Positions 1 to 64,000 of a stretch of DNA of 64,000 nucleotides are shown here, piece after piece. Position numbers and translations under genes: made by a program. The number at the start of each line of letters is the position of its first letter. Positions within the stretch are counted from its first letter, which is position 1. The DNA is from Escherichia coli (lineage in GTDB: Bacteria > Pseudomonadota > Gammaproteobacteria > Enterobacterales > Enterobacteriaceae). A model generated the notes under the pieces. The model was not told the DNA's origin. It was given only the letters and a program-made list of their open reading frames with translations, and did no database searches. The stretch is taken from assembly GCF_016903815.1 (NCBI RefSeq), contig NZ_CP069973.1. One strand, given 5' to 3'.

Positions 1-40
1 ATTATCAAAGCCACTCTGTAGGGAATGGCTTTTGTAATAA

Positions 41-379
41 CTACTGTTCGCTTAGCTTCTGCTTCAGCAAGTAACCTTCGAGCATCCAGATTTTGTTTAC
101 AGCATTTTGCCGGGCAATCTTCCGACCAATTTCTGCATCAAAGTTTTCCGGGCTTGCACAGGCGCTTTCACCGGTGACGGTGAAGCCATTTTGTAGAGTC
201 AATACACAAAATGTCAGCAGAGCCAAACTGTCGTGATAGTCATCGCCAGTTGCAATAGCTCCATCAGCAGCAGTGAAGTACGTTTCCGCAAGAATAATGC
301 TTTCGATATGGTCTGGCGTAACGCGCTGGGCGGTTTTGCCTTTCTCAACGATTTCTTTTTCGATTTGCTGGTCGTTCAT
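41..379 (-). CDS. Hypothetical prophage protein
   Basis: 112-aa ORF downstream of the lysis cassette; no motif recognised. Confidence 0.35.
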   Translation of the reverse strand: MNDQQIEKEIVEKGKTAQRVTPDHIESIILAETYFTAADGAIATGDDYHDSLALLTFCVLTLQNGFTVTGESACASPENFDAEIGRKIARQNAVNKIWMLEGYLLKQKLSEQ

Positions 380-758
380 AATTATGACCCTGTAGAGTGG
401 TTGCTTGATTAAGATGTCTTTCCATCAGTCCGCCACCACAAAGAATCTTTTTTGCCATAAGGCAGGAGGTTCATCTTTCAGTGGCTGCCAGTGTTATTTC
501 CCCCACTTACTGGCTTGGGTTGCTTCGTGGTACTGCCGTAACTGGTTGCCTAGAACAAATTCCGGTTTCATTATCAAGCCCACCCGTAGATAGGCTTTGT
601 AATGAACTGGCTCTTATCTCAACGCAGCCCCTTACCGCGCGCCAGATGCTCAATATCAAGCATCAGCAATGAGATGTTTAATCTGGATTCACTCCAGAAG
701 TGATCACCACCCTGTCTACAGAGCCAGATGTGAAGGATGATGAGTAAAATTATCGCTA

Positions 759-1226
759 TCATCGAAGGCATTGCGTCCTGATGTATTCCTGAAGCGTTCT
801 CAGTGCTGTTTGGTCGCGGATAATTCCGCCCCGGACACCGAGAACGTTTCGTCCAGCAACTGGAGAGAGTTCGACGGTGGCATCATTGCCCATGCCGGAG
901 GCGCTGGAGGTTTCGGCTGAGGATGGCATATGGCATTTTCCTTTGACGAACACCCGACCACCATTATCAAGCTTGCGCCGAAGAGCATCATTTTCAGCTT
1001 TCGCATCAGCTAACTCCTTCGTGTATTTAGCATCGAGTGCATCAGCAGAACGCTGGCGCTGCTGCATGTGAGTAATGGTGGCGGTCGCCTGCTTCAGCTC
1101 ACTGACTTTTTTATCTCGCTGCTCTTTGTAGGTCATGGCGTTATCACGGTAATGATTAACCGCCCATGACAGGCAGACGATGATGCAGATAACCAGAGCG
1201 GAGATAATCGCGGTGACTCTGCTCAT
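759..1226 (-). CDS. Rz: Rz i-spanin
   Basis: Translation [30 protein letters not shown]... closely matches recalled lambda Rz; stop overlaps the endolysin gene. Confidence 0.85.
800..1006 (-). CDS. Rz1: Rz1 o-spanin lipoprotein, embedded in Rz in another frame
   Basis: ORF nested in Rz with signal/lipobox-like VVGCSS and a proline-rich stretch PPAPPAW, as in lambda Rz1. Confidence 0.65.
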
Positions 1227-1699
1227 ACATCAATCTCTCTGACCGTTCCGCCTGCTTCTTTGAATTTTGCAATTAGGCTGTCAGCCTTATGCTCGAACTG
1301 ACCATAACCAGCGCCCGGCAGTGAAGCCCAGATATTGCTGCAACGGTCAATTGCCTGACGAATATCACCGCGGTCAATCATCGGTAAAGCGCCACGCTCC
1401 TTAATCTGCTGCAGTGCCACAGCGTCCTGGCTTTTCGGAGAGAAGTCTTTCAGGCCAAGCTGCTTGCGGTAGGCATCCCACCAACGGGAAAGAAGCTGGT
1501 AGCGCCCGGCGGCTGTTGATTTGAGTTTGGGGTTTAGCGTGACAAGTTTGCGAGGGTGATCGGAGTAATCAGTAAATAGCTCTCCGCCTACAATGACGTC
1601 ATAACCATGATTTCTGGTTTTCTGCCGTCCGTTATCAGTTCCCTCTGACCACGCCAGCATATCGAGGAACGCCTTACGTTGATTATTGATTTCCACCAT
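1223..1699 (-). CDS. R: Endolysin R (lytic transglycosylase)
   Basis: 158-aa translation [35 protein letters not shown]... matches recalled lambda R nearly throughout. Confidence 0.9.
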
Positions 1700-2006
1700 C
1701 TTCTACTCCGGCTTTTTTAGCAGCGAAGCGTTTGATAAGCGAACCAATCGAGTCAGTACCGATGTAGCCGATGAACACGCTCGTTATATAAGCGAGATTG
1801 CTACTTAGTCCGGCGAAGTCGAGAAGGTCACGAATGAACCAGGCGATAATGGCGCACATCGTTGCGTCGATTACTGTTTTTGTAAACGCACCGCCATTGT
1901 ATCTGCCGCGAAGGTACGCCATTGCAAACGCAAGGATTGCCCCGATGCCTTGTTCCTTTGCCGCGAGAATGGCGGCTAACAGGTCATGTTTTTCTGGCAT
2001 CTTCAT
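1683..2006 (-). CDS. S: Holin S with dual start (MKM)
   Basis: 107-aa translation [25 protein letters not shown]... matches recalled lambda S. Confidence 0.9.
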
Positions 2007-2515
2007 GTCTTACCCCCAATAAGGGGATTTGCTCTATTTAATTAGGAATAAGGTCGGTTACTGATAGAACAAATCCAGGCTACTGTGTTTAGTAATCAGA
2101 TTTGTTCGTGACCGATATGCACGGGCAAAACGGCAGGAGGTTGTTAGCGCGACCTCCTGCCACCCGCTTTCACGAAGGTCATGCGTAGAAGGCCGCAGCA
2201 TAACTATCACTGATGAATTCAGGATAGCCAGTGGCTACGGCTCAGTTTGGGTTGTGGCGGCCGGAATCGAACCGGCTTCCATCGGTGCGCTGCCGATTGC
2301 AGTACGCGCGGCGGTCAGCTACATGACTAGTATTTTCACTGTCGCCTATCTGCTAGCTCGCCATTGAGCTTCACCACAACGATAAGAGCACTGCGCGGCA
2401 CCTTTCACCAATTCCGCGAGGTCTGCGGGTTCAATGCTCTTACCTGTTGTGCAAACAAAAAAAGCCACCATTGCAACTTAAGAGTCACTAACGGCAGCTT
2501 ATCTTCTAATTATGG

Positions 2516-3034
2516 CTAAATGGATAATTGCATGTCAAGGCTTTTAACAGCAACATGCTTAACTTTCTCAACACGTTTACGCATTTTGAAAGCATTTTGC
2601 ATTGGCTGGTACAAAACAAATAACGACGCTTTCAGGATGTCGTCAATTTCGTTTCTACAGGTTGCCAGTGAAGGTTTTCTCCATCCCTCACCACCACGTC
2701 CACACATCTTGCGTGGCTTTGCAGTCGCGTGATAGTAGGATGCAATTGCTCGCTTAGATGAACCATGAGCGTAGTAGCTGAGGAGGATGCCAAATGCTTT
2801 CTTGTCAATGCACATGACGGAATCGACGACCTGAGAAATCAACATTCCATCATCATCATTACACATTGGCCTTGTCATAACTCTTCCCGGCTCTACGCTC
2901 TCCATGAACTTCGCTATTACGCTGCTCATGCGCTTTTCCAGACGACCTGAATAAACCCATGCGCCCCACAGTTCAAGCCAGCCATTCAGCCACTCGTGCT
3001 GCTCTTTGGTGAGGTTTAGTTCTCTTATGCTCAT
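2516..3034 (-). CDS. Late-gene antiterminator Q (QuuD-like family, not lambda Q)
   Basis: Position immediately upstream of the lysis cassette; WGAW and CxDDDG motifs resemble the recalled DLP12 QuuD-type Q. Confidence 0.6.
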   Translation of the reverse strand: MSIRELNLTKEQHEWLNGWLELWGAWVYSGRLEKRMSSVIAKFMESVEPGRVMTRPMCNDDDGMLISQVVDSVMCIDKKAFGILLSYYAHGSSKRAIASYYHATAKPRKMCGRGGEGWRKPSLATCRNEIDDILKASLFVLYQPMQNAFKMRKRVEKVKHVAVKSLDMQLSI

Positions 3035-3219
3035 CGTCTTCCCCTCTTGCCTTGTTTGACCATCAGGACGCCGTTAACTATTACGTGACGCTCGCCTTTG
3101 CTGTCTCGGTTGTACTTGAGCACTGTTCCTCTTGCGCAGGAAAGCATCCTTGCCACTTCGGTCTGATTTCCTCGTGTCTGGATAAGCAGTTCTGGTATCG
3201 TTTGAATTGTGGCGTTCAT
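3031..3219 (-). CDS. ninH: NinH-like small DNA-binding protein
   Basis: Motif GNQTEVARxLxCxRGTVxKY resembles recalled lambda NinH. Confidence 0.55.
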   Translation of the reverse strand: MNATIQTIPELLIQTRGNQTEVARMLSCARGTVLKYNRDSKGERHVIVNGVLMVKQGKRGRR

Positions 3220-3578
3220 GCGTTCTCCAGTTCGGTGATTTTTATTCCAAGCCGTCCGCCTGGTACTTTCACACCACGAATTACGCGAATGTCATCGAAT
3301 TGCTCGTCGTCTTCCGCAAATCCGGCGTGGATAAGGGAGTCGAGTAAACCTTTCAGGATGTTATCGAGGTCGCGGCGGCGGGAGTCTGGAACGTCTGCGA
3401 TGACTTTGATGCGGAGTCGTGATTTGGTGAAAATGTCTAACTTGAGTTGGCGGATGATTTGCTGAACGTCTTTTCGGTATTTCTGGCCTTTATCGCTGAT
3501 GTAGTATTGGCTTCCCCGTCTTCGCCAGTAGGTGTTCAGCGACGGTGGGTATGGAAGCACAAACTGATATTCGTTCAT
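3216..3578 (-). CDS. rusA: Holliday-junction resolvase RusA
   Basis: 120 aa with the RRRDLDN motif and overall resemblance to recalled RusA. Confidence 0.8.
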   Translation of the reverse strand: MNEYQFVLPYPPSLNTYWRRRGSQYYISDKGQKYRKDVQQIIRQLKLDIFTKSRLRIKVIADVPDSRRRDLDNILKGLLDSLIHAGFAEDDEQFDDIRVIRGVKVPGGRLGIKITELENA

Positions 3579-3865
3579 GGCTTAATCTTCCCCTCCTTCA
3601 GCAGTATCGCCTGCGTCCTGATTACGCCTTCGAGGTGGTAAAGTCTGGCGTCTTTGTTGTCGAGGTTATGGGTGCGTCGGTCGATTTCATCGTGACACGC
3701 GCTACAAGCCCATGCGCCGATCAGGTCGTCAGGCTTCATTCCCGTTCCGCAAATTCCAGCCATCCGGTAATGTGCCAGAACTGTAGTTTCAGGATTACCA
3801 TTGCATACGCCGTAAATACGTACCTGGCATTCTCTGCCGCGTGCTTCTTTGCGTAGATTAGCCAT
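3575..3865 (-). CDS. YbcO-like DUF1364 protein (Cys-rich, putative nuclease)
   Basis: 96 aa; GRECQVRIxGVCNGNPET...CSACHDEIDRRTH resembles recalled DLP12 YbcO. Confidence 0.55.
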   Translation of the reverse strand: MANLRKEARGRECQVRIYGVCNGNPETTVLAHYRMAGICGTGMKPDDLIGAWACSACHDEIDRRTHNLDNKDARLYHLEGVIRTQAILLKEGKIKP

Positions 3866-4587
3866 TAAGCAGCCTCCCCTGTTACTTTCAGCATTCCGTT
3901 ATCGAGCAGCTTTCTGGTCAGCCACTGTTGACCACGCCCGGTGATTTTTGTGGTGAACGATATCTGTATTCCGTGATTTGTGTTGACCGCTGTTTCTTTC
4001 ACTGCGAAATAGCCGCGATCCATATATTCCTGCATTGGCACATTGCGCCGGGAACCTGAAGCAATAAGGATTTTGTGATCGCGCATCCACGCAAACAGTT
4101 TGTTTGGACCAATACCAACAACCTTTGCATAGTTTCCAATCAAAATTCCACTGGCCTCGCCAACGCGATCGGCAAACTCAACTTTAGGTGCGGCAATTGC
4201 GAGCTGGTTTTCCAGTTGCATTTTCTGCTCAGCAAGGTCAGCAGCAAGGCGCAACGCTTCTGGTAGCGTTTTTGGGATATTAACCGCAGATTCTTCAAGC
4301 TCTCGCCAACGGTCAACAAGGCGAGCGGTGAATTCCGGCGACAACTGGGCAACAACGACAATACTGTCTCGCTTACCTTGTTCGCCTTCGAAGACGTAAT
4401 GCTCGTACTGAACATTGAACCCTAAGTTATTGATTCTTCCGGAAACCTCAATTTGAGGAAGCCGGATAACACCATTTTTAGCCAGCGTTTCGATGGTACG
4501 TTTCACATTGTCATGACGCTTACCAACCAACTCAGCAATTTCAATGCTTGTCATTTTGATGGCATTGCCATTCATTAACTCATTCAT
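3865..4587 (-). CDS. Phage regulatory protein, Rha/antirepressor-like
   Basis: N-terminal IEIAELVGKRHDNVKR motif typical of Rha-family regulators; C-terminal region resembles antirepressor domains. Confidence 0.55.
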   Translation of the reverse strand: MNELMNGNAIKMTSIEIAELVGKRHDNVKRTIETLAKNGVIRLPQIEVSGRINNLGFNVQYEHYVFEGEQGKRDSIVVVAQLSPEFTARLVDRWRELEESAVNIPKTLPEALRLAADLAEQKMQLENQLAIAAPKVEFADRVGEASGILIGNYAKVVGIGPNKLFAWMRDHKILIASGSRRNVPMQEYMDRGYFAVKETAVNTNHGIQISFTTKITGRGQQWLTRKLLDNGMLKVTGEAA

Positions 4588-4792
4588 CGTCTTCTTCCTC
4601 GTACATTGAGCTATTCGGATCGCTCATCAGTTCTGCGCAGCAGTGCTCACACACGTGAACTTCCAGCACATGCAGCTTCTGACCGCAGTTAGCGCACGTT
4701 AAAGCTCGCTCGACGCTTTCTTGTTCGTAACTTCGATTTGGGTCAATCACCTTGTATTCCTCGCACGATTTCTTAGCCACCGGATATCCCAC
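4580..4792 (-). CDS. ninF: NinF-like protein (start uncertain)
   Basis: [47 protein letters not shown] matches recalled lambda NinF; the true start may be an internal GTG. Confidence 0.6.
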
Positions 4793-4929
4793 AGGTGAGC
4801 AGTGTAATTGAAGGTTTTTACGTCAGATTCTTTTGGGATTGGCTTGCGTTTATTTCTGGAGCGTTTCGTTGGAAGGTATTTGCAGTTTTCGCAGATGATG
4901 TCAGTGAAACTTCGTCGCTGTCGCCTCAT
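4747..4929 (-). CDS. ninE: NinE-like protein
   Basis: Internal Met gives [51 protein letters not shown], matching recalled lambda NinE; 4-bp overlap with the upstream gene. Confidence 0.7.
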
Positions 4930-5453
4930 GCCGCCCTCCTGACGCCCTGCCCGATCGCCATCAATGCCGCTTTGGATACGGTAGTAAACATCCGTCGAGG
5001 ACTGATGAACGGTCGCCAAATCAGCAGCATGGAACCTTTGCTGTTTCCCTTCTTCTCCAGCCCTGTCGATGGTTCGATAAAATTAATCCGTCCATCAGTA
5101 ATGATGCGAACTTCGTCAATACTCTCCAGAGCCTTGCTGAACCATCCGACAGACATATCCTCTGGCACAAGCATAACTACCGTCTGTCGCTGTTGTATGC
5201 ACTGCTCAGCGGCTTTTTCCACCCACGGCCTGATATTGCTGTACGGCGGGTTATTCCAGATTGCACCGTGGCTTACCCACTCAGAATTGAGCGCGTCGTC
5301 GGCCTCAGTCAGCCAGTGAGCGCACAGAGCATTTTTGTCGCTCGCTGCCGAATCCAGCCAGAATCCAAACTCAATATCCAGTGCATCAAAAAGCCAAAGC
5401 GGCGTTTGCCAGCAGTCCTTGTCGTGTGCTGGCGTATTTGATTTGATAGTCAT
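4926..5453 (-). CDS. Phage DNA N6-adenine methyltransferase
   Basis: NPPY catalytic motif (WNNPPYSN); start taken at MTIKS, overlapping the ninB stop as ATGA. Confidence 0.8.
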
Positions 5454-5890
5454 GCAGCCCGATCTCCCCATCTCGCTTTCCACTCCAGAGCCAGTCTCGC
5501 TTCGTCTGACCACTTAACGCCACGCTCTGTACCGAATGCCTGTATAAGCTCTAATAGCTCCGCAAATTCGCCTACACGCATCCTGCTGGTTGACTGGCCT
5601 ATTACCACAAAGCCATTCCCGGCAAGGTTAGGAACAACATCCTGCTGCTTTAATGCTGCGGTAAACACACACTTCCAGCTTTCTGCATCCAGCCAGCGAC
5701 CATGCCATTCAACCTGACGAGAGACGTCACCTAAGCAGGCCCATAGCTTCCTGTTTTGGTCTAAGCTGCGGTTGCGTTCCTGAATGGTTACTACGATTGG
5801 TTTGGTTGGGTCTGGAAGGATTTGCTGTACTGCGTGAATAGCGTTTTGCTGATGTGCTGGAGATCGAATTTCAAAGGTTAGTTTTTTCAT
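5450..5890 (-). CDS. ninB: NinB recombination protein
   Basis: MKKLTFEIRSPAHQQNAIHAVQQILPDPTKPIVVTIQERNRSLDQNRKLWACLGDV... matches recalled lambda NinB; start set at MKK rather than the ORF-track start. Confidence 0.85.
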   Translation of the reverse strand: MKKLTFEIRSPAHQQNAIHAVQQILPDPTKPIVVTIQERNRSLDQNRKLWACLGDVSRQVEWHGRWLDAESWKCVFTAALKQQDVVPNLAGNGFVVIGQSTSRMRVGEFAELLELIQAFGTERGVKWSDEARLALEWKARWGDRAA

Positions 5891-5908
5891 GACTTCCCTC
5901 TCCCCCAA

Positions 5909-5938
5909 ATAAAAAGGCCTGCGATTACCAGCAGGCCT
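5909..5938 (-). terminator. tR2-like intrinsic terminator upstream of ninB
   Basis: Minus-strand transcript forms hairpin GGCCTGC-8nt-GCAGGCC followed by TTTTT; same context as lambda tR2. Confidence 0.6.
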
Positions 5939-5963
5939 GTTATTAGCTCAGTGATGTAGATGA

Positions 5964-6233
5964 TCATTGCTTCATCTCCCTTTCCATTTCATCAATGTCA
6001 ACGTCATCAGGAAGATGGGAGCAATACGCCGCTATACCATGATGATTTATCTCATACCCTTTGAACGTTACCATCTGGTGCGTAATCTCAACTTCGTTCA
6101 GGAATCCGTCATCGCATAACTGCCTGGCTATTTTCGATTTGGTCTGGATTATTGGTAGTGCCTGTTCTTTCAAAGCGCATGATATTTGTGCATCCCATGC
6201 CTTTTCGAGAATGGCTAATTGTTTTTTATTCAT
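5964..6233 (-). CDS. Hypothetical protein (ren position)
   Basis: 89-aa ORF between the helicase gene and tR2. Confidence 0.4.
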   Translation of the reverse strand: MNKKQLAILEKAWDAQISCALKEQALPIIQTKSKIARQLCDDGFLNEVEITHQMVTFKGYEINHHGIAAYCSHLPDDVDIDEMEREMKQ

Positions 6234-7684
6234 CAGAATCCTCCTTTCTTCTTGGACTGCGGTTCCTCGCGTTCACGGCGGCGCATTTCAGCAGACTGTT
6301 GGTCTGTGTCATAAATAGCGCCATTTGCCTGAATGCAATACACCGTGCCGGTATTGCCATGACGATTGAGGCGAAGGATTAGTTCGGTTTCACCAGGAGG
6401 AAAGCTGTCATCAAAAGCACCTTCACGATGGATCCCAACCCAATAATCGCAATCCTGTTCAATCTGCCCTGTATCTCGTGAGTCACTTGGTAATGGGCGT
6501 TTATTGGTTCGGCTTTCCAGTGCGCGGTTAAGCTGTGTCAGAAGCACAACAACGCAATCAAGCTCTTTGGCAAGGTTCTTCAGTCCTTTGGTGATCATGC
6601 CGTAAGCAAGGTCGTTGCGATCGGCCTTTTCAGCGGTCATTAGTGTCAGGTAATCGACCAGAATCATGCCAACACATCCTTTTTCTCGCTTGATTCGACG
6701 GCTTTCGCTGACGATTTGAGCCAGAGATAATCCCGGCGTGTCGTCGATGTAAAGCAGGTCGATTTCACTCAAGCGATTGGCTGTTTCGATCGCCCTGTTG
6801 AAGTCACCATCGTAATCACCCTGATAGCCGTCATCAGCGTCATTTGTCGCCGGAAGGTAAAAAATATTGGGGTTAACACCTGACTTTTGCCCTACCAGTT
6901 TTTCCAGTATCTGGTCACCTGGCATTTCAAGGCTGAACATCAGAGCGGGCTTTTTCTCATGCACTGCGCAGTTGATTGCCATCTGGCTGTATAGCGTCGT
7001 TTTCCCCATCTTAGGGCGAGCGCCAATGACAAACAAAGAGCCTTTCACCAGACCTTTCGGTGACAGCATCCTGTCCAGCGATGGGATCCCTGTGCTCATT
7101 CCTCGTTGTTCGCCTGACGGGTCAAAACGCTTCTCAAGGTCGCTAACCCAGTCTTCCATGACCTCACCAAATGAGCGAAGTCCGCGACGCGATCCGGTTT
7201 TTGCATGGTCTGTCAGTTGCGTGAAAATCGCCTGAATAGCTTCGTACTTCTGCGTTGCAGTCATTCCGTTGCGGGAATAGAGCAATTCCGTCGCTTCAGT
7301 CATGCGGTTGATGGCGTAGCGTTCCATTGCGGTTTCGCGAACCTGCATTGCATAGGCAACGATGTTTGCTGCGCTTGGCGTGTTCTTTGCGATCTCAGCG
7401 ATATAAGCAAAACCGCCAACAGACGCCGTTAACGATTTACGCTCCAGTTCATCGAAAAGCGTCAGGCCATCTACTGGCTTTTGCTCCCGGTGCATTCTGG
7501 TTATCTCTTCGAAAAGGATTTTGTGTGGTCGGCTGTAAAATGAATCAGGCTTCAGCATCGCCAGAACTTTCTGGACGCGCTCACTGCTGTCATCATCCAG
7601 AAGCAATCCACCAATCACCGCCTGCTCTGCCTCGATGCTATGGGGCGGCGCATAAAAATTATCGGTCATCGTGTTCACCCTCAC
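6233..7684 (-). CDS. Replicative DNA helicase, DnaB family (phage-encoded)
   Basis: 483 aa; DnaB-like N-terminus (HSIEAEQAVIGGLLLD) and Walker A GARPKMGKTTL. Confidence 0.85.
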   Translation of the reverse strand: MRVNTMTDNFYAPPHSIEAEQAVIGGLLLDDDSSERVQKVLAMLKPDSFYSRPHKILFEEITRMHREQKPVDGLTLFDELERKSLTASVGGFAYIAEIAKNTPSAANIVAYAMQVRETAMERYAINRMTEATELLYSRNGMTATQKYEAIQAIFTQLTDHAKTGSRRGLRSFGEVMEDWVSDLEKRFDPSGEQRGMSTGIPSLDRMLSPKGLVKGSLFVIGARPKMGKTTLYSQMAINCAVHEKKPALMFSLEMPGDQILEKLVGQKSGVNPNIFYLPATNDADDGYQGDYDGDFNRAIETANRLSEIDLLYIDDTPGLSLAQIVSESRRIKREKGCVGMILVDYLTLMTAEKADRNDLAYGMITKGLKNLAKELDCVVVLLTQLNRALESRTNKRPLPSDSRDTGQIEQDCDYWVGIHREGAFDDSFPPGETELILRLNRHGNTGTVYCIQANGAIYDTDQQSAEMRRREREEPQSKKKGGF

Positions 7685-8558
7685 GAACTTTCAGGTAGGT
7701 ATTGTCGTTAAGCAGGAAATCAAATCCCTTTTTGTGCCAGACGGTTCCGCGTTGATGGTTTGGGCGTTCTTCGAACATCCATCGGCAATTTTCGCCTACG
7801 TAGCTCAAATAATTTCTCCAGTCCTGCATCGTGAACCCATGTCCGTCAAGCTGGCGGGTTATCACTCCGGCTTTGCGCCAGAACGTTCGGATCTGGTTTT
7901 TACGCTTGTCATTCAGTGCGCGGATTCTTGGCGCTTCAGGAAGGATTTCGTGGTAAGCATCGACAACATCCTGACAGCTGACGGAAGGTTTTTTCTTGTC
8001 AGACTTTTTGTCTGCTGTGGCACTCTCTAATACGTCAGTATTAGAGATAATATTATTATATTCTTTATCTGTGGTAATTTGCTGGTAATCTGCTGGTACA
8101 GTATTGCTTGCAGGCATTGGTATTGCTGGCTTTGAGGTGGTAATTTGCTGGTAATCTGCTGGTACAAAACTTGACTGATAATCGTCATATTTCTCTACCG
8201 AGAAAACTGAGAATTTACCGTGTGAAACCCAGTCAATCATGCCGAGTTTTTTGAACTTTCTAAGCAGGTACTGAACGCGATCTGGTTTGAGTCCTGTTTC
8301 AAACGCCAGAGAGTTTCTACCGCCAAGTAGCTTCCCTCTGCCTACCAGAATTTCTCCTGCGTCAGTCATTACATACTCAGGCGTATGCTTTGCTTTGAGG
8401 ATTAAGTGAACCCACAGATGCGCTGCTTCTGCGTCCTTGTAAAACGGCACATCCATAATTTTACGGTGCAGCAAGGCATACCCCTTACCGCTGCTTTGAT
8501 GCGGTTGTTGTAGCCTTCTGGCCTCTCTGGCTTCGGCTAGATTAGATATGTTACTCAT
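7659..8558 (-). CDS. Replication initiator, lambda O-like, with internal origin repeats
   Basis: Position between cII and the helicase; contains direct DNA repeats encoding a duplicated [10 protein letters not shown] peptide. Confidence 0.65.
8071..8166. repeat. Origin-like iterons inside the O-like gene: two identical 30-bp direct repeats (8071-8100, 8137-8166) beside an AT-rich stretch (8041-8070)
   Basis: GTGGTAATTTGCTGGTAATCTGCTGGTACA appears twice; the lambda origin likewise lies inside O. Confidence 0.5.
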
Positions 8559-8697
8559 GACCTTTCTCCTTCTGCATCAGCTTCACTTTTTCCAACTCAG
8601 CCCGAAATCGACCAGGCTGCTTGAAGCTGGACAGGAAGCGATCACGTAGTATGTGTTTGTGAATTTTGTCCTGGTAAGGACTGAGTTGTTTTGTCAT
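8551..8697 (-). CDS. Small basic ORF (48 aa) between cII and the O-like gene, not on the ORF track
   Basis: My own translation [21 protein letters not shown]...; its stop overlaps the O-like start codon. Confidence 0.25.
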
Positions 8698-8729
8698 AAT
8701 TACTCCTGTGGATTGATCCAGTAATGACC

Positions 8730-9023
8730 TCAGAACTCCATCTGGATTTGTTCAGAACGCTCGGTTGCCGCCGGGCGTTTTTTATTGGTGAGAATCGAAG
8801 CAACTTGTCGTGCCAATCGAGCCATATCGTCGTCAACGACGCCCCATTCAAGAACAGCAAGCAGCATTGAGAACTTTGGAATCCAGTCCCTCTTCCACCT
8901 GCTGATCTGCGACTTATCAACTCCTACAGCTTCCGCTGTCTTCTCAGTTCCAAGCATTGCGATTTTGTTAAGCAACGCACTCTCGATTCGTAGAGCCTCG
9001 TTGCGTTTGTTTGCACGAACCAT
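8730..9023 (-). CDS. cII: Transcriptional activator CII
   Basis: From the internal Met, [51 protein letters not shown]... matches recalled lambda CII. Confidence 0.85.
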
Positions 9024-9102
9024 ATGTAAGTATTTCCTTAGATAACAATTGATTGAATGTATGCAAATAAATGCATACACCATAGGTGTGGTTTAATTTG
9101 AT

Positions 9103-9135
9103 GCCCTTTTTCAGGGCTGGGATGTGTAAGAGCGG
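9103..9135 (-). promoter_or_regulatory. nutR (boxA CGCTCTTACAC and boxB GCCCTGAAAAAGGGC on the minus strand)
   Basis: Minus-strand sequence matches lambda nutR boxA/boxB between cro and cII. Confidence 0.7.
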
Positions 9136-9142
9136 AAATGTC

Positions 9143-10495
<1,353 letters not shown>

Positions 10496-10543
10496 TCCCC
10501 ACCTCAATCTCGATAACCAAAAACAAACTATTTTTCATTTAAA

Positions 10544-10612
10544 AACAATGGAGTTTGTTTTTCACGCCCCTTTTTACAATATTTCTTGTTTACAACATAC
10601 AATCTTTCTTGT
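10544..10612. promoter_or_regulatory. Left operator OL (three ACAA-N6-TTGT sites) with the pL region
   Basis: Sites at 10544-10557, 10576-10589 and 10599-10612 upstream of nutL and N. Confidence 0.6.
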
Positions 10613-10656
10613 AATTTTAAGCCATCAGCAGGACGCACTAACCACCATGAAGGTGA

Positions 10657-10687
10657 TGCTCTTAAAAATTAAGCCCTGAAGAAGGGC
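10657..10687 (+). promoter_or_regulatory. nutL (boxA GCTCTTAAAAA, boxB GCCCTGAAGAAGGGC)
   Basis: Sequence GATGCTCTTAAAAATTAAGCCCTGAAGAAGGGCAGC matches recalled lambda nutL. Confidence 0.8.
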
Positions 10688-10885
10688 AGCTTTCAAAGCA
10701 GAAGGCTTTGGGATTGGATGAATGAGCAGGCTGATGCTCGACCAATGTATAAACAGCGCTCATGGCAAGCAGTAACCAATCTGCGCCTCAAGACAGCGTC
10801 ACTGGTAGTGCGGGCGCTCTAACCAGTAAGCCGGGGTTCAGCGCCGGCCATCCAATCACCAAAGCTAACTGACAGGAGAATCCAG

Positions 10886-11218
10886 ATGGATGCACAAACA
10901 CGCCGCCGCGAACGTCGCGCAGAGAAACAGGCTCAATGGAAAGCAGCGAATCCCCTGTTGGTTGGGGTAAGCGCAAAACCAGTTAACCGCCCTATTCTCT
11001 CGCTGAATCGCAAACCGAAATCACGAGTAGAAAGCGCACTGAATCCGATAGACCTTACGGTGCTGGCTGAATACCACGAACAGATTGAAAGCAACCTGCA
11101 GCGTATTGAGCGCAAGAATCAGCGCACATGGTACAGCAAGCCACGCAGTGAAATGGGTGTGACTTGCTCAGGCCGCCAGAAGCAACGCGGAAAATCAATT
11201 CCAGCTTATTACGATTGA
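10886..11218 (+). CDS. N: Antitermination protein N
   Basis: MDAQTRRRERRAEKQAQWKAANPLLVGVSAKPVNRPILSLNRKPKSRVESALNPIDLTVLAEYH... matches recalled lambda N. Confidence 0.9.
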   Translation: MDAQTRRRERRAEKQAQWKAANPLLVGVSAKPVNRPILSLNRKPKSRVESALNPIDLTVLAEYHEQIESNLQRIERKNQRTWYSKPRSEMGVTCSGRQKQRGKSIPAYYD

Positions 11219-11226
11219 GGTGATAT

Positions 11227-11478
11227 ATGGAATTTCATGAAAGTGCGATTTGTGATTTTCGCGCTAACGCAAATTCAGTAAAACCACAGCCAATTGCAGT
11301 TCTTTTTAAAACAATGGGAGCGTGGGCTGTTTTATGCTTCGCCGCTGATGACACTGACGCAAGAATGGCAATAGGCCAAGAGATGGAGATGGATCCGACA
11401 AACGATGAATTCATAATTTATGGCGCTCCATCTAATTACTTACTTGATACCTGCAACATTTACAACAAGGCTGCCTGA
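11227..11478 (+). CDS. Hypothetical early-left protein
   Basis: 83-aa ORF directly after N with an SD-ATG context. Confidence 0.4.
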   Translation: MEFHESAICDFRANANSVKPQPIAVLFKTMGAWAVLCFAADDTDARMAIGQEMEMDPTNDEFIIYGAPSNYLLDTCNIYNKAA

Positions 11479-11537
11479 TGGTGGTCTTTATTTTTTAGCC
11501 GTAAATAATTTCATGCTTATTACAATCAAGGTGATAT

Positions 11538-11903
11538 ATGGAAGAACAAGCAAACAAGATTCTCGTAGAACTACTGCAAAAAGCCAGCAATGGAATAGAC
11601 GCGGCTGTTTCATTTAGCCAGGCACAGATTCCTGATGTCATCCATCAGCTTTTGATGTGGCACGCCGTATCATCAGCTGGAATTCAGGCTATCTGTGTAT
11701 TGGTGATTATAGCGTGTGTTTATCTGATGATTTTTGCATGGAATAAAGGAGATGATGCAGATATTGTTCTTTCATCACTACTTGTCACATCAGGAATAGC
11801 GATTATTTCTATTGTTGTTTTCTTCAATTATTTCGACTGGCTGAAAATTTGGCTTGCTCCAAAACTTTACCTTATCGAATATGCAGCATCATTGGTTAAG
11901 TAA
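11538..11903 (+). CDS. Small membrane protein (two predicted TM segments) in the sieB/ral slot
   Basis: 121 aa with two hydrophobic stretches (AICVLVIIACVYLMIFAW and VTSGIAIISIVVFFNYF). Confidence 0.5.
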   Translation: MEEQANKILVELLQKASNGIDAAVSFSQAQIPDVIHQLLMWHAVSSAGIQAICVLVIIACVYLMIFAWNKGDDADIVLSSLLVTSGIAIISIVVFFNYFDWLKIWLAPKLYLIEYAASLVK

Positions 11904-12092
11904 TTTCAGGACGCATAGCCGGCCTTTATTTTTGGCACAAACAACAGAATAAACACTGCACTGTGTATTCATTCCAACGAGTGGATACACGGAGCAATGT
12001 CGCTCGTAACTAAACAGGAGCCGACTTGTTCTGATTATTGGAAATCTTCTTTGCCCTCCAATGTGAGGGCAGTTTTTTTGACGGAGTAAACG

Positions 12093-12341
12093 ATGATAAA
12101 AACTGATTACCCTGCAGAGCTTAAACAAAAAGTAATAACAGCAATTAAATGCTCTTTTATCTCATGTCGTACAGATGAAGAACGATATGTCGTTGAGTGT
12201 GCAATTGTCGAGTTTCTCACAGCGATGGAATTTACCGCTGCAGAATCAATAGATGTATTAAAGCAATCAGACGGAAATGATATTGAAACGGATGATGTTA
12301 TTGACCGACTAATAAAATCATTCGAAGAAGAAATAGAGTAG
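12093..12341 (+). CDS. Hypothetical acidic protein
   Basis: 82-aa ORF; no motif recognised. Confidence 0.4.
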   Translation: MIKTDYPAELKQKVITAIKCSFISCRTDEERYVVECAIVEFLTAMEFTAAESIDVLKQSDGNDIETDDVIDRLIKSFEEEIE

Positions 12342-12424
12342 CCGCCTGAGCGCGGCTTTACCGCATACCAATAATGCTTCACGAGAGGCATTTTAGTTAT
12401 GCAATCAAATATAAGGAGTTACCC

Positions 12425-12559
12425 ATGATGCACTTTCAGCTCGCGGGTAGCGGCGTCATGTCCGCTTTCTACCCGCACGAATCTGAATTATCACGCCGAG
12501 TTAAACAATTAATCAGAGCAGCAAAGAAACAAATGGAGGCGTTATGCGCAATGAAATAG
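12425..12559 (+). CDS. CIII-like protein (putative FtsH inhibitor)
   Basis: From the internal Met, MMHFQLAGSGVMSAFYPHESELSRRVKQLIRAAKK follows the pattern of recalled lambda CIII (AGWPVAGCPSESLLERITRKLR). Confidence 0.5.
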   Translation: MMHFQLAGSGVMSAFYPHESELSRRVKQLIRAAKKQMEALCAMK

Positions 12560-12777
12560 CCATCAATCACCAGATGCTTCGTGCTGCACAGAACAAAGCA
12601 GTAATAGCCAGATTTATTGGTGATTCCAAAATGTGGCTTGAAGCAAATAAAGCGATGAAATCAGCTATCAACCTTCCGTGGTATCGCAGGAAATGAGTTT
12701 TACAGATAACTGGTCAGACGAAGAATTCATTCGTCAGATGAACAAAATGCTCAATCAGCACAAAGAACAGGAGAAAG

Positions 12778-13089
12778 ATGATGATTCTGACTCTGAATGA
12801 TAAGCGTGAAATATCGCAAATAATCGCAAGTTTTACTGATGAAGATTACGAACGAATCAACAGTGAAGTTGATCGCCTCTGCAAACGTTGCGACCCAATA
12901 AGCGAAATGCTTCGCTCATATAAACCAGATGAACACACTAAGGACGCTATCGACTGGCTGGAAGATGATGACTGTAACTATCAGGAAAAAGCCGCTGAAT
13001 GGTTCTGGGATGCAATAACCGAAAGAGTTAAGGCTGAATATGCCTTCGCAATATTCAAACGCAGACATATTTATGGAGAAGCTGCATGA
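12778..13089 (+). CDS. Hypothetical protein
   Basis: 103-aa ORF; stop overlaps the recT-like start. Confidence 0.4.
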   Translation: MMILTLNDKREISQIIASFTDEDYERINSEVDRLCKRCDPISEMLRSYKPDEHTKDAIDWLEDDDCNYQEKAAEWFWDAITERVKAEYAFAIFKRRHIYGEAA

Positions 13090-13997
13090 GCAATATCGTT
13101 GAATTCGTTAAACAGCAAGAGCAGTTATTCTGCGGAGCATTGACTGAACAGACGGTGACATGGGCTAAGGAAAGCCAGTTTGCAATTCAGTATTTCCAGA
13201 AAAATGATTACCTGGCTAAAACGGCACTGGCAAATCCAACCAGCGCACAGAACGCCATCATCAATGTTGCGGCGATCGGCATCACCTTAAACCCGGCCAG
13301 CAAACTGGCTTATCTGGTTCCTCGCGACGGCATGGTGTGCCTTGATATCAGTTATATGGGATTGCTCCATATTGCAATGGAGTCTGGTGTTATCTCATGG
13401 GGTCAGGCAAAACTTGTTCATGCTAACGATACCTATGAGTCAAACGGGCTTGATAAAGCACCAACCCATAAATACAACGCCTTCGGTGATCGTGGTGATA
13501 TCGTTGGCGTTTACTGCACAGTTAAGACGCCAGCAGGTGATTATCTAACGGAAGAGATGAGTCTGGCTGAAATTGAGGCTGTAAGGAAAACAAGCAAGGC
13601 GGCATTCAGCGATAAAGGACCATGGGTAAATCACTGGAATGAGATGGCGCGAAAGACGGTCGTAAAGCGTGCAAGCAAGTTTTGGCCTAAGGCATCACGT
13701 CTTGATAGTGCTATTCACGTACTAAACGAAGAAGAAGGTGTGTGGACTGAACCAGTTATGCCGCACAAATCAGAGGAAGATATCCGCGAAGATGAACGGA
13801 AACGCCAGCAGGAAATAACGGATAAAGCACAACTTCTTTGTGATGAAATGGCTCAGGCTGAAAACATGGATGATTTGAAGCGATATTTTGCAGAAGCATA
13901 TCGCCTGACATCTGGAATGAAATTGCAGCAGAACGTACAAGCCATTTACGCAGAATGCAAAGCGAAACTGGAGGTTGCCAGTGAGCAAACTATATGA
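13086..13997 (+). CDS. RecT-family single-strand annealing recombinase
   Basis: GPWVNHWNEMARKTVVKRASKFWP resembles the recalled RecT motif GPWVTHWEEMAKKTAIRR. Confidence 0.7.
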   Translation: MSNIVEFVKQQEQLFCGALTEQTVTWAKESQFAIQYFQKNDYLAKTALANPTSAQNAIINVAAIGITLNPASKLAYLVPRDGMVCLDISYMGLLHIAMESGVISWGQAKLVHANDTYESNGLDKAPTHKYNAFGDRGDIVGVYCTVKTPAGDYLTEEMSLAEIEAVRKTSKAAFSDKGPWVNHWNEMARKTVVKRASKFWPKASRLDSAIHVLNEEEGVWTEPVMPHKSEEDIREDERKRQQEITDKAQLLCDEMAQAENMDDLKRYFAEAYRLTSGMKLQQNVQAIYAECKAKLEVASEQTI

Positions 13998-14463
13998 AAT
14001 TGCCAATGAATACGCAAAATTGATGGATTCAGATTTAGAACCAGAGATGATTGCTGACACAATAGAAGGCATGGAAGGAGAATTTACCGATAAAATAGAG
14101 CAACTTCTTGCCATTATTAAAAATGAATCTGGTTATGCTGAACGCCTCAAGGAAGAGGCAAAGTCACTGAATGAGCGAGCCGCAGTAATTCAAAATAAGA
14201 TTGAGAGCATCAAATCATATATAGCGTCATCGCTTGAAATGGTTGGCAAGAAAAAGATTCGAGCAGGTATTCACCAGGTAACAATCCGCAAACCGTCAGA
14301 AACTGTAGAAATCATCGACTCAAGCGCCCTTCCTCCTGAATACGTTGAGTTTGAAACGACAATTAAAGCCGACAAACTGGCAATCAAACACCAACTAAAA
14401 GCAGGAATAAATATCCCCGGCGCTCAACTCAAAGTTGGGAAACCTTCACTTCTTATCAAATAA
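13975..14463 (+). CDS. Hypothetical protein coupled to the recombinase
   Basis: 162-aa helical ORF overlapping the recT-like stop. Confidence 0.4.
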   Translation: MPVSKLYEIANEYAKLMDSDLEPEMIADTIEGMEGEFTDKIEQLLAIIKNESGYAERLKEEAKSLNERAAVIQNKIESIKSYIASSLEMVGKKKIRAGIHQVTIRKPSETVEIIDSSALPPEYVEFETTIKADKLAIKHQLKAGINIPGAQLKVGKPSLLIK

Positions 14464-14474
14464 CGGTATCGACT

Positions 14475-14789
14475 ATGAAAAAGACTCCATGGGAGAAATG
14501 GGAAGTCGATTTCTTGCGCGAGGTAGCGGCGACAATGCCAGTTGAAGTTATCGCTGAAAAACTGGAAAGGACTGAAAAAGCAGTAATGGCGAAAGCAACA
14601 AGGATTGGCGCTGACATTGTTAGCCGACTTCGTGGAAGACGATGGACAAGAGCCGAAGTATCACTTTTCGGTAAGTTCTCCGCAGAAGAAATAGCAATTG
14701 CAACCTGCCGCTCAATTTATTCAGTAAGAGCTATGCGATACAAGCTAAAAAAACTCGATGAAGAAAGAGCAGGCATACGAATAAATTAA
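14475..14789 (+). CDS. Hypothetical protein
   Basis: 104-aa ORF. Confidence 0.4.
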   Translation: MKKTPWEKWEVDFLREVAATMPVEVIAEKLERTEKAVMAKATRIGADIVSRLRGRRWTRAEVSLFGKFSAEEIAIATCRSIYSVRAMRYKLKKLDEERAGIRIN

Positions 14790-14805
14790 CATGGAGTAAT
14801 TAACA

Positions 14806-15087
14806 ATGAAGCTAAACATCGACCTTGGAAAATACGTTATTACCGGAACCAAACACGACCTGATTCTTAGTGAAAGAGGAATTATCAAAGAAGGCGAGAA
14901 TGCAGGGAAAGAAACACTAAGTCGTATCGGTTATTACAGCAAGTTTGAGCATCTGGTTAAAGAGTTATGCAACCGTGAAATCCTGTTATCTCAGGCGCAG
15001 ACACTACAGGATATTCAGCAGCATATCGAGACTTTAGGTGTATCACTTAGCACGGCTGTTGACCAGTTCGCGGAGAGTAAATCATGA
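14806..15087 (+). CDS. Hypothetical protein
   Basis: 93-aa ORF. Confidence 0.4.
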
Positions 15088-15488
15088 GAGGACTTGCATA
15101 CAATCCCGGCATTCTTCCGGCAGAAATGATTATTCGCCAACGCGTAAAGCCAATGCCATCGAGAGAGGAATTGCTTAAGAGAAATTCTTTTCCATCAGTG
15201 AATCAAAACAAATATCTGAATTCGATGTGGCGCAAAGGAGGCAAGCAGTGAGTAATTCCGCACGACTACAGCTTGGTTTTTCACCGCTATCAAAAACTAT
15301 CATGCTGGCAAAAATGCGCGATGTTGAAGGTGGACGTATGCGCGTTGGCAATGATCCAGGTCGTGATGTTACCAATGAGGCTGCTCAATTGGTGTGGCGA
15401 CTGGTCATGGCTGAAGGTGGTGAGATCGCGTGGGAACTTGATGATGGTTCTCGCATGGTGTTGAAGGCAGAGAAGCAGGAGACAACCA

Positions 15489-16181
15489 GTGAGCAAGATT
15501 GACTATCAGGCACTGCGTGATGTGGCAGTGAAAGCCGGTAAAGATAAGTGGCAAGCTAAAAAAATAAACGGTGATTTTTTCGTTATTCGTCACGGTAGTT
15601 ATACAAGACAGCATGGCTACACATTGTATCAACCCATTGCGGAGATTGATTGTAAGTCAGTCCGGGATTTTGTTGCCAAGGCTAATCCGGCTACCGTGCT
15701 TGCGCTTCTTGATGAACTGGAAGCTCAAAGCAAACGCATTGCAGAGCTGGAGAAAAAAGCTGCACCAGATTCGTTTGGCATCATCGGTGAAAATATTCGA
15801 ACACAGGATAATCGAATAACGTCAGACCCTATGTTTTGTGTGTATCAAAAGCGCGAAATCGTTGTTGATGCTGATTATGACTATGACCGGATTGTCTGGG
15901 TTGATGAAGATGGTAATGAAGCCAATAAACGCCAAAGTCGTCGTCTCGAACTACTTCACGAAAACTTTCGAGAGCCACAAGAAAAATGGCGGCGCGTTGC
16001 TGTGAAAGATATTGATGAATTCGTTACCTGCTGTTTCACCGAACAGGGTTGTAAAGACTACCTGGCAGCCAATGGTCACAATCTTCGCTTGCCATTTATA
16101 TATGTAAAAAGCGGTTTCAGGAACGCTGAATATATCGGCATAAGAAACTGGCTTGCTGGCATTCGCATCAAAGGAGAGTGA
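15489..16181 (+). CDS. Ead/Ea22-like protein
   Basis: 230 aa; composition and position resemble the lambdoid ea22 family; assigned from memory. Confidence 0.45.
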   Translation: MSKIDYQALRDVAVKAGKDKWQAKKINGDFFVIRHGSYTRQHGYTLYQPIAEIDCKSVRDFVAKANPATVLALLDELEAQSKRIAELEKKAAPDSFGIIGENIRTQDNRITSDPMFCVYQKREIVVDADYDYDRIVWVDEDGNEANKRQSRRLELLHENFREPQEKWRRVAVKDIDEFVTCCFTEQGCKDYLAANGHNLRLPFIYVKSGFRNAEYIGIRNWLAGIRIKGE

Positions 16182-16392
16182 TATGGCTATCGCTGCAAGT
16201 TACACCATGCATCTCTATTGTGATTGCCTCCAGTGTACAGATGGCAAATATAAGTCGCCAGACTTCGGTGAGTATATAGGTACGTCATGGGCTGGCTGTG
16301 CAAAAGAGGCGCGCAAGGATGGCTGGCGAATAAGCAAAGACAAAACGCGTGCTTTTGCGCCCGGGCATAAAGTTTTGAGGATTAACAAATGA
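16153..16392 (+). CDS. Hypothetical Cys-rich protein
   Basis: 79-aa ORF overlapping both neighbours. Confidence 0.35.
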   Translation: MLAFASKESDMAIAASYTMHLYCDCLQCTDGKYKSPDFGEYIGTSWAGCAKEARKDGWRISKDKTRAFAPGHKVLRINK

Positions 16393-17180
16393 CCACTTTA
16401 ACCGACAAAGAACTGATTAAAGAAATCAAAGAGCGCATAGGCAGCTTGGACGTTCGAGACAATATTGAGCGCCGTGCTTATGAAATTGCACTGGCATCGC
16501 TGGAAGCAGAGCCGATAGGTTTCCGTTGCAGGCGCAATGATAACCTTGGTGACTGGAGTTACGTATATCATCGAGAGCCAGATGATTTTGAGCGCAAACA
16601 TTTAGTGATAGAGGGCATTTACGCCTCCCCTCCAGCGCCAGTAGTACCGGAAGAAAAACCAATGCCTAATCCTCTTAGCATGTACGCGGTTGATGCTGTT
16701 GCCGCTATTGCAGAGGTGAGAGGCTGGAACGCCTGCCGCGCTGCCATGCTTCATAGTGCCGAACCTGCAAGTAATCATGAAGAGTTGCCGCTTGATTATC
16801 TCCAAGGTCAAAAAGATGGTCTTGAATGGGCTGCGCAGCTTGCAGAAGCAAATCACCCACAAACTGGCGACTGGCTTTACGATGACCCGCTGGAGCTGGC
16901 TAAAGCTATCAGAAAAGGTCCTGACATGCCCGAATTCGATGGACCAACTCCGGTGACTCCGGATAGTTGGATAAGCTGTAGTGATCGAATGCCGGAAGAC
17001 ACCAAAATGTTACTGGCATTTAGTCAAGGTCAAATAGTGGCAGCATATTGGAACTGGGTAGTGAGTCCAATTGATTACAAAAAATACAGAGCTTTCACAT
17101 ATTTATCAGGCAATATCTTGGATGACGTAACCCACTGGATGCCACTACCGGAACCGCCGCAGGAGGCTGACAATGGCTAA
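16389..17180 (+). CDS. DUF551-like phage protein
   Basis: C-terminal ...THWMPLPEPP is characteristic of DUF551 proteins. Confidence 0.5.
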   Translation: MTTLTDKELIKEIKERIGSLDVRDNIERRAYEIALASLEAEPIGFRCRRNDNLGDWSYVYHREPDDFERKHLVIEGIYASPPAPVVPEEKPMPNPLSMYAVDAVAAIAEVRGWNACRAAMLHSAEPASNHEELPLDYLQGQKDGLEWAAQLAEANHPQTGDWLYDDPLELAKAIRKGPDMPEFDGPTPVTPDSWISCSDRMPEDTKMLLAFSQGQIVAAYWNWVVSPIDYKKYRAFTYLSGNILDDVTHWMPLPEPPQEADNG

Positions 17181-17457
17181 TCTGCAACTGGCAGTGAACG
17201 GCGAATACTTCGACCAGATGAAGCGGGGCGAGAAAACGGAAGAGTATCGCCTGTGTAATGACTACTGGAATAAGCGAATTATGTTCCGGGAGTATGACCG
17301 CCTGATTATCACAAAGGGATATCCGAAGCGCGACGATTCCAGTCGCAGAATTGATGTTCCGTATGGTGGATATGAAATCAAGACAATCATACATCCACAC
17401 TTCGGTGATAAACCGGTAAAGGTGTTCGCGATAAAGGTGAATATCGGCAATGAATAA
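17173..17457 (+). CDS. Hypothetical protein
   Basis: 94-aa ORF, translationally coupled. Confidence 0.4.
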   Translation: MANLQLAVNGEYFDQMKRGEKTEEYRLCNDYWNKRIMFREYDRLIITKGYPKRDDSSRRIDVPYGGYEIKTIIHPHFGDKPVKVFAIKVNIGNE

Positions 17458-17529
17458 CATCCTCGCACTCGCGGGGATTTCTTTTATCTGAACTCGCTAC
17501 GGCGGGTTTTGTTTTATGGAGATGATAAA

Positions 17530-17697
17530 TGCACTTCCGAGTCACTGGTGAATGGAATGGAGAGCCATTCGACAGGGTTATAGAAGCAGAGGACATCAAC
17601 GACTGCTATAACCACTGGATGATATGGGCGCAGATAGCGCATGCAGACGTAACCAATATTCGAATTGAAGAACTGAAAGAACACCAAGACGCCTGAT
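17530..17697 (+). CDS. Small prophage ORF (55 aa), not on the ORF track
   Basis: My own translation MHFRVTGEWNGEPFDRVIEAEDINDCYNHWMIWAQIAHADVTNIRIEELKEHQDA. Confidence 0.35.
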
Positions 17698-17753
17698 GGC
17701 GGTTTTTTATTGCCTGATTTGCAGGTTCGATTCCCTATTCGGAGATAGCACTC

Positions 17754-17954
17754 ATGCAACACGAACTACAGCCTGATTCACTGGTTGATTTGAAATTCAT
17801 CATGGCCGATACTGGCTTTGGTAAAACCTTCATCTATGACCGGATTAAGTCCGGCGACCTTCCTAAAGCCAAAGTTATCCACGGACGAGCAAGATGGTTA
17901 TATCGTGACCATTGTGAATTTAAAAATAAGCTCTTAAGCCGCGCCAATGGGTAA
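17754..17954 (+). CDS. torI: Excisionase / recombination directionality factor, TorI type
   Basis: 66-aa excisionase-family HTH protein immediately inside attR; I recall it as matching K-12 TorI. Confidence 0.7.
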   Translation: MQHELQPDSLVDLKFIMADTGFGKTFIYDRIKSGDLPKAKVIHGRARWLYRDHCEFKNKLLSRANG

Positions 17955-18027
17955 AATAGCGGGTAAAATATTTCTCACATCTAAAAAACACCATTCCAAT
18001 CAATCCCCTGCCGCTTCAAGTAGATGT

Positions 18028-18042
18028 CTGCAGGGGACACCA
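18028..18042 (+). repeat. attR-like direct repeat: 15 bp identical to the 3-prime end of tRNA-Arg (argW), CTGCAGGGGACACCA
   Basis: Exact 15-mer also present at 28336-28350; lies between torI and the next integrase. Confidence 0.7.
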
Positions 18043-18206
18043 TCCCGCTGTACACCAACGTCTACCATTGTCTATAAATCCCATGTAAACATATAAAAAT
18101 AAAGAGATTTTATTCTCATGACGTCCATTTCCGTCTATTGAAATCAAGTAAATCTATGGGGCATAATTAGGGGCATTGCTGGTTCGATTGTATATGTGCC
18201 CCCAAC

Positions 18207-19493
18207 ATGTCCAGAAATACCCTCAACAAATTAACAGACCGTCAGTGCAAAGCAGCTAAGCCACGAGACAAAACTTATAAATTGTCTGATGGTGGTGGTC
18301 TTTATCTTGAAGTATCCCAGACCGGGTCGAAGTATTGGCGAATGAAGTATCGCCGCCCATCAGATAAGAAAGAAGACAGACTTGCTTTTGGTGTATATCC
18401 AACCATTAGCTTACAAGACGCCAGAGAAAAACGAGACAACGCCAAAAAGTTGTTAGTCAAGGGGATAGATCCCAAAGCAGAGCAAAGAGCAGCAAAAGCA
18501 GAAGAAAAAGGCGCATTCACTTTTGAGACAATAGGACGTCAATGGGTTGAAAGCCACCAGATGTGGAACGAAGACCACCGAAAACGCGTACTTAGAAGCC
18601 TTGAAATGTATATTTTCCCTCACATTGGCACTTCGGATATTCGCAAACTGGAGGCGATGACAATTTTACCTTTGTTTAAGAAGGTAGATGACGCCGGGAA
18701 ACACGATACAGCCAACCGACTTAAACAACGAGTTAAGGACATCATACATAGCGCCCGTCTGAGCGGCATTAAGACAGAAATCATCACGAATGATCTCGAT
18801 GTCCGGTTAATGCAATATGAAACTAAGCATCATGCCGCACTACATCCCAGAGATTTACCAGACTTTTTCACTCGATTGGGCAGCTTTAAAGGTAATCCTC
18901 TTACCCGCCTTGCCATTGAGCTAACCATGTTGACATTTGTTCGTTCAAGCGAGTTAAGGTTTGCCCGTTGGAAAGAGTTTGACCTTGATCGGGCTGAGTG
19001 GATTATCCCTAAAAAAAGAGAGCCTATCGATGGTGTGAGGTTTTCCACCCGTGGCACAAAAACGGGAAAAGACGAACATATCGTGCTTCTTAGCCGTCAG
19101 GCTGTTTCTATTGTAAAGCAGTTGAGAGAACTAAGCGGAAGCTACGATGTTGTGTTTCCGAATGAAAGAAACACCAAAGGCGTGATGAGTGAAAACACGG
19201 TAAACAAGGCATTACGCTTAATGGGCTATAACACGCAAGAGGACGTAACTGGACATGGATTCCGTGCCACAGCCTGTAGTTCCCTGATGGAGTCCGGTTT
19301 GTGGCAGGAGGACGCAGTAGAGCGCCAGATGAGCCACAAAGAATATAAAGACGTTAAAAGAGCCTACAAGCACAAGGCTGATTACTTAGAAGAGCGCAAA
19401 CTAATGCTTCAATGGTGGGCAGATTATCTGGACGCCAATCGAGAAATACATATAAGCCCTTACGAGTTCGGAAGGAGAACACGCCGTGACTAA
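18207..19493 (+). CDS. Tyrosine integrase, P4 family
   Basis: 428 aa; P4-type N-terminus (KLTDRQCKAAKPRDKTYKLSDGGGLYLEV) and C-terminal LMLQWWADYLD motif. Confidence 0.9.
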   Translation: MSRNTLNKLTDRQCKAAKPRDKTYKLSDGGGLYLEVSQTGSKYWRMKYRRPSDKKEDRLAFGVYPTISLQDAREKRDNAKKLLVKGIDPKAEQRAAKAEEKGAFTFETIGRQWVESHQMWNEDHRKRVLRSLEMYIFPHIGTSDIRKLEAMTILPLFKKVDDAGKHDTANRLKQRVKDIIHSARLSGIKTEIITNDLDVRLMQYETKHHAALHPRDLPDFFTRLGSFKGNPLTRLAIELTMLTFVRSSELRFARWKEFDLDRAEWIIPKKREPIDGVRFSTRGTKTGKDEHIVLLSRQAVSIVKQLRELSGSYDVVFPNERNTKGVMSENTVNKALRLMGYNTQEDVTGHGFRATACSSLMESGLWQEDAVERQMSHKEYKDVKRAYKHKADYLEERKLMLQWWADYLDANREIHISPYEFGRRTRRD

Positions 19494-20241
19494 GATGACA
19501 GGACTAGATGCGTTTTATAACGAGTCAGAAGATAAAATCTGGTTTGGTAATCTGATCAGCGAACTGGCAAGACTAAACAATGAAAATGAAAGAATGATCG
19601 CTGCCGCTATCTTAAGTAACTACAGATTGAGCAAAGCTAAACCAGATACTTTAGGGGGGCTGGGCTTTTATCAGTTCGATTGGGTATCAGGTTTTACAAC
19701 TAATGACGACTTTGAAAAGCAGTGTGTGGAGTTTTTAGGTCTTCTGGCTATGGGGCATGAATACAGGGAGAGCCCGATACCGGGGGAAGAAGGGACTTTC
19801 AACGTTAGGAAAGGGGAAGACTTTTTATATCACGATGATGAGGATGATTGGTATGGGTCTTACGATTCGTTTTATTTCAAGCGCTCCGAGGTTGTGAACT
19901 TCTTCCCAGAACTGGATATGAATGTTCCAGATAACGAACCAGAAATTGGAGCACTGTCAAAAAAAGTAGAAAGAGAACAAAACTGGAGAGGAAAAGATAC
20001 GGCTTTAAAGATGATCGCCGGAATGGCGATTGCCTTATTTGAATCAAGCAAAGATTTCCATAGTGGAGGAAACCTTAGTATCAATAGGGTTAGTGCCCAA
20101 GTAATAGAAAACAACATAATATTCGGGAACGATGAAGACAGCGATACCCACCCAGATACATTTCGGAGATTGCTAACGAACGCTTTGGATAAGTACGCCC
20201 CCAAATTTAAGAAAAAAGCAACCAAAAAGCGTCCAAAATAA
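19486..20241 (+). CDS. Hypothetical acidic protein coupled to the integrase
   Basis: 251-aa ORF; start overlaps the int stop by 8 bp. Confidence 0.45.
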   Translation: MTKMTGLDAFYNESEDKIWFGNLISELARLNNENERMIAAAILSNYRLSKAKPDTLGGLGFYQFDWVSGFTTNDDFEKQCVEFLGLLAMGHEYRESPIPGEEGTFNVRKGEDFLYHDDEDDWYGSYDSFYFKRSEVVNFFPELDMNVPDNEPEIGALSKKVEREQNWRGKDTALKMIAGMAIALFESSKDFHSGGNLSINRVSAQVIENNIIFGNDEDSDTHPDTFRRLLTNALDKYAPKFKKKATKKRPK

Positions 20242-20397
20242 AGGAAGGATGTTCCCAAATTGTGCGTTAGAACTAAAAAATAACGCCCAATTTGGGGTAA
20301 TTCTATTCCCAAAAATTTTTTCTCCAAATTCACAGAAAACTTAAAAAAACAATGATTTACTATCTCACATAGTCAAGCAACGTATTACGAGGTAGAT

Positions 20398-20589
20398 ATG
20401 AAAAAGTCGCTGATTCGGCTATCTGAGGTTTTGAAACGCACTGGCTATAGCAAGGCGTGGGTATATGCTCTGATGAGCCGAGGACAATTCCCCCAATCAG
20501 TCAAGATTGGTGCTCGCGCAATAGCTTTTATTGAAAGCGAGATCGATGACTGGATCGATCAACGTATAGCCGAATCGCGTAGTAACTAA
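20398..20589 (+). CDS. alpA: AlpA-family transcriptional regulator / excisionase
   Basis: 63 aa; RLSEVLKRTGYSKAWVYALMSRGQFPQSVKIGARAIAFIESEIDDWI is the classic AlpA HTH. Confidence 0.8.
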   Translation: MKKSLIRLSEVLKRTGYSKAWVYALMSRGQFPQSVKIGARAIAFIESEIDDWIDQRIAESRSN

Positions 20590-20637
20590 AGAACAGAAAC
20601 AAACAGGATACAAACAATACGTTATTAGGTATTAAGA

Positions 20638-20829
20638 ATGCAGTTGAAACCTACCAATCAAAAGCTGAACGTAACCCATGTTGATTTTGAAACCTTCGCG
20701 GCACTGATTAGATCAGAGCCACAAAAGGTGAGCACCAGCACCTGGGTTTATGATGTGAAATCCACCAGCGGTGGAAAAGCTATCGGCATTGCCTCTGGCG
20801 ATGATTACTTAGTAATAGATCTGATTTAA
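20638..20829 (+). CDS. Hypothetical protein
   Basis: 63-aa ORF. Confidence 0.3.
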   Translation: MQLKPTNQKLNVTHVDFETFAALIRSEPQKVSTSTWVYDVKSTSGGKAIGIASGDDYLVIDLI

Positions 20830-20910
20830 TCGCACAAAAATTGTAGAGTAATTTGGGGAGACAGGAAGTCTCCTCCATATTACATTTTGGTACAACAGTA
20901 AGGGAATAAA

Positions 20911-21105
20911 ATGATTAATTACCTGACCGCTAAAGACGCAGCAGAATATCTTGGCGTCTGTCTGTCACGCTTCTATCAGTTAAAGCGATATATCCGAAGC
21001 TTTCCTCCCTATATAAATCAGACCATCAATGGACGCAAGCGCCGGGTGTGGCTTGCCTCCAGCCTTGATCAATTTGCCGACAGATTTCTGGGGGGACGAA
21101 AATGA
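20911..21105 (+). CDS. Hypothetical small protein, possible HTH
   Basis: 64-aa ORF with LTAKDAAEYLGVCLSRFYQL (HTH-like). Confidence 0.4.
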   Translation: MINYLTAKDAAEYLGVCLSRFYQLKRYIRSFPPYINQTINGRKRRVWLASSLDQFADRFLGGRK

Positions 21106-21488
21106 GCACTCTTACACGCTCTCAGGTCGCCGCGAATATACGCGATATCCTACTAAGTGGCAGGAAGCTTACCCCAAAAGAGTTTGACGACATATTAAGG
21201 AAAGCCGGAAATCACGAACGTAGTCGCGTTTTAACGCTGTTACGCAACGATTGGGGAATTCCTGTTGAGCAGTTTAAAACAGAGGCGTATCACGTCACAG
21301 AACGCAATTTAGAAGCATACCACAGCGATAAAGACGAAACATTGAAGATCTGGAGGACGAACGCCAGATATGTAAAGACATTGCGTAAGGTAAACATAAC
21401 GTTGTCGTTGTTGCGTGGGCTGGTGGGTAAAGTGCCTGAAGACACGCTTAGAACTGTTTACAAGGGTATTGAAACCAAATACCTGTGA
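21102..21488 (+). CDS. Hypothetical protein
   Basis: 128-aa ORF, 4-bp overlap with the upstream gene. Confidence 0.4.
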   Translation: MSTLTRSQVAANIRDILLSGRKLTPKEFDDILRKAGNHERSRVLTLLRNDWGIPVEQFKTEAYHVTERNLEAYHSDKDETLKIWRTNARYVKTLRKVNITLSLLRGLVGKVPEDTLRTVYKGIETKYL

Positions 21489-21556
21489 TTGACAAAGCAG
21501 AAAGCCGACTTTGCGAGAGTCGGCTTTGAAGCAATTGAAATATATGAACTTTACAC

Positions 21557-22609
21557 ATGGAATTATACGATAAAGACGCGAGTCTATCCACAAAATCACA
21601 AGCCGTAATCAATCACATCAATGGTCGCACATTAGCTTATGTGAGATCAGTTACGCACAAACGTAATGAATTAAAGGCGGAGAATAAACGCCAATCATCA
21701 AAGGCTAACCACTGCATACCACCAGCTTGGACAAAGAAGAAATGGCGTACAATGAGGCGAGCTTTGTTTACTCTGGATGTCGAATCAACTAGTGGTATCC
21801 CCTACTCCTTTACCTTCAGACCCGTTAAGGGAACAACGCCAGAGAAATTCAACAAAGCGTTAAAGGCACTTACCAGATGGTTGACTTCGAAAGGCAATCA
21901 GTGGGTTTACGTCATGGAGTGGGCTCAACACCAGTCAGAGCCGCATGTACACGCAATAATTATGGTGAACGAAAGAAGCATTAATGGGCAAGCAGGCAAA
22001 ATTGTCAGCAAATGGGTAACACTGGCAAACAATGCAATCCCATCAAATGTTCCTCCCCAGTGGGATCTAGATTTGAAAGGTCAGCAATATTCAGAGCCTA
22101 CAAGGTGTATAGGTAAACAGATTGATTACATGGCAAAACCCGAAACTAAGTTAAATGACTTTAATAGAGAGGCGAGCAAGAGCCTATATGATTGGTCAGA
22201 TGCCAACGTTTGGGGTTATTCGAATGGCTGGGCGCGGCATGAGATAAAAAAAGAAACACTTTCTATCACTGGCTTTCATGCTGTAAGACGCATACTAAAA
22301 GCCATTCAGGCATCAAGGAAAGACAACTACAAAGTTAAGCGACAGATACAGCGTACATTGAAACGACAAGACATAAATCGCTCACCAATCACCCCGTTCC
22401 AAGCACCGTTAATTAGCAAACACGATTGGGATTTATCAGTGATAGCGGTCACCAAAGAGGCAGAGACAGAGCGCAGGGAGTTACTATCCTCACAGACAAT
22501 AAACTCGAACAAAGTACAAACCCACCCGCTGTTAAGGATGTTAAGAAAAGCACGAGTGAGAGCATCCAGAGCCAGAAGAGAAAGCGGAGGTTATGACCAT
22601 TACTACTAG
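21557..22609 (+). CDS. Putative rolling-circle replication initiator (HUH endonuclease)
   Basis: 350 aa with an HUH-like motif (EPHVHAIIMV) and tyrosine-rich region; family assignment is from motif only. Confidence 0.45.
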   Translation: MELYDKDASLSTKSQAVINHINGRTLAYVRSVTHKRNELKAENKRQSSKANHCIPPAWTKKKWRTMRRALFTLDVESTSGIPYSFTFRPVKGTTPEKFNKALKALTRWLTSKGNQWVYVMEWAQHQSEPHVHAIIMVNERSINGQAGKIVSKWVTLANNAIPSNVPPQWDLDLKGQQYSEPTRCIGKQIDYMAKPETKLNDFNREASKSLYDWSDANVWGYSNGWARHEIKKETLSITGFHAVRRILKAIQASRKDNYKVKRQIQRTLKRQDINRSPITPFQAPLISKHDWDLSVIAVTKEAETERRELLSSQTINSNKVQTHPLLRMLRKARVRASRARRESGGYDHYY

Positions 22610-23407
22610 TAGTGACAGATCGTGACAAGGCAGAGCAAAAAACGACCAATATAAGAGAAATATCCCTGCCCAATCGCCAAAAGCGCGGAGCGCGGAGCGC
22701 GGCAAGCGCCGCGAGAGGCGCAAGAAGGCGAACCTATCCATTGAAACGGTCAGAAGAGCGCATCGCGCTCGATGACCGAAGTCCCCACTAACACCGTTAA
22801 CGAAAGATCAAAGTCTTAGAAAAAAATGACGTTTCTTTGAAGGGCTTCCATCCGTAAAAATCAAATTTTGAGATAAAGTACTTATAGAAATTAATCACTC
22901 TATAAGAGTGAGTTGACGTGAGTTTGAAGTGAGCAACATATTAAAAATATATATAATAATCAAACATATAATAACAACTACTGAGCAAAAATCACCAGAA
23001 AACAACGTCAACGTAACGTCACTCTGTAAGCACTTTTTCAGTCACTTTTTGGGTTGAATACACGTATAAATCCCCAACCATGAAATTTGAGCGCGTAAGC
23101 ACGACTCTGAAAGGCTTTTTATCTTTTAACCATTTAATATACCTGAGGTATTGAAGAAGATTCTGAGACATATACTAGAACTTTACCGTGCACGACTAAC
23201 AACATAAACGTTATATTTATATATAAATCAATGAGATAAATACATCCCCATCCAAAAAACAAGCATAACGCAAAATTGCGTTATCAACTTAAAAGGTACG
23301 ATTGAATCTGACAGTCTGCTCTGAGCGAAATGTGGGCACGTTCACCATAAGTCTCCAGATTGAAACGAAATGATAGTGTTAAATGTTCGATAGTTACTTT
23401 TCTAAGC

Positions 23408-24400
23408 TCAACGTTCGTAATAGTAATCCGACACCTCAGTAAAATCTATTTCCTCCCTAGAAAGTAATGATTCCATCTCATCTAGTTTATCGATTTGAGG
23501 CAAAACACTTGTTGGTGAAATCACAACATTAAAGTCCTCATTATATCGGTGACCTACCCTTGTGAGCTCTTTACCTAATTGCAACAATATATAATCACGT
23601 AAAATAAGTTGATTCCGTCTAAATCGAATAAGACGATAGTAATGGAAGAAATCAGAACATTTTGATGAATCATAATTTCTACCATTCCACCCGGTTTTCC
23701 TCGTAGCTCGGAATAATGCTTGCTCTTGCGTATTTTTCCAAATGCTAAAATCAAAGTGACTTTTCGGGTTAGGATTTTCGTATGTTGCTTGAGGATAAAA
23801 ATTAGTAACACCAAATTGATGCTTGTCAATGATCTTTAAAGTCCGATTTTGTTCAGACAACATCCGCCTTAAGGACCTAGGAATTTCGAAACGCATTAGT
23901 TTGTTTTTATCCAAGATTCTTAATTCTCTTGGAAGCATCTCATGATCCCGTTCTAAATATCTTTCACACCGTTTCGGCACATACTGAAAATACACTGAAA
24001 AAAAACAAAATATATTATCAGAAACGAGAGGAGTAATATGTATTTTTTCTTGCTCAGGAACGTTTTGAACAAAATAGTATGCCGTTCCTTGCCAAATCAA
24101 CGATTGCGCTACTGCCTCCACCAATTCACGTATTGTTTCATCTACCGAGTATTTCCTATATCTAGCTTGTAAATTTCCAAACATTTTACGTATGAGTTCT
24201 TCGTCGTTAGTTTCGACTTGAAACAAATTGGTATCACCGTGATTTACAAAATTAAAAACTCTAGCAAAATCCTCATAAAACATCCTTTGATAGAAACCTG
24301 GTCGTTCATTCTTAGACTTGGTCAATAGTCTATCAACAAAACTTAATTGCTCAGGATCGACGCTATAACCGTAAAGGGGTATATTCTTGATAATTTTCAT
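23408..24400 (-). CDS. Unclassified 330-aa soluble protein, downstream gene of the cargo operon
   Basis: Long ORF with AAGGA Shine-Dalgarno; start ATG overlaps the upstream stop as ATGA; no TM segment and no catalytic motif recognised. Confidence 0.6.
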   Translation of the reverse strand: MKIIKNIPLYGYSVDPEQLSFVDRLLTKSKNERPGFYQRMFYEDFARVFNFVNHGDTNLFQVETNDEELIRKMFGNLQARYRKYSVDETIRELVEAVAQSLIWQGTAYYFVQNVPEQEKIHITPLVSDNIFCFFSVYFQYVPKRCERYLERDHEMLPRELRILDKNKLMRFEIPRSLRRMLSEQNRTLKIIDKHQFGVTNFYPQATYENPNPKSHFDFSIWKNTQEQALFRATRKTGWNGRNYDSSKCSDFFHYYRLIRFRRNQLILRDYILLQLGKELTRVGHRYNEDFNVVISPTSVLPQIDKLDEMESLLSREEIDFTEVSDYYYER

Positions 24401-26874
24401 TCAAAATCCTTATCGTATTCCACGCCAAAACGACGAGCCAACTCACTAACATGGTAATCGATCTTGAAGTCAATTTGCTCGAGTTGCGGGAAAATTTCGA
24501 GAGCACAAAAGAGATGCGATGCATCTGAATGGGAGTTTAAGAACTCTCTGACAACTTTGTTCGTATGAGATTTCCCTCGATTCATTCCCATTTGATCGCT
24601 AAAGCCATCATGTCTTGCGCGGCGCTCAAATTCCATTTTCCAGTTAAGACGAATCATATCTCTCGGTGATGCGCACAAGCTGAAATTGCGCGGATTTGAA
24701 AGAATCATCATTCTCTTCAAATACTGCTGTTTGTTGGGAACAGACTCGAGCCAAGACTTAAACCTATCAAGTACTGTTTTAGATAGTTTTGCATTATCGA
24801 AATAAGCACTGTAAAGGATAGCAAAACCTAGAACTGACATCAGATCGTTGATCGCGGATGAAAGGAGATGCAGTCGAAACTCGTTGTTTATATCGAGTTT
24901 CGGATCTACAAATTTGGTATCTGATGCCAGCAATGAGAGAACCATGAACATAGGGAATACCTTGCTCAGTTTATTTTCATCATTCTGTTCAAGCGCATGT
25001 ATACATTCCTCAGCCAACTCAAAATATATCTGTCCAAAATGATCCGGTAGTTCATCATCTTGCTCTTGTTCAATGATATGTCCCACAATTTCCACCCTAC
25101 CAAGAATAGCTATAGCTTCATCCTGTGTAACGACAAACTGTTTGAGCATTTCAGCAATATTAATTTCTGGTAATGCGTATAGCTTTTCAGAGTAGTGCTC
25201 GTACTTTCTGTATCTCTCCAAGAGCAGAGAAAGTTCATTAAACCAATGGGGAAACTTCAAATGATTATGTAGGCTAGCGAGAACGACTTGCGTTGCGGCT
25301 TCCGGCATCTTCATGTTTATCAGTGAGTTAACGAAATCTGGAACCATGTTTACGTGAAAATCGCATACTTCTGGCAGAATTTTAGAATATTGTTGTAATA
25401 ACTTCTGAACCGCCAACTGCTGGACGTACTTTGGTTTGGATAATCTCTGTCCTTCAATCTCTTTTTCGAATTCGATACGTTCTACGATAAAGGCCAACTC
25501 AACCTGCAGAAAAGCAGGCAAAGTGTGTAGAGAGGTCTCTGTCCAGATATCATCTTTAAAGAACTGCTCCAATTCTTTCTCAAAAGTAATCATGCGGCGT
25601 AACATTTCAAGGCAAAGATTGCTGCCTAATGCAGCCCATGCATCCGCAATTCCAACTTTTATCACCTTTTCCTCAAAATAATTAACGACATCAGACGGTG
25701 TAAAGGCTTTTTCAATGATCGTCTTCATTTTCCGAAGTTCACGTATACCAATATCGAACTGAAACTGTTGTGCATAAGTTAATATACGAGATGAGAATAG
25801 ACTGATGAGATCCAACCCGAGCTTGAAATCACCGGCTTTGAATGCAAGTTCAATATGGCCTACCAACCTATTGATAATTTCATTCTCTAACCAAAGATAA
25901 TTTGGTTCTTCTTCAACCGTTAATTGGCTCCTTGTTTTTAAAGCAATGGATGTTACACTGTCGCCAGCTAAGAACCATTGCTTATGTTTTATTCGTCTAG
26001 GGAACCAGTAACTTTGATAATCAATTCTGTGTTTCTGATTAAGGTAATGAAGAAGTAATGCCGAATAAACATTACTGAGAGCAGGTAAATTATCTCCGAG
26101 TCCTACTTTTTCACATATCAGGCGATCATCAATGTAGTTTAACTGCTCAAAGGCCAAATGTGCGGCTTTAGAGTGATGATTAGCTAAAGATACTGAATTC
26201 TTGGGATTAGACGCACCTTCGATGTGTCGTGCAATTCGTGGGAGTATTTCACTTCGGGCTAACTGATTTAGGTCAAAAAAATTGAATAATCTTTGACCTA
26301 ATGGGAACAGAGCTAAGGAACTAACAAGTGTCAGCAATGTTCCCATTGCATAAACGAAAAGACCGGGTTCAACCCCGAACAAGTGGAGAGCAGTTGCACT
26401 AAGACAAAACACCGCAGAAAGCACTAAAGTCCGCGAATACACATTACCTACCTGCTCGGTAGTAAGCATTTGTATAATATCTCGCCGAAGTCTGGTATAT
26501 CCTGTACTTAGAATGATACCTATTGTAGCAAAGTATATTGAAAATATAGCGGTAAGTATCTGTGCGTACAACCTAAGTTGATCAATATTAAATTTTTTTT
26601 CATCATAGCTAAGAGGATGAAGCAAAATCGTATTATTCCGAATATAATCTTCAACAAAACCCAGTGCAAATAACGTTAATATGACCCATAACAAATTTTT
26701 TAAACCTACCAACGCAAAAGACATAAAAACATGAGCGTTAGACTTAGCTTTAAAAACAGACGTACGATGTATGTATGACGCACGTTCTAAAATAAATCTA
26801 ACCCTCACAAGATCTGTTCTTAATTTCCAGAACCACTTTTGAGAAATAAGCCAAACCTTCATTATATCAATCAA
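24397..26874 (-). CDS. Unclassified 825-aa membrane-anchored protein (about four N-terminal TM helices plus a roughly 630-aa helical cytoplasmic region)
   Basis: Uninterrupted 2.5-kb ORF in AT-rich DNA; hydrophobic segments near residues 50-74, 102-124, 148-168 and 172-192; no Walker or nuclease motif seen. The track start is TTG; the first ATG is at 26862. Confidence 0.6.
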   Translation of the reverse strand: MIDIMKVWLISQKWFWKLRTDLVRVRFILERASYIHRTSVFKAKSNAHVFMSFALVGLKNLLWVILTLFALGFVEDYIRNNTILLHPLSYDEKKFNIDQLRLYAQILTAIFSIYFATIGIILSTGYTRLRRDIIQMLTTEQVGNVYSRTLVLSAVFCLSATALHLFGVEPGLFVYAMGTLLTLVSSLALFPLGQRLFNFFDLNQLARSEILPRIARHIEGASNPKNSVSLANHHSKAAHLAFEQLNYIDDRLICEKVGLGDNLPALSNVYSALLLHYLNQKHRIDYQSYWFPRRIKHKQWFLAGDSVTSIALKTRSQLTVEEEPNYLWLENEIINRLVGHIELAFKAGDFKLGLDLISLFSSRILTYAQQFQFDIGIRELRKMKTIIEKAFTPSDVVNYFEEKVIKVGIADAWAALGSNLCLEMLRRMITFEKELEQFFKDDIWTETSLHTLPAFLQVELAFIVERIEFEKEIEGQRLSKPKYVQQLAVQKLLQQYSKILPEVCDFHVNMVPDFVNSLINMKMPEAATQVVLASLHNHLKFPHWFNELSLLLERYRKYEHYSEKLYALPEINIAEMLKQFVVTQDEAIAILGRVEIVGHIIEQEQDDELPDHFGQIYFELAEECIHALEQNDENKLSKVFPMFMVLSLLASDTKFVDPKLDINNEFRLHLLSSAINDLMSVLGFAILYSAYFDNAKLSKTVLDRFKSWLESVPNKQQYLKRMMILSNPRNFSLCASPRDMIRLNWKMEFERRARHDGFSDQMGMNRGKSHTNKVVREFLNSHSDASHLFCALEIFPQLEQIDFKIDYHVSELARRFGVEYDKDFE

Positions 26875-27055
26875 GTGATACCTGCCTTCTCATCTCTACA
26901 TGCAACATAAAAATGCTTACTATGGTGGCAAACAAAATCAAGAATCATATGTTTGAACACTTTTTACGCACGAATTATCCGGTGTAAGATACTTATAGTC
27001 AAATGGCAGGGCTAATCTCATCTGTATTGAGCTATTAACAGCCATATGTAAGACT

Positions 27056-27084
27056 AAGAAACGCGCCCAGCAAAGGCGCGTTCT
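27056..27084 (-). terminator. Hairpin terminator after the small minus-strand ORF
   Basis: ACGCGCC-TTTGCTG-GGCGCGT stem-loop followed by a T-rich tract on the minus strand. Confidence 0.4.
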
Positions 27085-27264
27085 GCATCAGGTAAGTTTG
27101 CTGGGGTCTACGGTTTCCATCCAATCTGGAGCAATTCCCAAACGTTCCGCTATCTCTTCGTTGGTCATGTCTTCAGTTGAGAAATTAGCCAGAGAATCGT
27201 TAACTTCAGGATAGTCAGGGGAGAGTAACAGGTATTCCCGCAACGCTTTCAGATCTTTTTCCAT
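27085..27264 (-). CDS. Small ORF (59 aa) upstream of the cargo operon, not on the ORF track
   Basis: My own translation MEKDLKALREYLLLSPDYPEVNDSLANFSTEDMTNEEIAERLGIAPDWMETVDPSKLT; followed on the minus strand by a hairpin. Confidence 0.3.
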
Positions 27265-27431
27265 TTTAACGCTCCTTGTTTATTGACAGTCGAACGATGG
27301 TGAAGATTCTTGCCATCTCAAGTACAGGCAAGAAAATCCACCAGAACACCAAATTATCTCATAAGGTTAAATCGGTGTCGGGCTATTTCTTTCGGCTAGG
27401 TGAGTGTACCGCCTTAACCACCGGCAATTAT

Positions 27432-27564
27432 CATTGTCTCAATTGGGTATACCGTAATGACAAGGTGATACAAAGTCTCAATAGGGTTGTATAGGAACAT
27501 TTTGACTACACAAAATGCATTATGTATCATTTGCACTTATATTCACAACCCTATTGAGACAATG
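27432..27564. promoter_or_regulatory. res-like repeat cluster directly upstream of the serine recombinase gene
   Basis: 16-bp inverted repeat GTCTCAATAGGGTTGT (27475-27490) / ACAACCCTATTGAGAC (27545-27560) plus a partial direct copy CATTGTCTCAAT at 27432-27443. Confidence 0.45.
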
Positions 27565-27566
27565 CA

Positions 27567-28193
27567 ATGAACGTTAGAATTTACTGCCGAGCATCAACTG
27601 AGGGGCAACACGCTGATCGAGCACTTACCAGCCTACGTGAATTTTCAAAATCAAAAGGCTGGCAGATTGCAGGAGAGTATATAGAAAATGCTAGCGGGGC
27701 GAAGCTTGAGCGCGTAGAGCTTATGCGGCTATTGTCTGAAGCCCAGTCCGGCGATCTGTTGCTAGTGGAAGCTATAGATCGTCTGAGTCGCCTAGAACAT
27801 AGCGCATGGGTCGAACTGAAAGATACGCTCAACCGAAAAGGGTTAATCATCGTATCAATGGATTTACCAACGAGCTGGCAGATGGTCGAGATGGCAGGCA
27901 ATGACCTAACCAGCGGCATCCTGAGAGCCGTAAATGCCATGTTGATTGATATCCTTGCCACAATGGCACGGCAGGATTACGAAACACGTCGTAAACGCCA
28001 ACAGCAAGGCATTGAGCGAGCTAAAAGCGAAGGAATATACATTGGCAGGGAGAAAAATCAGGAAGCCCGAGAGATCGTTAGAGAGATGTTGGAGCAAGGA
28101 GTAAAACCTGAACTCATCATGAAGGCAGCAGGAATCAGCCGAGCGACTTACTACCGTATAAAAAGTGAGCTGTCAGTCGTAAAATCAGAATAA
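27567..28193 (+). CDS. Serine recombinase (resolvase/invertase family)
   Basis: 208 aa; N-terminal VRIYCRASTEGQ catalytic-serine motif and C-terminal HTH. Confidence 0.85.
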   Translation: MNVRIYCRASTEGQHADRALTSLREFSKSKGWQIAGEYIENASGAKLERVELMRLLSEAQSGDLLLVEAIDRLSRLEHSAWVELKDTLNRKGLIIVSMDLPTSWQMVEMAGNDLTSGILRAVNAMLIDILATMARQDYETRRKRQQQGIERAKSEGIYIGREKNQEAREIVREMLEQGVKPELIMKAAGISRATYYRIKSELSVVKSE

Positions 28194-28327
28194 CCTTTGA
28201 AAGGTCGTCAGGCTTGTTTCATCTGCTAAAAGCCAGCATTTCTGACCATAATACCTGGGGGCACCTACTGGGGCACCCACCAAAATCGAAAGACAAATAA
28301 GTTATAATTCAATCTGTTAGTTTACTT

Positions 28328-28350
28328 TTCGATTCCTGCAGGGGACACCA
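28328..28350 (+). repeat. attR direct repeat: 23 bp identical to the argW 3-prime end, TTCGATTCCTGCAGGGGACACCA
   Basis: Matches the recalled 3-prime end of E. coli tRNA-Arg (argW); shares a 15-mer with 18028-18042. Confidence 0.8.
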
Positions 28351-28790
28351 GATACCCTTCAAACCAAATCTACCTTCACCCCGTAAAAGATGGGTTTGGC
28401 GCACACTAGCCCTATATCTACTCATTTTTACTGCAACAGGTTGAAATCTCAGCACTGTCAGAAAGCGCTGATGACTAAACAGCCCTGGGCCGGGCGATGT
28501 AACCATCATACAGAATCCTGATAGCGAAATATGGCGTGACTCGATACTTCACTCTGCAATGCATTCCTTGATGAATTCGCAGGCCCGTGATACTCGGGAC
28601 AGGTCGCTGAATGACGACAATGTCCTGGAAATCAGCGAACCGCGTATCCGGAGTACATTTGAGCGACTGTACCAGAACATGAATGAGGCGTTTGGATTAG
28701 GTGATTATTAGTTGGGCTAAGCATTTTTGTATTATTATTTTCCGGTTGAGGGATATGGAGATATCGACAACAACCGGAAAAAGTTTACGT

Positions 28791-30038
28791 CTATATTGCT
28801 GAAGGTACAGGCGTTTCCATAACTATTTGCTCGCGTTTTTTACTCAGGAAGAAAATGCCAAATAGCAACATCAGGCAGACAATACCCGAAATTGCGAAGA
28901 AAACTGTCTGGTAGCCTGCGTGGTCAAAGAGTATCCCAGTCGGCGTTGAAAGCAGCACAATCCCAAGCGAACTGGCAATTTGAAAACCAATCAGAAAGAT
29001 CGTCGACGACAGGCGCTTATCAAAGTTTGCCACGCTGTATTTGAAGACGGATATGACACAAAGTGGAACCTCAATGGCATGTAACAGCTTCACTAATGAA
29101 ATAATCCAGGGGTTAACGAACAACGCGCAGGAAAGGATACGCAACGCCATAATCACAACACCGATAAGTAATGCATTTTTTGGCCCTACCCGATTCACAA
29201 AGAAAGGAATAATCGCCATGCACAGCGCTTCGAGTACCACCTGGAATGAGTTGAGATAACCATACAGGCGCGTTCCTACATCGTGTGATTCGAATAAACC
29301 TGCATAAAAGACAGGAAAGAGTTGTTGATCAAAAATGTTATAGAAAGACCACGTCCCCACAATAAATATGACGAAAACCCAGAAGTTTCGATCCTTGAAA
29401 ACTGCGATAAAATCCTCTTTTTTTACCCCTCCCGCATCCGCCGCTATGCACTGGTGATCCTTATCTTTAAAACGCATGTTGATCATCATAAATACAGCGC
29501 CAAATAGCGAGACCAACCAGAAGTTGATATGGGGACTGATACTAAAAAATATACCGGCAAAGAACGCGCCAATAGCATAGCCAAAAGATCCCCAGGCGCG
29601 CGCTGTTCCATATTCGAAATGAAAATTTCGCGCCATTTTTTCGGTGAAGCTGTCAAGCAAACCGCATCCCGCCAGATACCCCAGGCCAAAAAAGAGCGCC
29701 CCCAGAATTAGACCTACAGAAAAATTGCTTTGCAGTAACGGTTCATAAACGTAAATCATAAACGGTCCGGTCAAGACCAGAATGAAACTCATACACCAGA
29801 TGAGCGGTTTCTTCAGACCGAGTTTATCCTGAACGATGCCGTAGAACATCATAAATAGAATGCTGGTAAACTGGTTGACCGAATAAAGTGTACCTAATTC
29901 CGTCCCTGTTAATCCTAGATGTCCTTTCAGCCAAATAGCGTATAACGACCACCACAGCGACCAGGAAATAAAAAAGAGAAATGAGTAACTGGATGCAAAA
30001 CGATAGTACGCATTTCTGAATGGAATATTCAGTGCCAT
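28791..30038 (-). CDS. cscB: Sucrose:proton symporter (MFS, LacY-like)
   Basis: 415-aa 12-TM protein with a LacY-like N-terminus, in the csc gene order. Confidence 0.85.
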   Translation of the reverse strand: MALNIPFRNAYYRFASSYSFLFFISWSLWWSLYAIWLKGHLGLTGTELGTLYSVNQFTSILFMMFYGIVQDKLGLKKPLIWCMSFILVLTGPFMIYVYEPLLQSNFSVGLILGALFFGLGYLAGCGLLDSFTEKMARNFHFEYGTARAWGSFGYAIGAFFAGIFFSISPHINFWLVSLFGAVFMMINMRFKDKDHQCIAADAGGVKKEDFIAVFKDRNFWVFVIFIVGTWSFYNIFDQQLFPVFYAGLFESHDVGTRLYGYLNSFQVVLEALCMAIIPFFVNRVGPKNALLIGVVIMALRILSCALFVNPWIISLVKLLHAIEVPLCVISVFKYSVANFDKRLSSTIFLIGFQIASSLGIVLLSTPTGILFDHAGYQTVFFAISGIVCLMLLFGIFFLSKKREQIVMETPVPSAI

Positions 30039-30099
30039 AATTACCTGCCTGTCGTTAAAAAATTCATGTCCTATTTAGAGATAAGAGCGGCCTCGCCGT

Positions 30100-31023
30100 T
30101 TACTTCTCACCTTCCAGTTCTTGTCGACATGGCAGCGCTGTCATTGCCCCTTTCGCTGTTACTGCAAGCGCTCCGCAACGTTGAGCGAGATTGATAATTC
30201 GTCGCATTTCTCTCTCATCTGTAGATAATCCCGTAGAGGACAGACCTGTGAGTAACCCGGCAACGAACGCATCTCCCGCCCCAGTGCTATCGACACAATT
30301 CACAGACATTCCAGCAAAATGGTGAACTTGTCCTCGATAACAGACCACCACCCCTTCTGCACCTTTAGTCACCAACAGCATGGCGATCTCATACTCTTTT
30401 GCCAGCGCGCATATATCCCGATCGTTCTGTGTTTTTCCACTGATAAGTCGCCATTCTTCTTCCGAGAGCTTGACGACATCCGCCAGTTGTAGCGCCTGCC
30501 GCAAACACAAGCGGAACAAATGCTCGTCTTGCCATAGATCTTCACGAATATTGGGATCGAAGCTGACAAAACCTCCGGCATGCCGGATCGCCGTCATCGC
30601 AGTAAATGCGCTGGTACGCGAAGGCTCGGCAGACAACGCAATTGAACAGAGATGTAACCATTCGCCATGTCGCCAGCAGGGCAAGTCTGTCGTCTCTAAA
30701 AAAAGATCGGCACTGGGGCGGACCATAAACGTAAATGAACGTTCTCCTTGATCGTTCAGATCGACAAGCACCGTGGATGTCCGGTGCCATTCATCTTGCT
30801 TCAGATACGTGATATCGACACCCTCAGTTAGCAGCGTTCTTTGCATTAACGCACCAAAAGGATCATCACCGACCCGACCTATAAACCCACTTGTTCCGCC
30901 TAATCTGGCGATTCCCACCGCAACGTTAGCTGGCGCGCCGCCAGGACAAGGCAGTAGCCGCCCGTCTGATTCTGGCAAGAGATCTACGACCGCATCCCCT
31001 AAAACCCATACTTTGGCTGACAT
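30100..31023 (-). CDS. cscK: Fructokinase (PfkB family)
   Basis: 307 aa; ribokinase-family motifs (GDAVVD, DSTGAGDAFVAG). Confidence 0.9.
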   Translation of the reverse strand: MSAKVWVLGDAVVDLLPESDGRLLPCPGGAPANVAVGIARLGGTSGFIGRVGDDPFGALMQRTLLTEGVDITYLKQDEWHRTSTVLVDLNDQGERSFTFMVRPSADLFLETTDLPCWRHGEWLHLCSIALSAEPSRTSAFTAMTAIRHAGGFVSFDPNIREDLWQDEHLFRLCLRQALQLADVVKLSEEEWRLISGKTQNDRDICALAKEYEIAMLLVTKGAEGVVVCYRGQVHHFAGMSVNCVDSTGAGDAFVAGLLTGLSSTGLSTDEREMRRIINLAQRCGALAVTAKGAMTALPCRQELEGEK

Positions 31024-31128
31024 TTTTTTCCCTTAAATTCATCTGACTTACGCATAGTGATAAACCTCTTTTTCGCAAAATCGTCATGGATTTACTAAAA
31101 CATGCATATTCGATCACAAAACGTCATA

Positions 31129-31204
31129 GTTAACGTTAACATTTGTGATATTCATCGCATTTATGAAAGTAATGGACTTTATTTTTATAAAAGTTAACGT
31201 TAAC
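31129..31204. promoter_or_regulatory. Two identical 12-bp palindromes GTTAACGTTAAC (31129-31140, 31193-31204) in the cscK-cscA divergent promoter region; candidate CscR operators
   Basis: Perfect palindromes 64 bp apart between divergent csc genes, typical of LacI-family operators. Confidence 0.45.
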
Positions 31205-31229
31205 AATTCACCAAATTTGCTTAACCAGG

Positions 31230-32672
31230 ATGATAAAAATGACGCAATCTCGATTACATGCGGCGCAAAACGCACTAGCAAAACTTCACGAGCGCCGAGG
31301 TAACACTTTCTATCCCCATTTTCACCTCGCGCCTCCTGCCGGGTGGATGAACGATCCAAACGGCCTGATCTGGTTTAACGATCGTTATCACGCGTTTTAT
31401 CAACATCACCCGATGAGCGAACACTGGGGGCCAATGCACTGGGGACATGCCACCAGCGACGATATGATCCACTGGCAGCATAAGCCTATTGCGCTAGCGC
31501 CAGGAGACGAGAATGACAAAGACGGGTGTTTTTCAGGTAGTGCTGTCGATGACAATGGTGTCCTCTCACTTATCTACACCGGACACGTCTGGCTCGATGG
31601 TGCAGGTAATGACGATGCAATTCGCGAAGTACAATGTCTGGCTACCAGTCGGGATGGTATTCATTTCGAGAAACAGGGTGTGATCCTCACTCCACCAGAA
31701 GGAATCATGCACTTCCGCGATCCTAAAGTGTGGCGTGAAGCCGACACATGGTGGATGGTTGTCGGGGCGAAAGATCCAGGCAACACGGGGCAGATCCTGC
31801 TTTATCGCGGCAGTTCATTGCGTGAATGGACCTTCGATCGCGTACTGGCCCACGCTGATGCGGGTGAAAGCTATATGTGGGAATGTCCGGACTTTTTCAG
31901 CCTTGGCGATCAGCATTATCTGATGTTTTCCCCGCAGGGAATGAATGCCGAGGGATACAGTTACCGAAATCGCTTTCAAAGTGGCGTAATACCCGGAATG
32001 TGGTCGCCAGGACGACTTTTTGCACAATCCGGGCATTTTACTGAACTTGATAACGGGCATGACTTTTATGCACCACAAAGCTTTTTAGCGAAGGATGGTC
32101 GGCGTATTGTTATCGGCTGGATGGATATGTGGGAATCGCCAATGCCCTCAAAACGTGAAGGCTGGGCAGGCTGCATGACGCTGGCGCGCGAGCTATCAGA
32201 GAGCAATGGCAAACTTCTACAACGCCCGGTACACGAAGCTGAGTCGTTACGCCAGCAGCATCAATCTATCTCTCCCCGCACAATCAGCAATAAATATGTT
32301 TTGCAGGAAAACGCGCAAGCAGTTGAGATTCAGTTGCAGTGGGCGCTGAAGAACAGTGATGCCGAACATTACGGATTACAGCTCGGCACTGGAATGCGGC
32401 TGTATATTGATAACCAATCTGAGCGACTTGTTTTGTGGCGGTATTACCCACACGAGAATTTAGATGGCTACCGTAGTATTCCCCTCCCGCAGGGTGACAT
32501 GCTCGCCCTAAGGATATTTATCGATACATCATCCGTGGAAGTATTTATTAACGACGGGGAGGCGGTGATGAGTAGCCGAATATATCCGCAGCCAGAAGAA
32601 CGGGAACTGTCGCTCTATGCCTCCCACGGAGTGGCTGTGCTGCAACATGGAGCACTCTGGCAACTGGGTTAA
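31230..32672 (+). CDS. cscA: Sucrose-6-phosphate hydrolase / invertase (GH32)
   Basis: GH32 motifs WMNDPNG, FRDP and WECPD. Confidence 0.9.
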   Translation: MIKMTQSRLHAAQNALAKLHERRGNTFYPHFHLAPPAGWMNDPNGLIWFNDRYHAFYQHHPMSEHWGPMHWGHATSDDMIHWQHKPIALAPGDENDKDGCFSGSAVDDNGVLSLIYTGHVWLDGAGNDDAIREVQCLATSRDGIHFEKQGVILTPPEGIMHFRDPKVWREADTWWMVVGAKDPGNTGQILLYRGSSLREWTFDRVLAHADAGESYMWECPDFFSLGDQHYLMFSPQGMNAEGYSYRNRFQSGVIPGMWSPGRLFAQSGHFTELDNGHDFYAPQSFLAKDGRRIVIGWMDMWESPMPSKREGWAGCMTLARELSESNGKLLQRPVHEAESLRQQHQSISPRTISNKYVLQENAQAVEIQLQWALKNSDAEHYGLQLGTGMRLYIDNQSERLVLWRYYPHENLDGYRSIPLPQGDMLALRIFIDTSSVEVFINDGEAVMSSRIYPQPEERELSLYASHGVAVLQHGALWQLG

Positions 32673-32679
32673 CATAATA

Positions 32680-33675
32680 TCAGGTGGAACAACGGATCAA
32701 CAGCGGGCAAGGGATCCGCGTCACTCTTCCCCCTTCACGATCTTCAATAATATGCAATGCAGCTTCCCGCCCGATAATGTCATGTGGAAGCTGAATTGTG
32801 GTCAGCGGCGGTAAAAACAGATGCCCGACGCCAACCAGATTATCAAAGCCCATTACGGCGACATCCTGCGGGATACGTACCCCCTTCGCCAGGAGAACCT
32901 GATAAGCGACAAAGGCTGCGCGATCGTTACCACATATCAGAACATCAAAATCTGGTTTGCCAGATTTGAAGTGGGCATTGAGTAAACTTGCGAGATCGGT
33001 GTAGTGATCATCACCTGTTGCCATGTGAAATTGTTTCACCTCAGCCAGATCTCGTCCAGCATCACGCCAGGCCTGCTCAAATCCCTGCCGACGATACCCT
33101 GTTGCCAACGCACTTTCCGGTAGCCAGAAGCATAACGGTTGACGATAGCCCGCCGCGAGCAAATGCTGTGTTGATTCATATTGTGCAGTGTAATCATCAG
33201 GGATATAACTGGGTAACGCTGGGTCATCCGCCACACAGTTCGCCAATACAATATTTTCACCATACAGAGACTCAGGCAGCGTGATATGTCGCAGCCCCAT
33301 TGTAGTATAGATAATGCCATCCGGACGGTGGGCAAGCAGCTGACGAGCAGCACGGGCAGCGTCATCTTCAGAAAAAATATTGATTAAAAAACTATTCCAG
33401 CCGAACTCGCTGGCGGTTTGCTCAATGGCAAGCAGAATATCAACAGAGAAAGGAGTGGTAGCAGTGTCCTGCGCCAGCACGGCGAGAGTCGACGGCTTAC
33501 GTCCTTGAGCGCGCATCTTACGGGCGGAAAGATCAGGAACATAATTCAGGGTCTGGATTGCCTGCAATACGCGGTCACGCGTTGCAGGACGCACAGATTC
33601 TGCATTATGCATCACCCGGGAGACTGTCATCATCGACACTCCCGCCAGGCGTGCGACATCCTTTAATGAAGCCAT
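32680..33675 (-). CDS. cscR: LacI-family sucrose repressor
   Basis: From the internal Met, MASLKDVARLAGVSMMTVSRVMHN... is a LacI-type HTH; the ORF-track extension upstream is probably not translated. Confidence 0.85.
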   Translation of the reverse strand: MASLKDVARLAGVSMMTVSRVMHNAESVRPATRDRVLQAIQTLNYVPDLSARKMRAQGRKPSTLAVLAQDTATTPFSVDILLAIEQTASEFGWNSFLINIFSEDDAARAARQLLAHRPDGIIYTTMGLRHITLPESLYGENIVLANCVADDPALPSYIPDDYTAQYESTQHLLAAGYRQPLCFWLPESALATGYRRQGFEQAWRDAGRDLAEVKQFHMATGDDHYTDLASLLNAHFKSGKPDFDVLICGNDRAAFVAYQVLLAKGVRIPQDVAVMGFDNLVGVGHLFLPPLTTIQLPHDIIGREAALHIIEDREGGRVTRIPCPLLIRCST

Positions 33676-33904
33676 ACCCAAGCCGTTTGCCGTAAAACGG
33701 GCACTGTAGCAGAAACAGACGTCACTGGCGAGATCCAACGATATTCTCGACGCCCTATCACCCGACACGGCAATACAATAAAAAATAACAATAATTCCCG
33801 GACAATTGTACCCAATTCCGCCTCTGTTCTCGCCAACGAGTAACCATGTAGGCAAGTAGGTAAAACATGCCAACTGGCATCGCCAACCTGGAGAAGAAAA
33901 TATA

Positions 33905-34136
33905 AATATGGATCATTGTGCTGCCGCTGTATCCCGACATCAGCCCGGAAATTATTGCGATTGCTATCGGTTCAGGTGCGATTGGCTGCACGATCGTTAC
34001 GGACTCGCTTTTCTGGCTGGTGAAGCAATATTGCGGCGCTACGCTCAATGAAACATTTAAATACTATACGACCGCGACATTTATCGCTTCAGTCGTCGCT
34101 CTGGCGGGCACATTCCTGCTGTCATTTATCATCTAA
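33905..34136 (+). pseudogene. dsdX: 3-prime remnant of the D-serine permease gene dsdX (truncated by the csc insertion)
   Basis: Encodes only a GntP-family C-terminus (...[41 protein letters not shown]...) immediately upstream of dsdA. Confidence 0.6.
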
Positions 34137-34153
34137 GCGCAAAGAGACGTACT

Positions 34154-35482
34154 ATGGAAAACGCTAAAATGAACTCGCTCATCGCCCAGTATCCGTTGGT
34201 AAAGGATCTGGTTGCTCTTCAAGAAACCACCTGGTTTAATCCTGGCACGACCTCATTGGCTGAAGGTTTACCTTATGTTGGCCTGACCGAACAGGATGTT
34301 CAGGACGCCCATGCGCGCTTATCCCGTTTTGCAGCCTATCTGGCAAAAGCATTTCCTGAAACTGCTGCTACTGGGGGGATTATTGAATCAGAACTGGTTG
34401 CCATTCCGGCTATGCAAAAACGGCTGGAAAAGGAATATCAACAACCGATCAGCGGGCAACTGCTACTGAAAAAAGATAGCCATTTGCCCATTTCCGGCTC
34501 CATAAAAGCACGCGGCGGGATTTATGAAGTCCTGGCACATGCAGAAAAACTGGCTCTGGAAGCGGGGTTGCTGACGCTTGAAGATGACTACAGCAAACTG
34601 CTTTCTCCGGAGTTTAAACAGTTCTTTAGCCAATACAGCATTGCTGTGGGCTCAACCGGAAATCTGGGGTTATCAATCGGCATTATGAGCGCCCGCATTG
34701 GCTTTAAGGTGACAGTACATATGTCTGCTGATGCCCGGGCATGGAAAAAAGCGAAACTGCGCAGCCATGGCGTTACGGTCGTGGAATATGAGCAAGATTA
34801 TGGTGTTGCAGTCGAGGAAGGACGTAAAGCAGCGCAGTCTGACCCGAACTGTTTCTTTATTGATGACGAGAATTCCCGCACGTTGTTCCTTGGGTATTCC
34901 GTCGCTGGCCAGCGTCTTAAAGCGCAATTTGCCGAGCAAAGTCGTATTGTCGATGCTGATAACCCTCTGTTTGTCTATCTGCCGTGTGGTGTTGGCGGTG
35001 GTCCTGGTGGCGTCGCATTCGGGCTTAAACTGGCATTTGGCGATCATGTTCACTGCTTTTTTGCCGAACCAACGCACTCCCCTTGTATGCTGTTAGGCGT
35101 CCATACAGGATTACACGATCAGATTTCTGTTCAGGATATTGGTATCGACAACCTTACCGCAGCGGATGGCCTTGCAGTTGGTCGCGCATCAGGCTTTGTC
35201 GGGCGGGCAATGGAGCGTCTACTGGATGGCTTCTATACCCTTAGCGATCAAACCATGTATGACATGCTTGGCTGGCTGGCGCAGGAAGAAGGCATTCGTC
35301 TTGAACCTTCGGCACTGGCGGGTATGGCCGGGCCTCAGCGCGTGTGCGCATCAGTAAGTTACCAACAGATGCACGGTTTCAGCGCAGAACAACTGCGTAA
35401 TGCCACTCATCTGGTGTGGGCGACGGGAGGTGGAATGGTGCCGGAAGAAGAGATGGAGCAATATCTGGCAAAAGGCCGCTAA
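34154..35482 (+). CDS. dsdA: D-serine dehydratase
   Basis: 442 aa; [31 protein letters not shown]... matches recalled DsdA. Confidence 0.95.
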
Positions 35483-35589
35483 TTACTTTTCAATTCAGCA
35501 TCGCCATCCTTTCCCTGGGTGAGCGATGCTGCCGATGGCGCAGACTTAAGGTCCCTGGTCTTACCTGCTATAACCCCCTCCTTTTATCA

Positions 35590-37128
35590 TCACCCAACGC
35601 CTTTCGCTGTAAACGGCGGTTTCGCAAACCAAACCAAAACTGTAAGTAAGATAAAAGCAATAGCCGCCATACGGAAAATCTCATTTGCAGAAATTGAAAG
35701 TGACTGCTGAGTTATTTCATTATTAATTTCATTAAGAACCCCTGAAAGCGAACCATAGTATTTATCCATAATTTGTGACGATGAATTAAACACGGGGTTA
35801 AATTGATCGATGGTTGCTGTCAACTGACTATGGTGTAACGATTCGCGTCGTCCCCACAGCGTCATTGTCAACGACGTACCAACTGATCCTGACAAGGTGC
35901 GAAAAAAATTACTCATACTCGAGGCATTGGCAAATTTATTATCTGGCAACCCTGAAAACGAAATCGTTGTTAAGGGTAAAAAGAAACAGGCAACGGCGAA
36001 TCCCTGGAAAAACTGTGGCAAAATGATGCCTGTAAAATCAATCGTTGGCATAAATGTCACAGAACGCCAGTAATAGCAAACCGCATACATTAAAAAACTA
36101 AATGTCACCAACAACCGCATATCAATTTTGTTGCCATAACGTCCTATCAAAGGTGATATTAATAGCGGCATGATGCCGATGGGCGCATAGGCAAGTCCGG
36201 CCCATATCGCATTATACCCCATCGTTTCCTGGAGTAACTGCGGCATAAGGACTATCGCCCCAGAGTAAAATAAATACGCGCATGTGATACTCACAATACC
36301 AATGGTGAAATTACGGGACTTAAACAAACTGAGATCAAGAATCGGGTTCTCTGAGGTCGACTCCCAAATGACTAAAGAAATCAGAGAAATAACTGACACT
36401 ACTGTTAGTATTATTATTGTACTCGAGTTGAACCAATCCAGGTCGCGCCCTTTATCAAGCATTATCTGCAAGCCACCAACACCGAGCACTAACAGGGTCA
36501 GTCCTGGTAGATTCATTTTGACCGGTGAAGTCTCAGTTTCTCTTCCTTTAAGTAAGGTTAAGCATAATGTCAGAACGATAATCCCCATAGGGACATTGAT
36601 TAAAAATATCCAACCCCAGCTAAAGTTATCACAAATATAACCGCCCAATATCGGCCCACATATCGGCGCGATAATCACGGTCATAGACCATAATGCCAGA
36701 GCAAATGTTCTTTTTTCTGGTGGATAATTCCTTAATAATAAACTCTGTGACAGTGGAATTAACGGCCCCGCCATTAACCCCTGAACGACTCTAAAAAATA
36801 TCAGCACATCAAGATTGGTCGATAGGCTACACATTAATGAAGATAGCGAAAAAAAGGTTACTGAAAGTAAAAATAATCTTAATTCGCCTATTCTTTGTGC
36901 CAACCTGCCGGTAACAGGGATCGCAATGGCATTTGCTACACCAAACGAAGTGATAACCCAGGTGCCTTCGTCTGTTGATGCTCCCAGAAAGCCAGATATT
37001 GTCGGTATTGCGACGTTAGAAATAGTGGAATCCAACATTTGCATAAACGTCGCTAATGACAATGCAATAGTGACGCACCATAACGTCCCACCGGTTAATG
37101 GTGCCGGAGTTGATTTAGTGATTGCCAT
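35590..37128 (-). CDS. emrY: MFS multidrug efflux pump
   Basis: 512-aa 14-TM EmrB-like protein, adjacent to emrK and evgAS. Confidence 0.9.
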   Translation of the reverse strand: MAITKSTPAPLTGGTLWCVTIALSLATFMQMLDSTISNVAIPTISGFLGASTDEGTWVITSFGVANAIAIPVTGRLAQRIGELRLFLLSVTFFSLSSLMCSLSTNLDVLIFFRVVQGLMAGPLIPLSQSLLLRNYPPEKRTFALALWSMTVIIAPICGPILGGYICDNFSWGWIFLINVPMGIIVLTLCLTLLKGRETETSPVKMNLPGLTLLVLGVGGLQIMLDKGRDLDWFNSSTIIILTVVSVISLISLVIWESTSENPILDLSLFKSRNFTIGIVSITCAYLFYSGAIVLMPQLLQETMGYNAIWAGLAYAPIGIMPLLISPLIGRYGNKIDMRLLVTFSFLMYAVCYYWRSVTFMPTIDFTGIILPQFFQGFAVACFFLPLTTISFSGLPDNKFANASSMSNFFRTLSGSVGTSLTMTLWGRRESLHHSQLTATIDQFNPVFNSSSQIMDKYYGSLSGVLNEINNEITQQSLSISANEIFRMAAIAFILLTVLVWFAKPPFTAKGVG

Positions 37129-38291
37129 TAAAGTTGTCCATTATGCGAAATAATGTTGCTAATTTCTTTTTCTATCGGACTGGTATCGATAACTAAAGCC
37201 TTACTGGTATAAGCAGGCATGGACGTCACGGTTGAAGCCAGCTCAGGCATCTCGGCAATGTCTTCGTTCTTCGTATCAATAGTTGCTGTCATCGATAAAC
37301 CAATACGTAAGGGATGTTCCATGAGTTCTTTTGGATCAAGAGAAACTTCAACCGGTACACGCTGAACGATTTTGATCCAGTTCCCTGTCGCATTTTGTGC
37401 AGGTAATAAGGAGAACGCATTGCCGGTTCCCATATTGATCCCTGTCACCCGACCATGAAACACAACATTTTCACCATAAAGATCGCTGATAATATTGACC
37501 GATTGACCAATCCGTACATCCGTGAGTTGTGTTTCTTTAAAGTTGGCATTAACCCACATTTGACGTGCCGGTACGACAGCCATTAACGATTGTCCGGGAC
37601 TCACTGTTTCGCCGACCTGAACGCTTCTCTGGGCAATATAGCCGGTAACAGGACTCTTAATATCCGTACGTTTAAGCGCTAACCAGGCTTCTTTGGTTGC
37701 ATCCGCCGCTTCAACGACTTGTGGCTGACGGTTTAATGGTGTGTTCATTACTAAAGCTTTATTCGCTTTATAAGCCTGGATAGCGGCATTCAATGCCGCT
37801 TTGCTACTTATTAACGTATCTTTGGTATGCTCCAGCGTTTCTTTTGAAATAACCCCCTGCTTCGCTAAAGGTACACGACGGTTATAATCTTCTAAAGATT
37901 GTTGATACTGAATACGTGCTGAAGCGACTTCGGCACTGTATTGTTTATCCTGTAAGTACAGTTTATTCGTTTGCCGAACAATATTGGCCAGATTATTTTT
38001 AGCTTTATTGAGTGCGATAGTGGCATCAGTCTTATCCAGTGAGACTAAAATGTCACCCTGTCGAACGTAGTTCGTATCTTTATGATTAACGACAGTGACG
38101 CTGCCTGAAACTTGTGCAGAAATTGGATCTGCATTCCCCGTGACATAGGCATCATCTGTACTAATCATGTCTTCTAATTCCATTGACCAATAGGCATAGG
38201 CACCTGAAAACGCAATAAATAAAACTACCGCCAATAAAGAAAAGTATTTTCTTCTGTTAGAATGTTTTTTATTTGAATTAATCTGTTCCAC
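37128..38291 (-). CDS. emrK: Multidrug efflux membrane fusion protein
   Basis: 387-aa EmrA-like periplasmic adaptor; stop overlaps the emrY start. Confidence 0.9.
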   Translation of the reverse strand: MEQINSNKKHSNRRKYFSLLAVVLFIAFSGAYAYWSMELEDMISTDDAYVTGNADPISAQVSGSVTVVNHKDTNYVRQGDILVSLDKTDATIALNKAKNNLANIVRQTNKLYLQDKQYSAEVASARIQYQQSLEDYNRRVPLAKQGVISKETLEHTKDTLISSKAALNAAIQAYKANKALVMNTPLNRQPQVVEAADATKEAWLALKRTDIKSPVTGYIAQRSVQVGETVSPGQSLMAVVPARQMWVNANFKETQLTDVRIGQSVNIISDLYGENVVFHGRVTGINMGTGNAFSLLPAQNATGNWIKIVQRVPVEVSLDPKELMEHPLRIGLSMTATIDTKNEDIAEMPELASTVTSMPAYTSKALVIDTSPIEKEISNIISHNGQL

Positions 38292-38706
38292 TATTATCTC
38301 TCATTTCGCATAGATGAAATTTATGAATTGAATGAAAAGAGTATTCATTCTTCATATCAAACACAGTGCATGTGTTGCACATTGTCCCAGGAACGTTGGA
38401 GGCCTAATTTAAATGAGGTGCAAAAAAAACAACAGAGGACTAAACCGTGGCTTTTGCAATACAATTCTTACGCATGTAGGATTAGTGAGAAGACTTATAG
38501 TACTAATGTGAAACTATAAATCATCGGTACAATCCCTGATTTTATTGTTGACATTTCATATATGCCGACTATTTATATGGTATACTTGTCGAATTATCTT
38601 AAAGGAAGCTCAAATTTTCTTATTTTTATTGAGAAAATGAGATGATGCCTTATGTCTGTATTACTACAGGGAGAAGGGAGATGCTTCATTGCAAAGGGAA
38701 TAATCT

Positions 38707-39321
38707 ATGAACGCAATAATTATTGATGACCATCCTCTTGCTATCGCAGCAATTCGTAATTTATTGATCAAAAACGATATTGAAATCTTAGCGGAGTTGA
38801 CTGAAGGGGGAAGTGCCGTTCAGCGGGTGGAAACACTTAAACCTGATATCGTCATCATTGATGTCGATATCCCCGGAGTTAACGGTATCCAGGTGTTAGA
38901 AACGCTGAGGAAGCGCCAATATAGCGGAATTATTATTATCGTCTCCGCTAAAAATGACCATTTTTACGGGAAACATTGTGCTGATGCTGGCGCTAATGGA
39001 TTCGTGAGTAAAAAAGAAGGCATGAACAATATCATTGCGGCTATTGAAGCTGCAAAAAATGGCTACTGCTATTTCCCCTTCTCTCTCAACCGGTTTGTTG
39101 GAAGTTTAACGTCCGACCAGCAAAAACTCGACTCCTTATCGAAACAAGAAATTAGTGTCATGCGATATATTCTTGATGGCAAGGATAATAATGACATTGC
39201 TGAAAAAATGTTCATCAGCAACAAAACTGTCAGCACTTATAAAAGTCGCCTGATGGAAAAATTAGAATGTAAATCACTGATGGATCTTTACACATTCGCA
39301 CAACGTAACAAAATCGGCTAA
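38707..39321 (+). CDS. evgA: Response regulator EvgA (NarL/LuxR family)
   Basis: 204 aa with receiver domain and LuxR-type HTH. Confidence 0.95.
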   Translation: MNAIIIDDHPLAIAAIRNLLIKNDIEILAELTEGGSAVQRVETLKPDIVIIDVDIPGVNGIQVLETLRKRQYSGIIIIVSAKNDHFYGKHCADAGANGFVSKKEGMNNIIAAIEAAKNGYCYFPFSLNRFVGSLTSDQQKLDSLSKQEISVMRYILDGKDNNDIAEKMFISNKTVSTYKSRLMEKLECKSLMDLYTFAQRNKIG

Positions 39322-39325
39322 CCAC

Positions 39326-42300
39326 ATGAAGTTTTTACCCTATATTTTTCTTCTCTGTTGTGGTCTTTGGTCGACCATAAGTTTCGCAGACGAAGATTAC
39401 ATCGAATATCGTGGCATCAGTAGTAACAACCGTGTCACGCTTGATCCACTACGTCTGAGCAACAAGGAATTACGTTGGTTAGCGAGCAAAAAAAATCTTG
39501 TGATTGCAGTACACAAGTCCCAAACGGCTACTTTGTTGCATACCGATTCGCAGCAACGGGTTCGTGGTATTAATGCTGATTATTTAAATCTTTTAAAAAG
39601 AGCGTTAAATATTAAATTAACACTCCGGGAATACGCAGATCATCAAAAAGCAATGGACGCGCTTACAGAAGGGGAAGTCGATATAGTGTTATCACATTTA
39701 GTTGCTTCGCCGCCTCTTAATGATGACATTGCTGCAACCAAACCGCTGATAATTACCTTTCCGGCGCTGGTCACCACCCTTCACGATTCAATGAGCCCGC
39801 TTACCTCATCAAAACCAGTAAATATTGCTCGGGTAGCAAATTACCCTCCAGATGAGGTAATTCATCAATCATTTCCAAAAGCAACAATTATCTCTTTTAC
39901 AAATTTATATCAGGCATTAGCATCCGTCTCAGCCGGACAGAATGATTACTTTATTGGTAGTAACATTATTACCAGCAGTATGATTTCCCGCTATTTCACT
40001 CACTCCTTAAATGTAGTGAAATATTATAACTCGCCGCGTCAATATAACTTTTTCTTAACCAGAAAAGATTCAGTCGTTCTTAATGAAGTACTCAATCGAT
40101 TTGTTGATGCTTTAACAAATGAAGTTCGCTATGAAGTATCACAAAATTGGCTTGATACAGGAAACCTGGCCTTTCTGAACAAACCATTAGAACTCACTGA
40201 ACATGAAAAACAGTGGATTAAGCAGCATCCCGATTTAAAGGTGCTGGAAAATCCTTACTCGCCACCCTATTCTATGACAGATGAAACTGGCTCAGTTCGG
40301 GGCGTGATGGGTGATATTCTTAATATTATTACCTTGCAAACAGGTTTAAATTTTTCTCCGATCACCGTTTCACACAATATTCATGCGGGGACACAGCTTA
40401 ACCCCGGTGGATGGGATATATTGCCCGCCGCTATTTATAGTGAAGATAGAGAAAATAATGTTTTATTTGCTGAAGCCTTCATAACAACGCCTTACGTTTT
40501 TGTCATGCAAAAAGCGCCTGACAGTGAACAAACATTAAAAAAAGGAATGAAAGTTGCCATTCCCTATTATTATGAGCTTCATTCGCAATTAAAAGAGATG
40601 TATCCGGAGGTAGAGTGGATAAAAGTCGATAACGCCAGCGCTGCATTTCACAAGGTCAAGGAAGGCGAACTTGATGCTCTGGTCGCGACACAGTTAAATT
40701 CACGTTACATGATCGACCATTACTATCCTAATGAACTTTATCATTTTCTTATTCCCGGCGTTCCGAATGCATCGCTTTCGTTCGCTTTTCCTCGCGGAGA
40801 ACCGGAACTTAAGGATATTATTAATAAAGCACTGAATGCAATTCCCCCAAGCGAAGTTCTGCGCCTGACGGAAAAATGGATTAAAATGCCCAATGTGACC
40901 ATTGACACATGGGACCTCTATAGCGAGCAATTTTATATTGTCACGACATTATCCGTTTTATTAGTTGGCAGTAGCCTTTTATGGGGATTCTACCTGTTAC
41001 GCTCAGTTCGTCGTCGTAAAGTCATTCAGGGTGATTTAGAAAACCAAATATCATTCCGAAAAGCACTCTCGGATTCCTTACCGAATCCAACTTATGTTGT
41101 AAACTGGCAAGGTAATGTCATTAGTCATAATAGTGCTTTTGAACATTATTTCACTGCGGATTACTACAAAAATGCAATGTTACCATTAGAAAACAGTGAC
41201 TCACCCTTTAAAGATGTTTTTTCTAATGCGCATGAAGTTACAGCAGAAACGAAAGAAAATCGAACAATATACACACAGGTATTTGAAATTGATAATGGCA
41301 TCGAGAAAAGATGCATTAATCACTGGCATACATTATGCAATCTGCCAGCCAGCGATCATGCTGTTTATATTTGTGGTTGGCAAGATATTACCGAGACGCG
41401 TGATTTAATTCATGCACTCGAGGTAGAGAGAAATAAAGCGATCAATGCAACTGTCGCAAAAAGCCAGTTTCTGGCAACAATGAGTCACGAAATAAGAACA
41501 CCAATAAGCTCCATTATGGGCTTCCTGGAACTTCTGTCGGGTTCTGGTCTTAGCAAGGAGCAACGGGTGGAGGCGATTTCACTTGCCTACGCCACCGGAC
41601 AATCACTCCTCGGCTTAATTGGTGAAATCCTTGATGTCGACAAAATTGAATCGGGTAACTATCAACTTCAACCACAATGGGTCGATATCCCTACTTTAGT
41701 CCAGAACACTTGTCACTCTTTCGGTGCGATTGCTGCAAGCAAATCGATCGCATTAAGTTGCAGCAGTACGTTTCCTGAACATTACCTGGTTAAGATCGAC
41801 CCTCAGGCGTTTAAGCAGGTCTTATCTAATTTACTGAGCAATGCTCTCAAATTTACCACCGAGGGGGCAGTAAAAATTACGACCTCCCTGGGTGACATTG
41901 ATGACAACCACGCTGTTATCAAAATGACGATTATGGATTCTGGAAGTGGATTATCGCAGGAAGAACAACAACAACTGTTTAAACGCTATAGCCAAACAAG
42001 TGCAGGTCGTCAGCAAACAGGTTCTGGTTTAGGCTTAATGATCTGCAAAGAATTAATTAAAAACATGCTGGGTGATTTGTCATTAGAAAGTCATCCCGGC
42101 ATAGGAACGACATTTACGATCACAATCCCGGTAGAAATTACCCAACAAGTGGCGACTGTCGAGGCAAAAGCAGAACAACCTATGACACTCCCTGAAAAGT
42201 TGAGTATATTAATCGCGGATGATCATCCAACCAACAGGCTATTACTCAAACGCCAGCTAAACCTATTAGGATATGATGTTGATGAAGCCACTGATGGTGT

Positions 42301-42919
42301 GCAAGCGCTACACAAAGTCAGTATGCAACATTATGATCTGCTTATTACTGACGTTAATATGCCGAATATGGATGGTTTTGAGTTGACTCGCAAACTCCGT
42401 GAGCAAAATTCTTCCTTACCCATCTGGGGGCTTACAGCCAACGCACAGGCTAACGAACGTGAAAAAGGGTTAAATTGCGGCATGAACTTATGTTTGTTCA
42501 AACCGTTGACCCTGAATGTACTGAAAACACATTTAAGTCAGTTACACCAGGTTGCGCATATTGCACCTCAGTATCGCCACCTTGATATCGAGGCCCTGAA
42601 AAATAATACGGCGAAAGATCTACAACTGATGCAGGAGATTCTCATGACTTTCCAGCATGAAACGCATAAAGATCTACCCGCTGCGTTTCATGCGTTAGAA
42701 GCTGGCGATAACAGAACTTTCCATCAGTGTATTCATCGCATCCACGGTGCGGCTAACATCCTGAATTTGCAAAAGTTGATTAATCTTAGCCATCAGTTAG
42801 AAATAACGCCCGTTTCAGATGACAGCAAGCCTGAAATTCTTAAGTTGCTGAACTCTGTTAAAGAACACATTGCAGAGCTGGACCAGGAGATAGCTGTTTT
42901 CTGTCAACAAAATGACTAA
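39326..42919 (+). CDS. evgS: Hybrid sensor kinase EvgS
   Basis: 1197 aa; periplasmic domains, H-box SHEIRTP, receiver and HPt domains. Confidence 0.95.
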   Translation: MKFLPYIFLLCCGLWSTISFADEDYIEYRGISSNNRVTLDPLRLSNKELRWLASKKNLVIAVHKSQTATLLHTDSQQRVRGINADYLNLLKRALNIKLTLREYADHQKAMDALTEGEVDIVLSHLVASPPLNDDIAATKPLIITFPALVTTLHDSMSPLTSSKPVNIARVANYPPDEVIHQSFPKATIISFTNLYQALASVSAGQNDYFIGSNIITSSMISRYFTHSLNVVKYYNSPRQYNFFLTRKDSVVLNEVLNRFVDALTNEVRYEVSQNWLDTGNLAFLNKPLELTEHEKQWIKQHPDLKVLENPYSPPYSMTDETGSVRGVMGDILNIITLQTGLNFSPITVSHNIHAGTQLNPGGWDILPAAIYSEDRENNVLFAEAFITTPYVFVMQKAPDSEQTLKKGMKVAIPYYYELHSQLKEMYPEVEWIKVDNASAAFHKVKEGELDALVATQLNSRYMIDHYYPNELYHFLIPGVPNASLSFAFPRGEPELKDIINKALNAIPPSEVLRLTEKWIKMPNVTIDTWDLYSEQFYIVTTLSVLLVGSSLLWGFYLLRSVRRRKVIQGDLENQISFRKALSDSLPNPTYVVNWQGNVISHNSAFEHYFTADYYKNAMLPLENSDSPFKDVFSNAHEVTAETKENRTIYTQVFEIDNGIEKRCINHWHTLCNLPASDHAVYICGWQDITETRDLIHALEVERNKAINATVAKSQFLATMSHEIRTPISSIMGFLELLSGSGLSKEQRVEAISLAYATGQSLLGLIGEILDVDKIESGNYQLQPQWVDIPTLVQNTCHSFGAIAASKSIALSCSSTFPEHYLVKIDPQAFKQVLSNLLSNALKFTTEGAVKITTSLGDIDDNHAVIKMTIMDSGSGLSQEEQQQLFKRYSQTSAGRQQTGSGLGLMICKELIKNMLGDLSLESHPGIGTTFTITIPVEITQQVATVEAKAEQPMTLPEKLSILIADDHPTNRLLLKRQLNLLGYDVDEATDGVQALHKVSMQHYDLLITDVNMPNMDGFELTRKLREQNSSLPIWGLTANAQANEREKGLNCGMNLCLFKPLTLNVLKTHLSQLHQVAHIAPQYRHLDIEALKNNTAKDLQLMQEILMTFQHETHKDLPAAFHALEAGDNRTFHQCIHRIHGAANILNLQKLINLSHQLEITPVSDDSKPEILKLLNSVKEHIAELDQEIAVFCQQND

Positions 42920-42974
42920 ATAGCGGCTCCCACAATATTCAAATGTGGGAGCTATTTACCAGCACATCTTACAT

Positions 42975-44120
42975 TTATGATGAGAACTCCTGGCGAATTT
43001 GTTCCCCATGCTGGTCGAGCGTTGCCGCTCCCGGCATAACATGCGGGTCCGCGCAGCCGCTGATTTTTATCGGATTACCTGGCATCATTATTCCCCCGGC
43101 TTCAATCAACATATTTCTCGCCTGAGTTTGTGGCAAATTAATGGCCTCAGCCACACTTAATAACGGCGCGACGGGCACACCAACTTCATGTATTTTGGCT
43201 AACCAAACTTCAGCTGCCTGCGTTTTTAACGTTCGCTCAATATATTGTTTAAGAATAGCCTGGTTTTGTACGCGTAAAATATTGCTGCTAAATCGGGGAT
43301 CATTAACCAGTTCCGTAAGCTCCAGTGCCTGGCATAACGCAGAAAAAAGCTTGTCATTACCACAACAAATAGTAATCGGCTTATCCTGAGTATCAAAAAC
43401 ATCAAAAGGTGCCATGTAGGGATGGCGATTTCCCAGGCGTTGTGGTGACTTCCCTGTCGCAATATATGCCATCAGACCATGCTCCAGAAAACTCAGCGTG
43501 GCATCAAACATCGCTATATCGACATGCGCCCCTCTCTGGCTCTTTTCGCGGCCATAAAGTGCACTCACTATTCCGCTGAATAAATAGACACCGCCACATA
43601 AATCCGCAAGAGAGGTACCCACGCGCACTGGCGGAGCATCAGAGTACCCTGTTTCCATCATTATCCCGCTCATTGCCTGAATGATGGTATCGTAGGCAGG
43701 AGCATCTTTTAGCGGGCCGGTATGCCCAAAACCTGACGATGAAGCATATATGAGACGCGGGTTGATTTCTTGTAGCGTTTCCCATGAAAACCCCAGTTTT
43801 TCCATTGTACCTGGGCGAAAATTCTCAGCTAATACATCCGCTTGTTTAAGCATATTTATAAATATGCTTTTATCGTGATCATTCTTTAAATCAAGAACCA
43901 CACTCTCTTTGCCATGATTAATAAAACTGTAATAGAGTGACTGTCCATCCACATAGGGACCAAATGTGCGGGTATCATCACCATGACCTGGCGGCTCAAC
44001 TTTAATTACCCTTGCGCCCATATTACAAAGAAGTTGAGTTCCGAAAGGCCCATTAAGGACATGCGTCATATCGATAACTAATAAGCCTTCAAACGGCCCT
44101 TTGCATTCATTATTGGTCAT
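42975..44120 (-). CDS. yfdE: Acetyl-CoA:oxalate CoA-transferase (family III CoA transferase)
   Basis: CaiB/BaiF-family protein; start set at MTNNECKGPFEGLLVIDMTH rather than the ORF-track start. Confidence 0.8.
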   Translation of the reverse strand: MTNNECKGPFEGLLVIDMTHVLNGPFGTQLLCNMGARVIKVEPPGHGDDTRTFGPYVDGQSLYYSFINHGKESVVLDLKNDHDKSIFINMLKQADVLAENFRPGTMEKLGFSWETLQEINPRLIYASSSGFGHTGPLKDAPAYDTIIQAMSGIMMETGYSDAPPVRVGTSLADLCGGVYLFSGIVSALYGREKSQRGAHVDIAMFDATLSFLEHGLMAYIATGKSPQRLGNRHPYMAPFDVFDTQDKPITICCGNDKLFSALCQALELTELVNDPRFSSNILRVQNQAILKQYIERTLKTQAAEVWLAKIHEVGVPVAPLLSVAEAINLPQTQARNMLIEAGGIMMPGNPIKISGCADPHVMPGAATLDQHGEQIRQEFSS

Positions 44121-44193
44121 TTGCTTATACCTTGAAAAAAGCCGAAGGTGAAAAGACACTTCGGCATTTATGTAAAATCAATAACATGATTAA

Positions 44194-45138
44194 TTATGAA
44201 ACCAGTCGACTGACATAAATCCACAAGGGAGCCGTGACGACAAAACCCAGTACGCTCACAGCCAATGACGCTGTACCAGTGCGGGTGTAGACATTAAACC
44301 GACTGGCAATAATGATTCCGGAGAATGCCGGCGGTAATGCGCCTGCCAGTACCATCATCTGCAGATGTTCGCTGTTCAAATGACATGCCATACCCACGAG
44401 AAGCAGCGCCAGTGGCATCAGAATCAGCTTCAGGAAGGTGTTATAAGCAATTTCGGCACTGAACTCGAATTTATGTGCAGCCAGAGTCAACCCCGCAGCG
44501 AATACCGCCACCCCTGAGTTAGCCTTCGCAATCAGATTAAAGGTTGGGTCCCATGCTGCCGGAATTTTTACCCCAACCAACACCAGGATCGTTGCCAGAA
44601 CAGGTGCCCATACTACTGGCTCCTTTGCCGCAGAAATTAATGCGCTCAGATTACTATTCTTCTTACCATCTGCTCCTGAGGAAGGATTCAGCAAATACAG
44701 ACCAATAGGAATAGTAATTGCGTTAACAATAATAGAAATAATTGCTACAACTAAACCTGTTGATACGGAATCACCATAAATAGGATCGAGAACTGCAAAT
44801 CCCAGGAATCCGATGGTAGGTGAACCTGCAATTAATGCACATACTGCTGCTTCTGCATGAGTACGTTTAAAAAATTTGTAGCAACCAAACCAGGAGAAAA
44901 AGAAACATCCGACAATAACCACAAGTGATACAAGGGTCAGGCGAGTGTCCGCAAAAATCATTTCCCTGTTTGCCCGGGTAATAGAAACAAATAGGGCCGC
45001 AGGAAGAGCGTAGTTTAATACCAGTTTATTAAATGCCCGGGCTTGATCTTCTGAAAAAGTTTCTCGTCTGCCGCTAAAATAACCCAACAGCATGATTACG
45101 ATAATAGGCAATAAATCGCCAATAAAAAATGTTAGCAT
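44194..45138 (-). CDS. yfdV: AEC-family transporter
   Basis: 314-aa polytopic membrane protein in the oxalate cluster. Confidence 0.8.
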
Positions 45139-45206
45139 AATAGTATTTCCGATAAGGGTCCCCTCACCATCGATAATGAGTTGGCAAGAGGAGACGATGT
45201 CAGTAT

Positions 45207-46901
45207 TTAATTACCAGCGACTTGTTTTGGGTTAAGTTTGGTAATATGGCCACTTTCAGTTCCTGCTGCAGGGTCGATGACCACATTAATAATGGTCGGT
45301 TTGCGCGACTGAATACCGGTGGTTAAAGCATGACGAAGTTCATCTGTCGTAGTGACGTTATAGCCAACGCCACGAAACGCATCCATTAATTTGTCATACC
45401 TTGCATGGTGCAATAGATCTGTTGGTGATGGTGCACCAGCGCCACTGAGATCAACACCGTCTCCTCTGTAGATGCCGCCATTATTAAAAATAACGATCGT
45501 CACCGGCAGGTTATATCGACAAATCGTTTCAATCTCCATCCCACTGAAACCAAAAGCACTATCACCTTCAATGGCGACAACCGGAGAACCAGAGGTCACG
45601 CTAGCACCGATGGCATAGCCCATACCGATGCCCATGACACCCCAGGTTCCACAATCCAGACGGCGACGTGGTTTATACATATCAATAATATTTCGTGCAT
45701 TATCCAGGGTATTTGCACCTTCATTAACTAAATAAATATCCTGGTTCTCGCGCAATACATCGCGCACAGCACTTAATGCATTAAAGTAATTTAATGGTTG
45801 AGTATCTGTACTTAATTTTTCATGCATTTTTTGTGCATTTTGCTGCTTGTGGATATTTAAAATATCGCGCCATACCAGTGGAGTCGTAAATGTGTTTTGT
45901 TTCAGTTCTGCCAGCATACCTTGCATACTGGATGCAATATCGCCAACGACTGGCACAGCAATGGGGCGGTTGCTGTCAATTTCCTGCGGTTCAATATCCA
46001 GTTGAATAAACTGTGTATCTGCCGCCCATCCTTTTTTACCGTGTGCCAGTAACCAATTCAGTCGTGCACCAACAAGCATGACAACGTCAGCATTTGCCAG
46101 GGCAAACGAACGCGCAGTTGCCGCAGAAAGTGGATGTGTATCTTCGAGGATCCCTTTCGCCATAGACATTGGCAGGAATGGAATCTGGGCACTTTCAATA
46201 AATTCACGAAGCTGTTCATCCGCTTGTGAATACGCCGCGCCTTTGCCAAGGATAACTAATGGTCGTTCAGCTTTTGCTAAAAGCGAAATTGCGCTAGCGA
46301 CTGACTTCGGGCATGGCAATAATGCTGGCGACGGATTTTCAACTTTTACAATCGTGGTTAACGCTTCGTCTTTTTCCATCGTCGCGGCCAGGACATTTGC
46401 AGGCAAATCAAGATAAACTCCGCCAGGGCGACCCGATACTGAGACCCGGATAGCGCGTGCCAATGCAATGCCAAGATCCTGCGGCTGATTAACGCGAAAT
46501 GCTGCTTTGGCATACGGTTTTGCCGCATTCATTTGGTCCAGCTCTTCATAATCACCTTGCTGTAGGTCGACGATCGCGCGGTCGCTGGAGCCGCTAATCA
46601 TGATCATCGGAAAACCATTTACCGTTGCGTTGGCCAATGCGGTCAAACCATTGAGGAATCCTGGCGCAGACACTGTCAGGCAGATCCCTGGTTTTTGGGT
46701 AAGAAAACCGCTTGCAGCAGCGGCATAGCCTGCCGACTGCTCATGACGAAAACCAATATAACGAATGCCTTCCGCCTGGGCATGGCGTGCCATATCCGTC
46801 ACAGGAATACCTACAACACCATAAATAGTGTCAATATTATTCTGTTTTAATGCTTCAACGATGATATGCATACCATCTGTCATTTGAAGTTGATCTGACA
46901 T
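45207..46901 (-). CDS. oxc: Oxalyl-CoA decarboxylase (ThDP-dependent)
   Basis: 564 aa; ThDP-enzyme motifs ([11 protein letters not shown]...NN). Confidence 0.9.
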
Positions 46902-46954
46902 GATTAATAACCTCGAAATTTTTATAAATTGGGAGCCAGAAGCCCCCGTTAATA

Positions 46955-48205
46955 TCAGATGGCGTGGTTTTGCTTCATTGCAGCAATTTCATCGTCGCTA
47001 TAACCCAGCTCCTGCAATACAGCAGCGGTATGTTCACCTAATAGCGGCGCAGCTTTAATATCCGGCGTAAAGGCAGAGAATTTCATTGGACAACCAACTG
47101 TCAGATATTTTCCACGCAATGGTTGTTCCACTTCAACAACACTGCCACTTTGGCGCAAAGAGGGATCAAGTGAAATTTCTTTCATACTTAAAACCGGTGC
47201 ACAAGGAATATCAAACTGAGTCAAATAGGCCACCGCTTCATGTTTATCAATAGTGACAGTGTATTTTTCGATTTCAGCAAAAATATCGAAAATATGTGGC
47301 TGTCGGGCATGGGCTGTACTGTATGCCGGATCGGTAATCCAATCTGGTTTGCCGATGGCTTTACAGGTGTTTTCCCAGTTTTGCTCCTGAATAGTGAAAT
47401 AAATATAGGCGTTAGGATCGGTTTCCCAACCTTTACATTTCAGGATCCAGCCAGGCTGACCGCCACCACCCGCATTACCTCCGCGGGGAACTGCATCACC
47501 AAATGTGCCATTCGGATACTGCGGGTATTCTTCCAGATAACCCAATTTATCGAGACGCTGCTGGTCGCGTAATTTCACGCGGCAAAGGTTCAATACGGCA
47601 TCCTGCATTGACATGGTGACTCGTTGCCCACGCCCCGTTTTTTCGCGATGCAGCAAAGCAGCAAGTAAACCGATCAGTAAATGCATTCCGGTGTTGCTGT
47701 CACCCAACGCTGCAGCGCTTACCAGCGGCGGACCGTCCCAAAAACCCGTAGTGGATGCCGCACCACCCGCTGCCTGAGCAACGTTTTCATAGGCTTTTAC
47801 ATTCACATAAGGCGAACACTCATCAAACCCTTTGATCGAACCAAAAATCAGACGTGGATTGATTTCTTGAATATGCTCCCAGGTGAAGCCCATGTGATCA
47901 ATGGCCCCTGGATGAAAGTTCTCGACTAAGATATCAGCTTCGCGGATCAGCTTTTCCATTACCTCTTTGCCTTCCGCTGTTTTGGTATTTAATTCAATAG
48001 AACGTTTGTTACTGTTAAGCATGGTGAAGTAAAGCGCATCGATATCAGGAATATCTCGCAGCTGGTGACGCGTTACGTCACCAACGCCGGGACGTTCAAT
48101 TTTAATGACGTCAGCGCCAAACCAGGCCAGCATTTGAGTACAAGATGGGCCAGATTGCACACCGGTGAAATCGAGAACTTTAATTCCTTGAAGTGGAGTT
48201 GACAT
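46955..48205 (-). CDS. frc: Formyl-CoA:oxalate CoA-transferase
   Basis: 416-aa family III CoA transferase adjacent to oxc. Confidence 0.9.
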
Positions 48206-48716
48206 AGCAATACCTATTAGTTAATTAAATATGTGTTAATTTAGCGTTTATTTAAGACATAACGCCTCTATAAATAATCCGCAAAATATCGTCGTAGCTG
48301 CACTCGATATTTTTAAATTCCTGTATCAAGTACTGAAAATCATTTCATCGCTACTTCCAATTCCTTTCTGCATGGTAAGTAGTGAGGACGAAAAGAAGAA
48401 TATGATAAATATTGGTTCGCGGTAATCAGAGAGAGCCGCGACATTTGTGATGTTATTCTTACAACTGTAAGAAGCGCCGGTGATTTACAAGTAAGGGTAT
48501 GATTACGCTTTTTAAAGCGTACCATAAAACATAACATAATAAATGATTTGTGATGACACGGGATTATTGCGGTTTACTTTGAGGAAGATAAAATGCGAGT
48601 TTATAGAACCGCGAGCGCCAAATAATTTTATGACCACAATCTGTCGTATTGTGGTCATAAAAAATTGTCGGCTGGAGGGAGTTAAATCCTTTACCTCAAT
48701 ATACTGCCTGTCAGCA

Positions 48717-49349
48717 TTAGTTCACAAACAGTGCTTCGCTATCGACGATGATTCCATCTTCCGCACCTTTAAGCGCCAGGTTTGCCTCGTAGTATTGCTT
48801 TTTATCAAGCAGTTTCTGCGCATCAGCAAGTGCATTACGAGTCTGTTTGAGCGGCATCAGATATTGGTTTTTCATTACGCCAACACCGGCCAGGCGAAGC
48901 TCTTCCATTGCGCCCTTTTTATCCCCTTTCGCCATTTTTTCGTTGGCAATTTTTATCGCGGCTTCTTTTTCGGGTGTCGCTACATAACTCTCAGAAATTC
49001 CGATAGATGCATTAATGACAATATATTGGTCATCATTGACATTGGTTTTTTTACCTGGCTTAGCGAACTTTGCCCATTCGGTACTGTCATCTGACAACAA
49101 AGCTGAAGCTTCATTGGTCAGTTCTTTTGCCTTTTCCGGATCGCCATGAAACAGAGCCAGGCGCGCTACCTGCACGTCACGCATCGCATATAAACCTTGT
49201 TCAGAGATACGCTCTGCTGCTGCCGTTTTCTGGGTTTGCTGAACTTGCTGAGTTTGCTGTTGTGCCGCTACCGGTGCATTATCAGCCGCCCATACAGTTG
49301 AAGATGCCAGAATTGCTGTGACCATCGTAGCCATAATTAAACGTTTCAT
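48717..49349 (-). CDS. yfdX: YfdX periplasmic protein (EvgA regulon)
   Basis: 210 aa with signal peptide, at the conserved position. Confidence 0.8.
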
Positions 49350-49644
49350 ACTTACCTCATTCTTTAACAGTTTTAGAAAACGCCGCCATCATATTGGGTG
49401 AGCATGAAATGAGAAATCAGAGAGCAACGGTCATTTTGAAAGGGTTATCTTACAGTTGTAGTTATTATCGCAAGAAGTATTTTAGTCTTACAATTGTAGG
49501 AATATGCTTCCTGTCGCAGAGAACTATTCTTATATACCACAAAGAGATGTCATTTATTATATCGATGTAAATACTGATTAATTAAATGTAAATACAGCCA
49601 TAACATCGTAGGTTCTCAGTGAGCCATTCTCAGGATAACTTTCT

Positions 49645-49920
49645 ATGAAAGTAAACTTAATGCTTTTTAGCTTATTTTTATTGGTCTCTATTATGGCATG
49701 CAATGTTTTTGCATTTTCCATTTCTGGTGGTGGAAGTGAGACGAGCTATAAAGAGACAGAAAAAACGTCAGTGATGACGACAACTCATTCTACAAAACTT
49801 CAGCCATCACAGGCGATTTTGTTTAAGATGAGAGAAGATGCGCCACCATTAAATCTCACAGAAGACATCACGCCCCCTTTTCCGACAAAGGCGAATTATC
49901 TTATTCATCCTGTGCGATAG
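49645..49920 (+). CDS. ypdI: Small exported lipoprotein
   Basis: 91 aa with signal peptide, at the conserved position. Confidence 0.65.
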   Translation: MKVNLMLFSLFLLVSIMACNVFAFSISGGGSETSYKETEKTSVMTTTHSTKLQPSQAILFKMREDAPPLNLTEDITPPFPTKANYLIHPVR

Positions 49921-49996
49921 CGTCTGTCACATGGCAGGTGAACAATCATATCTGTTGATGATGTGAGCACCTGCCCAAATGATCCATCCTGAACTA

Positions 49997-50239
49997 CTAC
50001 CGCCTGCCATACCCCACCATAAAGCGAATCATCAAGCCACAAGCCGGGGCAAGAAACATAAATATCCCCGTCACCAGTTCATTACCGCCTGTTAACCACA
50101 TGGTGAAGTAGTAAATGAGTGCAGCGAGGATCACCATGCCGAAGAAAGAAGAGACCGCCGAGACCACGTTCAGTACCTGACCGATGTATCCGCTTACGCA
50201 GACAATACACAGGGCGAGAAACATCCATAAATAAATCAT
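49997..50239 (-). CDS. yfdY: Small inner-membrane protein
   Basis: 80 aa with two TM segments, at the conserved position. Confidence 0.65.
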   Translation of the reverse strand: MIYLWMFLALCIVCVSGYIGQVLNVVSAVSSFFGMVILAALIYYFTMWLTGGNELVTGIFMFLAPACGLMIRFMVGYGRR

Positions 50240-50591
50240 AGCTCAACCTCCTGCCGCGCTAAAAAACCTGTAACTTCAGTCAATTTAATAGTAAGACAAT
50301 CCTTAACCTCTGGCAATTTTTGCTAAGCATCAATGAAAACAGCATGTTAAATGCAAGACTGTTGCGTACGGAAAAATATTTACTTTGCACGATTAATAAT
50401 CAGTAGCTGAAAGCAGTCAGCCAGTGATAAAGTACAGATACCGCATTCATGCTCCTCGTGGTTATGTCCTGACTAGTCTTTACACTCTTTACAGGAACCA
50501 TTGTCGTACATGATGGCCCAACCAATTGAGTGTACCGCTGTCGACATGGAATCTTCTGCGATACAACAATTCGTATCTACAGAAGGTAACT

Positions 50592-51512
50592 ATGTTTCCA
50601 AAATGCAAATTTTCCCGCGAGTTTCTGCATCCTCGCTACTGGCTCACATGGTTTGGGCTTGGTGTACTCTGGCTTTGGGTACAGCTTCCTTATCCTGTTC
50701 TCTGCTTTCTCGGCACGCGTATTGGCGCAATGGCGCGACCATTCCTGAAACGGCGTGAATCTATCGCCCGTAAAAACCTGGAACTTTGTTTCCCGCAGCA
50801 TTCTGCTGAAGAGCGCGAGAAGATGATCGCCGAAAACTTTCGTTCACTCGGCATGGCGCTGGTAGAAACCGGCATGGCGTGGTTCTGGCCCGACAGTCGC
50901 GTACGCAAATGGTTTGATGTTGAAGGGCTGGATAACCTTAAACGCGCACAAATGCAAAATCGCGGCGTAATGGTTGTCGGCGTCCATTTTATGTCGCTGG
51001 AACTGGGCGGCCGCGTGATGGGACTGTGTCAACCAATGATGGCTACCTATCGTCCACATAATAATCAGCTGATGGAATGGGTGCAGACCCGTGGGCGCAT
51101 GCGCTCTAACAAAGCGATGATCGGCAGAAATAATCTGCGCGGCATTGTTGGTGCACTGAAGAAAGGTGAAGCGGTATGGTTTGCTCCCGATCAGGATTAT
51201 GGTCGTAAAGGCAGCTCCTTCGCGCCGTTCTTTGCGGTGGAAAATGTCGCCACAACCAATGGTACGTATGTCCTTTCACGTCTCTCTGGCGCAGCCATGT
51301 TAACCGTAACGATGGTAAGAAAAGCGGATTACAGCGGATATCGTTTGTACATCACCCCAGAGATGGAAGGCTACCCGGCAGATGAAAATCAAGCCGCTGC
51401 CTATATGAACAAGATTATCGAAAAAGAGATCATGCGCGCACCGGAGCAGTACCTCTGGATCCACCGTCGCTTTAAAACGCGCCCGGTGGGAGAATCGTCG
51501 CTATACATTTAA
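50592..51512 (+). CDS. lpxP: Lipid A palmitoleoyltransferase (cold-induced)
   Basis: From the internal Met, MFPKCKFSREFLHPRYWLTWFGLGVLW... matches recalled LpxP. Confidence 0.85.
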   Translation: MFPKCKFSREFLHPRYWLTWFGLGVLWLWVQLPYPVLCFLGTRIGAMARPFLKRRESIARKNLELCFPQHSAEEREKMIAENFRSLGMALVETGMAWFWPDSRVRKWFDVEGLDNLKRAQMQNRGVMVVGVHFMSLELGGRVMGLCQPMMATYRPHNNQLMEWVQTRGRMRSNKAMIGRNNLRGIVGALKKGEAVWFAPDQDYGRKGSSFAPFFAVENVATTNGTYVLSRLSGAAMLTVTMVRKADYSGYRLYITPEMEGYPADENQAAAYMNKIIEKEIMRAPEQYLWIHRRFKTRPVGESSLYI

Positions 51513-51867
51513 CAAACTGCTCTAACTCTTTCCCTCCTCAAATCAGCCATAATAACCTCATGGTTTTTATGGCTTTTTTCTTAAGGTTTTTTCCTTCGCT
51601 GAATCTCTAATTATTACCGTCAGAAATTAAACTGTCGCCGATATGAGACACCTGTAAGTTACTAAAAGTAAATAAGAAAATGCCTCTTGTCTCGTTTCAG
51701 TTTTAGGCGTACATTAGCGCCGTCTGGAGCAGTTTAGCTCAGAATTCTGGGGTGATGCCCACGGTAAAATACAGGACTTTTAAGGTCGTTTTGCCCGGTG
51801 TCAACTCACTGTATCAGGTGTAATGAAGTCATTCAGGCGTAACAGTAATTACGCGGAGAGATGTAAA

Positions 51868-51939
51868 GTGAAATATTTCTTTATGGGCATTTCTTTTATG
51901 GTCATCGTTTGGGCCGGTACTTTTGCCCTGATGATCTAA
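51868..51939 (+). CDS. ypdK: Tiny membrane protein (23 aa, GTG start)
   Basis: My own translation MKYFFMGISFMVIVWAGTFALMI; recalled as ypdK at this position. Confidence 0.5.
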   Translation: MKYFFMGISFMVIVWAGTFALMI

Positions 51940-51956
51940 AAGCAAACTGTGCAATG

Positions 51957-51992
51957 AAAAACAGGAGCCATCAGGCTCCTGTTTGCATTTTT
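51957..51992. terminator. Bidirectional intrinsic terminator between ypdK and alaC
   Basis: Hairpin ACAGGAGCC-ATCA-GGCTCCTGT flanked by T-runs on both strands. Confidence 0.55.
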
Positions 51993-52003
51993 GAGGTCGG
52001 TGT

Positions 52004-53242
52004 TTATTCCGCGTTTTCGTGAATATGTTTGCTGCTGGCGGGTAGTAAACCATCGGCACGGAACATCGCTTTAATCCCACGAATCGCCTGACGAATACGG
52101 TCGCGGTTTTCAATCAGTGCAAAGCGAACATGCGTGTCGCCGTAGTCGCCAAAGCCAATCCCCGGAGAGACACAGACCTTCGCTTCGTTCAGCAGCTTCT
52201 TGGCAAATTCCAGCGAGCCCATGGCAGCATACGGTTCCGGGATTTTCGCCCAGACATACATCGAAGCCTTCGGCATTTCGACCATCCAGCCCGCTTCATG
52301 CAGCCCTTTTACCAGTACATCACGGCGGCGTTTGTACTGTTCAGCAATGTCGCGCACGCACTGCTGATCGCCCTCCAGCGCCGCAATCGCTGCCACCTGC
52401 AACGGCGTAAAGGTGCCGTAATCGTGATAGCTTTTAATACGTGCCAACGCGCTGACCAGCGTTTTGTTGCCAACCATAAAGCCGATACGCCAGCCCGCCA
52501 TGTTGTAACTTTTCGACAGGGTAAAGAACTCGACCGCCACGTCGCGTGCGCCCGGCACCTGCATGATTGACGGCGCTTTCCAGCCATCGTAGACGATATC
52601 GGCATAGGCCAGGTCATGGACCACCAGCACATCGTAGCGTTTTGCCAGCGCCACAACCTTCTCAAAGAATTCCAGTTCCACGCATTGCGCGGTTGGGTTC
52701 GACGGGAAGCCGAGGATCATCATCTTCGGTTTCGGATAACTTTCGCGAATGGCGCGTTCCAGTTCGTTGAAGAAATCGACACCTTCCACCAGCGGCACTG
52801 AGCGTACCTGCGCCCCGGCAATCACCGCGCCGTAAATATGAATCGGGTAGCTTGGATTAGGCACCAGTACAGTGTCACCATGATCCAGCGTCGCCAGCAT
52901 CAGATGCGCCAGTCCCTCTTTCGAACCAATGGTGACGATGGCTTCTGATTCCGGGTCGATCTCGACGTCGTAGCGATCCTGATACCAGCGGGAAATGGCG
53001 CGACGTAGCCGCGGAATGCCGCGTGACGTGGAGTAACCATGCGTGTCCGGGCGCTGGGCCACCGTACATAATTTTTCGACGATATGCGGCGGAGTCGCAC
53101 CGTCCGGGTTACCCATACTGAAATCGATAATATCTTCGCCGCGCCGACGCGCAGCCATTTTCAGTTCAGCGGTAATATTAAAAACGTAGGGCGGGAGACG
53201 ATCAATGCGCGTAAAGCGACGTTCAGGGCGAGTGTCAGCCAT
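52004..53242 (-). CDS. alaC: Glutamate-pyruvate aminotransferase
   Basis: 412-aa class I aminotransferase at the conserved position. Confidence 0.9.
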
Positions 53243-53618
53243 AATTTCCTCAGATTAACGTTAGCGCCCGGACCGTCCGAGCGACGCTGCCACGATGGTG
53301 GCTGTTTTGAAAATAGCCTGATTAATTTCTGTCTGTCCAGCGTTTTAGAACATTTTTATCAATGGCTTTAAATGAGGAACTCCACTTCAAAAACAGGAAA
53401 TTTATCTGCGCTAACAAGAAAATTACCACTCATTTTATTAACATTATAATTTCAATAAATTTACCAAGCAGATGTGCATTATCAAGAGATGCATTGCTAA
53501 TACACCATTTATCTTTCAATCCCCTTTTAAAATTGTGGTTTTTCCTCAAAAACGGCCTGCTGGTCATCAGCCTTCAGGTTACCTATCATAGAGGTTTAAT
53601 CCTTATTCAGAGTCACCC

Positions 53619-55316
53619 GTGCACGAAATATTCAACATGCTGCTGGCGGTCTTCGATCGGGCAGCGTTAATGCTTATCTGCCTGTTCTTTCTCATCCGTA
53701 TCCGCCTGTTTCGCGAACTGTTGCACAAGTCGGCGCACTCCCCAAAAGAGCTGCTCGCTGTTACCGCCATTTTCTCGCTGTTCGCCCTGTTCAGCACCTG
53801 GTCCGGCGTTCCCGTAGAAGGCTCGCTAGTGAACGTTCGTATTATCGCGGTGATGTCAGGCGGGATTCTGTTTGGCCCGTGGGTAGGCATCATTACCGGC
53901 GTGATTGCGGGTATTCACCGGTATTTAATTGATATCGGCGGCGTGACGGCGATCCCCTGCTTTATCACCAGCATTCTGGCGGGTTGTATATCGGGCTGGA
54001 TCAACCTGAAAATCCCCAAAGCACAGCGCTGGCGCGTCGGTATTCTCGGCGGCATGTTATGTGAAACGTTGACCATGATTCTGGTGATTGTCTGGGCACC
54101 AACTACCGCGTTGGGGATCGATATCGTCTCTAAAATCGGCATTCCGATGATCCTCGGTAGCGTCTGTATCGGCTTTATTGTGCTGCTGGTGCAAAGCGTT
54201 GAGGGCGAAAAAGAGGCCAGCGCCGCGCGGCAGGCCAAGCTGGCGCTGGATATCGCCAACAAAACGCTGCCGCTGTTTCGCCATGTCAATAGCGAGTCAT
54301 TACGCAAAGTTTGTGAAATTATCCGCGATGATATTCATGCCGATGCGGTGGCGATTACCAATACCGATCATGTGCTGGCCTATGTTGGCGTGGGTGAACA
54401 CAACTATCAGAATGGCGATGACTTCATTAGCCCGACTACCCGACAGGCGATGAATTACGGAAAAATCATCATTAAAAACAATGATGAAGCCCACCGCACA
54501 CCAGAGATTCATTCCATGCTGGTGATCCCATTGTGGGAGAAAGGCGTTGTGACCGGAACACTGAAAATTTACTACTGCCACGCGCATCAGATTACGTCAT
54601 CATTACAGGAAATGGCGGTCGGTCTGTCGCAAATCATCTCCACGCAACTGGAGGTTTCACGCGCCGAGCAGCTACGTGAAATGGCAAATAAGGCAGAGCT
54701 TCGCGCCCTGCAAAGCAAAATTAATCCCCATTTCCTGTTTAACGCTTTGAACGCTATTTCATCGTCAATCCGTCTGAATCCGGATACCGCTCGCCAGCTG
54801 ATCTTTAATCTGTCGCGTTATCTGCGCTATAACATTGAATTAAAAGACGATGAGCAAATCGATATCAAAAAAGAGCTGTATCAAATTAAAGACTATATTG
54901 CCATTGAGCAGGCCCGCTTTGGCGACAAGCTGACGGTTATCTATGATATTGATGAAGAGGTGAATTGCTGCATTCCCAGCCTGCTGATCCAGCCGCTGGT
55001 GGAGAACGCCATTGTCCACGGTATTCTGCCTTGCAAAGGTAAAGGCGTTGTCACCATCAGCGTTGCAGAGTGCGGTAATCGGGTACGCATTGCGGTGCGG
55101 GATACCGGGCACGGCATCGATCCAAAGGTGATTGAGCGGGTCGAAGCGAACGAAATGCCGGGCAATAAAATTGGCCTGCTGAATGTCCATCATCGCGTGA
55201 AGTTATTGTATGGCGAGGGGCTGCATATCCGCCGCCTGGAACCGGGGACGGAAATTGCGTTTTACATTCCTAACCAACGCACCCCAGTCGCCTCACAGGC
55301 TACGTTATTGCTTTGA
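53619..55316 (+). CDS. ypdA: LytS-family sensor histidine kinase
   Basis: 565 aa; 5TM-LytS membrane domain, GAF-like region and His-kinase domain. Confidence 0.85.
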
Positions 55317-55330
55317 GCCGGAGTGATATT

Positions 55331-56065
55331 GTGAAAGTCATCATTGTTGAAGACGAATTCCTGGCACAACAGGAACTGAGCTGGCTAATTAAAGAGCACA
55401 GCCAGATGGAGATTGTCGGCACCTTTGACGACGGTCTGGACGTGTTGAAGTTTTTGCAGCATAACCGCGTCGACGCCATTTTTCTGGATATCAATATTCC
55501 GTCGCTGGATGGCGTGTTGCTGGCGCAAAACATCAGCCAGTTCGCCCATAAACCGTTTATTGTGTTCATCACCGCGTGGAAAGAACATGCGGTAGAAGCA
55601 TTTGAACTGGAAGCGTTTGACTACATTCTCAAACCGTATCAGGAGTCACGCATTACCGGGATGCTGCAAAAACTGGAAGCAGCCTGGCAACAACAGCAGA
55701 CCAGCAGTACGCCTGCCGCGACGGTAACGCGTGAGAATGACACCATTAATCTGGTGAAAGATGAGCGAATCATTGTCACGCCAATTAACGATATCTATTA
55801 CGCCGAAGCGCACGAGAAAATGACCTTTGTCTATACGCGGCGTGAATCCTACGTAATGCCGATGAACATTACCGAGTTTTGCAGCAAGCTGCCGCCGTCG
55901 CATTTTTTCCGCTGCCATCGCTCATTTTGTGTCAATCTGAACAAAATCCGCGAGATCGAACCGTGGTTTAATAACACCTATATTCTGCGGCTGAAAGATC
56001 TGGATTTTGAAGTGCCGGTCAGCCGCAGCAAAGTTAAAGAATTCCGCCAGTTAATGCATCTTTAA
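55331..56065 (+). CDS. ypdB: LytTR-family response regulator
   Basis: Receiver plus LytTR domain; probable GTG start at 55331 (MKVIIVEDEF). Confidence 0.85.
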   Translation: MKVIIVEDEFLAQQELSWLIKEHSQMEIVGTFDDGLDVLKFLQHNRVDAIFLDINIPSLDGVLLAQNISQFAHKPFIVFITAWKEHAVEAFELEAFDYILKPYQESRITGMLQKLEAAWQQQQTSSTPAATVTRENDTINLVKDERIIVTPINDIYYAEAHEKMTFVYTRRESYVMPMNITEFCSKLPPSHFFRCHRSFCVNLNKIREIEPWFNNTYILRLKDLDFEVPVSRSKVKEFRQLMHL

Positions 56066-56077
56066 TCGGGAACTTTC

Positions 56078-56935
56078 ATGAAAGCACCAGGCTTGCCCGC
56101 CGATCAACAATTTTTCGCCGATCTGTTCAGCGGCCTGGTGCTTAACCCGCAACTACTGGGGCGCGTCTGGTTTGCCAGCCAGCCTGCCTCATTGCCAGTG
56201 GGCAGTTTATGTATTGATTTTCCCCGTCTGGATATCGTGCTACGCGGCGAATACGGCAATCTGCTGGAAGCAAAGCAGCAACGTATGGTGGAAGGAGAAA
56301 TGCTGTTTATTCCGGCACGCGCGGCTAATTTACCGGTCAACAACAAACCGGTGATGCTGTTAAGCCTGGTGTTCGCTCCGACCTGGCTTGGGTTATCGTT
56401 TTACGATAGCCGCACCACGTCGTTGTTGCATCCTGCTCGCCAGATCCAGCTTCCCAGCCTGCAACGCGGTGAAGGTGAAGCGATGCTTACCGCCCTCACC
56501 CATCTTAGCCGTTCACCGCTGGAGCAGAATATCATTCAGCCACTGGTGTTAAGTTTGCTGCATCTTTGCCGCAACGTGGTGAATATGCCACCGGGCAATT
56601 CGCAGCCGCGCAGCGATTTTCTCTATCACAGCATTTGTAACTGGGTTCAGGATAATTATGCCCAGCCGCTCACCCGCGAGAGCGTGGCGCAGTTTTTTAA
56701 TATCACGCCCAATCATCTGTCAAAACTGTTTGCCCAACATGGGACGATGCGTTTTATCGAGTATGTTCGCTGGGTGCGAATGGCGAAGGCGAGGATGATT
56801 TTGCAGAAATATCATCTGTCGATTCATGAAGTGGCGCAGCGTTGCGGTTTTCCGGATAGCGATTATTTTTGTCGCGTCTTCCGGCGTCAGTTTGGTCTGA
56901 CGCCGGGAGAGTACAGCGCCCGCTTTCGGGGCTAA
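56078..56935 (+). CDS. ypdC: AraC-family transcriptional regulator
   Basis: 285 aa with C-terminal AraC-type HTH. Confidence 0.8.
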   Translation: MKAPGLPADQQFFADLFSGLVLNPQLLGRVWFASQPASLPVGSLCIDFPRLDIVLRGEYGNLLEAKQQRMVEGEMLFIPARAANLPVNNKPVMLLSLVFAPTWLGLSFYDSRTTSLLHPARQIQLPSLQRGEGEAMLTALTHLSRSPLEQNIIQPLVLSLLHLCRNVVNMPPGNSQPRSDFLYHSICNWVQDNYAQPLTRESVAQFFNITPNHLSKLFAQHGTMRFIEYVRWVRMAKARMILQKYHLSIHEVAQRCGFPDSDYFCRVFRRQFGLTPGEYSARFRG

Positions 56936-56937
56936 CT

Positions 56938-59433
56938 TCAGAAGGTTAATTCCGTTTCCAGCAGCGTCAGGATGCTTTGCGCATCTTGCGCGGCGAACAG
57001 CGACTGGCGGAAGTTTTTATTCACCAGTTTACGCGCCAGCTGCGAGAAGACTTTCACATGATTCATCCCTTCGTTAGCGCCCAGTGTCAGCATGATCACC
57101 AGTTCGACTTCGCCCATTTCTGACTGCCAGTCAACCGGTTTCACCAGCCGGGCAATGCTGATACTGGAATGACGGATCCACTGAGATTTGGTGTGCGGGA
57201 TCGCTACGCCAAAACCAACGCCGGTGGTAACAATCTCTTCCCGCTGCCAGACATCCTCTTCCAGCTCGAACGGATGTTCAGTACGCCCGTTAACGCCGAG
57301 GTTGCCGCACAGAAACTGGATCGCCTGCTCTTTATTACTAACGGCCTGATCAACGAAGATATTCTCCAGCGCCAGCAGCGGGCGAACGTCTTCTTCCGGC
57401 GTAAAGGCGGTGAGTAACGCTTCAATTTCCTGCGCGCTGCGACATTCACACGCCTGACGTGCCAGTTCCCGACACGCCTCGCTATCCAGTTGACGAAGCT
57501 GGCTTTTCACCGCCGGAATGCGCGGGCTACTCATACTCAGCTCATCCAGGCCCAGCCCAAGCAGTAGCGGCAGATAACGGCTTTCACCGCCCAGTTCACC
57601 GCAAATTCCTACCCATTTGCCCCGCTGATGCGCAGTGGTAACTATTTGCTGCAACATGCGCAGGAACGATGGCGTAATCGGGTTATATAGCGGCGATACA
57701 CGCGGGTTATTACGATCGACCGCATACAGATACTGGGTCATATCGTTAGAACCGATACTGAAGAAATCGACCTCATCGCAGAAGTGATCGATGATGTAGC
57801 ACACCGATGGCACTTCCACCATGATACCCAGCGTAATCGTCTCTGCATGACGCAGGCCATCGCGCTTAAGCTCAACGATCGCTTTTTGGATCTCGCCCTT
57901 CACCCATAAGATCTGATCGAGGCTGTGGACCATCGGGATCATCAACTGGGCGTTGCCGAAACTGGCGGCGCGCAAAATAGCCCGCAGTTGAGTGCGGAAC
58001 AGGCCAGCAAATTCCGGGTAAATTCGTACCGCACGATAGCCGAGGAACGGGTTCTCTTCCTGGGGAATGTTGAGGTAAGGAATGCTTTTATCGCCGCCGA
58101 TGTCCATTGTGCGGAAGATAATCGGCTTGTCGCCCGCGGCCAGTAGCACCTGCTGGTAGGCTTCAAATTGCTCCTGCTCGTCCGGCGCGCTGTCGCGATC
58201 CATATAGAGCATTTCGGTACGGAACAGCCCGACGCCTTCCGCGCCGTTGGCAAACGCGCCAGGCGCTTCCAGAGCGGTGCCAATATTCGCCGCGATATCA
58301 ATACGCTTGTTATCACGGGAATAAGCCAGCTGCGCGGCAGCCTGCGCCTGTTGTTTTTGGCGTTTATCCGCCAGCGTCTGCGCGACCTGATAATAACCGC
58401 TCACCGCGTCATTCGGGTTAATCGCCAGCACGCCGCACTGGGCGTCAAGCACTGCCGGTTGCCCGGCATAACGGGCAATCGCATCCAGCGGCAGGCCGCT
58501 CAGTACCGGGATCGCCGAGGCGCGGGCCAGAATCAGGGTATGCGAGGTGCGCCCGGTTTTCTCCAGAATCATGCCCGCAAGATTTTTTAAATCGAGGCTC
58601 AAAAACTGGCTTGGGGTTAAATCTTCAGCCACCAGAATAGTCGGTTTTTCAAGCACCAGATTATTGCGCGGTTTTAGTTCCGGCCAGGTGATATGCAGTA
58701 ACTGTTCGCTGATATCGCGAATGTCGCTGACCCGCTCGCGCAGATAATCGCTGGCAGAAGCAGAAAGTTTGGCACAAACTTGCTCCATATTGCTGATGAT
58801 CGCCGCCCCCAGCCCCTGATGCTGTTCTGCCATCAGGTGACGGATATTGCCTGCAAATTCATCATCCTGAATCAGCGACAAATGGGCGCTGAGGATAGTT
58901 TTGCTTTCGCCGTCACGCTCACGCAGCTGCTGGTTCAGTTGCTCGGCAAGCGTTGCCAGGCTGTGCTCCAGCCGGGTGGAGTCTTGCGCACTGGCCGGGA
59001 TGGCCCGATAACTGTCGAGGCTGTCGCTCTGTAACAGGGTCAGCGTACCCACGCCGACGCCGCTTGCCAGCACATTGCCGTACAGTAAATCAGGATTCAG
59101 ACGGCTTAATGAACGCGGCAGCGGATGCGCCGTCAGTTCTGCCTGTGTTGGCTGGATGCTGTCGCTGTCGATAAAGCGCACCTGGATGTACTCTTCCAGC
59201 ACGCGCCGCGCCTGCTCTTCATCGCTGCCGCTAATGTTCAGGCTGCAACTGTCATTAAATAAAGTGCCGGTGCCAATCAGCGCCAGCGAACTTTTCGCAT
59301 CGGCCTTTGCGTTCTGGCGATGGTTAATAAAAGTGATTTCGCTTTGCCACTGGCTGCACTGTTCTTTAAGTTCCCACGCCGGACGAGCATGAATACCGTT
59401 AGGCAAAGGACAGAGAAATTGAATCGTTAACAT
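56938..59433 (-). CDS. fryA: PTS multiphosphoryl transfer protein (EI-HPr-IIA fusion)
   Basis: 831 aa with Enzyme I domain and PTS IIA/HPr-like regions. Confidence 0.85.
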   Translation of the reverse strand: MLTIQFLCPLPNGIHARPAWELKEQCSQWQSEITFINHRQNAKADAKSSLALIGTGTLFNDSCSLNISGSDEEQARRVLEEYIQVRFIDSDSIQPTQAELTAHPLPRSLSRLNPDLLYGNVLASGVGVGTLTLLQSDSLDSYRAIPASAQDSTRLEHSLATLAEQLNQQLRERDGESKTILSAHLSLIQDDEFAGNIRHLMAEQHQGLGAAIISNMEQVCAKLSASASDYLRERVSDIRDISEQLLHITWPELKPRNNLVLEKPTILVAEDLTPSQFLSLDLKNLAGMILEKTGRTSHTLILARASAIPVLSGLPLDAIARYAGQPAVLDAQCGVLAINPNDAVSGYYQVAQTLADKRQKQQAQAAAQLAYSRDNKRIDIAANIGTALEAPGAFANGAEGVGLFRTEMLYMDRDSAPDEQEQFEAYQQVLLAAGDKPIIFRTMDIGGDKSIPYLNIPQEENPFLGYRAVRIYPEFAGLFRTQLRAILRAASFGNAQLMIPMVHSLDQILWVKGEIQKAIVELKRDGLRHAETITLGIMVEVPSVCYIIDHFCDEVDFFSIGSNDMTQYLYAVDRNNPRVSPLYNPITPSFLRMLQQIVTTAHQRGKWVGICGELGGESRYLPLLLGLGLDELSMSSPRIPAVKSQLRQLDSEACRELARQACECRSAQEIEALLTAFTPEEDVRPLLALENIFVDQAVSNKEQAIQFLCGNLGVNGRTEHPFELEEDVWQREEIVTTGVGFGVAIPHTKSQWIRHSSISIARLVKPVDWQSEMGEVELVIMLTLGANEGMNHVKVFSQLARKLVNKNFRQSLFAAQDAQSILTLLETELTF

Positions 59434-59457
59434 AACCGCTCCGGGTTAATCAGGAGA

Positions 59458-60495
59458 TCATCTGAAATCCGTCAGTTGAACAACCGTCTCACGCGTAAGA
59501 CGTTGAATAAGGGCAGATAAAAGTTGCTGCATCTGCAAAATGTCGCGGCAATCGGCAATCGATGCCGCACAATGTCCGTGGCGCGTCGCTGGCCCCATCA
59601 CCACCGTGGGTACGCCGGTGCCAGTTAAATGCACCGCTCCGCCATCTGTGCCGCCGTTGCTGAACATATCCGCCTGCAACGGTACGCCAATTTCTGCCGC
59701 CACGGTTTCAATCCACGCGGTAAGTTTTGGCGGCGCAATCAGCGACTTGTCGCTTAATACCAGCATCGGCCCGTTACCAATCTGGCGATGGTTAGCCGCG
59801 CCATAATCAAAGTTTTTCGCCCAGCAGGCGGTATCAAGCACAATGGCGACATCCGGCGACACCGCGCGGGTGGCAGTTTTCCCGCCGCGTAATCCCACCT
59901 CTTCGCTGGAACTTGCCACCAGCCACACTTCCGCAGGCAGTTCGGCGTCGTGCAGCTCACGCAGTAACGTCACCAGCAGATAGCAACCGAGGCGGTCATC
60001 AAAGGCTTTCCCCATCACTCGCTGGTGGGGTAGAACCTGAAAAGTTGTATCAAAGGTGACGCGATCGCCTGGACGAATTCCCGCCTGCATCACTTCGTCA
60101 TACGAGCGAGCGCCAATGTCCACGCGCATGGTGCTGACGTCATTTCCCTGCCGGTCGCCATCAAGCAGACCGGGAATTTTGCACTCTTCACGGGTGGTGA
60201 TGCGCACCGGCTGCAGCTGGCGGGCAGCCATGCGCACGTTACCAACTGGCAGCACATCAATCGCCCCTTCGCGGGAGATGCTGCGCACCATAAATCCCAC
60301 TTCATCCATATGCGCACAGATCATCACCTTCGGACCTGTCGATTCATTGAGGCGGATCAGCACCGATCCCAGACCATCAAATCGCACCTCCTTTTGCAGG
60401 CGATCCGCTTCTTCCAGCAGGATCTGCCGCACTTCCTGTTCCGAGGAGGCGATCGCATCTGCCTCGCTCAACGCTTTTAATAGCGATAAATCCAT
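59458..60495 (-). CDS. ypdE: M42-family aminopeptidase
   Basis: 345-aa FrvX/M42-like peptidase. Confidence 0.85.
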
Positions 60496-61580
60496 TATGC
60501 CTCTCCCGTGAGCAACACTGTTTTCGGCATGGCGTAGAGCACTTCTGCGCCTTGCGGGGTGACCAGCACAACATCCTCGATGCGCACGCCCCCTTGCCCT
60601 GGCAAATAAATCCCCGGCTCCACGGTCAGTAACATGCCTGGCTGTAGCGTCGTGGTGTCCCGCGGTGAAAAACGCGGATCTTCATGGACTTCAATGCCGA
60701 TAGCATGACCGGTGTTATGACCGAAATAGTCGCCATAACCGGCTTCTGTAATCACCCGGCGCGCGGCGTCGTCAACCTGCTGGCAACGCACGCCGGGGCG
60801 AATCGCGGAGATTGCCGCGAGCTGTGCCTGCAAAACAATCTGATAGACGTCAAACAGCGGGTGAGATTCGGCGCTCACCCCTTCGCCATTCACCAGCAAG
60901 GTACGCGTCATATCAGAGCAGTAGCCCTGATACAGCGCACCGAAATCGAGAGTGACAAACTCGCCCGCTGCAACAATCTTGTCGCTGGCTTTGCCGTGCG
61001 GTAGCGCCCCACGCCAGCCGCTGGCGACAATGGTATCGAAAGAGGCTTTTTCTGCGCCCTGCTGGCGCATAAACCACTCCAGTTCAGCGGCTATCTCGCG
61101 CTCGCTCATCCCCGCCTGAATAAAGCGGCGAATATGCTCAGCACCGCGATCGGCAATCCCACAGGCGAGGCGGATTTTCTCCACCTCCTCTGGCGTTTTG
61201 ATTTGCCGCAGCACATCCGGCGTGGCGCTAACCAGTTTCGCATTGAGTTCAGACTGCCAGCGGTGCGCGGTTTCCCAACATACCTGCTGGCCTTCAAAAC
61301 CGAGCGTTTGCAACTGCTCATCGGCAATGATTTGATTGACGATAGTGGTAAGCGTGTTCGTCGCGTCAAGCAAATGCAGCTGGTAGCCTTGCGTGCGGGC
61401 TTCTACATCCGCGTAATAGCGCGAGTCCACCAGAATGTGCGCACTTTCACGGCTAATCAGCACATAGCCTGATCCGGTGGAGATCCCCAGATGCGGCTGT
61501 TTGTTCTGCCGTGAGGAGAGAAGCACCGCATCCAGTTGTTGCGCCTTAAGCCAGTCACGCAGCGAAGCGAGTAATGTCAT
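60495..61580 (-). CDS. ypdF: Xaa-Pro aminopeptidase (M24 family)
   Basis: 361-aa M24 peptidase with metal-binding motifs ([13 protein letters not shown]). Confidence 0.85.
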
Positions 61581-61594
61581 CTGGATTTTCCTTC

Positions 61595-62842
61595 TTACAG
61601 GCTATCGATTAACAATTTGCCTTTACGGAACATCATCAGACGCAGGAACACCACCATCAGCGCAGTTATGACTGCCCCCAGCGCGATCCCCGCCATGTAG
61701 ACGCCGAGGTTAGTGACCAGCGGCCATGCCCAGATAGCGGACTCCGGGAACCATTGCACTGCGCCCAGCCAGACTGCAGCGGTTGAGCCGACAATCGCGC
61801 CGACCATATAGGACGGAATGGCGGTGATGGGGCTTTCCAGTGCAAACGGAATCGCACCTTCACTGATCCCCATAAAGGCCAGGAACATGGCGGTTTTACC
61901 CTGCGGATAAAGCTGAGCGTTGAACAGGCGTTTGCCGGTTAAACGGCGGTCGATAATGGTCGCCAGACCCAGACCAATCGGCGGAATAACGATAGCGATA
62001 GAACGTGCGGTGACCGGTAATACGTGGTCCGTGGTAAAGCTGAAGGCAACGAAACCAGCTGCTTTGTTGATCGGGCCACCAAGGTCGATTGCTGTCGCCG
62101 CGGCGATCCCCATCGCGTACATCAGCGCGCCCTTCTCACCTGCGGCAGTCAGCACGGTACGGATACCGCCGTTGATCCAGCCGCCAAAGGGGGTGATGAC
62201 GTAGTACATCGCCAGCATGACAAAAATGGCGGAAAGAATCGGTAGCAAAAAAGTGGTTTTGAACGCTAACAGGAAATCCGGTAACTGGATTTTCTGGTTC
62301 ATCCATTTCACAAGGTAACCAGCAACGATAGAAATAATCAGGGCACCAATGAAGGTGGACGGCACCGGCGAAGAGGTCGCCCATTGCATAGTGCTGGGAT
62401 CGAAGTTCAGCAGTTGCGTCGGCTGGGTAGACATCAAGCCGCCGATAAAACCAGCCGGGAACGCCAGTTTGCCACCGATAGAGTTCGCCACAAATGCAGC
62501 AAACATCGGAATGGCGAAACCAAACAACACGCCGCCGAAGGATTGCGACAGCCAGGCAAATTTCAGTAAGGAAAGGTCGAAACCGGAGAATTTCCCGCTA
62601 TTAAGAGCATCCATGATGCCGATATCAGCAGGAATTTTAAGCCAGCTATAAGCAATCAGCTGGCTGAAAGCGAGGATCACACCGCCCATAATTAAGGTCG
62701 GCACCATGCGTGAAATCCCTGACATCACATGCTGCGGGAGTTCACCCCAGAAGCTGCTTTTAGAGGCCTGCGGATTCTTAACTGCCGCTGCCGCACCGGA
62801 TGCGCCAGGCACAACGGTTGCACTGCGTTTTTTAATGGCCAT
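61595..62842 (-). CDS. fryC: PTS fructose-like permease IIC
   Basis: 415-aa polytopic IIC component. Confidence 0.85.
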
Positions 62843-62863
62843 AACAATTATCCCTGTCGAATA

Positions 62864-63190
62864 TTACTGTTGTTCAGAGGCAATCATCTCTTCGATTTCT
62901 TTGATGATGCCCGCAGCGTTTTTAATTGCGTCCTGCAAAGTGATTTCATAAACGTCGCGTGATTCGAAACGTTCGTTATCTTCCGGGGTAACCGCCACGG
63001 AGTGGATGATGATGGTCGCTTCGGCGATATCCTGCGCGGTCAGACGATTCTGGATACCGTCCGCACCCTGGGTTTCAATTTTCACTTCATAACCGGCTTC
63101 TACCGCCGCTTCTTCCAGCGCCTGAGCGGCCATAAAGGTGTGAGCCAGGCCCATTGGGCAGGCACATAAGGCAATCAGTTTCTTACTCAT
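62864..63190 (-). CDS. fryB: PTS fructose-like IIB
   Basis: Start set at MSKKLIALCACPMGLAHTFMAA with a catalytic Cys; the ORF-track start is an upstream extension. Confidence 0.8.
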   Translation of the reverse strand: MSKKLIALCACPMGLAHTFMAAQALEEAAVEAGYEVKIETQGADGIQNRLTAQDIAEATIIIHSVAVTPEDNERFESRDVYEITLQDAIKNAAGIIKEIEEMIASEQQ

Positions 63191-63408
63191 CGTTAATTCC
63201 TCGTTCAGTGATAGTTGACGAGTGAAATTATGAACGTGCAAAACAAATCGCCGTTACCAGACAAATAATGCATTTACTGGAGAATTAATCCCGCTGCACG
63301 GAAGTGTGACGCAGGTCGGCCTTGTGAGGGGACACAAAGGAAAATTGAATTAACTGTATGATTTAAAAGATTATCGGGAGAGTTACCTCCCGATATAACA
63401 GGAAGGAG

Positions 63409-64000
63409 TTACAGAATGTGGCCTAAGGTCTGGCGTAAATGTGCGCCGGAACCGAGAAGGCCCGGATTGTCATGGACAATGAGATACACCGGAATATCAT
63501 GGACATATTCTTTAAAGCGCCCTTTATCCTCAAATGCGGCACGGAAACCGGAGGCTTTGAAGAACTCAAGGAAACGTGGCACGATGCCACCTGCAATATA
63601 AACCCCACCGAAAGTTCCCAGCGTCAATGCAAGGTTGCCGCCAAAACGACCCATAATCACACAAAATAGCGACAACGCGCGGCGACAATCGGTGCAGCTG
63701 TCAGCCAGCGCGCGTTCAGTAATATCTTTTGGCTTGAGATTTTCTGGCAGGCGGTTGTCGGCTTTCACAATCGCGCGATACAAATTCACCAGCCCAGGAC
63801 CAGAAAGCACGCGCTCTGCCGAAACATGACCAATTTCTGCACGCAGTATTTCGAGGATAATGGCCTCTTCTTCACTATTCGGCGCAAAATCAACGTGACC
63901 GCCTTCGCCTGGCAAACTTACCCAACGCTTATCGACATGGACCAGATGCGCAACCCCAAGCCCCGTTCCGGCACCGTAAACCGCAATAGGCTTACCTTCG
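63409..64000 (-). CDS. glk: Glucokinase, 3-prime portion (gene continues past the window end)
   Basis: Translation matches the recalled Glk C-terminus (...[45 protein letters not shown]...). Confidence 0.9.

What the first reader, a model, noticed from the sequence alone, without database searches (positions are those of the whole stretch)
18028..28350. Tandem integration at the argW site: two elements sharing tRNA-Arg 3-prime repeats
A 15-mer (CTGCAGGGGACACCA, 18028-18042) and a 23-mer (TTCGATTCCTGCAGGGGACACCA, 28328-28350) both match the 3-prime end of argW as I recall it. The first lies directly after the prophage excisionase and directly before a P4-type integrase; the second ends the island just before the csc genes. 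This fits a lambdoid prophage and a second integrase island inserted in tandem at one tRNA site, with the intact argW presumably left of the window.
Basis: partly seen in the sequence, partly recalled or inferred. Interest (0 to 1): 0.5.

Follow-up and report, generated by a model that had tools for sequence, protein, structure and literature searches.

The report
Prophage and island tandem at argW
Two separate mobile elements, a P22-like prophage and a 10.3-kb integrase island, sit one after the other at the E. coli argW tRNA gene; this layout is ordinary, but the island carries an undescribed gene pair, one of which has the fold of a phage portal protein.

Summary
The 15-mer (18028-18042) and the 23-mer (28328-28350) are exact copies of the last 15 and 23 nt of argW. 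In a genome 100% identical to the window, intact argW and intS lie 21.2 kb left of the window.

Left element: a 39.2-kb P22-like prophage with the known KplE1/Sf6/HK620 IntS-TorI module (torI 17754-17954).

Right element: a 10,308-bp island (18043-28350). It has its own P4-type integrase, an AlpA-like excisionase candidate, a HUH Rep, a serine recombinase and its own conserved arm-site repeats.

Among 5,426 complete E. coli genomes all four junction states occur, and the best matches are identical to the predicted junctions:
- empty site: 1415
- phage only: 372
- island only: 196
- tandem: 35

Four genomes have the reverse order. Distribution suggests the island came first.

Tandem accretion at a tRNA gene, and variability at argW, are already known, so the finding is ordinary. 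The island family appears undescribed. It has a swappable cargo slot, here holding a widespread gene pair: a membrane-anchored helical-repeat protein and a protein with a portal-like predicted fold. Its function is unknown. No excised island form was found.

The parts
1..18042 (.). Right-hand 18 kb of a 39.2-kb P22-like prophage (lysis, Q, nin, replication, cI/cro and early-left genes). The window starts inside it; argW (attL) and intS lie 21.2 kb to the left.
   Evidence: The prophage measures 39,208 bp from core to core in NZ_CP103521.1, which is 100% identical to the window. Annotated genes include terminase, portal, gp5-family capsid, gp4, gp10, ejection proteins and tailspike.
17719..17734 (+). 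16-nt copy of argW positions 46-61 (T-stem and T-loop), upstream of torI. In argW it is contiguous with the 15-mer core, so the torI cassette splits a 30-nt argW 3' block.
   Evidence: It is identical in Sf6, HK620 and a KplE1-like prophage. 0.002 such matches are expected by chance. It overlaps the promoter and cII site annotated in HK620.
17754..17954 (+). torI, the excisionase (recombination directionality factor) of the KplE1/HK620/Sf6 recombination module.
   Evidence: RefSeq annotates it as WP_001163428.1 TorI. The DNA is 97-100% identical to the excisionase region of Sf6, HK620 and Kapi1. PMC2951348 and PMC3509656 describe the module.
18028..18043 (+). Hybrid att site: attR core of the prophage, which is also the left boundary of the island. 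The 15 nt equal argW 61-75; with the T at 18043 it equals the published 16-nt KplE1 core CTGCAGGGGACACCAT.
   Evidence: Matches to phage genomes stop at 18042/18043. The core sequence is quoted in PMC2951348.
18043..28350 (+). 10,308-bp argW-specific integrative island, including its right-hand 23-nt repeat.
   Evidence: It is precisely absent from 1415 genomes (argW followed directly by 28351 onward). It lies directly at argW in 196 genomes. It has no match in the phage or plasmid collections.
18158..18202 (.). Candidate arm-type integrase sites of the island's left arm: GGGGCA at 18158 and 18170 (12 bp apart) and an inverted copy at 18197-18202.
   Evidence: Together with the two copies in the right arm, 5 copies lie in the two island arms against 0.07 expected (P about 1e-8). 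They are positionally invariant in five island variants and absent from the phage att arms.
18207..19493 (+). Island tyrosine integrase, P4-type architecture.
   Evidence: Pfam Arm-DNA-bind_3, Phage_int_M and Phage_integrase. NCBIfam PRK09692 domain. 31% identity to IntS over the full length.
19486..20241 (+). Conserved island backbone gene, 251 aa, no detectable family.
20398..20589 (+). AlpA-like helix-turn-helix protein, the island's candidate excisionase/regulator.
   Evidence: PHROG 'excisionase and transcriptional regulator', E = 3e-11 and 7e-10.
20911..21488 (+). Two conserved backbone genes: a second small HTH protein (20911-21105) and a 128-aa protein of unknown function (21102-21488).
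   Evidence: Both are conserved in the variants.
21557..22609 (+). HUH-type rolling-circle Rep/relaxase-like protein (HVHAII and DYMAK motifs).
   Evidence: Pfam REP_ORF2-G2P, E = 1.5e-6; marginal match to the MobA/VirD2 nuclease domain, E = 0.022. RefSeq names it 'rolling circle replication-associated protein'.
22610..23124 (.). Conserved non-coding backbone after Rep, with TGACGT-type direct and inverted repeats. Possible origin (inferred).
23125..27056 (.). Variable cargo slot of the island family.
   Evidence: Backbone homology in four variants and in the O157:H7 remnant stops at 23120/23124 and resumes at 27057-27338. Other variants carry a Sll1717-family P-loop ATPase, a ParA-like protein, a GTPase plus a 152-aa protein, or other hypotheticals.
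24397..26874 (-). Cargo gene 1: 825-aa protein with 4 N-terminal transmembrane helices and an all-alpha helical-repeat domain of about 600 aa.
   Evidence: Homologues are 63-74% identical across several classes of Proteobacteria.
23408..24400 (-). Cargo gene 2: 330-aa protein whose predicted structure has a phage-portal-like fold. It overlaps gene 1 by 4 nt.
27088..27264 (-). Conserved 58-aa backbone gene at the right edge of the cargo slot.
27567..28193 (+). Serine recombinase (resolvase/invertase type), part of the conserved backbone.
   Evidence: PHROG DNA invertase, E = 1.6e-40; NCBIfam serine-recombinase families.
28258..28275 (+). Candidate arm-type sites of the island's right arm: GGGGCA at 28258 and 28270, 12 bp apart.
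28328..28350 (+). Island attR: 23-nt direct repeat of the argW 3' end (positions 53-75). It also serves as a secondary attB for IntS phages.
   Evidence: Four genomes have intS and a prophage directly after this repeat.
28351..28790 (.). Chromosomal sequence that follows argW at empty sites. It contains a DUF4942 gene fragment (28529-28711), probably the remnant of an older island.

Best explanation
Two independent integrative elements occupy the argW attachment site in tandem.

The left element is a 39.2-kb P22-like prophage. It uses the known IntS/TorI (KplE1, HK620, Sf6) recombination module and recombines within the 15/16-nt core at the 3' end of argW. The right element is a 10.3-kb island. 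It has its own P4-type integrase, an AlpA-like candidate excisionase, its own arm-type sites, and a 23-nt copy of the argW 3' end at its far side.

Each integration rebuilds argW on the left and leaves a partial copy of it on the right. This gives three sites: complete argW, the 15-mer and the 23-mer.

Shown here: the repeats, the exact boundaries, the independence of the two elements, and the existence of all occupancy states.

Inferred: the island was resident first, and IntS phages of different kinds later inserted between argW and the island.

Inferred and untested: IntS plus TorI can remove the phage and restore the argW-island junction, and the island integrase can still excise the island.
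For: - Exact repeats.
- argW and intS lie 21.2 kb left of the window in a 100% identical genome.
- Phage genomes (Sf6, HK620, Kapi1 and others) match up to 18042/18043 and no further.
- The published 16-nt KplE1 core is identical to 18028-18043.
- Chimeric junction queries against 5,426 complete genomes gave argW|island 196, torI-core|island 35, argW|post-island 1415 and torI-core|post-island 372. The best hits were 100% identical to the predicted junctions.
- A genome with the same flanking protein accessions carries the island alone, at 99.99% identity.
- Tandem genomes carry different prophages. Only 3 genomes share this one, and another has a KplE1-like lambdoid phage.
- The integrases are 31% identical.
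- Five GGGGCA arm repeats are invariant in five island variants and absent from the phage arms.
Against: - No excised (circular) island junction was found in the viral, metagenome or genome contig collections, so current island mobility is unproven.
- The junction structure would be the same whichever element arrived first, provided the crossover lies in the shared 15 nt. The order therefore rests on distribution only.
- In the source-identical genome the prophage carries an IS2 insertion and may be defective.
Confidence: 0.9

Rival explanations
1. There is one composite element. The P4-type integrase at 18207 is a second recombinase of the prophage, and the 15-mer is an internal relic rather than a boundary.
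For: The two integrases are homologous over their full length and both target the same tRNA 3' end. In O157:H7 the two parts are fused into one block by a deletion.
Against: The island occurs alone at argW in 196 genomes, and the phage alone in 372. Free phage genomes end at the core. The prophage has its own intS next to argW. The island has its own arm sites.
Confidence: 0.02
2. The order was reversed: the phage lysogenised argW first, and the island later integrated into the 15-nt core of the phage's attR.
For: A crossover within the shared 15 nt would give exactly the observed junctions. Secondary use of a partial argW copy does happen: IntS phages sit in the island's 23-mer in 4 genomes.
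Against: The island is 99.98-100% identical in island-only and tandem genomes that share the same flanking protein accessions, while the phages to its left differ. The middle site lacks 8 of the 23 nt (the T-loop part) that every island copy keeps at its right end.
Confidence: 0.08
3. The island is a fixed relic that can no longer move. Its repeats record an old insertion, and it now spreads only by descent and by homologous recombination of its flanks.
For: No circular junction was found in any collection. All copies are chromosomal and at argW. Decayed remnants exist in O157:H7 and in strain S163-2.
Against: The integrase, the AlpA-like gene, Rep, both repeats and the arm sites are intact and conserved at 93-97% identity across variants in different backgrounds. 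The cargo slot has been exchanged repeatedly.
Confidence: 0.3

Closest known systems
KplE1 (CPS-53) / HK620 / Sf6 IntS-TorI recombination module at argW
   Same: Same 16-nt core and same torI gene and position next to attR. intS is on the other side next to argW. The DNA of the torI-attP region is 97-100% identical.
   Different: The rest of this prophage is a different mosaic P22-like genome, shared in full by only 3 genomes. Here its attR abuts another mobile element instead of the chromosome.
Tandem accretion of integrative elements at one tRNA gene, and the 'highly variable argW-dsdCXA island' of E. coli (Moritz and Welch 2006, cited in PMC3032704 and PMC7545054)
   Same: There are several elements in series, each bounded by a copy of the tRNA 3' end. 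The csc genes lie between the argW region and a truncated dsdX.
   Different: I could not read the 2006 paper, so I do not know whether this particular island was described there.
P4-type (CP4-57-like) integrase genomic islands, and integrative mobilizable elements that encode a Rep-like relaxase
   Same: A P4-type integrase lies next to the tRNA gene, with an AlpA-like regulator, small size, a HUH protein and accessory cargo.
   Different: There is no P4 primase-helicase, sid, psu or delta, no PICI packaging or capsid genes, and no recognisable relaxase or oriT. A serine recombinase is part of the conserved backbone.
Phage portal proteins (HK97, SPP1, P22 and GTA type)
   Same: The predicted fold of the 330-aa cargo protein matches portals in two independent structure searches.
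   Different: It belongs to no portal sequence family. It is shorter. No terminase or capsid gene is nearby. It is always paired with, or fused to, a membrane-anchored helical-repeat protein.

Membership tests
Integrative element at a tRNA gene (attL/attR formed by duplication of the tRNA 3' end) | Direct repeats identical to the 3' end of the target tRNA at both boundaries | tested here: met
   The prophage is bounded by argW on its left and by the 15-nt copy (18028-18042) on its right. The island is bounded by that 15-mer here (by full argW in island-only genomes) and by the 23-nt copy (28328-28350).
Integrative element at a tRNA gene (attL/attR formed by duplication of the tRNA 3' end) | An empty site exists whose sequence equals the flanks joined with one copy of the repeat | tested here: met
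   1415 genomes have argW followed directly by 28351 onward, and the best hits are 100% identical to the predicted junction.
Integrative element at a tRNA gene (attL/attR formed by duplication of the tRNA 3' end) | Own integrase gene next to one end | tested here: met
   For the phage, intS lies 162 bp after argW. For the island, int starts 164 bp after the left boundary.
Integrative element at a tRNA gene (attL/attR formed by duplication of the tRNA 3' end) | An excised circular form (attP junction) is detectable | tested here: inconclusive
   For the phage family the attP is known from free phage genomes. For the island, no match to the predicted junction was found in the viral, metagenome or genome contigs. 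Assemblies are a weak test.
KplE1/HK620/Sf6 IntS-TorI recombination module | 16-nt core CTGCAGGGGACACCAT at both ends | tested here: met
   18028-18043 equals the core given in PMC2951348. The attL core lies in argW and is followed by TTTATCAG.
KplE1/HK620/Sf6 IntS-TorI recombination module | torI and intS lie on opposite sides of attP, and so at opposite prophage ends | tested here: met
   torI is at 17754-17954 next to attR. intS is next to argW, 39 kb away.
KplE1/HK620/Sf6 IntS-TorI recombination module | TorI-dependent excision by IntS | not testable with these tools
   This needs an excision assay.
P4-type tyrosine integrases | Arm DNA-binding domain (DUF4102 type), central domain and catalytic domain | tested here: met
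   PF13356 (E = 1.4e-28), PF22022 (E = 1.9e-18) and PF00589 (E = 1.5e-16).
Phage satellites (P4-like, PICI, cfPICI) | Genes for exploiting a helper phage (sid/psu/delta, capsid or small-terminase remodelling, head genes) and a primase-type replicon | tested here: not met
   No PHROG, Pfam or NCBIfam hit of that kind was found for any island protein. The replication protein is HUH type.
Integrative mobilizable elements | A relaxase and oriT that allow mobilisation by a conjugative element | tested here: inconclusive
   The HUH protein gives only a marginal match to the MobA/VirD2 nuclease domain (E = 0.022). Its better match is to the Rep ORF2/G2P family (E = 1.5e-6). No oriT was identified.
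Phage portal protein | Membership of a portal sequence family | tested here: not met
   None of the 43 family members matches a portal family in Pfam, and the window's 330-aa protein has no PHROG match.
Phage portal protein | Portal fold | tested here: met
Phage portal protein | Encoded with terminase and capsid genes in a head-morphogenesis module | tested here: not met
   The neighbours are the 825-aa membrane protein and mobile-element or defence-type genes in E. coli, Pectobacterium and Hyphococcus.
Known anti-phage defence systems (PADLOC-DB v2) | Match to a model of a known or candidate defence protein | tested here: not met
   The window's two cargo proteins gave no hit. Among the eight cargo proteins from other variants the only hit was one weak partial match, ParA-like protein to PDC-M28B.

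The most novel reading that the evidence does not exclude
The island belongs to an undescribed family of small argW-specific elements whose swappable slot carries anti-phage cargo. In this window the cargo would be a new, widely spread two-protein system: a portal-fold protein bound to a membrane-anchored helical-repeat protein. It would detect or block a step of phage head assembly or DNA packaging or entry by imitating the portal vertex. A secondary point: a phage inserted between argW and the island removes the T-loop part of the island's left site, and so could lock the island in place until the phage leaves.
Probability: 0.2. Interest if true: 0.7.

Novelty: new member of a known kind. 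Interest (0 to 1): 0.3.

Why it matters
The tandem layout itself adds little. It is a clean, fully resolved example of serial insertion at a tRNA hot spot that was already known to be variable.

It is useful in three ways:
- It gives exact boundaries, and therefore PCR targets, for two elements found in clinical E. coli lineages.
- It shows that the partial argW copy left by one element serves as a landing site for another.
- It defines a small island family with a conserved frame and an exchangeable slot, which is a practical place to look for new accessory or defence genes.

The cargo pair is conserved at 50-74% identity across several classes of Proteobacteria and includes a portal-fold protein outside any virion gene set. 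It is the one item here that could lead to something new.

Tried and rejected
- A tRNA scan of the window found no gene, so argW had to be taken from matching genomes.
- Strain 7/2 (NZ_CP023820.1) was first used as a proxy for the source. Its prophage differs from the window in the first ~8 kb, so the exact match NZ_CP103521.1 was used instead.
- A 13-nt argW match on the minus strand at 44822-44834 lies inside yfdV and is taken as chance.
- The island DNA has no match in the phage or plasmid collections.
- The two cargo proteins and the 251-aa backbone protein gave no hit in PHROGs, PADLOC, NCBIfam or Pfam. PDB sequence searches of the cargo families, Rep and the 251-aa protein also found no significant match.
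- Cargo proteins of other island variants gave no real PADLOC hit, so the 'defence slot' idea is only an inference.
- The predicted circular junction of the island was not found in viral, metagenome or genome contigs, with a strict and with a relaxed pattern.
- Literature searches for the protein accessions and for portal-like non-viral proteins found nothing relevant.
- The key paper on the argW-dsdCXA region (PMC1698345) is not held.
- P4-like satellite or PICI identity was rejected for lack of any hallmark gene.

Full report
**1. The observation**

CTGCAGGGGACACCA is at 18028-18042 and TTCGATTCCTGCAGGGGACACCA at 28328-28350, both on the + strand. The 15-mer occurs only at these two places even when two mismatches are allowed. 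Shuffled sequence gives 0.06 expected matches.

The window has no tRNA gene. I therefore took argW (tRNA-Arg, anticodon CCT, 75 nt) from genomes that contain the window sequence. The two repeats are exact copies of argW positions 61-75 and 53-75.

**2. Where argW and the prophage integrase are**

The window is 100% identical to NZ_CP103521.1 (strain 2779, minus strand) over every stretch compared. In that genome intact argW lies at window coordinates -21240 to -21166, and intS follows it.

From core to core the prophage measures 39,208 bp. Its annotated genes are those of a P22-like phage: terminase, portal, gp5-family capsid, gp4, gp10, ejection proteins, tailspike and an O-antigen-modifying esterase next to intS. 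It also carries an IS2 insertion.

**3. The left element uses a known recombination module**

- The 66-codon gene at 17754-17954 is annotated TorI.
- The region 17600-18043 is 97-100% identical to the excisionase-attP region of Sf6, HK620, Kapi1 and other phages. Those matches stop at 18042/18043, the end of the core.
- The published KplE1 core, CTGCAGGGGACACCAT, equals 18028-18043 (PMC2951348).
- Placing torI and intS on either side of attP, and so at opposite ends of the prophage, is the described hallmark of this module. It is what is seen here.

**4. The right element is a separate island**

The island spans 18043-28350 (10,308 bp). Its parts are:

| Coordinates | Strand | Feature | Evidence |
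|---|---|---|---|
| 18207-19493 | + | Integrase with Arm-DNA-bind_3, Phage_int_M and Phage_integrase domains | |
| 20398-20589 | + | AlpA-like helix-turn-helix protein matching excisionase/regulator families | |
| 21557-22609 | + | HUH rolling-circle Rep-like protein | |
| 23408-26874 | - | Two-gene cargo | |
| 27567-28193 | + | Serine recombinase | |

- The island integrase is only 31% identical to IntS, although the two align over their full length.
- The island ends carry five copies of GGGGCA: pairs 12 bp apart in each arm, plus one inverted copy. About 0.07 copies are expected by chance. All five are invariant in position in five island variants whose surrounding bases differ, and they are absent from the phage att arms. 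I read them as the island integrase's arm-type sites. This is an inference.

**5. Population test**

I built the four possible junctions as chimeric queries and searched 5,426 complete E. coli genomes.

| Junction | State | Genomes |
|---|---|---|
| argW joined to the island's left end | island only | 196 |
| torI-core joined to the island | tandem | 35 |
| argW joined to the sequence after the island | empty site | 1415 |
| torI-core joined to the sequence after the island | phage only | 372 |

In every class the best hits are 100% identical to the predicted junction. This is the in-silico equivalent of showing that each element inserts and is absent precisely, independently of the other.

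**6. Order of insertion**

The junctions cannot settle the order. A crossover inside the shared 15 nt gives the same product whichever element arrives first. The distribution does suggest an order:

- Strain 50579417 has the same flanking protein accessions and the island at 99.99% identity, but no phage.
- Tandem genomes carry different phages to the left of the same island. Only 3 genomes share the window's prophage. Strain 7/2 has a related but different P22-like phage. SCEC020023 has a KplE1-like lambdoid phage.

The simplest reading is a resident island with repeated later lysogenisation at the regenerated argW.

**7. Other arrangements at the site**

- Four genomes have the reverse order, with intS and a prophage directly after the island's 23-mer.
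- One of them, strain S163-2, holds three elements in series. The partial argW copy left by the island is therefore a usable target for IntS phages.
- In O157:H7 the array has collapsed. A deletion joins a P22-like remnant to the island's Rep C-terminus, leaving cargo, recombinase and csc.

**8. A possible consequence (inferred, untested)**

The middle site keeps only 15 nt of argW. The T-loop part (TTCGATTC), which every island copy keeps in its right-hand repeat, has been replaced there by phage DNA. If the island integrase exchanges strands in the T-loop, as many integrases of this kind do, the island cannot excise while the phage sits beside it. Excision of the phage would restore the island's left site exactly.

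**9. Is the island mobile now?**

This is unknown.

- For mobility: its recombination genes, repeats and arm sites are intact, and they are conserved at 93-97% identity in variants found in different chromosomal backgrounds.
- Against: all copies are at argW. None is in the phage or plasmid collections. The predicted circular junction is absent from three large contig collections.

The island lacks the hallmark genes of P4-like satellites and PICIs. The relaxase signal of its HUH protein is marginal, so I do not file it under either group.

**10. The island family has a swappable slot**

Backbone homology stops at 23120-23124 and resumes at 27057-27338. Other variants carry in this slot a Sll1717-family P-loop ATPase, a ParA-like protein, a GTPase with a small partner, or other unknown proteins. 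None matches a known defence model. The idea that this is a defence slot rests on pattern alone.

**11. The cargo in this window**

- *Sequence.* The 825-aa and 330-aa genes overlap by 4 nt. Neither has any family match.
- *Distribution.* Homologues are 63-74% (825 aa) and 52-63% (330 aa) identical across Enterobacterales, Vibrio, Halomonas, Nitrosomonas and alphaproteobacteria. They have nearly constant lengths and lie on the same contigs.
- *Pairing.* The pair is adjacent in Pectobacterium, in an integrase island with toxin-antitoxin genes and, in one strain, SIR2 genes. It is also adjacent in Hyphococcus, near a large serine recombinase. One natural 1145-aa protein fuses the two.
- *The 825-aa protein.* It has four N-terminal transmembrane helices and a helical-repeat domain.

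I conclude that this is a portal-like fold of moderate confidence in a non-virion context. Its function is unknown.

**12. A third argW fragment**

TTGCAGGTTCGATTCC (argW 46-61) lies at 17719-17734, just upstream of torI. In argW it is contiguous with the 15-mer core. The phage attP region therefore holds the last 30 nt of argW, split by a 293-bp segment that contains torI. The fragment is identical in Sf6, HK620 and a KplE1-like prophage. It overlaps the integration promoter and cII site annotated in HK620. It may be a trace of an ancestral, longer attP identity block. I found no mention of it in the papers I could read.

**13. Verdict**

The arrangement is a textbook kind: serial insertion at a tRNA gene, at a locus already called highly variable. 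Interest in the finding as posed is low to moderate. The island family and its portal-fold cargo are the parts worth a follow-up.

Noticed in passing
window 17719-17734: A 16-nt exact copy of argW positions 46-61 lies just upstream of torI. It is contiguous in argW with the 15-mer core 293 bp downstream, so the torI cassette appears inserted into a 30-nt argW 3' block. It is identical in Sf6, HK620 and a KplE1-like prophage, and it overlaps HK620's annotated cII-dependent integration promoter.
   Followed up: partly
window 23408-26874 (minus strand): The island cargo is a two-gene module with no known family: an 825-aa protein (4 TM helices plus a helical-repeat domain) and a 330-aa protein with a portal-like predicted fold. 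The pair is conserved at 50-74% identity across several classes of Proteobacteria, is adjacent in other genera, and is fused in one natural 1145-aa protein (P0367).
   Followed up: partly
window 23125-27056; loci L005-L008, L013: The island family keeps a 93-97% identical frame but exchanges the content of one slot. Variants carry a Sll1717 P-loop ATPase, a ParA-like protein, a GTPase plus a 152-aa protein, two hypotheticals, or a 470-aa hypothetical in O157:H7. None matches a known defence model.
   Followed up: partly
window 28351-28790: A DUF4942 gene fragment lies between the island's right repeat and cscB. The same sequence follows argW directly in 1415 genomes with an empty site, so it looks like a fixed remnant of an older island.
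   Followed up: partly
L013 (NC_013008.1, O157:H7 TW14359) 4624-13249: In O157:H7 genomes the tandem array has collapsed. The order is argW, intS and a P22-like remnant that ends in a truncated tail-needle gene, joined by a deletion to the C-terminal part of the island Rep, then a different cargo gene, the recombinase and csc. A further prophage with its own integrase sits just upstream of argW.
   Followed up: partly
L017 (NZ_CP058709.1, strain S163-2) 7334-14619: Three elements lie in series at argW: an IntS phage remnant, an island remnant cut by IS1, and then a second intS with a different prophage inserted in the island's 23-nt repeat. The same island-then-phage junction occurs in 4 genomes.
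   Followed up: partly
window 18181-18189: GGTTCGATT, identical to the argW T-loop region (positions 51-59), lies in the island's left arm between the GGGGCA repeats. It is conserved in all five variants examined. It could be chance or a core-like site.
   Followed up: no
NZ_CP103521.1 1535175-1536403 (about 9-10 kb left of the window start): An IS2 copy sits inside the tail/ejection gene region of the prophage in the source-identical genome, so this prophage may be unable to make particles.
   Followed up: no
window 22680-23030: The conserved non-coding stretch after Rep holds a GC-rich AGCGCGG repeat cluster and several TGACGT direct and inverted repeats. It could be a replication or transfer origin.
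   Followed up: no
window 44822-44834 (minus strand): A 13-nt match to argW positions 43-55 lies inside the yfdV coding sequence. I judge it a chance match.
   Followed up: yes
window 33918-34136: dsdX is truncated at its 5' end next to cscR. This is the known replacement of dsdC and the start of dsdX by the csc sucrose genes.
   Followed up: no

What the first reader, a model, noticed from the sequence alone, without database searches (positions are those of the whole stretch)
19486..20241. Acidic 251-aa ORF translationally coupled to the island integrase
Its start overlaps the integrase stop by 8 bp, implying co-expression. It has no recognisable motif and is strongly acidic in its C-terminal half; it could be a directionality or accessory factor, or a second cargo gene.
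Basis: seen in the sequence. Interest (0 to 1): 0.3.

Follow-up and report, generated by a model that had tools for sequence, protein, structure and literature searches.

The report
Candidate regulator between integrase and alpA
The 251-residue gene fused to the end of the island's integrase gene is real. It belongs to an undescribed two-domain family that always sits between the integrase and the alpA switch gene of small Enterobacterales islands, and it most likely binds repeats in front of alpA to control when the island wakes up.

Summary
The ORF, its coordinates and its 8-nt overlap with the integrase stop are confirmed. No Pfam, NCBIfam, PHROG, PADLOC or PDB match exists. The "acidic C-terminal half" is wrong: the acidic patch lies at residues 100-150 and the last 90 residues are basic.

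The gene lies in a 10.3-kb island at argW with a swappable cargo slot. AlphaFold2 predicts an N-domain with no fold match, a disordered linker and an ~80-residue helical C-domain with weak winged-helix-like matches.

Relatives occur only in Enterobacterales islands. In all 17 non-identical loci where the downstream sequence is available, the gene lies directly upstream of alpA. An integrase lies upstream wherever the contig reaches that far.

At least six unrelated N-domains share the same C-domain. Every locus with that C-domain has 4-5 same-strand TTCCAA-type repeats before alpA (52 seen, 1.6 expected). The repeats follow the C-domain, not AlpA or Int.

In E. coli sister islands that are 95-100% identical, only the C-domain plus this intergenic region is replaced, like a phage immunity cassette.

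Best reading: a DNA-binding gatekeeper of the alpA promoter, probably a repressor with a swappable sensor domain. It is not an excisionase and not cargo. Binding and the direction of regulation are untested.

The parts
19486..20241 (+). Gene X: 251-aa protein, GTG start, stop TAA 20239-20241
   Evidence: purifying selection
19472..19477 (+). Shine-Dalgarno AAGGAG, 8 nt before the GTG, inside the 3' end of int
18207..19493 (+). P4-type tyrosine integrase (Arm-DNA-bind_3, Phage_int_M, Phage_integrase); its stop overlaps the X start by 8 nt
19486..19920 (+). X N-domain (aa 1-145): alpha/beta, pLDDT mostly >90, acidic loop aa 111-120; no fold or sequence match; 94-100% nt identity among E. coli sister islands
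19921..19989 (+). Predicted disordered linker (aa 146-168)
   Evidence: pLDDT <50 for aa 153-164
19990..20238 (+). [not shown]
19900..20370 (+). Variable cassette: the only stretch of the island backbone that falls to 40-60% nt identity between sister islands (C-terminal third of X plus the intergenic region up to ~30 nt before alpA)
20243..20309 (+). Stable hairpin just after the X stop (dG -28 kcal/mol, z -5). Its arms contain repeat copies 1 and 2. Analogous hairpins with other sequences occur in relatives.
20252..20261 (+). Repeat copy 1, TTCCCAAATT
20285..20297 (.). Palindromic copy GCCCAATTTGGGG (CCCCAAATT on the - strand)
20306..20316 (+). Repeat copy 3, TTCCCAAAAAT
20322..20334 (+). 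Proximal copy CTCCAAATT, running into the -35-like TTCACA (20329-20334), 69 nt before the alpA ATG
20329..20356 (+). Promoter-like site for alpA (TTCACA-16-AATGAT). The block 20347-20397 is conserved across cassette variants.
20398..20589 (+). alpA (Phage_AlpA, 63 aa); identical protein in the sister island compared (L005), and ~99-100% nucleotide identity across this stretch in all three sister islands whatever the X cassette
18023..18042 (+). Left att copy (3' end of tRNA-Arg argW), shared with the right end of the upstream prophage
28331..28350 (+). Right att copy; the island is ~10.3 kb

Best explanation
Gene X encodes the island's own sequence-specific regulator of the alpA promoter.

- It is made together with Int. 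In this lineage the two are translationally coupled.
- Its ~80-residue basic C-domain binds the short repeats between its stop codon and alpA. The proximal copy overlaps the -35 region.
- Its N-domain, joined by a flexible linker, is exchanged for unrelated domains in relatives. It is the input module, either a sensor of a helper-phage or host signal or an oligomerisation module.
- I lean towards repression: X keeps alpA, and so excision and replication, silent until the N-domain is engaged.
- The DNA-binding domain and its sites are swapped as one cassette between otherwise identical islands, which gives immunity-like specificity types.

Shown here: the gene is real; the two-domain architecture; strict synteny; the link between repeats and C-domain; the cassette replacement.
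Inferred: DNA binding, control of alpA, the direction of control and the sensor role.
For: 1. Synteny.
- X lies immediately upstream of alpA in all 17 non-identical loci where the downstream sequence is available: the window, L002, L005, L008, L009, L011, L013, L014, L015, L016 and seven further species representatives.
- An integrase lies upstream wherever the contig extends that far. Checked loci follow tRNA-Arg, -Leu, -Ser or -Thr genes.

2. Repeats.
- In the 12 loci with the canonical C-domain, TTC[CT]A[AC] occurs 52 times on the coding strand of the X-alpA spacers and once on the other strand. 1.6 were expected.
- Spacings cluster at 20-23, 30-31 and 42-44 nt. The proximal copy lies 69 nt before the alpA ATG in 9 of 12 loci, and the window's TTCACA has the same offset.

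3. The repeats follow the C-domain, not AlpA or Int.
- (a) The window and L005 encode an identical AlpA protein and near-identical Int, and the alpA and int stretches of all three sister islands are ~95-100% identical in DNA. Yet TTCCCAAAT is used in the window and L002 and ATTACCAAAC in L005 and L008, matching different C-domains.
- (b) Rahnella L026 has an AlpA only ~20% identical but a canonical C-domain and canonical repeats.
- (c) L016 has a similar AlpA (60-71% to the canonical loci) but a different X C-terminus, and instead carries four ATTACCCTnnACC-type repeats.
- (d) EcCIMP1 has a similar AlpA (67-77%) but no X and no such repeats.

4. N-domain independence. Six or more unrelated N-domains go with the same repeats.

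5. Cassette. Backbone identity is 95-100% except at 19900-20370, where it is 40-60%. This is the pattern of phage immunity regions.

7. Literature. alpA of Gram-negative PICIs is switched on by helper phage through an unknown route, and no repressor is known (PMC6092414; PMC11773190).
Against: - No experiment or direct test of DNA binding exists.
- The repeat pattern was defined from the same sequences used to count it, so the P-values are inflated.
- In the window's own variant the array is less regular. It has three direct copies plus one palindromic copy, with spacings of 54 and 15 nt, and two copies are simply the arms of a hairpin that may be a terminator.
- Adjacent sequences co-vary through linkage alone, so the cassette pattern in E. 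coli is not proof by itself.
- Direct repeats in phase that reach the -35 region are also typical of activators such as PhoB/OmpR or lambda CII, so repression is not established.
- The two E. coli PICIs studied experimentally (EcCICFT073, EcCIMP1) lack X, so X is not a general requirement.
Confidence: 0.4

Rival explanations
1. X binds the same repeats through its C-domain but acts as an activator. It recruits RNA polymerase to a weak alpA promoter once its N-domain receives a helper-phage or host signal.
For: - The copies are direct repeats on one face of the helix, and the proximal copy takes the place of the -35 element. This is the classic layout of PhoB/OmpR-type and lambda CII-type activators (established knowledge).
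- The canonical loci have a TGnTGAAAT-like extended -10 with a poorly spaced -35-like element.
- alpA in Gram-negative PICIs is known to be activated, not derepressed, in the one system tested (PMC6092414).
Against: - Swapping DNA-binding domain and sites as an immunity-like cassette is easier to explain for a repressor.
- X is expressed with int in the quiescent state.
- No data favour either direction of control.
Confidence: 0.25
2. X is an accessory or cargo protein, for example a phage-defence, anti-defence or interference factor. It happens to be carried next to int. The repeats belong to another factor or to the promoter and terminator.
For: - The domain-shuffled N-termini and the fast-evolving C-terminal part resemble conflict genes.
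- The acidic patch could mimic nucleic acid.
- PICI accessory genes are sometimes placed near int (PMC6092414).
Against: - The position is fixed in every relative where the downstream sequence is available, while true cargo varies at another site.
- There is no PADLOC hit.
- The repeats track the C-domain through four independent dissociations from AlpA and Int.
- The family is absent from 50,697 phage genomes.
Confidence: 0.12
3. X is a recombination accessory or directionality factor. It works physically with Int at the att sites.
For: - X is translationally coupled to int.
- The C-domain fold is loosely winged-helix-like, as in some excisionases.
Against: - X is 251 aa and acidic overall, with no Xis, AlpA or HTH_17 signature.
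- Its associated repeats lie 2.2 kb from the att core.
- The coupling to int is lost in distant relatives.
- AlpA is already present.
- Int is near-identical while the X cassette varies.
Confidence: 0.07
4. The repeats are iterons of an origin or partition-like site, and X is their binding protein for replication or maintenance of the excised element.
For: Phased direct repeats 20-22 nt apart look like iterons.
Against: The X-plus-repeats module is kept whatever the replication module: a rolling-circle Rep here, primase-DUF927 or D5-type helicases elsewhere. The fixed offset to the alpA start points to a promoter.
Confidence: 0.04

Closest known systems
Stl / Rpr master repressors of Gram-positive PICIs (SaPIs)
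   Same: A satellite-encoded regulator placed next to int. It controls the promoter of the excision and replication operon, and it combines a DNA-binding module with a highly variable partner or sensor module. As far as I know, it comes in different specificity types between related islands.
   Different: Stl has an N-terminal XRE-type HTH and is transcribed divergently. X has no HTH_3 match and is co-directional with int and alpA. Its conserved DNA-binding candidate is C-terminal, and its fold and sequence are unrelated. Derepression by a phage protein is untested.
Immunity regions of lambdoid phages (repressor DNA-binding domain plus operators exchanged as a unit)
   Same: Identity breaks sharply around a segment that holds a DNA-binding domain and the adjacent repeated sites, inside otherwise near-identical genomes.
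   Different: Only one protein domain plus a one-sided site array is exchanged. There is no cro-like partner and no divergent promoters, and the sites are direct repeats rather than palindromes.
Winged-helix regulators that bind phased direct repeats at the -35 region (PhoB/OmpR family; lambda CII binds TTGC-N6-TTGC)
   Same: Direct repeats sit on one helical face and reach the -35 region, and the C-terminal DNA-binding domain has a loosely winged-helix-like topology.
AlpA / Vis / TorI excisionase-regulators
   Same: They belong to the same integration and regulation module of P4-like and PICI-like islands and are small DNA binders that affect excision.
   Different: X is four times larger, acidic overall, and has no Phage_AlpA or HTH_17 signature. 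The island has its own AlpA directly downstream.
[quoted passage not shown]
   Same: Unrelated N-domains are extensively shuffled onto a constant domain within satellite regulatory regions.
   Different: X lies upstream of alpA in the 'integration zone', not in the Bro zone. It has no hit to Bro-N, KilA-N, ANT, AntA or P22_AR profiles.

Membership tests
Stl/Rpr-type PICI master repressor | XRE/HTH_3-type helix-turn-helix DNA-binding domain | tested here: not met
   No Pfam or NCBIfam HTH hit for X or for 10 relatives, even at E up to 1
Stl/Rpr-type PICI master repressor | Gene next to int, controlling the adjacent excision/replication operon through sites in the intervening spacer | tested here: inconclusive
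   Position and a repeat array in front of alpA are present. Control itself was not tested, and orientation is co-directional rather than divergent.
Stl/Rpr-type PICI master repressor | Released from DNA by a specific helper-phage protein | not testable with these tools
   Needs binding and induction experiments
Recombination directionality factor (Xis/AlpA/TorI/Vis) | Small (<~100 aa) basic protein with an excisionase, AlpA or HTH_17 fold signature | tested here: not met
   251 aa, pI 4.97, no such Pfam or TIGR hit
Recombination directionality factor (Xis/AlpA/TorI/Vis) | Binding sites within the att arms next to the core | tested here: not met
   The associated repeats lie at 20252-20334, 2.2 kb from the att copy at 18023-18042
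Anti-phage defence / island cargo | Match to a known defence protein family | tested here: not met
   No PADLOC hit
Anti-phage defence / island cargo | Located in the variable cargo slot and present or absent independently of the backbone | tested here: not met
   X is in the conserved backbone. Cargo swaps at 23.4-26.9 kb.
[not shown]
   [not shown]
Bro-N / KilA-N / ANT domain-shuffling network | At least one domain matching Bro-N, KilA-N, ANT, AntA, P22_AR or related profiles | tested here: not met
   No such Pfam or PHROG match in X or in the relatives scanned (10 against Pfam, 10 against PHROGs)

The most novel reading that the evidence does not exclude
X defines a new family of satellite master regulators. 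It is the missing link between helper phage and alpA induction in one class of Gram-negative PICI-like islands.
- A previously undescribed ~80-residue DNA-binding domain reads phased TTCCAA-type repeats at the alpA promoter.
- Interchangeable N-terminal domains each sense a different phage or host protein.
- The DNA-binding domain and its sites are swapped as a cassette, creating heteroimmune island types.
Probability: 0.3. Interest if true: 0.75.

Novelty: new variant of a known kind. Interest (0 to 1): 0.5.

Why it matters
- How Gram-negative phage-inducible islands sense their helper phage and switch on alpA is an open question. [quoted passage not shown]
- This gene offers a concrete, testable candidate for a subset of such islands. 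There is a protein, a predicted binding array, and natural specificity variants that can be swapped.
- These islands carry interchangeable anti-phage cargo, for example a PARIS-like pair in a sister island. Whatever controls their excision therefore affects how defence systems spread.
- The C-domain would also be a new DNA-binding domain family with no entry in Pfam, NCBIfam or PHROGs.

Tried and rejected
- Profile searches of X and of relatives against Pfam, PHROGs, NCBIfam and PADLOC found nothing.
- PDB sequence-profile searches gave only noise: Cake designer proteins at E 0.005 and the Fis N-terminus at E 0.2.
- The word-indexed homologue search with the C-domain profile added only a few short, unnamed proteins.
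- I suspected that EcCIMP1_002, the mis-annotated 'UvrB' between int and alpA in PMC11773190, was a C-domain-only homologue. This is rejected: the 427-nt gap of EcCIMP1 encodes nothing similar and has no TTCCAA repeats. EcCICFT073 also lacks X.
- The c1499 and c1500 deletions in the PICI literature turned out to be capsid and decoration genes, so they are irrelevant.
- tblastn of X and of a canonical relative against 50,697 phage genomes found no match.
- Rfam scan of the island found nothing.
- C-domain-only 'proteins' (90-110 aa) are probably truncated calls. The one locus inspected, L014, is a decayed copy with a fragmented integrase.
- The 879-aa seven-repeat protein P0025 looks like a spurious repeat-driven hit.
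- The repeats are not integrase arm sites or AlpA sites, because Int and AlpA stay constant while the repeats change.

Full report
**1. The observation**

ORF 19486..20241 (+) encodes 251 aa from a GTG start. The integrase ORF 18207..19493 ends with TAA at 19491-19493, so the two overlap by 8 nt. An AAGGAG lies at 19472-19477, 8 nt before the GTG. RefSeq annotates the same CDS as a hypothetical protein.

The acidity claim is wrong in its location. Overall pI is 4.97, but the negative charge sits in residues 100-160 (net -10). Residues 160-251 have pI 9.8 and end in KFKKKATKKRPK.

The ORF is a real gene. Between sister islands its first 143 codons have dN/dS of 0.07-0.16, like int. Relatives down to about 20-25% identity exist.

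No Pfam, PHROG, NCBIfam or PADLOC family matches, and PDB sequence matches are non-significant (best E 0.005).

**2. Context**

The window is E. coli chromosome. A lambdoid prophage ends with torI (17754-17954). A 10.3-kb island follows, bounded by copies of the 3' end of tRNA-Arg argW at 18023-18042 and 28331-28350. In prophage-free strains the intact argW gene lies just before int.

The island genes run in this order:
- int
- X
- alpA (20398-20589)
- a 63-aa ORF
- a 64-aa HTH protein
- a 128-aa ORF
- a rolling-circle Rep (21557-22609)
- a cargo pair on the minus strand (23408-26874)
- a resolvase (27567-28193)

Sister islands share this backbone but carry different cargo. One carries an AAA_15/21 + DUF4435 pair, which is PARIS-like by my recollection of that system.

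**3. A sharply bounded variable cassette**

Alignment of four islands shows 95-100% nucleotide identity from int through rep. The exception is window ~19900-20370, where identity falls to 40-60%.

That stretch is the C-terminal ~105 residues of X plus the spacer up to about 30 nt before alpA. The X N-terminal 145 residues are nearly invariant, while the C-terminal part is only about 25-40% identical between variants. The AlpA protein is identical in the window and L005, and the alpA stretch is ~99-100% identical in DNA in all three sister islands.

Of 5,426 complete E. coli genomes, 225 carry the gene. Of those, 164 have this cassette type and the rest have others.

**4. Architecture**

AlphaFold2 gave mean pLDDT 84. 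It predicts:
- an alpha/beta N-domain (residues 1-145)
- a disordered linker (146-168)
- a C-domain of a long helix, a short hairpin and three helices

The C-domain modelled alone gives pLDDT 85.

**5. The family**

An exhaustive HMM search of 1.84 billion cluster representatives found 31 proteins.

The C-domain has the motif W..F.GKDTALxxIAGLAIALEKSGGKYxRGGKLNKSAVA...VT.KAL..L. It ends proteins that carry at least six unrelated N-domains.

The N-domain of X recurs in P0012, P0018, P0019, P0020, P0024 and P0028. Two of these, P0019 and P0028, have a different C-terminus.

A scan of one genome per species found ten loci, all in Enterobacterales. The family is absent from 50,697 phage genomes.

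**6. Synteny**

In all 17 non-identical loci where the downstream sequence is available, X is followed directly by alpA. An integrase lies upstream wherever the contig extends that far. Checked loci sit next to tRNA-Arg, -Leu, -Ser or -Thr genes.

The replication modules differ: a rolling-circle Rep here, and primase-DUF927 or D5-type helicases elsewhere. X is therefore tied to the int-alpA module, not to replication.

**7. Repeats that follow the C-domain**

Every locus with the canonical C-domain has 4-5 copies of (A/T)CTTC(C/T)A(A/C)A between X and alpA, all on the coding strand.

Pooled over 12 loci, 52 copies were seen where 1.6 were expected, with one on the other strand. Spacings cluster at 20-23, 30-31 and 42-44 nt. 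The proximal copy (TTCCACA) lies 69 nt before the alpA ATG in 9 of 12 loci. The pattern was derived from these same sequences, so the P-values are optimistic, but the excess is very large.

Four dissociations show that the repeats go with the X C-domain rather than with AlpA or Int:
- (a) The window and L005 encode an identical AlpA protein and near-identical Int, and the alpA and int stretches of all sister islands are ~95-100% identical in DNA. Yet the window and L002 use TTCCCAAAT and L005 and L008 use ATTACCAAAC, matching different C-domains.
- (b) Rahnella L026 has an AlpA only ~20% identical but a canonical C-domain and canonical repeats.
- (c) L016 has a typical AlpA but an X with another C-terminus. 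It carries ATTACCCTnnACC-type repeats instead.
- (d) EcCIMP1 has a typical AlpA but no X and no such repeats.

The repeats are independent of the N-domain type.

**8. The window's own spacer**

Copies lie at 20252-20261, 20285-20297 (palindromic), 20306-20316 and 20322-20330. The last runs into a -35-like TTCACA at 20329, which is 69 nt before the alpA ATG. The scan found TTCACA-16-AATGAT there.

This array is less regular than the canonical ones. Copies 1 and 2 form the arms of a strong hairpin at 20243-20309 (dG -28 kcal/mol, z -5). That hairpin may be a terminator that insulates alpA from int-X transcription. Hairpins of different sequence occupy the same place in L011, L013 and L019.

**9. 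Interpretation**

The simplest account is that the C-domain is a sequence-specific DNA-binding domain for these repeats, and that X controls the alpA promoter.

[quoted passage not shown] Its transcription is induced by helper phage through an unknown route, and whether a repressor exists is stated to be unclear (PMC6092414; PMC11773190).

A regulator made together with Int in the quiescent state, carrying an exchangeable N-domain, fits a sensor-regulator. The replacement of DNA-binding domain plus sites as a unit, in the manner of an immunity region, makes me lean towards a repressor. However, phased direct repeats that reach the -35 region are equally typical of activators. I give 0.40 to the repressor-leaning version and 0.25 to the activator version.

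Classical directionality factor, cargo and iteron-binding readings are less likely for the reasons given under the rival explanations.

**10. Limits**

Nothing here shows binding or regulation directly. The structural similarity is weak. X is absent from the two E. coli PICIs that have been studied experimentally. No paper in the searched library describes this gene.

**11. Verdict**

The gene is best described as a new, uncharacterised variant of a satellite or island master regulator. It has a candidate new DNA-binding domain and a natural set of specificity cassettes. Interest is moderate (0.5): the question it addresses is open and directly testable, but all evidence is comparative.

Noticed in passing
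window 23408-26874 (- strand): Two overlapping genes (330 aa and 825 aa, GC 36-39%) fill the island's cargo slot. Sister islands carry there an AAA_15/21 + DUF4435 (PARIS-like) pair, a 152+232-aa pair or a 470-aa gene. There is no significant Pfam hit (best E 0.03, all below the gathering cut-offs) and no PADLOC hit, so this is a candidate unknown defence pair.
   Followed up: partly
window 27432-27564 and 27567-28193: The resolvase/invertase-family gene is preceded by a perfect 16-nt inverted repeat (27475-27490 / 27545-27560) and a second 17-nt one. This could be a res site or an invertible segment.
   Followed up: no
window 17700-18042 and 28331-28350: The prophage ending in torI and the island are integrated in tandem at argW and share the att copy at 18023-18042. 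A further partial argW-like stretch lies at about 17718-17745. Whether the prophage is the island's helper is unknown.
   Followed up: partly
window 20243-20309; L011 ~8817-8857; L013 ~784-840; L019 ~3280-3307: A hairpin directly after the X stop is kept in structure but not in sequence across loci. In several loci one repeat copy lies in its loop or arms. No U-tract follows, so it is not a canonical intrinsic terminator.
   Followed up: partly
L030 (E. coli CFT073, EcCICFT073) ~7185-7250: The int-alpA gap of this model PICI, which lacks X, holds about six AACAAC-type repeats at a 10-nt period. This may be the binding array of a different factor.
   Followed up: no
window 20850-20859 (- strand): An extra TCCCCAAATT copy lies between the 63-aa ORF and the 64-aa HTH gene of the island.
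   Followed up: no
window 21557-22609: The rolling-circle Rep ORF is 350 aa from the first ATG, but RefSeq annotates a shorter 285-aa product. It matches PF23343 (REP_ORF2-G2P, inovirus gpII-like). Pseudomonas tmRNA islands with int, alpA, a Gp2-like Rep and defence cargo are reported to be transduced by a jumbo phage (PMC12595487).
   Followed up: partly
relatives of X (e.g. P0031, P0034, P0037; L025 2560-3243): A short motif (Y/F)GF(K/N)RxE(V/I)xxhh(P)EL precedes the linker in several otherwise unrelated N-domains. In some proteins it sits at the very N-terminus. Its role is unknown.
   Followed up: no

What the first reader, a model, noticed from the sequence alone, without database searches (positions are those of the whole stretch)
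21557..23407. HUH Rep-like gene followed by an 800-bp AT-rich non-coding region with a GC hairpin
The 350-aa protein carries an HUH-like motif (HVHAII), suggesting a rolling-circle initiator for an excised island. Downstream is a GCGCGGA tandem repeat and a perfect hairpin (CGCGGC-AAGC-GCCGCG, 22697-22712), then about 700 bp of very AT-rich DNA with no long ORF. This could hold a replication origin or nick site, or simply the junction with the cargo.
Basis: partly seen in the sequence, partly recalled or inferred. Interest (0 to 1): 0.4.

Follow-up and report, generated by a model that had tools for sequence, protein, structure and literature searches.

The report
Plasmid-derived rolling-circle replicon inside E. 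coli island
The gene is a genuine rolling-circle (HUH) replication initiator, and the first ~470 bp after it is probably its origin region, because both derive from a family of small, uncharacterised Klebsiella plasmids that has fused to an integrase to form a 10-kb E. coli island carrying swappable cargo, some of it phage-defence genes.

Summary

The window is E. coli. The gene lies in a 10.3-kb island (18043-28350) at tRNA-Arg argW. The island runs: integrase, AlpA, HTH, winged-helix protein, Rep, non-coding DNA, cargo, small gene, res site plus resolvase.

Distant Rep relatives (25-33% identity) sit on circular 4.5-10 kb contigs and on complete Klebsiella plasmids with the same backbone. 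So the island is an integrated plasmid replicon.

The 798-bp non-coding stretch is composite:
- 22610-22800: 55% GC and rich in hairpins.
- 22801-~23075: an AT-rich module, AAAGTCYTAGAAAAAAA-N15-GAAGGGC-N35-CTTATA, with rigid spacing. It occurs only next to this Rep clade.
- 23126-23407: cargo-specific, with the cargo terminator.

The most likely function of the first ~470 bp is the cis-acting origin. The nick site is not mapped and replication is untested. A conserved antisense promoter plus terminator at the rep start predicts a copy-control RNA.

This is a new member of a known kind, of moderate interest.

The parts
18023..18042 (.). Left island boundary: a copy of the 3' end of tRNA-Arg (argW), GATGTCTGCAGGGGACACCA
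   Evidence: Direct repeat with 28331-28350, 18/20 identical (D5). In strain VL46 the same island sits directly after an intact tRNA-Arg.
18207..19493 (+). P4-type tyrosine integrase (428 aa)
   Evidence: Pfam Arm-DNA-bind_3, Phage_int_M and Phage_integrase, E 7e-29 to 8e-17.
20398..20589 (+). AlpA-like HTH, excisionase/regulator (63 aa)
   Evidence: PHROG 2790 and 66 'excisionase and transcriptional regulator', E 3e-11. Precomputed PF05930 Phage_AlpA on the identical gene.
20911..21105 (+). MerR/excisionase-like HTH (64 aa), first gene of the conserved replication operon
   Evidence: 41-71% identical homologues lie immediately upstream of the 128-aa gene and rep in plasmid and island relatives. 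Weak TIGR01764/PHROG hits.
21102..21488 (+). 128-aa winged-helix DNA-binding protein; always precedes rep
21493..21590 (-). Candidate antisense copy-control RNA unit: promoter TGGATA-17-TATAAT (21590-21562), transcript of ~60 nt, terminator hairpin 21527-21501 plus T-run
   Evidence: Promoter and terminator scan. The hairpin is present in all 13 distinct relatives with different stems and a minus-strand T-run. 4 of 8 pairs show compensatory changes. A -10 box overlaps rep codons 2-4 in most relatives.
21557..22609 (+). rep: HUH rolling-circle replication initiator (350 aa)
22602..22613 (.). Palindrome ACTACTAGTAGT across the rep stop codons
   Evidence: A TAGTAG-containing motif (consensus TACTNYTAGTAGT) lies 114-260 nt upstream of block A in 11 of 19 relatives. 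In several it is outside the coding frame.
22674..22731 (+).
   Evidence: ssDNA fold. TRF. Copy number is 3 in the window lineage and 2 in VL46, O157 and E. albertii.
22747..22778 (.). Two-tier hairpin CGGTCA-GAA-GAGCGC-ATC-GCGCTC-GA-TGACCG
   Evidence: Present in both strand folds. Equivalent multi-tier hairpins with different stem sequences precede block A in the plasmid clades, L026 and L008.
22810..22826 (+). Block A: AAAGTCTTAGAAAAAAA, the most conserved non-coding motif of the family
   Evidence: Nearly invariant in a 15-sequence alignment. Used as the search pattern.
22839..22845 (+). Block B: GAAGGGC, about 15 nt (12-16) after block A's TAGAAAA
   Evidence: The gap between TAGAAAA and GAAGGG was 14-16 nt in the pattern-selected family loci, 12 nt in the window and 13 nt in L007, which also has GATGGG.
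22881..22910 (.). Block C/D: inverted repeat CTTATAGA (22881-22888) / TCTATAAG (22899-22906), overlapping hairpin CACTC-TATAA-GAGTG
   Evidence: CTTATA lies 35-37 nt after GAAGGG in the family loci. L009 has CTTATAC...GTATAAG, a change on both arms. An IS3-family element is inserted at 22885-22892 in one genome.
22912..23022 (.). GTTGACGT (22912-22919), variable AT-rich spacer (22925-22998, 24% GC), CAACGT x3.3 with ACGTCAAC (23003-23022)
   Evidence: The spacer differs among close variants while the flanks are conserved. The related block GCAACGTAAGGTCAA is conserved in the plasmids.
23063..23125 (.). Distal end of the conserved backbone (CGTATAAATCC 23063-23073); similarity to other island variants stops between ~23072 and ~23124
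   Evidence: In the plasmids this block abuts the 3' end of the small minus-strand gene.
23126..23407 (-). Cargo-specific 3' region with the intrinsic terminator of the cargo operon (23284-23265)
   Evidence: No similarity to variants with other cargo. Terminator scan.
23408..26874 (-). Cargo: two-gene operon (330 aa and 825 aa) of unknown function
   Evidence: No Pfam, NCBIfam, PADLOC or PHROG hit. The same bay holds GapS6a/b, a DpnII/MboI-domain gene, an HNH gene set, or type III R-M in relatives.
27088..27264 (-). Small backbone gene (58 aa)
   Evidence: Homologues in Klebsiella islands and in L026/L034 at 39-49% identity. A small minus-strand gene abuts the non-coding module in the plasmids.
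27432..28193 (+). res-like repeats TGTCTCAAT(T/A)GGGT x3 (27432-27564) and serine resolvase (27567-28193)
   Evidence: Inverted repeats I7 and I9. Pfam Resolvase E 2e-23. A resolvase is present in all plasmid relatives.
28331..28350 (.). Right island boundary: a copy of the argW 3' end, GATTCCTGCAGGGGACACCA
   Evidence: D5. In genomes without the island, tRNA-Arg lies at this position next to cscB.

Best explanation
The finding is the replication module of a small rolling-circle plasmid that became a chromosomal island.

A P4-type integrase/AlpA module has joined the plasmid backbone. That backbone is: HTH, winged-helix protein, HUH Rep, ~470 bp of non-coding DNA, a small gene, and a res site plus resolvase. 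The composite is integrated at the 3' end of tRNA-Arg argW.

Rep (21557-22609) is a single-tyrosine HUH nickase of the Rep class. By analogy with characterised rolling-circle replicons, and once Int/AlpA have excised the island as a circle, the expected steps are (all inferred):
1. Rep binds its cognate site in the conserved DNA 3' of its own gene.
2. Rep nicks one strand through Y191, with metal held by H130/H132 and probably E121.
3. Host polymerase and helicase copy the circle by strand displacement.
4. GC-rich hairpins on the displaced strand serve as the lagging-strand origin.
5. The resolvase at its res site resolves multimers.
6. A ~60-nt antisense RNA across the rep start limits Rep synthesis.

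What is shown: Rep family membership, the plasmid ancestry, the exclusive linkage of the non-coding module to this Rep clade, its rigid architecture, and the conserved hairpins.

What is not shown: that this module is the origin, where the nick falls, and whether the E. coli copy still replicates.

The remaining 23126-23407 is simply the 3' end and terminator of the cargo operon.
For: Rep identity:
- PF23343 above the gathering score; 14 of 14 clade members hit it.
- Motifs I, II (HUH) and III (YxxK) are invariant and in Rep order.
- The PDB profile search finds only geminivirus Rep, at the HUH motif.

Plasmid ancestry:
- Rep relatives lie on contigs with assembler-type terminal overlaps of 30, 55, 77 or 127 nt, meaning circles of 4.5-10.2 kb.
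- They also lie on complete Klebsiella plasmids OW849042.1, NZ_CP103581.1, NZ_CP073059.1 and others. These have no replicon type or relaxase assigned.
- Rep is the only initiator candidate identified in the plasmid ORFs that were scanned.
- The HTH, 128-aa and rep genes are syntenic, and every relative encodes a resolvase.

Linkage of the module to Rep:
- The DNA pattern AAAGTCYTAGAAAA-N14-16-GAAGGG gave 44 metagenome loci and 1 viral locus.
- Of the 45 loci, 28 belong to the family. 27 have CTTATA 35-37 nt further on and L017 has CTTACA instead.
- 25 of the 28 carry a Rep homologue. Where measured, it ended about 150-430 nt upstream on the same strand. The other 3 are cut short by contig ends.
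- The 17 matches without CTTATA have no Rep.
- In PLSDB the plasmid version of the module hits 11 of 72,556 records. All 11 are among the 16 that carry a Rep homologue.
- Spacing between blocks is fixed although the sequence between them varies.

Structure:
- A multi-tier GC hairpin precedes block A in four lineages, each with different stems.
- The region folds at z -3.17 as ssDNA.

Copy control: a conserved antisense promoter and terminator lie at the rep start.

Island mobility: direct repeats of the tRNA 3' end flank the island. The same island sits at argW in E. coli, E. albertii, Klebsiella and Citrobacter with different cargo.
Against: - No experiment or read-level data show excision, circles, ssDNA or replication of the island.
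- The nick site cannot be named. No block matches a nick sequence I could recall from characterised families.
- The module is not always next to rep. It follows the resolvase gene in L008 and the cargo in Klebsiella/Citrobacter. This weakens a simple 'origin just 3' of rep' picture, although in a circle it is still in cis.
- The plasmids have other non-coding gaps of 300-370 bp that could hold the origin.
- The hairpin-to-block-A distance varies from about 6 to 35 nt, which is unlike a strict hairpin-plus-nick geometry.
- In E. coli the region tolerates IS insertions, one of them inside block C. O157 carries a truncated, frameshifted rep. Many chromosomal copies may therefore be inert.
Confidence: 0.62

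Rival explanations
1. The HUH protein is a mobilisation relaxase and the conserved module is an origin of transfer (oriT). On this reading the island or plasmid is moved as single-stranded DNA by a helper conjugative element, and vegetative replication is provided some other way.
For: - Weak Pfam hit to the MobA/VirD2 relaxase nuclease domain (E 0.0055).
- A strong inverted repeat followed by a conserved A-rich site is the usual oriT layout.
- Rep-class proteins are known to act as relaxases in some Gram-positive elements (MOBT; PMC6499999, seen, not read).
- Two copies sit in large conjugative plasmids.
Against: - The relaxase hit is below its cut-off (17.4 versus 24.6 bits), while the Rep family hit passes its own.
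- The motif order is HUH then Tyr, which is the Rep class. Classical relaxases have the Tyr N-terminal to the HUH motif (established knowledge, Chandler et al. 2013).
- MOB-suite calls the plasmids non-mobilizable.
- The small plasmids have no other initiator, so Rep must at least replicate them.
- An antisense RNA over the start codon is typical of copy-number control of rep genes.
- The module never occurs without this Rep in 72,556 plasmids.
Confidence: 0.1
2. The conserved non-coding DNA is regulatory or structural rather than an origin. It would hold terminators for rep and the small gene, binding sites for the HTH and winged-helix proteins, or a small RNA. The true nick site would lie elsewhere, for example upstream of the HTH-128aa-rep operon or inside rep.
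For: - Rep and the minus-strand genes converge here, so terminators are expected.
- The hairpins could be such terminators.
- The module is detached from rep in L008 and in the Klebsiella islands.
- In several characterised rolling-circle plasmid families the origin is upstream of or within rep (established knowledge).
- The plasmids have other non-coding gaps.
Against: - None of the hairpins in 22674-22778 is followed by a T-run on either strand.
- Conservation of about 330 bp with rigid spacing across Reps of 25-33% identity is far more than terminators need.
- In the island this is the only non-coding sequence found to be shared with the plasmids. The other intergenic gaps in the island core are 50-160 bp.
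- No Rfam family matches.
Confidence: 0.15
3. It is a theta-type iteron origin. The CAACGT/CGTCAAC repeats would flank an AT-rich unwinding element bound by the winged-helix 128-aa protein, and the HUH protein would have another role.
For: - GTTGACGT (22912-22919), a 24% GC spacer and CAACGT x3.3 (23003-23021) look like iterons around an unwinding element.
- The 128-aa protein has a winged-helix fold and is better conserved than Rep.
Against: - Known iteron initiators are roughly 250-350 aa with two winged-helix domains (established knowledge), whereas this protein has one.
- The AT-rich spacer is absent or replaced in the plasmid relatives, and the repeats differ in number and arrangement.
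- The invariant blocks A, B and C are not iterons.
- An intact, conserved HUH active site with antisense control argues that Rep is the initiator.
Confidence: 0.05
4. It is a phage-satellite signal. The island would be a helper-dependent satellite, and the module its packaging or induction site.
For: - The island has the int-alpA front end seen in satellites and carries defence-type cargo.
- In this window it lies next to a lambdoid prophage.
- A rolling-circle plasmid is reported to act as an inovirus satellite (bioRxiv 10.1101/2023.11.28.569023, abstract read).
- One IMG/VR contig contains the island.
Against: - No capsid, terminase, primase-helicase, Psu/Sid/Delta or other satellite marker was found with PHROGs or Pfam.
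- The neighbouring prophage varies or is absent among genomes.
- The IMG/VR hit is a 33-kb prophage-plus-island contig, not a packaged unit.
- The relatives are ordinary plasmids in isolate assemblies.
Confidence: 0.04

Closest known systems
Rolling-circle plasmids with HUH Rep, a small DNA-binding regulator and antisense-RNA copy control (pMV158/pLS1 type: CopG, RNAII, RepB, dso, sso)
   Same: - Small DNA-binding proteins are encoded just upstream of rep.
- A predicted ~60-nt countertranscript covers the rep translation start.
- A structured non-coding region could hold the origins.
- Small circular relatives of 4.5-6 kb exist.
   Different: - The Rep belongs to Pfam PF23343, not Rep_2 or Rep_1, and is at most weakly similar in sequence.
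- The non-coding module lies 3' of rep rather than upstream and has no recognisable pMV158-type nick sequence.
- The hosts are Enterobacteriaceae.
- The backbone includes a serine resolvase with a res site.
- Here the replicon is fused to an integrase and sits in the chromosome.
Filamentous-phage and plectrovirus initiators (gene II protein / ORF2, the namesakes of Pfam PF23343)
   Same: The only Pfam family passed, with the same catalytic core. In Ff phages the origins also lie in a hairpin-rich intergenic region with an adjacent AT-rich enhancer (established knowledge).
   Different: - Only the ~60-residue HUH segment aligns (residues 85-143).
- No phage structural or assembly genes are present in the island or the plasmids.
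- The clade is tiny and isolated: 21 representatives at E<1e-3 among 1.84 billion proteins.
Integrative elements that replicate by rolling circle after excision (pSAM2-type AICEs of Streptomyces; ICEBs1/Tn916 using their relaxase)
   Same: A site-specific integrase plus excisionase at a tRNA gene, combined with an HUH initiator that could amplify the excised circle. This is established knowledge for those elements. Here only the gene content is shown.
   Different: - Those elements are conjugative and Gram-positive, and their initiators belong to other families (RepSA, NicK/MOBT).
- This island has no transfer genes, is 10 kb, and is in Enterobacteriaceae.
- Post-excision replication is not demonstrated for it.
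P4-like satellites, PICIs and integrase-only defence islands at E. coli tRNA hotspots (Hochhauser et al. 2023, PMC10121019)
   Same: - P4-type integrase and AlpA at a tRNA gene.
- A cargo bay holding different cargo in different strains, some of it defence genes: GAPS6, type III R-M, a DpnII/MboI-domain gene, an HNH gene set, or unknown genes.
- That paper notes integrase-bearing defence islands whose mode of mobilisation is unclear.
   Different: No P4 alpha primase-helicase, no Psu/Sid/Delta, and no PICI pri-rep or packaging genes. The replication module is a plasmid-type HUH Rep with a resolvase.

Membership tests
HUH endonuclease superfamily, Rep class (Pfam PF23343 REP_ORF2-G2P) | HUH metal-binding motif (His-hydrophobic-His followed by hydrophobic residues) | tested here: met
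   P129-H130-V-H132-A-I-I. P129, H130 and H132 are invariant in 14 clade members.
HUH endonuclease superfamily, Rep class (Pfam PF23343 REP_ORF2-G2P) | Catalytic tyrosine motif (YxxK) located C-terminal to the HUH motif | tested here: met
   Y191-M-A-K194. Y and K are invariant, 59 residues after HUH.
HUH endonuclease superfamily, Rep class (Pfam PF23343 REP_ORF2-G2P) | Motif I (uTuT-like strand) N-terminal to HUH | tested here: met
   G80-IPYSFTF, with invariant G80 and T86; the consensus is PYxxTLT.
HUH endonuclease superfamily, Rep class (Pfam PF23343 REP_ORF2-G2P) | Score at or above the curated Pfam gathering threshold | tested here: met
   29.8 bits versus 27.8, E 7.6e-7, but only residues 85-143 align. 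All 14 clade members match at E<0.01, best 6e-10.
HUH endonuclease superfamily, Rep class (Pfam PF23343 REP_ORF2-G2P) | HUH nuclease fold | tested here: met
   [not shown]
HUH endonuclease superfamily, Rep class (Pfam PF23343 REP_ORF2-G2P) | Site-specific nicking and joining of single-stranded DNA at a cognate origin | not testable with these tools
   Needs purified protein and substrates from 22600-23080.
Rolling-circle plasmid replicon | Autonomous circular relatives whose only initiator candidate is this Rep | tested here: met
   Circular contigs L008, L014, L015, L025, L045, L046 and L051. Complete Klebsiella plasmids. Among the nine L046/L051 ORFs scanned, only Rep, resolvase, an HTH and (in L051) type III R-M cargo were recognised; four ORFs had no hit.
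Rolling-circle plasmid replicon | Double-strand origin with a defined nick site and Rep-binding site | tested here: inconclusive
   A conserved, Rep-linked module exists, but no nick site could be assigned and its position relative to rep varies.
Rolling-circle plasmid replicon | Single-strand origin (strand-specific folded region) | tested here: inconclusive
   22670-22800 folds at z -3.17 on the + strand and z -1.97 on the - strand. Hairpins are conserved as structure. No similarity to a known sso type was established.
Rolling-circle plasmid replicon | Single-stranded DNA replication intermediates | not testable with these tools
   Requires Southern or S1 analysis of plasmid-bearing cells.
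tRNA-targeting integrative island (P4-type integrase) | Tyrosine integrase adjacent to a tRNA-derived attachment site, with flanking direct repeats | tested here: met
   Integrase domains. 20-nt repeats of the argW 3' end at 18023-18042 and 28331-28350. An intact tRNA-Arg is next to int in VL46.
tRNA-targeting integrative island (P4-type integrase) | Excision to a circular form | not testable with these tools
   No read data. All contigs retrieved with the exact Rep were chromosomal.
Conjugative/mobilisation relaxase (MOB families) | Catalytic Tyr N-terminal to the HUH/3H motif, and a score above the relaxase family cut-off | tested here: not met
   The Tyr motif follows HUH. PF03432 scores 17.4 bits versus a cut-off of 24.6. 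MOB-suite calls the plasmids non-mobilizable.
Phage satellites (P4-like, PICI, cfPICI, PLE) | Satellite marker genes: primase-helicase/pri-rep, capsid-size or packaging-redirection genes | tested here: not met
   No such PHROG or Pfam hits in any island ORF scanned. Only int and alpA are shared.

The most novel reading that the evidence does not exclude
The island is an inducible 'integrative plasmid'. On phage attack or stress it would excise and be amplified by its own rolling-circle replicon, raising the dose of whichever defence cassette sits in its cargo bay. It would also produce single-stranded circles that could be exported by a filamentous phage or a conjugative helper. If so, the conserved block A-B-C module defines a previously unrecognised origin type, and the plasmid/island pair defines a new replicon family for moving defence genes between Klebsiella plasmids and E. 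coli chromosomes.
Probability: 0.12. Interest if true: 0.7.

Novelty: new member of a known kind. Interest (0 to 1): 0.4.

Why it matters
- It gives a concrete, testable replicon to a set of Klebsiella small plasmids that current typing tools leave untyped and 'non-mobilizable'.
- It does the same for an argW island whose rep region is found in about 10% of complete E. coli genomes (540 of 5,426).
- It shows that the island's cargo bay, flanked by the origin-like module and the small gene/resolvase, exchanges cargo between strains and genera, including known defence systems. The unannotated 330-aa plus 825-aa pair in this window is therefore a reasonable defence-system candidate.
- It offers one explanation for integrase-bearing defence islands with no obvious means of mobilisation: they may be captured plasmid replicons.
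- The Rep itself is already labelled correctly in RefSeq, so the gain is anatomical and comparative, not a new principle.

Tried and rejected
- Coding potential of the gap: rejected. Short ORFs only, and indels of 1, 7 and 2 nt among close variants.
- Known RNA families in 17000-29500: none at E<=1 apart from two chance eukaryotic hits.
- tRNA in the window: none. The intact argW lies beyond the prophage.
- NCBIfam, PADLOC and PHROG naming of Rep and cargo: nothing useful. PHROG 30534 is a function-unknown family built from the truncated O157 copy.
- Word-indexed protein search: only 8 hits. The exhaustive search found 21 representatives, so the clade is small.
- Locus search with the 14-sequence alignment failed for lack of a conserved stretch. 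With 6 sequences it found only E. albertii and Citrobacter among 100,044 species genomes.
- The GCGCGGA repeat as iterons: rejected. Copy number varies from 3 to 2, and the repeat is absent in L007, Klebsiella and the plasmids.
- The module as the res site: rejected. A separate triple repeat lies directly upstream of the resolvase gene.
- Hairpins as classical intrinsic terminators: no T-runs except in the cargo terminator and the antisense terminator.
- Comparison by eye with nick sequences recalled for phiX174/pC194 (CTTGATA), pMV158 (TACTACGAC), Ff and R388: only vague resemblances (CTTATA; ACTACTA on the minus strand of the TAGTAG palindrome). I do not count these as evidence.
- The window's own module against PLSDB: no hit.
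- Literature searches for this island, this Rep clade or PF23343 found nothing specific.
Full report
**What is there.** The window is E. coli chromosome. Region 21557-23407 is 100% identical to many complete genomes, and part of it is present in 540 of 5,426. The 350-aa ORF, the AGCGCGG x3 repeat (22682-22702) and the perfect GC hairpin are real. The gap to the next gene is 798 bp. It is not uniform: 22610-22800 is 55% GC and 22801-23407 is 33-34% GC.

**Context.** The gene sits in a 10.3-kb island bounded by 20-nt copies of the 3' end of tRNA-Arg argW, at 18023-18042 and 28331-28350. In this strain a lambdoid prophage ending in a TorI-like excisionase lies upstream, and the csc sucrose genes lie downstream. 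In strain VL46 the same island directly follows an intact tRNA-Arg.

Gene order in the island:
- P4-type integrase
- 251-aa protein
- AlpA-like HTH
- 63-aa protein
- MerR/excisionase-like HTH (64 aa)
- 128-aa protein
- Rep
- non-coding gap
- two minus-strand cargo genes (330 and 825 aa)
- 58-aa minus-strand gene
- a triple repeat upstream of a serine resolvase

**Rep.** Pfam PF23343 (REP_ORF2-G2P) is passed at 29.8 bits against a cut-off of 27.8. The clade is small. The exhaustive search found 21 representatives at E<1e-3 among 1.84 billion proteins.

In an alignment of 14 members the invariant residues are G80, T86, E121, P129-H130-x-H132, W153, Q177, Y191-x-x-K194 and W225. These cover motif I, the HUH motif and the YxxK tyrosine motif, in the order that defines the Rep class. 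All 14 hit PF23343.

**Where the replicon comes from.** Rep relatives of 25-33% identity lie on small contigs. Their ends overlap by exactly 30, 55, 77 or 127 nt, which is the signature of circular molecules in de Bruijn assemblies. The circles are 4.5 to 10.2 kb. Relatives also lie on complete Klebsiella plasmids of 5.3-6.3 kb that PLSDB lists as non-mobilizable and without replicon type.

These circles share several features with the island:
- the syntenic trio of HTH gene (41-71% identity), 128-aa gene (33-59%) and rep;
- a resolvase;
- in several, a small minus-strand gene.

The 128-aa protein is a winged-helix protein with a long helical tail. One 10.2-kb circle carries a type III restriction-modification system. 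The island is therefore this plasmid backbone, opened between the resolvase and the HTH genes and joined to an integrase/AlpA module. Klebsiella and Citrobacter have the same island at the same site with a Rep of ~50% identity.

**Anatomy of the non-coding stretch.** Three E. coli variants with different cargo are nearly identical from the rep stop to ~22924. They differ in a 24% GC spacer (22925-22998) and agree again to ~23072-23124. After that they share nothing. The last ~280 bp is therefore cargo-specific, and it contains the cargo operon's terminator (23284-23265).

The conserved part is recognisable even in plasmids whose Rep is only 27% identical. It contains:
- a TAGTAG-centred palindrome at the rep stop (22602-22613), found in 11 of 19 relatives;
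- GC-rich hairpins, including a two-tier hairpin at 22747-22778. Its counterparts in three other lineages have different stem sequences;
- block A, AAAGTCTTAGAAAAAAA (22810-22826);
- block B, GAAGGGC (22839-22845);
- block C/D, the inverted repeat CTTATAGA/TCTATAAG (22881-22906). One plasmid has both arms changed together, CTTATAC/GTATAAG;
- CAACGT/ACGTCAAC repeats (23003-23022);
- CGTATAAATCC (23063-23073).

The spacings are rigid while the intervening sequence varies. From TAGAAAA to GAAGGG the gap is 12-16 nt, about 15 in most family members. From GAAGGG to CTTATA it is 35-37 nt.

**Is the module tied to Rep?**
- A scan of the metagenome collection with block A-N14-16-block B returned 44 loci, and the viral collection returned one more.
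- Of these 45 loci, 28 belong to the family. 27 have CTTATA at the right distance and L017 has the variant CTTACA.
- 25 of the 28 encode a Rep homologue. Where measured, it ended about 150-430 nt upstream on the same strand. The other three are truncated contigs.
- None of the 17 remaining chance matches encodes Rep.
- In 72,556 PLSDB plasmids the plasmid version of the module occurs in 11 records. All 11 are among the 16 with a Rep homologue.
- The module is not always immediately 3' of rep. In L008 it follows the resolvase gene. In the Klebsiella/Citrobacter islands the cargo lies between rep and the module. So cargo can enter on either side of it.

**Interpretation.** The plasmids must carry the cis sites for their only initiator candidate. 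The sole non-coding sequence found to be conserved between plasmids and islands is this module. Its layout fits a rolling-circle origin region: conserved blocks, lineage-specific repeats and structured GC hairpins. I therefore read 22610-~23080 as the origin region (confidence about 0.6).

I cannot say which block is nicked. I also cannot say whether the hairpins are the lagging-strand origin. The + strand folds at z -3.17 and the - strand at z -1.97.

They vary between lineages and are not the core.

**Rivals.**
- A relaxase/oriT reading is disfavoured by the motif order, the scores, the lack of any other initiator and the antisense control.
- A purely regulatory reading does not explain 330 bp of rigidly spaced conservation.
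- An iteron/theta reading relies on elements that are not conserved.
- A satellite reading lacks every marker gene.

Many chromosomal copies may be inert. IS elements sit in the gap in several genomes, once inside block C. O157 has a truncated, frameshifted rep.

**Extra finding.** Immediately upstream of rep, the hairpin after the 128-aa gene (21501-21527) is present in all 13 distinct relatives. The stems differ, and 4 of 8 pairs show compensatory changes. On the minus strand the hairpin is followed by a T-run.

A sigma-70-like minus-strand promoter has its -10 box over rep codons 2-4. In the window it is TGGATA-17-TATAAT. Relatives have TTGCCT-17-TATAAT, TTGCAT-17-TATGAT and TAGACA-17-TACAAT.

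This predicts a ~60-nt RNA antisense to the rep start. Such RNAs are the classic copy-control device of rolling-circle plasmids. It matches no Rfam family.

**Novelty.** RefSeq already names the protein correctly. I found no paper on this island, plasmid family or origin in the held library, and that library is incomplete. Integrative elements with rolling-circle initiators are known in Gram-positive bacteria, and defence-carrying integrase islands are known in E. coli. This is a new member of known kinds, with a newly delineated origin-like module and a predicted control RNA.

Noticed in passing
window 21493-21590, minus strand: Predicted ~60-nt antisense RNA over the rep start. A conserved minus-strand promoter has its -10 box over rep codons 2-4, and a conserved hairpin plus T-run terminator follows. 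The stems co-vary across 12 aligned relatives (hairpin seen in all 13 distinct ones), and no Rfam family matches.
   Followed up: partly
window 23408-26874, minus strand: The two-gene cargo operon (330 aa and 825 aa) has no Pfam, NCBIfam, PADLOC or PHROG match. It occupies the bay that holds GapS6a/b (VL46), a DpnII/MboI-domain gene (L007), an HNH gene set (Klebsiella) or type III R-M (plasmid L051) in relatives. It is a candidate unknown anti-phage system.
   Followed up: partly
window 27432-27564: Three copies of TGTCTCAAT(T/A)GGGT, two direct and one inverted, lie directly upstream of the serine resolvase gene. The same sequences occur in the Klebsiella island (L004 12670-12810). This is probably the res site.
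   Followed up: partly
window 21102-21488: The 128-aa protein that always precedes rep is better conserved than Rep itself (33-59% versus 25-33% identity). It is predicted with high confidence to be a winged-helix DNA-binding domain with a long helical tail. It has no family assignment.
   Followed up: partly
window ~8000-18042: A lambdoid prophage (CI/Cro/CII, RecT, Kil, Ea22, TorI-like excisionase) lies in tandem with the island at the same argW attachment site. Other genomes have different prophages or none at this position. ARAGORN finds no tRNA in the window.
   Followed up: partly
window 22610-23407 in other genomes (H1-H5; L060 11337-12662): IS5, IS2, ISSen4 and another IS3-family element are inserted in this non-coding gap in several E. 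coli genomes. In L060 the target is 22885-22892, inside the CTTATAG inverted repeat.
   Followed up: partly
L069 (OW849042.1), L070 (NZ_CP073059.1), L046, L051 and related loci: A family of 4.5-10 kb circular Klebsiella and gut-metagenome plasmids has no replicon type or relaxase assigned by PLSDB/MOB-suite. Rep is annotated as hypothetical or not called at all.
   Followed up: partly
L003 4072-4718 (E. coli O157:H7 493/89): O157:H7 strains keep only a truncated, frameshifted rep next to a P22-like tail-needle gene fragment, plus the module, a different 470-aa cargo gene and the resolvase. PHROG 30534 appears to be built from this fragment.
   Followed up: no

What the first reader, a model, noticed from the sequence alone, without database searches (positions are those of the whole stretch)
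23408..26874. Unclassified two-gene operon: 825-aa four-TM protein plus 330-aa soluble partner, as cargo of an argW-integrated island
Two long minus-strand ORFs are translationally coupled: the downstream ATG overlaps the upstream stop as ATGA at 24397-24400, with an AAGGA Shine-Dalgarno in front. The DNA is visibly AT-rich compared with the flanking genes (estimated by eye, not computed), which points to recent horizontal acquisition. The large protein has about four hydrophobic helices in its first 195 residues, followed by a roughly 630-residue Leu/Glu/Lys-rich, predicted helical region with no Walker A/B, HxH, PD-(D/E)xK, HEPN or cyclase motif that I can find. The small protein has no TM segment and no recognisable motif. 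The pair sits in the variable cargo position of a P4-like integrase island, between the replication genes and a serine recombinase; such positions in P4-like and PICI-like elements are known hotspots for anti-phage systems. A membrane-anchored protein with a soluble partner fits an abortive-infection or membrane-effector defence model, but that function is inferred from context only.
Basis: partly seen in the sequence, partly recalled or inferred. Interest (0 to 1): 0.88.

Follow-up and report, generated by a model that had tools for sequence, protein, structure and literature searches.

The report
Membrane protein paired with portal-like partner
A swappable two-gene cassette on a small E. coli island encodes a membrane-anchored helical-repeat protein and a partner predicted to fold like a phage portal protein; the pair is widespread, unnamed and untested, and is most likely a new anti-phage module.

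Summary
Two overlapping minus-strand genes (825 aa and 330 aa, ATGA overlap, AAGGA SD) form one AT-rich operon. It fills a 3.9-kb swappable cassette (about 23125-27056) in a 10.3-kb island (18028-28350) bounded by argW 3'-end repeats. argW itself is outside the window, and the island is not a P4-like satellite.

The two genes were adjacent in 30 of 30 assessable loci, down to 21-28% identity, and one homologue is a natural fusion. The large-protein superfamily has 841 clusters at 50% identity.

In sister islands the same slot carries GAPS6 (a validated anti-phage system), an HNH endonuclease or a ParA-like ATPase. Elsewhere the pair sits beside R-M, Hachiman-like, AbiE and RnlAB genes.

Best reading: a new membrane-tethered, portal-mimicking anti-phage module. 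Function and mechanism are inferred, not shown.

The parts
18023..18042 (+). Left att repeat of the island: a degenerate copy of the argW 3' end, with the 15-nt core CTGCAGGGGACACCA at 18028-18042
   Evidence: Direct repeat D3. In strain KY1497 the complete tRNA-Arg(CCU) ends here and runs into the same island sequence.
18207..19493 (+). Island tyrosine integrase (428 aa, CP4-57/P4-type family)
   Evidence: RefSeq annotation; PHROG 1 integrase at E 2e-55; NCBIfam PRK09692 at E 2e-69, below the curated cutoff.
21557..22609 (+). Island rolling-circle replication-associated protein. This is conserved backbone on the left flank of the cargo slot.
   Evidence: RefSeq product name. It is conserved in sister islands up to window 23072/23124.
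23125..27056 (.). Swappable cargo cassette, 3.9 kb and AT-rich. It contains exactly the two-gene operon with its own promoter and terminator.
   Evidence: blastn breakpoints against sister islands L009, L010, L011 and L014. GC 0.36-0.39.
23265..23284 (-). Terminator-like hairpin plus T-run, about 125 nt after the small gene's stop codon
   Evidence: Consensus scan. This is a pattern match only.
23408..24400 (-). Small subunit gene (330 aa, soluble, pI 8.2), predicted portal-like fold. Tentative map, inferred from the secondary-structure order: wing about 60-172; stem helix 175-193; clip about 194-217 with the conserved THENPNP motif; stem helix 218-233; tunnel-loop-like 234-249 with invariant G237, W238 and R241; long basic helix 250-283; crown 303-329.
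24397..24400 (-). ATGA stop/start overlap (translational coupling), with the AAGGA Shine-Dalgarno at 24411-24407
   Evidence: Direct reading of the sequence.
24397..26874 (-). Large subunit gene (825 aa from TTG 26874). It has a basic cytoplasmic N-terminal helix, four TM helices (53-71, 106-124, 150-168, 172-190) and a cytoplasmic alpha-solenoid of about 630 residues.
26974..27002 (-). Sigma-70-like promoter for the operon (TTGACT-17-GATAAT, 10 of 12 matches)
   Evidence: Consensus scan. This is a pattern match only. It lies inside the cassette, just downstream of the preceding gene's terminator.
27059..27083 (-). Intrinsic terminator of the conserved 58-aa backbone gene (27088-27264, minus strand). 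It marks the right edge of the cassette.
   Evidence: for the terminator. Homology to sister islands resumes at 27057.
27567..28193 (+). Small serine recombinase (208 aa, invertase/resolvase type). This is conserved backbone on the right flank of the cargo slot.
   Evidence: RefSeq annotation; PHROG 125 DNA invertase at E 2e-40. It is present in 549 E. coli genomes with different cargos.
28331..28350 (+). Right att repeat, an exact copy of the last 20 nt of argW (GATTCCTGCAGGGGACACCA). This is the right end of the island.
   Evidence: It is identical to the 3' end of tRNA-Arg(CCU) in L008. Sister-island homology ends at 28350.

Best explanation
The cassette encodes a two-subunit complex on the cytoplasmic face of the inner membrane. 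I think its most likely role is to protect the cell or its host element against phages.

The 825-aa protein anchors in the membrane through four TM helices. It presents a roughly 630-residue alpha-solenoid in the cytoplasm. The 330-aa portal-fold protein docks on that solenoid.

Proposed mechanism (inferred): the portal-like subunit acts as a membrane-tethered mimic of a phage portal. Phage proteins that normally engage the portal vertex bind the decoy instead. These could be the terminase-DNA complex, scaffolding or capsid proteins, or head-completion proteins. That would either divert head assembly and packaging, or signal through the solenoid to the TM domain, which would permeabilise the membrane and abort the infection.

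Shown here: the operon structure, the cassette boundaries, strict co-inheritance of the two genes, one natural fusion, the predicted topology and folds, and the mobile, defence-linked context.

Inferred: complex formation, anti-phage function, which subunit senses and which acts, and the decoy mechanism.
For: Single module:
- ATGA overlap and SD.
- The small gene directly follows the large gene in 30 of 30 assessable loci.
- This includes relatives with only 21-28% identity, whose partners are still homologous (E 3e-20 and 5e-10).
- Hit P0335 is a fusion of large (8-778) plus small (853-1140), hhalign 99.75%, E 2.4e-27.

Same compartment: N-in, 4TM, C-in topology puts the solenoid in the cytoplasm with the soluble partner.

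Portal fold:
- AlphaFold DB models of family members superpose at TM 0.96, and annotated portal proteins are recovered at E 5e-8.

Scaffold or sensor-like large subunit: only HEAT/TPR/designed-repeat matches and no enzyme fold.

Defence context:
- The identical slot holds GapS6a/b in strain G47-1, and GAPS6 is validated. Other strains have an HNH endonuclease or a ParA-like protein with a weak PDC-M28B hit.
- Neighbours elsewhere: Type I R-M (L017, L039), Type IIG R-M (L018), a HamA/helicase set (L002), AbiEii and peptidase U49 (L005), RnlAB (L040-42), nSTAND3-Mrr and AbiGi (L043), PDC-M60A (L034).

Mobility:
- 58-68% identity across Alpha-, Beta- and Gammaproteobacteria and Desulfobacterales.
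- Only 2.8% of complete E. coli genomes carry it, nearly all at 99% identity or more.

Precedent (from memory): several defence systems sense phage structural or packaging proteins, for example Avs with portal and terminase, and CapRel or Lit with capsid protein. T4 portal assembly starts on the inner membrane.
Against: - No phenotype has been tested, so defence is guilt by association.
- The association is not universal. A Pfam census of 147 neighbours in 21 species-representative loci was mixed, with many housekeeping genes. Several loci are isolated insertions.
- Ring formation, binding between the subunits and any effect on the membrane could not be tested.
- No toxic or enzymatic effector domain is visible.
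- Superfamily-invariant polar residues in the large subunit (E326, E466, D607) could mark an unrecognised active site, which the decoy model does not explain.
- The P0335 fusion is a single metagenomic protein and could be a frameshift or gene-calling artefact.
Confidence: 0.4

Rival explanations
1. Superinfection exclusion at DNA entry. The complex sits at the inner membrane, and the portal-like subunit, possibly as a ring with a basic channel, binds incoming phage DNA or ejection proteins at the cytoplasmic face. This blocks genome translocation without killing the cell. It would be functionally analogous to Kiwa or to prophage Sie proteins.
For: - Membrane anchoring with a cytoplasmic partner.
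- The tunnel-loop-like segment (pI 9.8) and the long helix 250-283 (pI 10.4) are basic and carry the deepest invariant residues, G237, W238 and R241. That would suit DNA contact.
- The pair sits at prophage-chromosome junctions next to integrases in Vibrio, Proteus and another enterobacterium. From memory, this is a typical position for exclusion genes.
Against: - No DNA-binding domain is recognised.
- Ring formation is untested.
- The pair is rare on viral contigs (3 of 2.9 million IMG/VR contigs) and absent from sequenced phages. It is therefore not a typical phage-borne exclusion gene.
- Nothing in the data tells early action from late action.
Confidence: 0.2
2. The pair is not an anti-phage system. 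It is a selfish or accessory module of mobile elements. One option is an addiction pair, with a membrane toxin and a neutralising partner. Another is a DNA-handling device that helps the carrier element transfer or persist.
For: - It is always found on or next to mobile elements: integrases, serine recombinases, rolling-circle Rep genes and IS elements.
- It has spread horizontally across classes.
- One E. coli genome has an IS1 inserted in the operon, consistent with a costly gene.
- The neighbour census is only modestly enriched for defence genes.
Against: - At 825 plus 330 aa the proteins are far larger than classical toxin-antitoxin pairs.
- There is no ATPase or relaxase to drive DNA transfer.
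- The module travels on very different vehicles as interchangeable cargo, and it shares its slot with a validated defence system.
- Addiction and defence are not mutually exclusive.
Confidence: 0.15
3. The portal resemblance is a prediction artefact or convergence. The pair would then be a conserved membrane complex with an unrelated cellular role, such as envelope stress or transport regulation, that happens to be mobile.
For: - There is no sequence-level portal signal.
- The only Pfam hint is a marginal DUF2254 'predicted membrane protein' match, in 2 of 68 members at E near 1e-3.
- AF2 model confidence varies between models.
- Many neighbours are housekeeping genes.
Against: - Independent AlphaFold DB models give the same fold at TM 0.96.
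- Patchy distribution (2.8% of E. coli genomes), low GC and cassette swapping argue against a housekeeping role.
Confidence: 0.1

Closest known systems
Phage and GTA portal proteins (for example 80alpha, lambda gpB, HK97, SPP1 gp6, RcGTA Rcc01684)
   Different: - No sequence-profile similarity to any portal family.
- Not in a head-morphogenesis module. No terminase or capsid gene lies nearby in any of about 30 loci.
- It is obligately paired, and once fused, with a 4TM membrane protein.
- It is absent from sequenced phage genomes.
- The oligomeric state is unknown.
RexA/RexB of phage lambda (a two-gene, membrane-acting abortive infection system)
   Same: The architecture and lifestyle are similar. 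A four-TM inner-membrane protein and a soluble cytoplasmic partner are encoded together on a mobile element. The Rex description is from memory of the literature. The proposed logic, in which the soluble sensor activates a membrane effector, is the same.
   Different: - No homology: Pfam and PADLOC searches were negative.
- The membrane subunit here is about six times larger and carries a 630-residue solenoid.
- The partner has a portal fold.
- Gene order is membrane protein first.
Kiwa (KwaA/KwaB)
   Same: A 4TM membrane protein is coupled to a soluble partner of about 310-330 aa, in a two-gene operon found in defence islands. It is a membrane-embedded complex that, from memory of recent literature, acts where phage meets the membrane.
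   Different: - No KwaA, KwaB or DUF4868 match.
- The large subunit has a long cytoplasmic solenoid that KwaA lacks.
GAPS6 (GapS6a/GapS6b) and the other cargos of the same argW-island slot
   Same: They occupy exactly the same slot, between the Rep gene and the serine recombinase, in sister islands. GAPS6 is a validated two-gene anti-phage system.
   Different: The proteins are unrelated. GapS6b is a TPR plus PINc RNase protein. The pair here has no NCBIfam hit, although NCBIfam does hold the GapS6 models.
Avs4 and other systems that sense phage portal or terminase
   Same: Conceptually both centre on the phage portal and packaging interface. A large helical-repeat domain is a plausible recognition surface.

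Membership tests
Phage portal protein | Portal core fold (wing, stem, clip, crown) | tested here: met
Phage portal protein | Sequence-profile membership in a portal family (Pfam or PHROGs) | tested here: not met
   No Pfam hit. No PHROG hit for the window protein at E up to 1. No portal PHROG among the hits for ten diverse relatives at E up to 10; every hit was to a family of unknown function.
Phage portal protein | Encoded in a head-morphogenesis module beside terminase and capsid genes | tested here: not met
   The cassette contains only the two genes. No terminase or capsid genes lie beside the pair in the loci examined. tblastn found no match in 50,697 phage records.
Phage portal protein | Dodecameric ring with a central DNA channel | not testable with these tools
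Known anti-phage defence systems (PADLOC-DB v2, NCBIfam 2026) | Significant match of either protein to a defence-system model | tested here: not met
   Zero PADLOC and zero NCBIfam families for both proteins at E up to 1. Caveat: PADLOC v2 also misses GapS6a/b, so it does not cover systems described after 2023.
Candidate defence system (guilt by association) | Recurrent placement in variable hotspots or next to known defence genes, on mobile elements, with patchy distribution | tested here: met
   The slot is shared with GAPS6, HNH and ParA-like cargos. R-M, Hachiman-like, AbiE, RnlAB, nSTAND3 and PDC neighbours occur in at least 8 independent loci. The pair is in 2.8% of E. coli genomes. However, the neighbour census across 21 loci was mixed.
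RexAB-type membrane abortive infection pair | Homology to RexA or RexB | tested here: not met
   No Pfam-A or PADLOC match.
RexAB-type membrane abortive infection pair | Four-TM membrane protein plus a soluble partner in one mobile-element operon | tested here: met
   Four TM segments, N-in and C-in, and no TM segment in the partner. Coupled operon.
RexAB-type membrane abortive infection pair | Phage-triggered membrane depolarisation and growth arrest | not testable with these tools
   Needs an infection experiment.
Kiwa (KwaA/KwaB) | KwaA family membrane protein and DUF4868 KwaB | tested here: not met
   No PADLOC or Pfam match.
P4-like satellite | P4-family tyrosine integrase at a tRNA gene | tested here: inconclusive
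   PRK09692 integrase model at E 2e-69, scoring 234 bits against a cutoff of 434. Integration at argW is confirmed.
P4-like satellite | P4 alpha primase-helicase and helper-manipulation genes (Psu, Sid, delta, epsilon) | tested here: not met
   The backbone is integrase, hypothetical proteins, HTH proteins, a rolling-circle Rep and a small serine recombinase. None of the P4 genes is annotated or detected.
DUF2254 (PF10011, predicted membrane protein) | Significant Pfam match | tested here: inconclusive
   The window protein has no match. Only 2 of 68 superfamily members match at E near 1e-3. Two UniRef names carry the label.

The most novel reading that the evidence does not exclude
A widespread bacterial two-gene immune module is built around an exapted viral portal protein. 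The portal-fold subunit assembles on a membrane-anchored solenoid. It acts as a decoy portal vertex that captures the phage packaging or head-assembly machinery, or the incoming genome, and couples this to a membrane response. This would be the first case of the portal fold working outside a capsid, and the first immune sensor that works by mimicking a virion component rather than binding one.
Probability: 0.3. Interest if true: 0.9.

Novelty: categorically new. Interest (0 to 1): 0.8.

Why it matters
If the pair is an anti-phage system, it adds a large uncharacterised family to bacterial immunity. The large-protein superfamily has 841 clusters at 50% identity, and structural relatives of the small protein appear in Proteobacteria, Firmicutes, Actinobacteria, Bacteroidota and CPR.

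It would also introduce a new principle: immunity built from a copy of a viral structural fold and tethered to the membrane.

The portal fold is regarded as a hallmark of tailed phages, herpesviruses and GTAs. A deep cellular or island-borne lineage of it, always partnered with a membrane protein, bears on how viral parts are recruited by hosts, or possibly the reverse.

In practical terms, the work defines a clean 3.9-kb cassette with its native promoter that can be cloned directly. It also defines an argW-island slot whose alternative cargos (an HNH endonuclease, a ParA-like ATPase, a 470-aa O157:H7 protein) are further defence candidates.

Tried and rejected
- Sequence family searches of both proteins (Pfam, NCBIfam, PADLOC, PHROGs, PDB sequences) gave nothing beyond noise.

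- PD-(D/E)xK reading of the invariant PDHFG motif in the large subunit: the region is helical in the model and there is no ExK at the proper spacing. Rejected.

- P4-like satellite label: rejected apart from the integrase family.

- 'Prophage moron' reading: weakened. The pair lies beyond the integrases at prophage-chromosome junctions. It is almost absent from IMG/VR (3 loci, each at a contig end) and absent from INPHARED phages.

- The search for related loci with the very diverse alignment A2 failed because no stretch was conserved enough. I repeated it with A4.

- The third homologous-protein run, with a mixed alignment, listed only close relatives and added little.

- The Pfam census of neighbours returns only the top 20 families and was less decisive than hoped.

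- Literature searches found nothing relevant. I searched for portal-like, portal decoy or portal mimic proteins in defence, DUF2254, the two RefSeq accessions, and an argW defence hotspot.


Full report
**Observation.** The upstream stop TGA overlaps the downstream ATG as ATGA at 24397-24400, and AAGGA lies 6 nt before the ATG. RefSeq starts the large gene at the internal ATG 26862 (821 aa). Close homologues begin MIDxxxxW, which matches translation from the TTG at 26874, so the 825-aa call is preferred. GC is 0.36-0.39 across 23-27 kb, against 0.43-0.45 in the island backbone and about 0.50 in the flanking chromosome. A 10/12 sigma-70-like promoter (27002-26974) and a terminator-like hairpin with a T-run (23284-23265) bracket the operon. 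The upstream 58-aa gene has its own terminator at 27083-27059. These three are consensus matches only.

**The island.** ARAGORN finds no tRNA in the window. A direct repeat ending in CCA flanks a 10.3-kb segment: 18023-18042 (degenerate copy) and 28331-28350. In strain KY1497 the same integrase lies directly after a tRNA-Arg with anticodon CCU next to yfdC, which is argW. The tRNA's last 20 nt equal the right-hand repeat, and the sequence after it equals window 18043 onward. In the window's strain type, a lambdoid prophage ending in torI sits between argW and the island, so the two elements form a tandem array. 'argW-integrated island' is therefore right, although argW is not in the window.

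The backbone is a CP4-57/P4-type tyrosine integrase (PRK09692, E 2e-69, below cutoff), several small HTH or hypothetical genes, a rolling-circle Rep, a 58-aa gene and a small serine invertase/resolvase. No P4 primase or helper-manipulation genes are present, so it is not a P4-like satellite.

**A swappable slot.** blastn against sister islands shows homology ending at window 23072-23124 and resuming at 27057. The variable segment, about 23125-27056, contains exactly this operon with its promoter and terminator. In other strains the same slot holds:
- GapS6a/GapS6b (L010);
- a ParA-family ATPase with a weak PDC-M28B hit (L009);
- an HNH endonuclease (L014);
- a 470-aa hypothetical in O157:H7 EDL933 (L011).

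Among complete E. coli genomes, 151 of 5426 carry the pair, always on the chromosome and nearly all at 99% identity or more. The integrase is present in 221 genomes and the recombinase flank in 549.

**No known family.** Both proteins have zero hits in PADLOC and NCBIfam, nothing significant in Pfam, and only noise in PHROGs. Profile searches of PDB sequences found nothing meaningful. PADLOC v2 also fails to detect GapS6a/b, so a PADLOC negative does not exclude recently described systems. NCBIfam (2026) does hold the GapS6 models, and it too is negative for the pair. Full-text searches for the accessions, DUF2254, portal-like, portal decoy or portal mimic proteins in defence, and an argW hotspot found no description of the pair.

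**The family and its co-inheritance.** Close relatives of both proteins are found in Enterobacterales, Vibrio, Halomonas/Vreelandella, Alteromonas, Nitrosomonas, several Alphaproteobacteria and Desulfobacterales. Identities are 63-74% for the large protein and 52-63% for the small. Similarity this high across classes indicates horizontal spread.

An exhaustive search of 1.84 billion cluster representatives found 841 clusters related to the large protein at E 0.001 or better. Most are 840-890 aa and match full length at 20-28% identity.

In 30 of 31 loci the small gene follows the large gene directly. The exception is cut by a contig end. This holds for distant relatives with 21-28% identity in the large protein, whose partners (324-333 aa) are still homologous to the window's small protein at E 3e-20 and 5e-10. 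One representative, P0335 (1145 aa), is a fusion: residues 8-778 match the large protein and residues 853-1140 match the small-protein profile at hhalign probability 99.75% and E 2.4e-27. This points to a physical 1:1 complex. The caveat is that a single metagenomic fusion could be an artefact.

Residues invariant across the superfamily are W12, Y273, I280, S284, W286, W324, E326, E466, P606, D607 and G610. They could mark an interface or an unrecognised active site, and they remain unexplained. DUF2254 matches only 2 of 68 members marginally.

Foldseek against AFDB50 is an independent check. AlphaFold DB models of family members superpose on my model at TM 0.96. There are 249 hits at E 0.001 or better; of the 50 shown, most are uncharacterised proteins of about 250-340 aa, from Proteobacteria, Clostridia, Actinobacteria, Bacteroidota and CPR. 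An annotated 'Phage portal protein' appears at E 5e-8.

The order of secondary-structure elements fits a minimal portal, and this mapping is my inference:
- a beta-rich wing, about 60-172;
- stem helix 175-193;
- a short clip with the conserved THENPNP motif;
- stem helix 218-233;
- a basic tunnel-loop-like segment carrying the deepest invariants G237, W238 and R241;
- a 34-residue basic helix, 250-283;
- a small C-terminal crown.

There is no sequence-level link to portal families. There is none to Rep_trans or the island Rep either, so I rejected the 'Replication initiation factor' label on two AFDB hits. The protein has no match in 50,697 phage records.

**Context elsewhere.** The pair lies:
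- next to a Lactamase_B, Trypsin-HamA and DEAD-helicase set and an IS3 transposase in Pragia;
- next to a large serine recombinase element in Hyphococcus;
- near AbiEii/DUF6088 and a Lit-like peptidase U49 in Vibrio fluvialis;
- directly after a Type I R-M operon in a metagenomic relative;
- between a prophage integrase with RnlA/RnlB and core genes in V. cholerae;
- at icd-integrated prophage junctions in Proteus and another enterobacterium, once in tandem with an nSTAND3-Mrr plus AbiGi cassette;
- next to Type I R-M (Nitrosomonas), Type IIG R-M (Desulfobacterales) and the candidate system PDC-M60A (Vreelandella);
- in a serine-recombinase plus Rep_trans element in a 21%-identity relative.

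Against this, a Pfam census of 147 neighbours from 21 species-representative loci was mixed, with many housekeeping genes. Only 3 of 2.9 million IMG/VR contigs carry the pair, each at a contig end. The module is thus island-borne or junction-borne cargo rather than a true phage gene. Its defence association is real but not universal.

**Interpretation.** What is shown: a self-contained, horizontally mobile, deeply co-inherited two-gene module, sitting in a slot and in neighbourhoods used by defence systems. It consists of a 4TM protein with a cytoplasmic solenoid and a partner predicted to have a portal fold.

What I infer: the two form a complex on the cytoplasmic face of the membrane and act against phages, and the portal-like subunit is the part that meets the phage. 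My preferred mechanism (confidence about 0.4) is a membrane-tethered portal decoy. It would capture proteins that normally dock on the portal vertex, such as terminase-DNA, scaffold or capsid proteins, or head-completion proteins. It would then either divert assembly and packaging or trigger the TM domain to abort the infection.

Rivals:
- exclusion of incoming DNA at the membrane (0.2);
- a selfish addiction or DNA-handling module of mobile elements (0.15);
- an unrelated membrane complex whose portal resemblance is artefact or convergence (0.1).

No available tool could test oligomerisation, subunit binding or phenotype.

**Comparison and novelty.**
- By fold, the closest known proteins are phage portals. 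Membership fails on sequence profile and on genomic context, and the ring state is untestable here.
- By architecture, the closest systems are RexAB and Kiwa, each a 4TM protein with a soluble partner. There is no homology to either.
- By position, the closest is GAPS6, whose proteins are unrelated.

I found no described system that uses a portal-fold protein outside a capsid. I therefore rate the module as categorically new in kind while stressing that its function is untested.

**Verdict.** Its defence reading is strengthened but still contextual. Its island label needs correction. The portal-like fold of the 'featureless' partner makes the finding more interesting than originally described. 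Interest: 0.8.

Noticed in passing
window 1-18042; locus L001: A lambdoid prophage fills the left part of the window. Its genes include RusA, NinB/E/F, a toprim replication protein, cII/cro/cI-like regulators, Ral, Kil, RecT and a DUF551 protein. It ends with torI (17754-17954) just before the degenerate argW repeat, so prophage and island form a tandem array at argW. K-12 strains share only the roughly 86-nt junction 17960-18045.
   Followed up: partly
L010 20597-24223; L009 19305-20369; L014 9485-10672; L011 9433-10845: The same island slot carries other cargos in other strains. These are GapS6a/b, a ParA-family ATPase (weak PDC-M28B hit), a 395-aa HNH endonuclease and a 470-aa hypothetical in O157:H7 EDL933. 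The last three have no strong PADLOC match and are themselves untested defence candidates.
   Followed up: partly
NZ_OZ501684.1 (hits H2 and H61), corresponding to window about 26000-27100: One complete E. coli genome has an IS1A insertion inside the 5' part of the large gene or its promoter. Another (H1, NZ_CP173463.1) has a roughly 56-bp insertion that splits the annotation into four hypothetical proteins. These look like occasional inactivation of the operon.
   Followed up: no
L043 2448-11405 (Proteus mirabilis): Short icd (Iso_dh) gene fragments are repeated on both sides of two small cassettes, which lie in tandem next to an icd-integrated prophage. One cassette holds a 147-aa gene with nSTAND3-Mrr and AbiGi. 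The other holds a 147-aa gene with the pair. This suggests mini-cassettes that reuse the prophage att site.
   Followed up: no
window 28500-28700 and 28791-33873: Just right of the island's att repeat there is a DUF4942 gene fragment, followed by the csc sucrose operon (cscB/K/A/R) and a truncated dsdX. Sister strains without csc have dsdC-dsdX directly after the repeat. The csc block is therefore a separate insertion at this junction.
   Followed up: no
large protein residues (821-aa numbering) 12, 273-296, 324-326, 466, 606-610: A set of residues is invariant across a superfamily that is otherwise only 20% identical: W12, Y273, I280, S284, W286, W324, E326, E466, P606, D607 and G610. It includes a PDHFG motif in a helical region. 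No known active-site pattern fits.
   Followed up: partly
window 21557-22609: The mechanical ORF for the rolling-circle Rep is 350 aa, but RefSeq annotates 285 aa (L001 18453-19310, which is window 21752-22609). PHROG 30534 matches only residues 136-350, so the true start is uncertain.
   Followed up: no
L047 12548-13828; L017 11534-13193: In two distant relatives, further unannotated genes follow the pair on the same strand: a 426-aa gene in one, and 226-aa and 298-aa genes in the other. Some branches of the family may therefore be three-gene systems.
   Followed up: no
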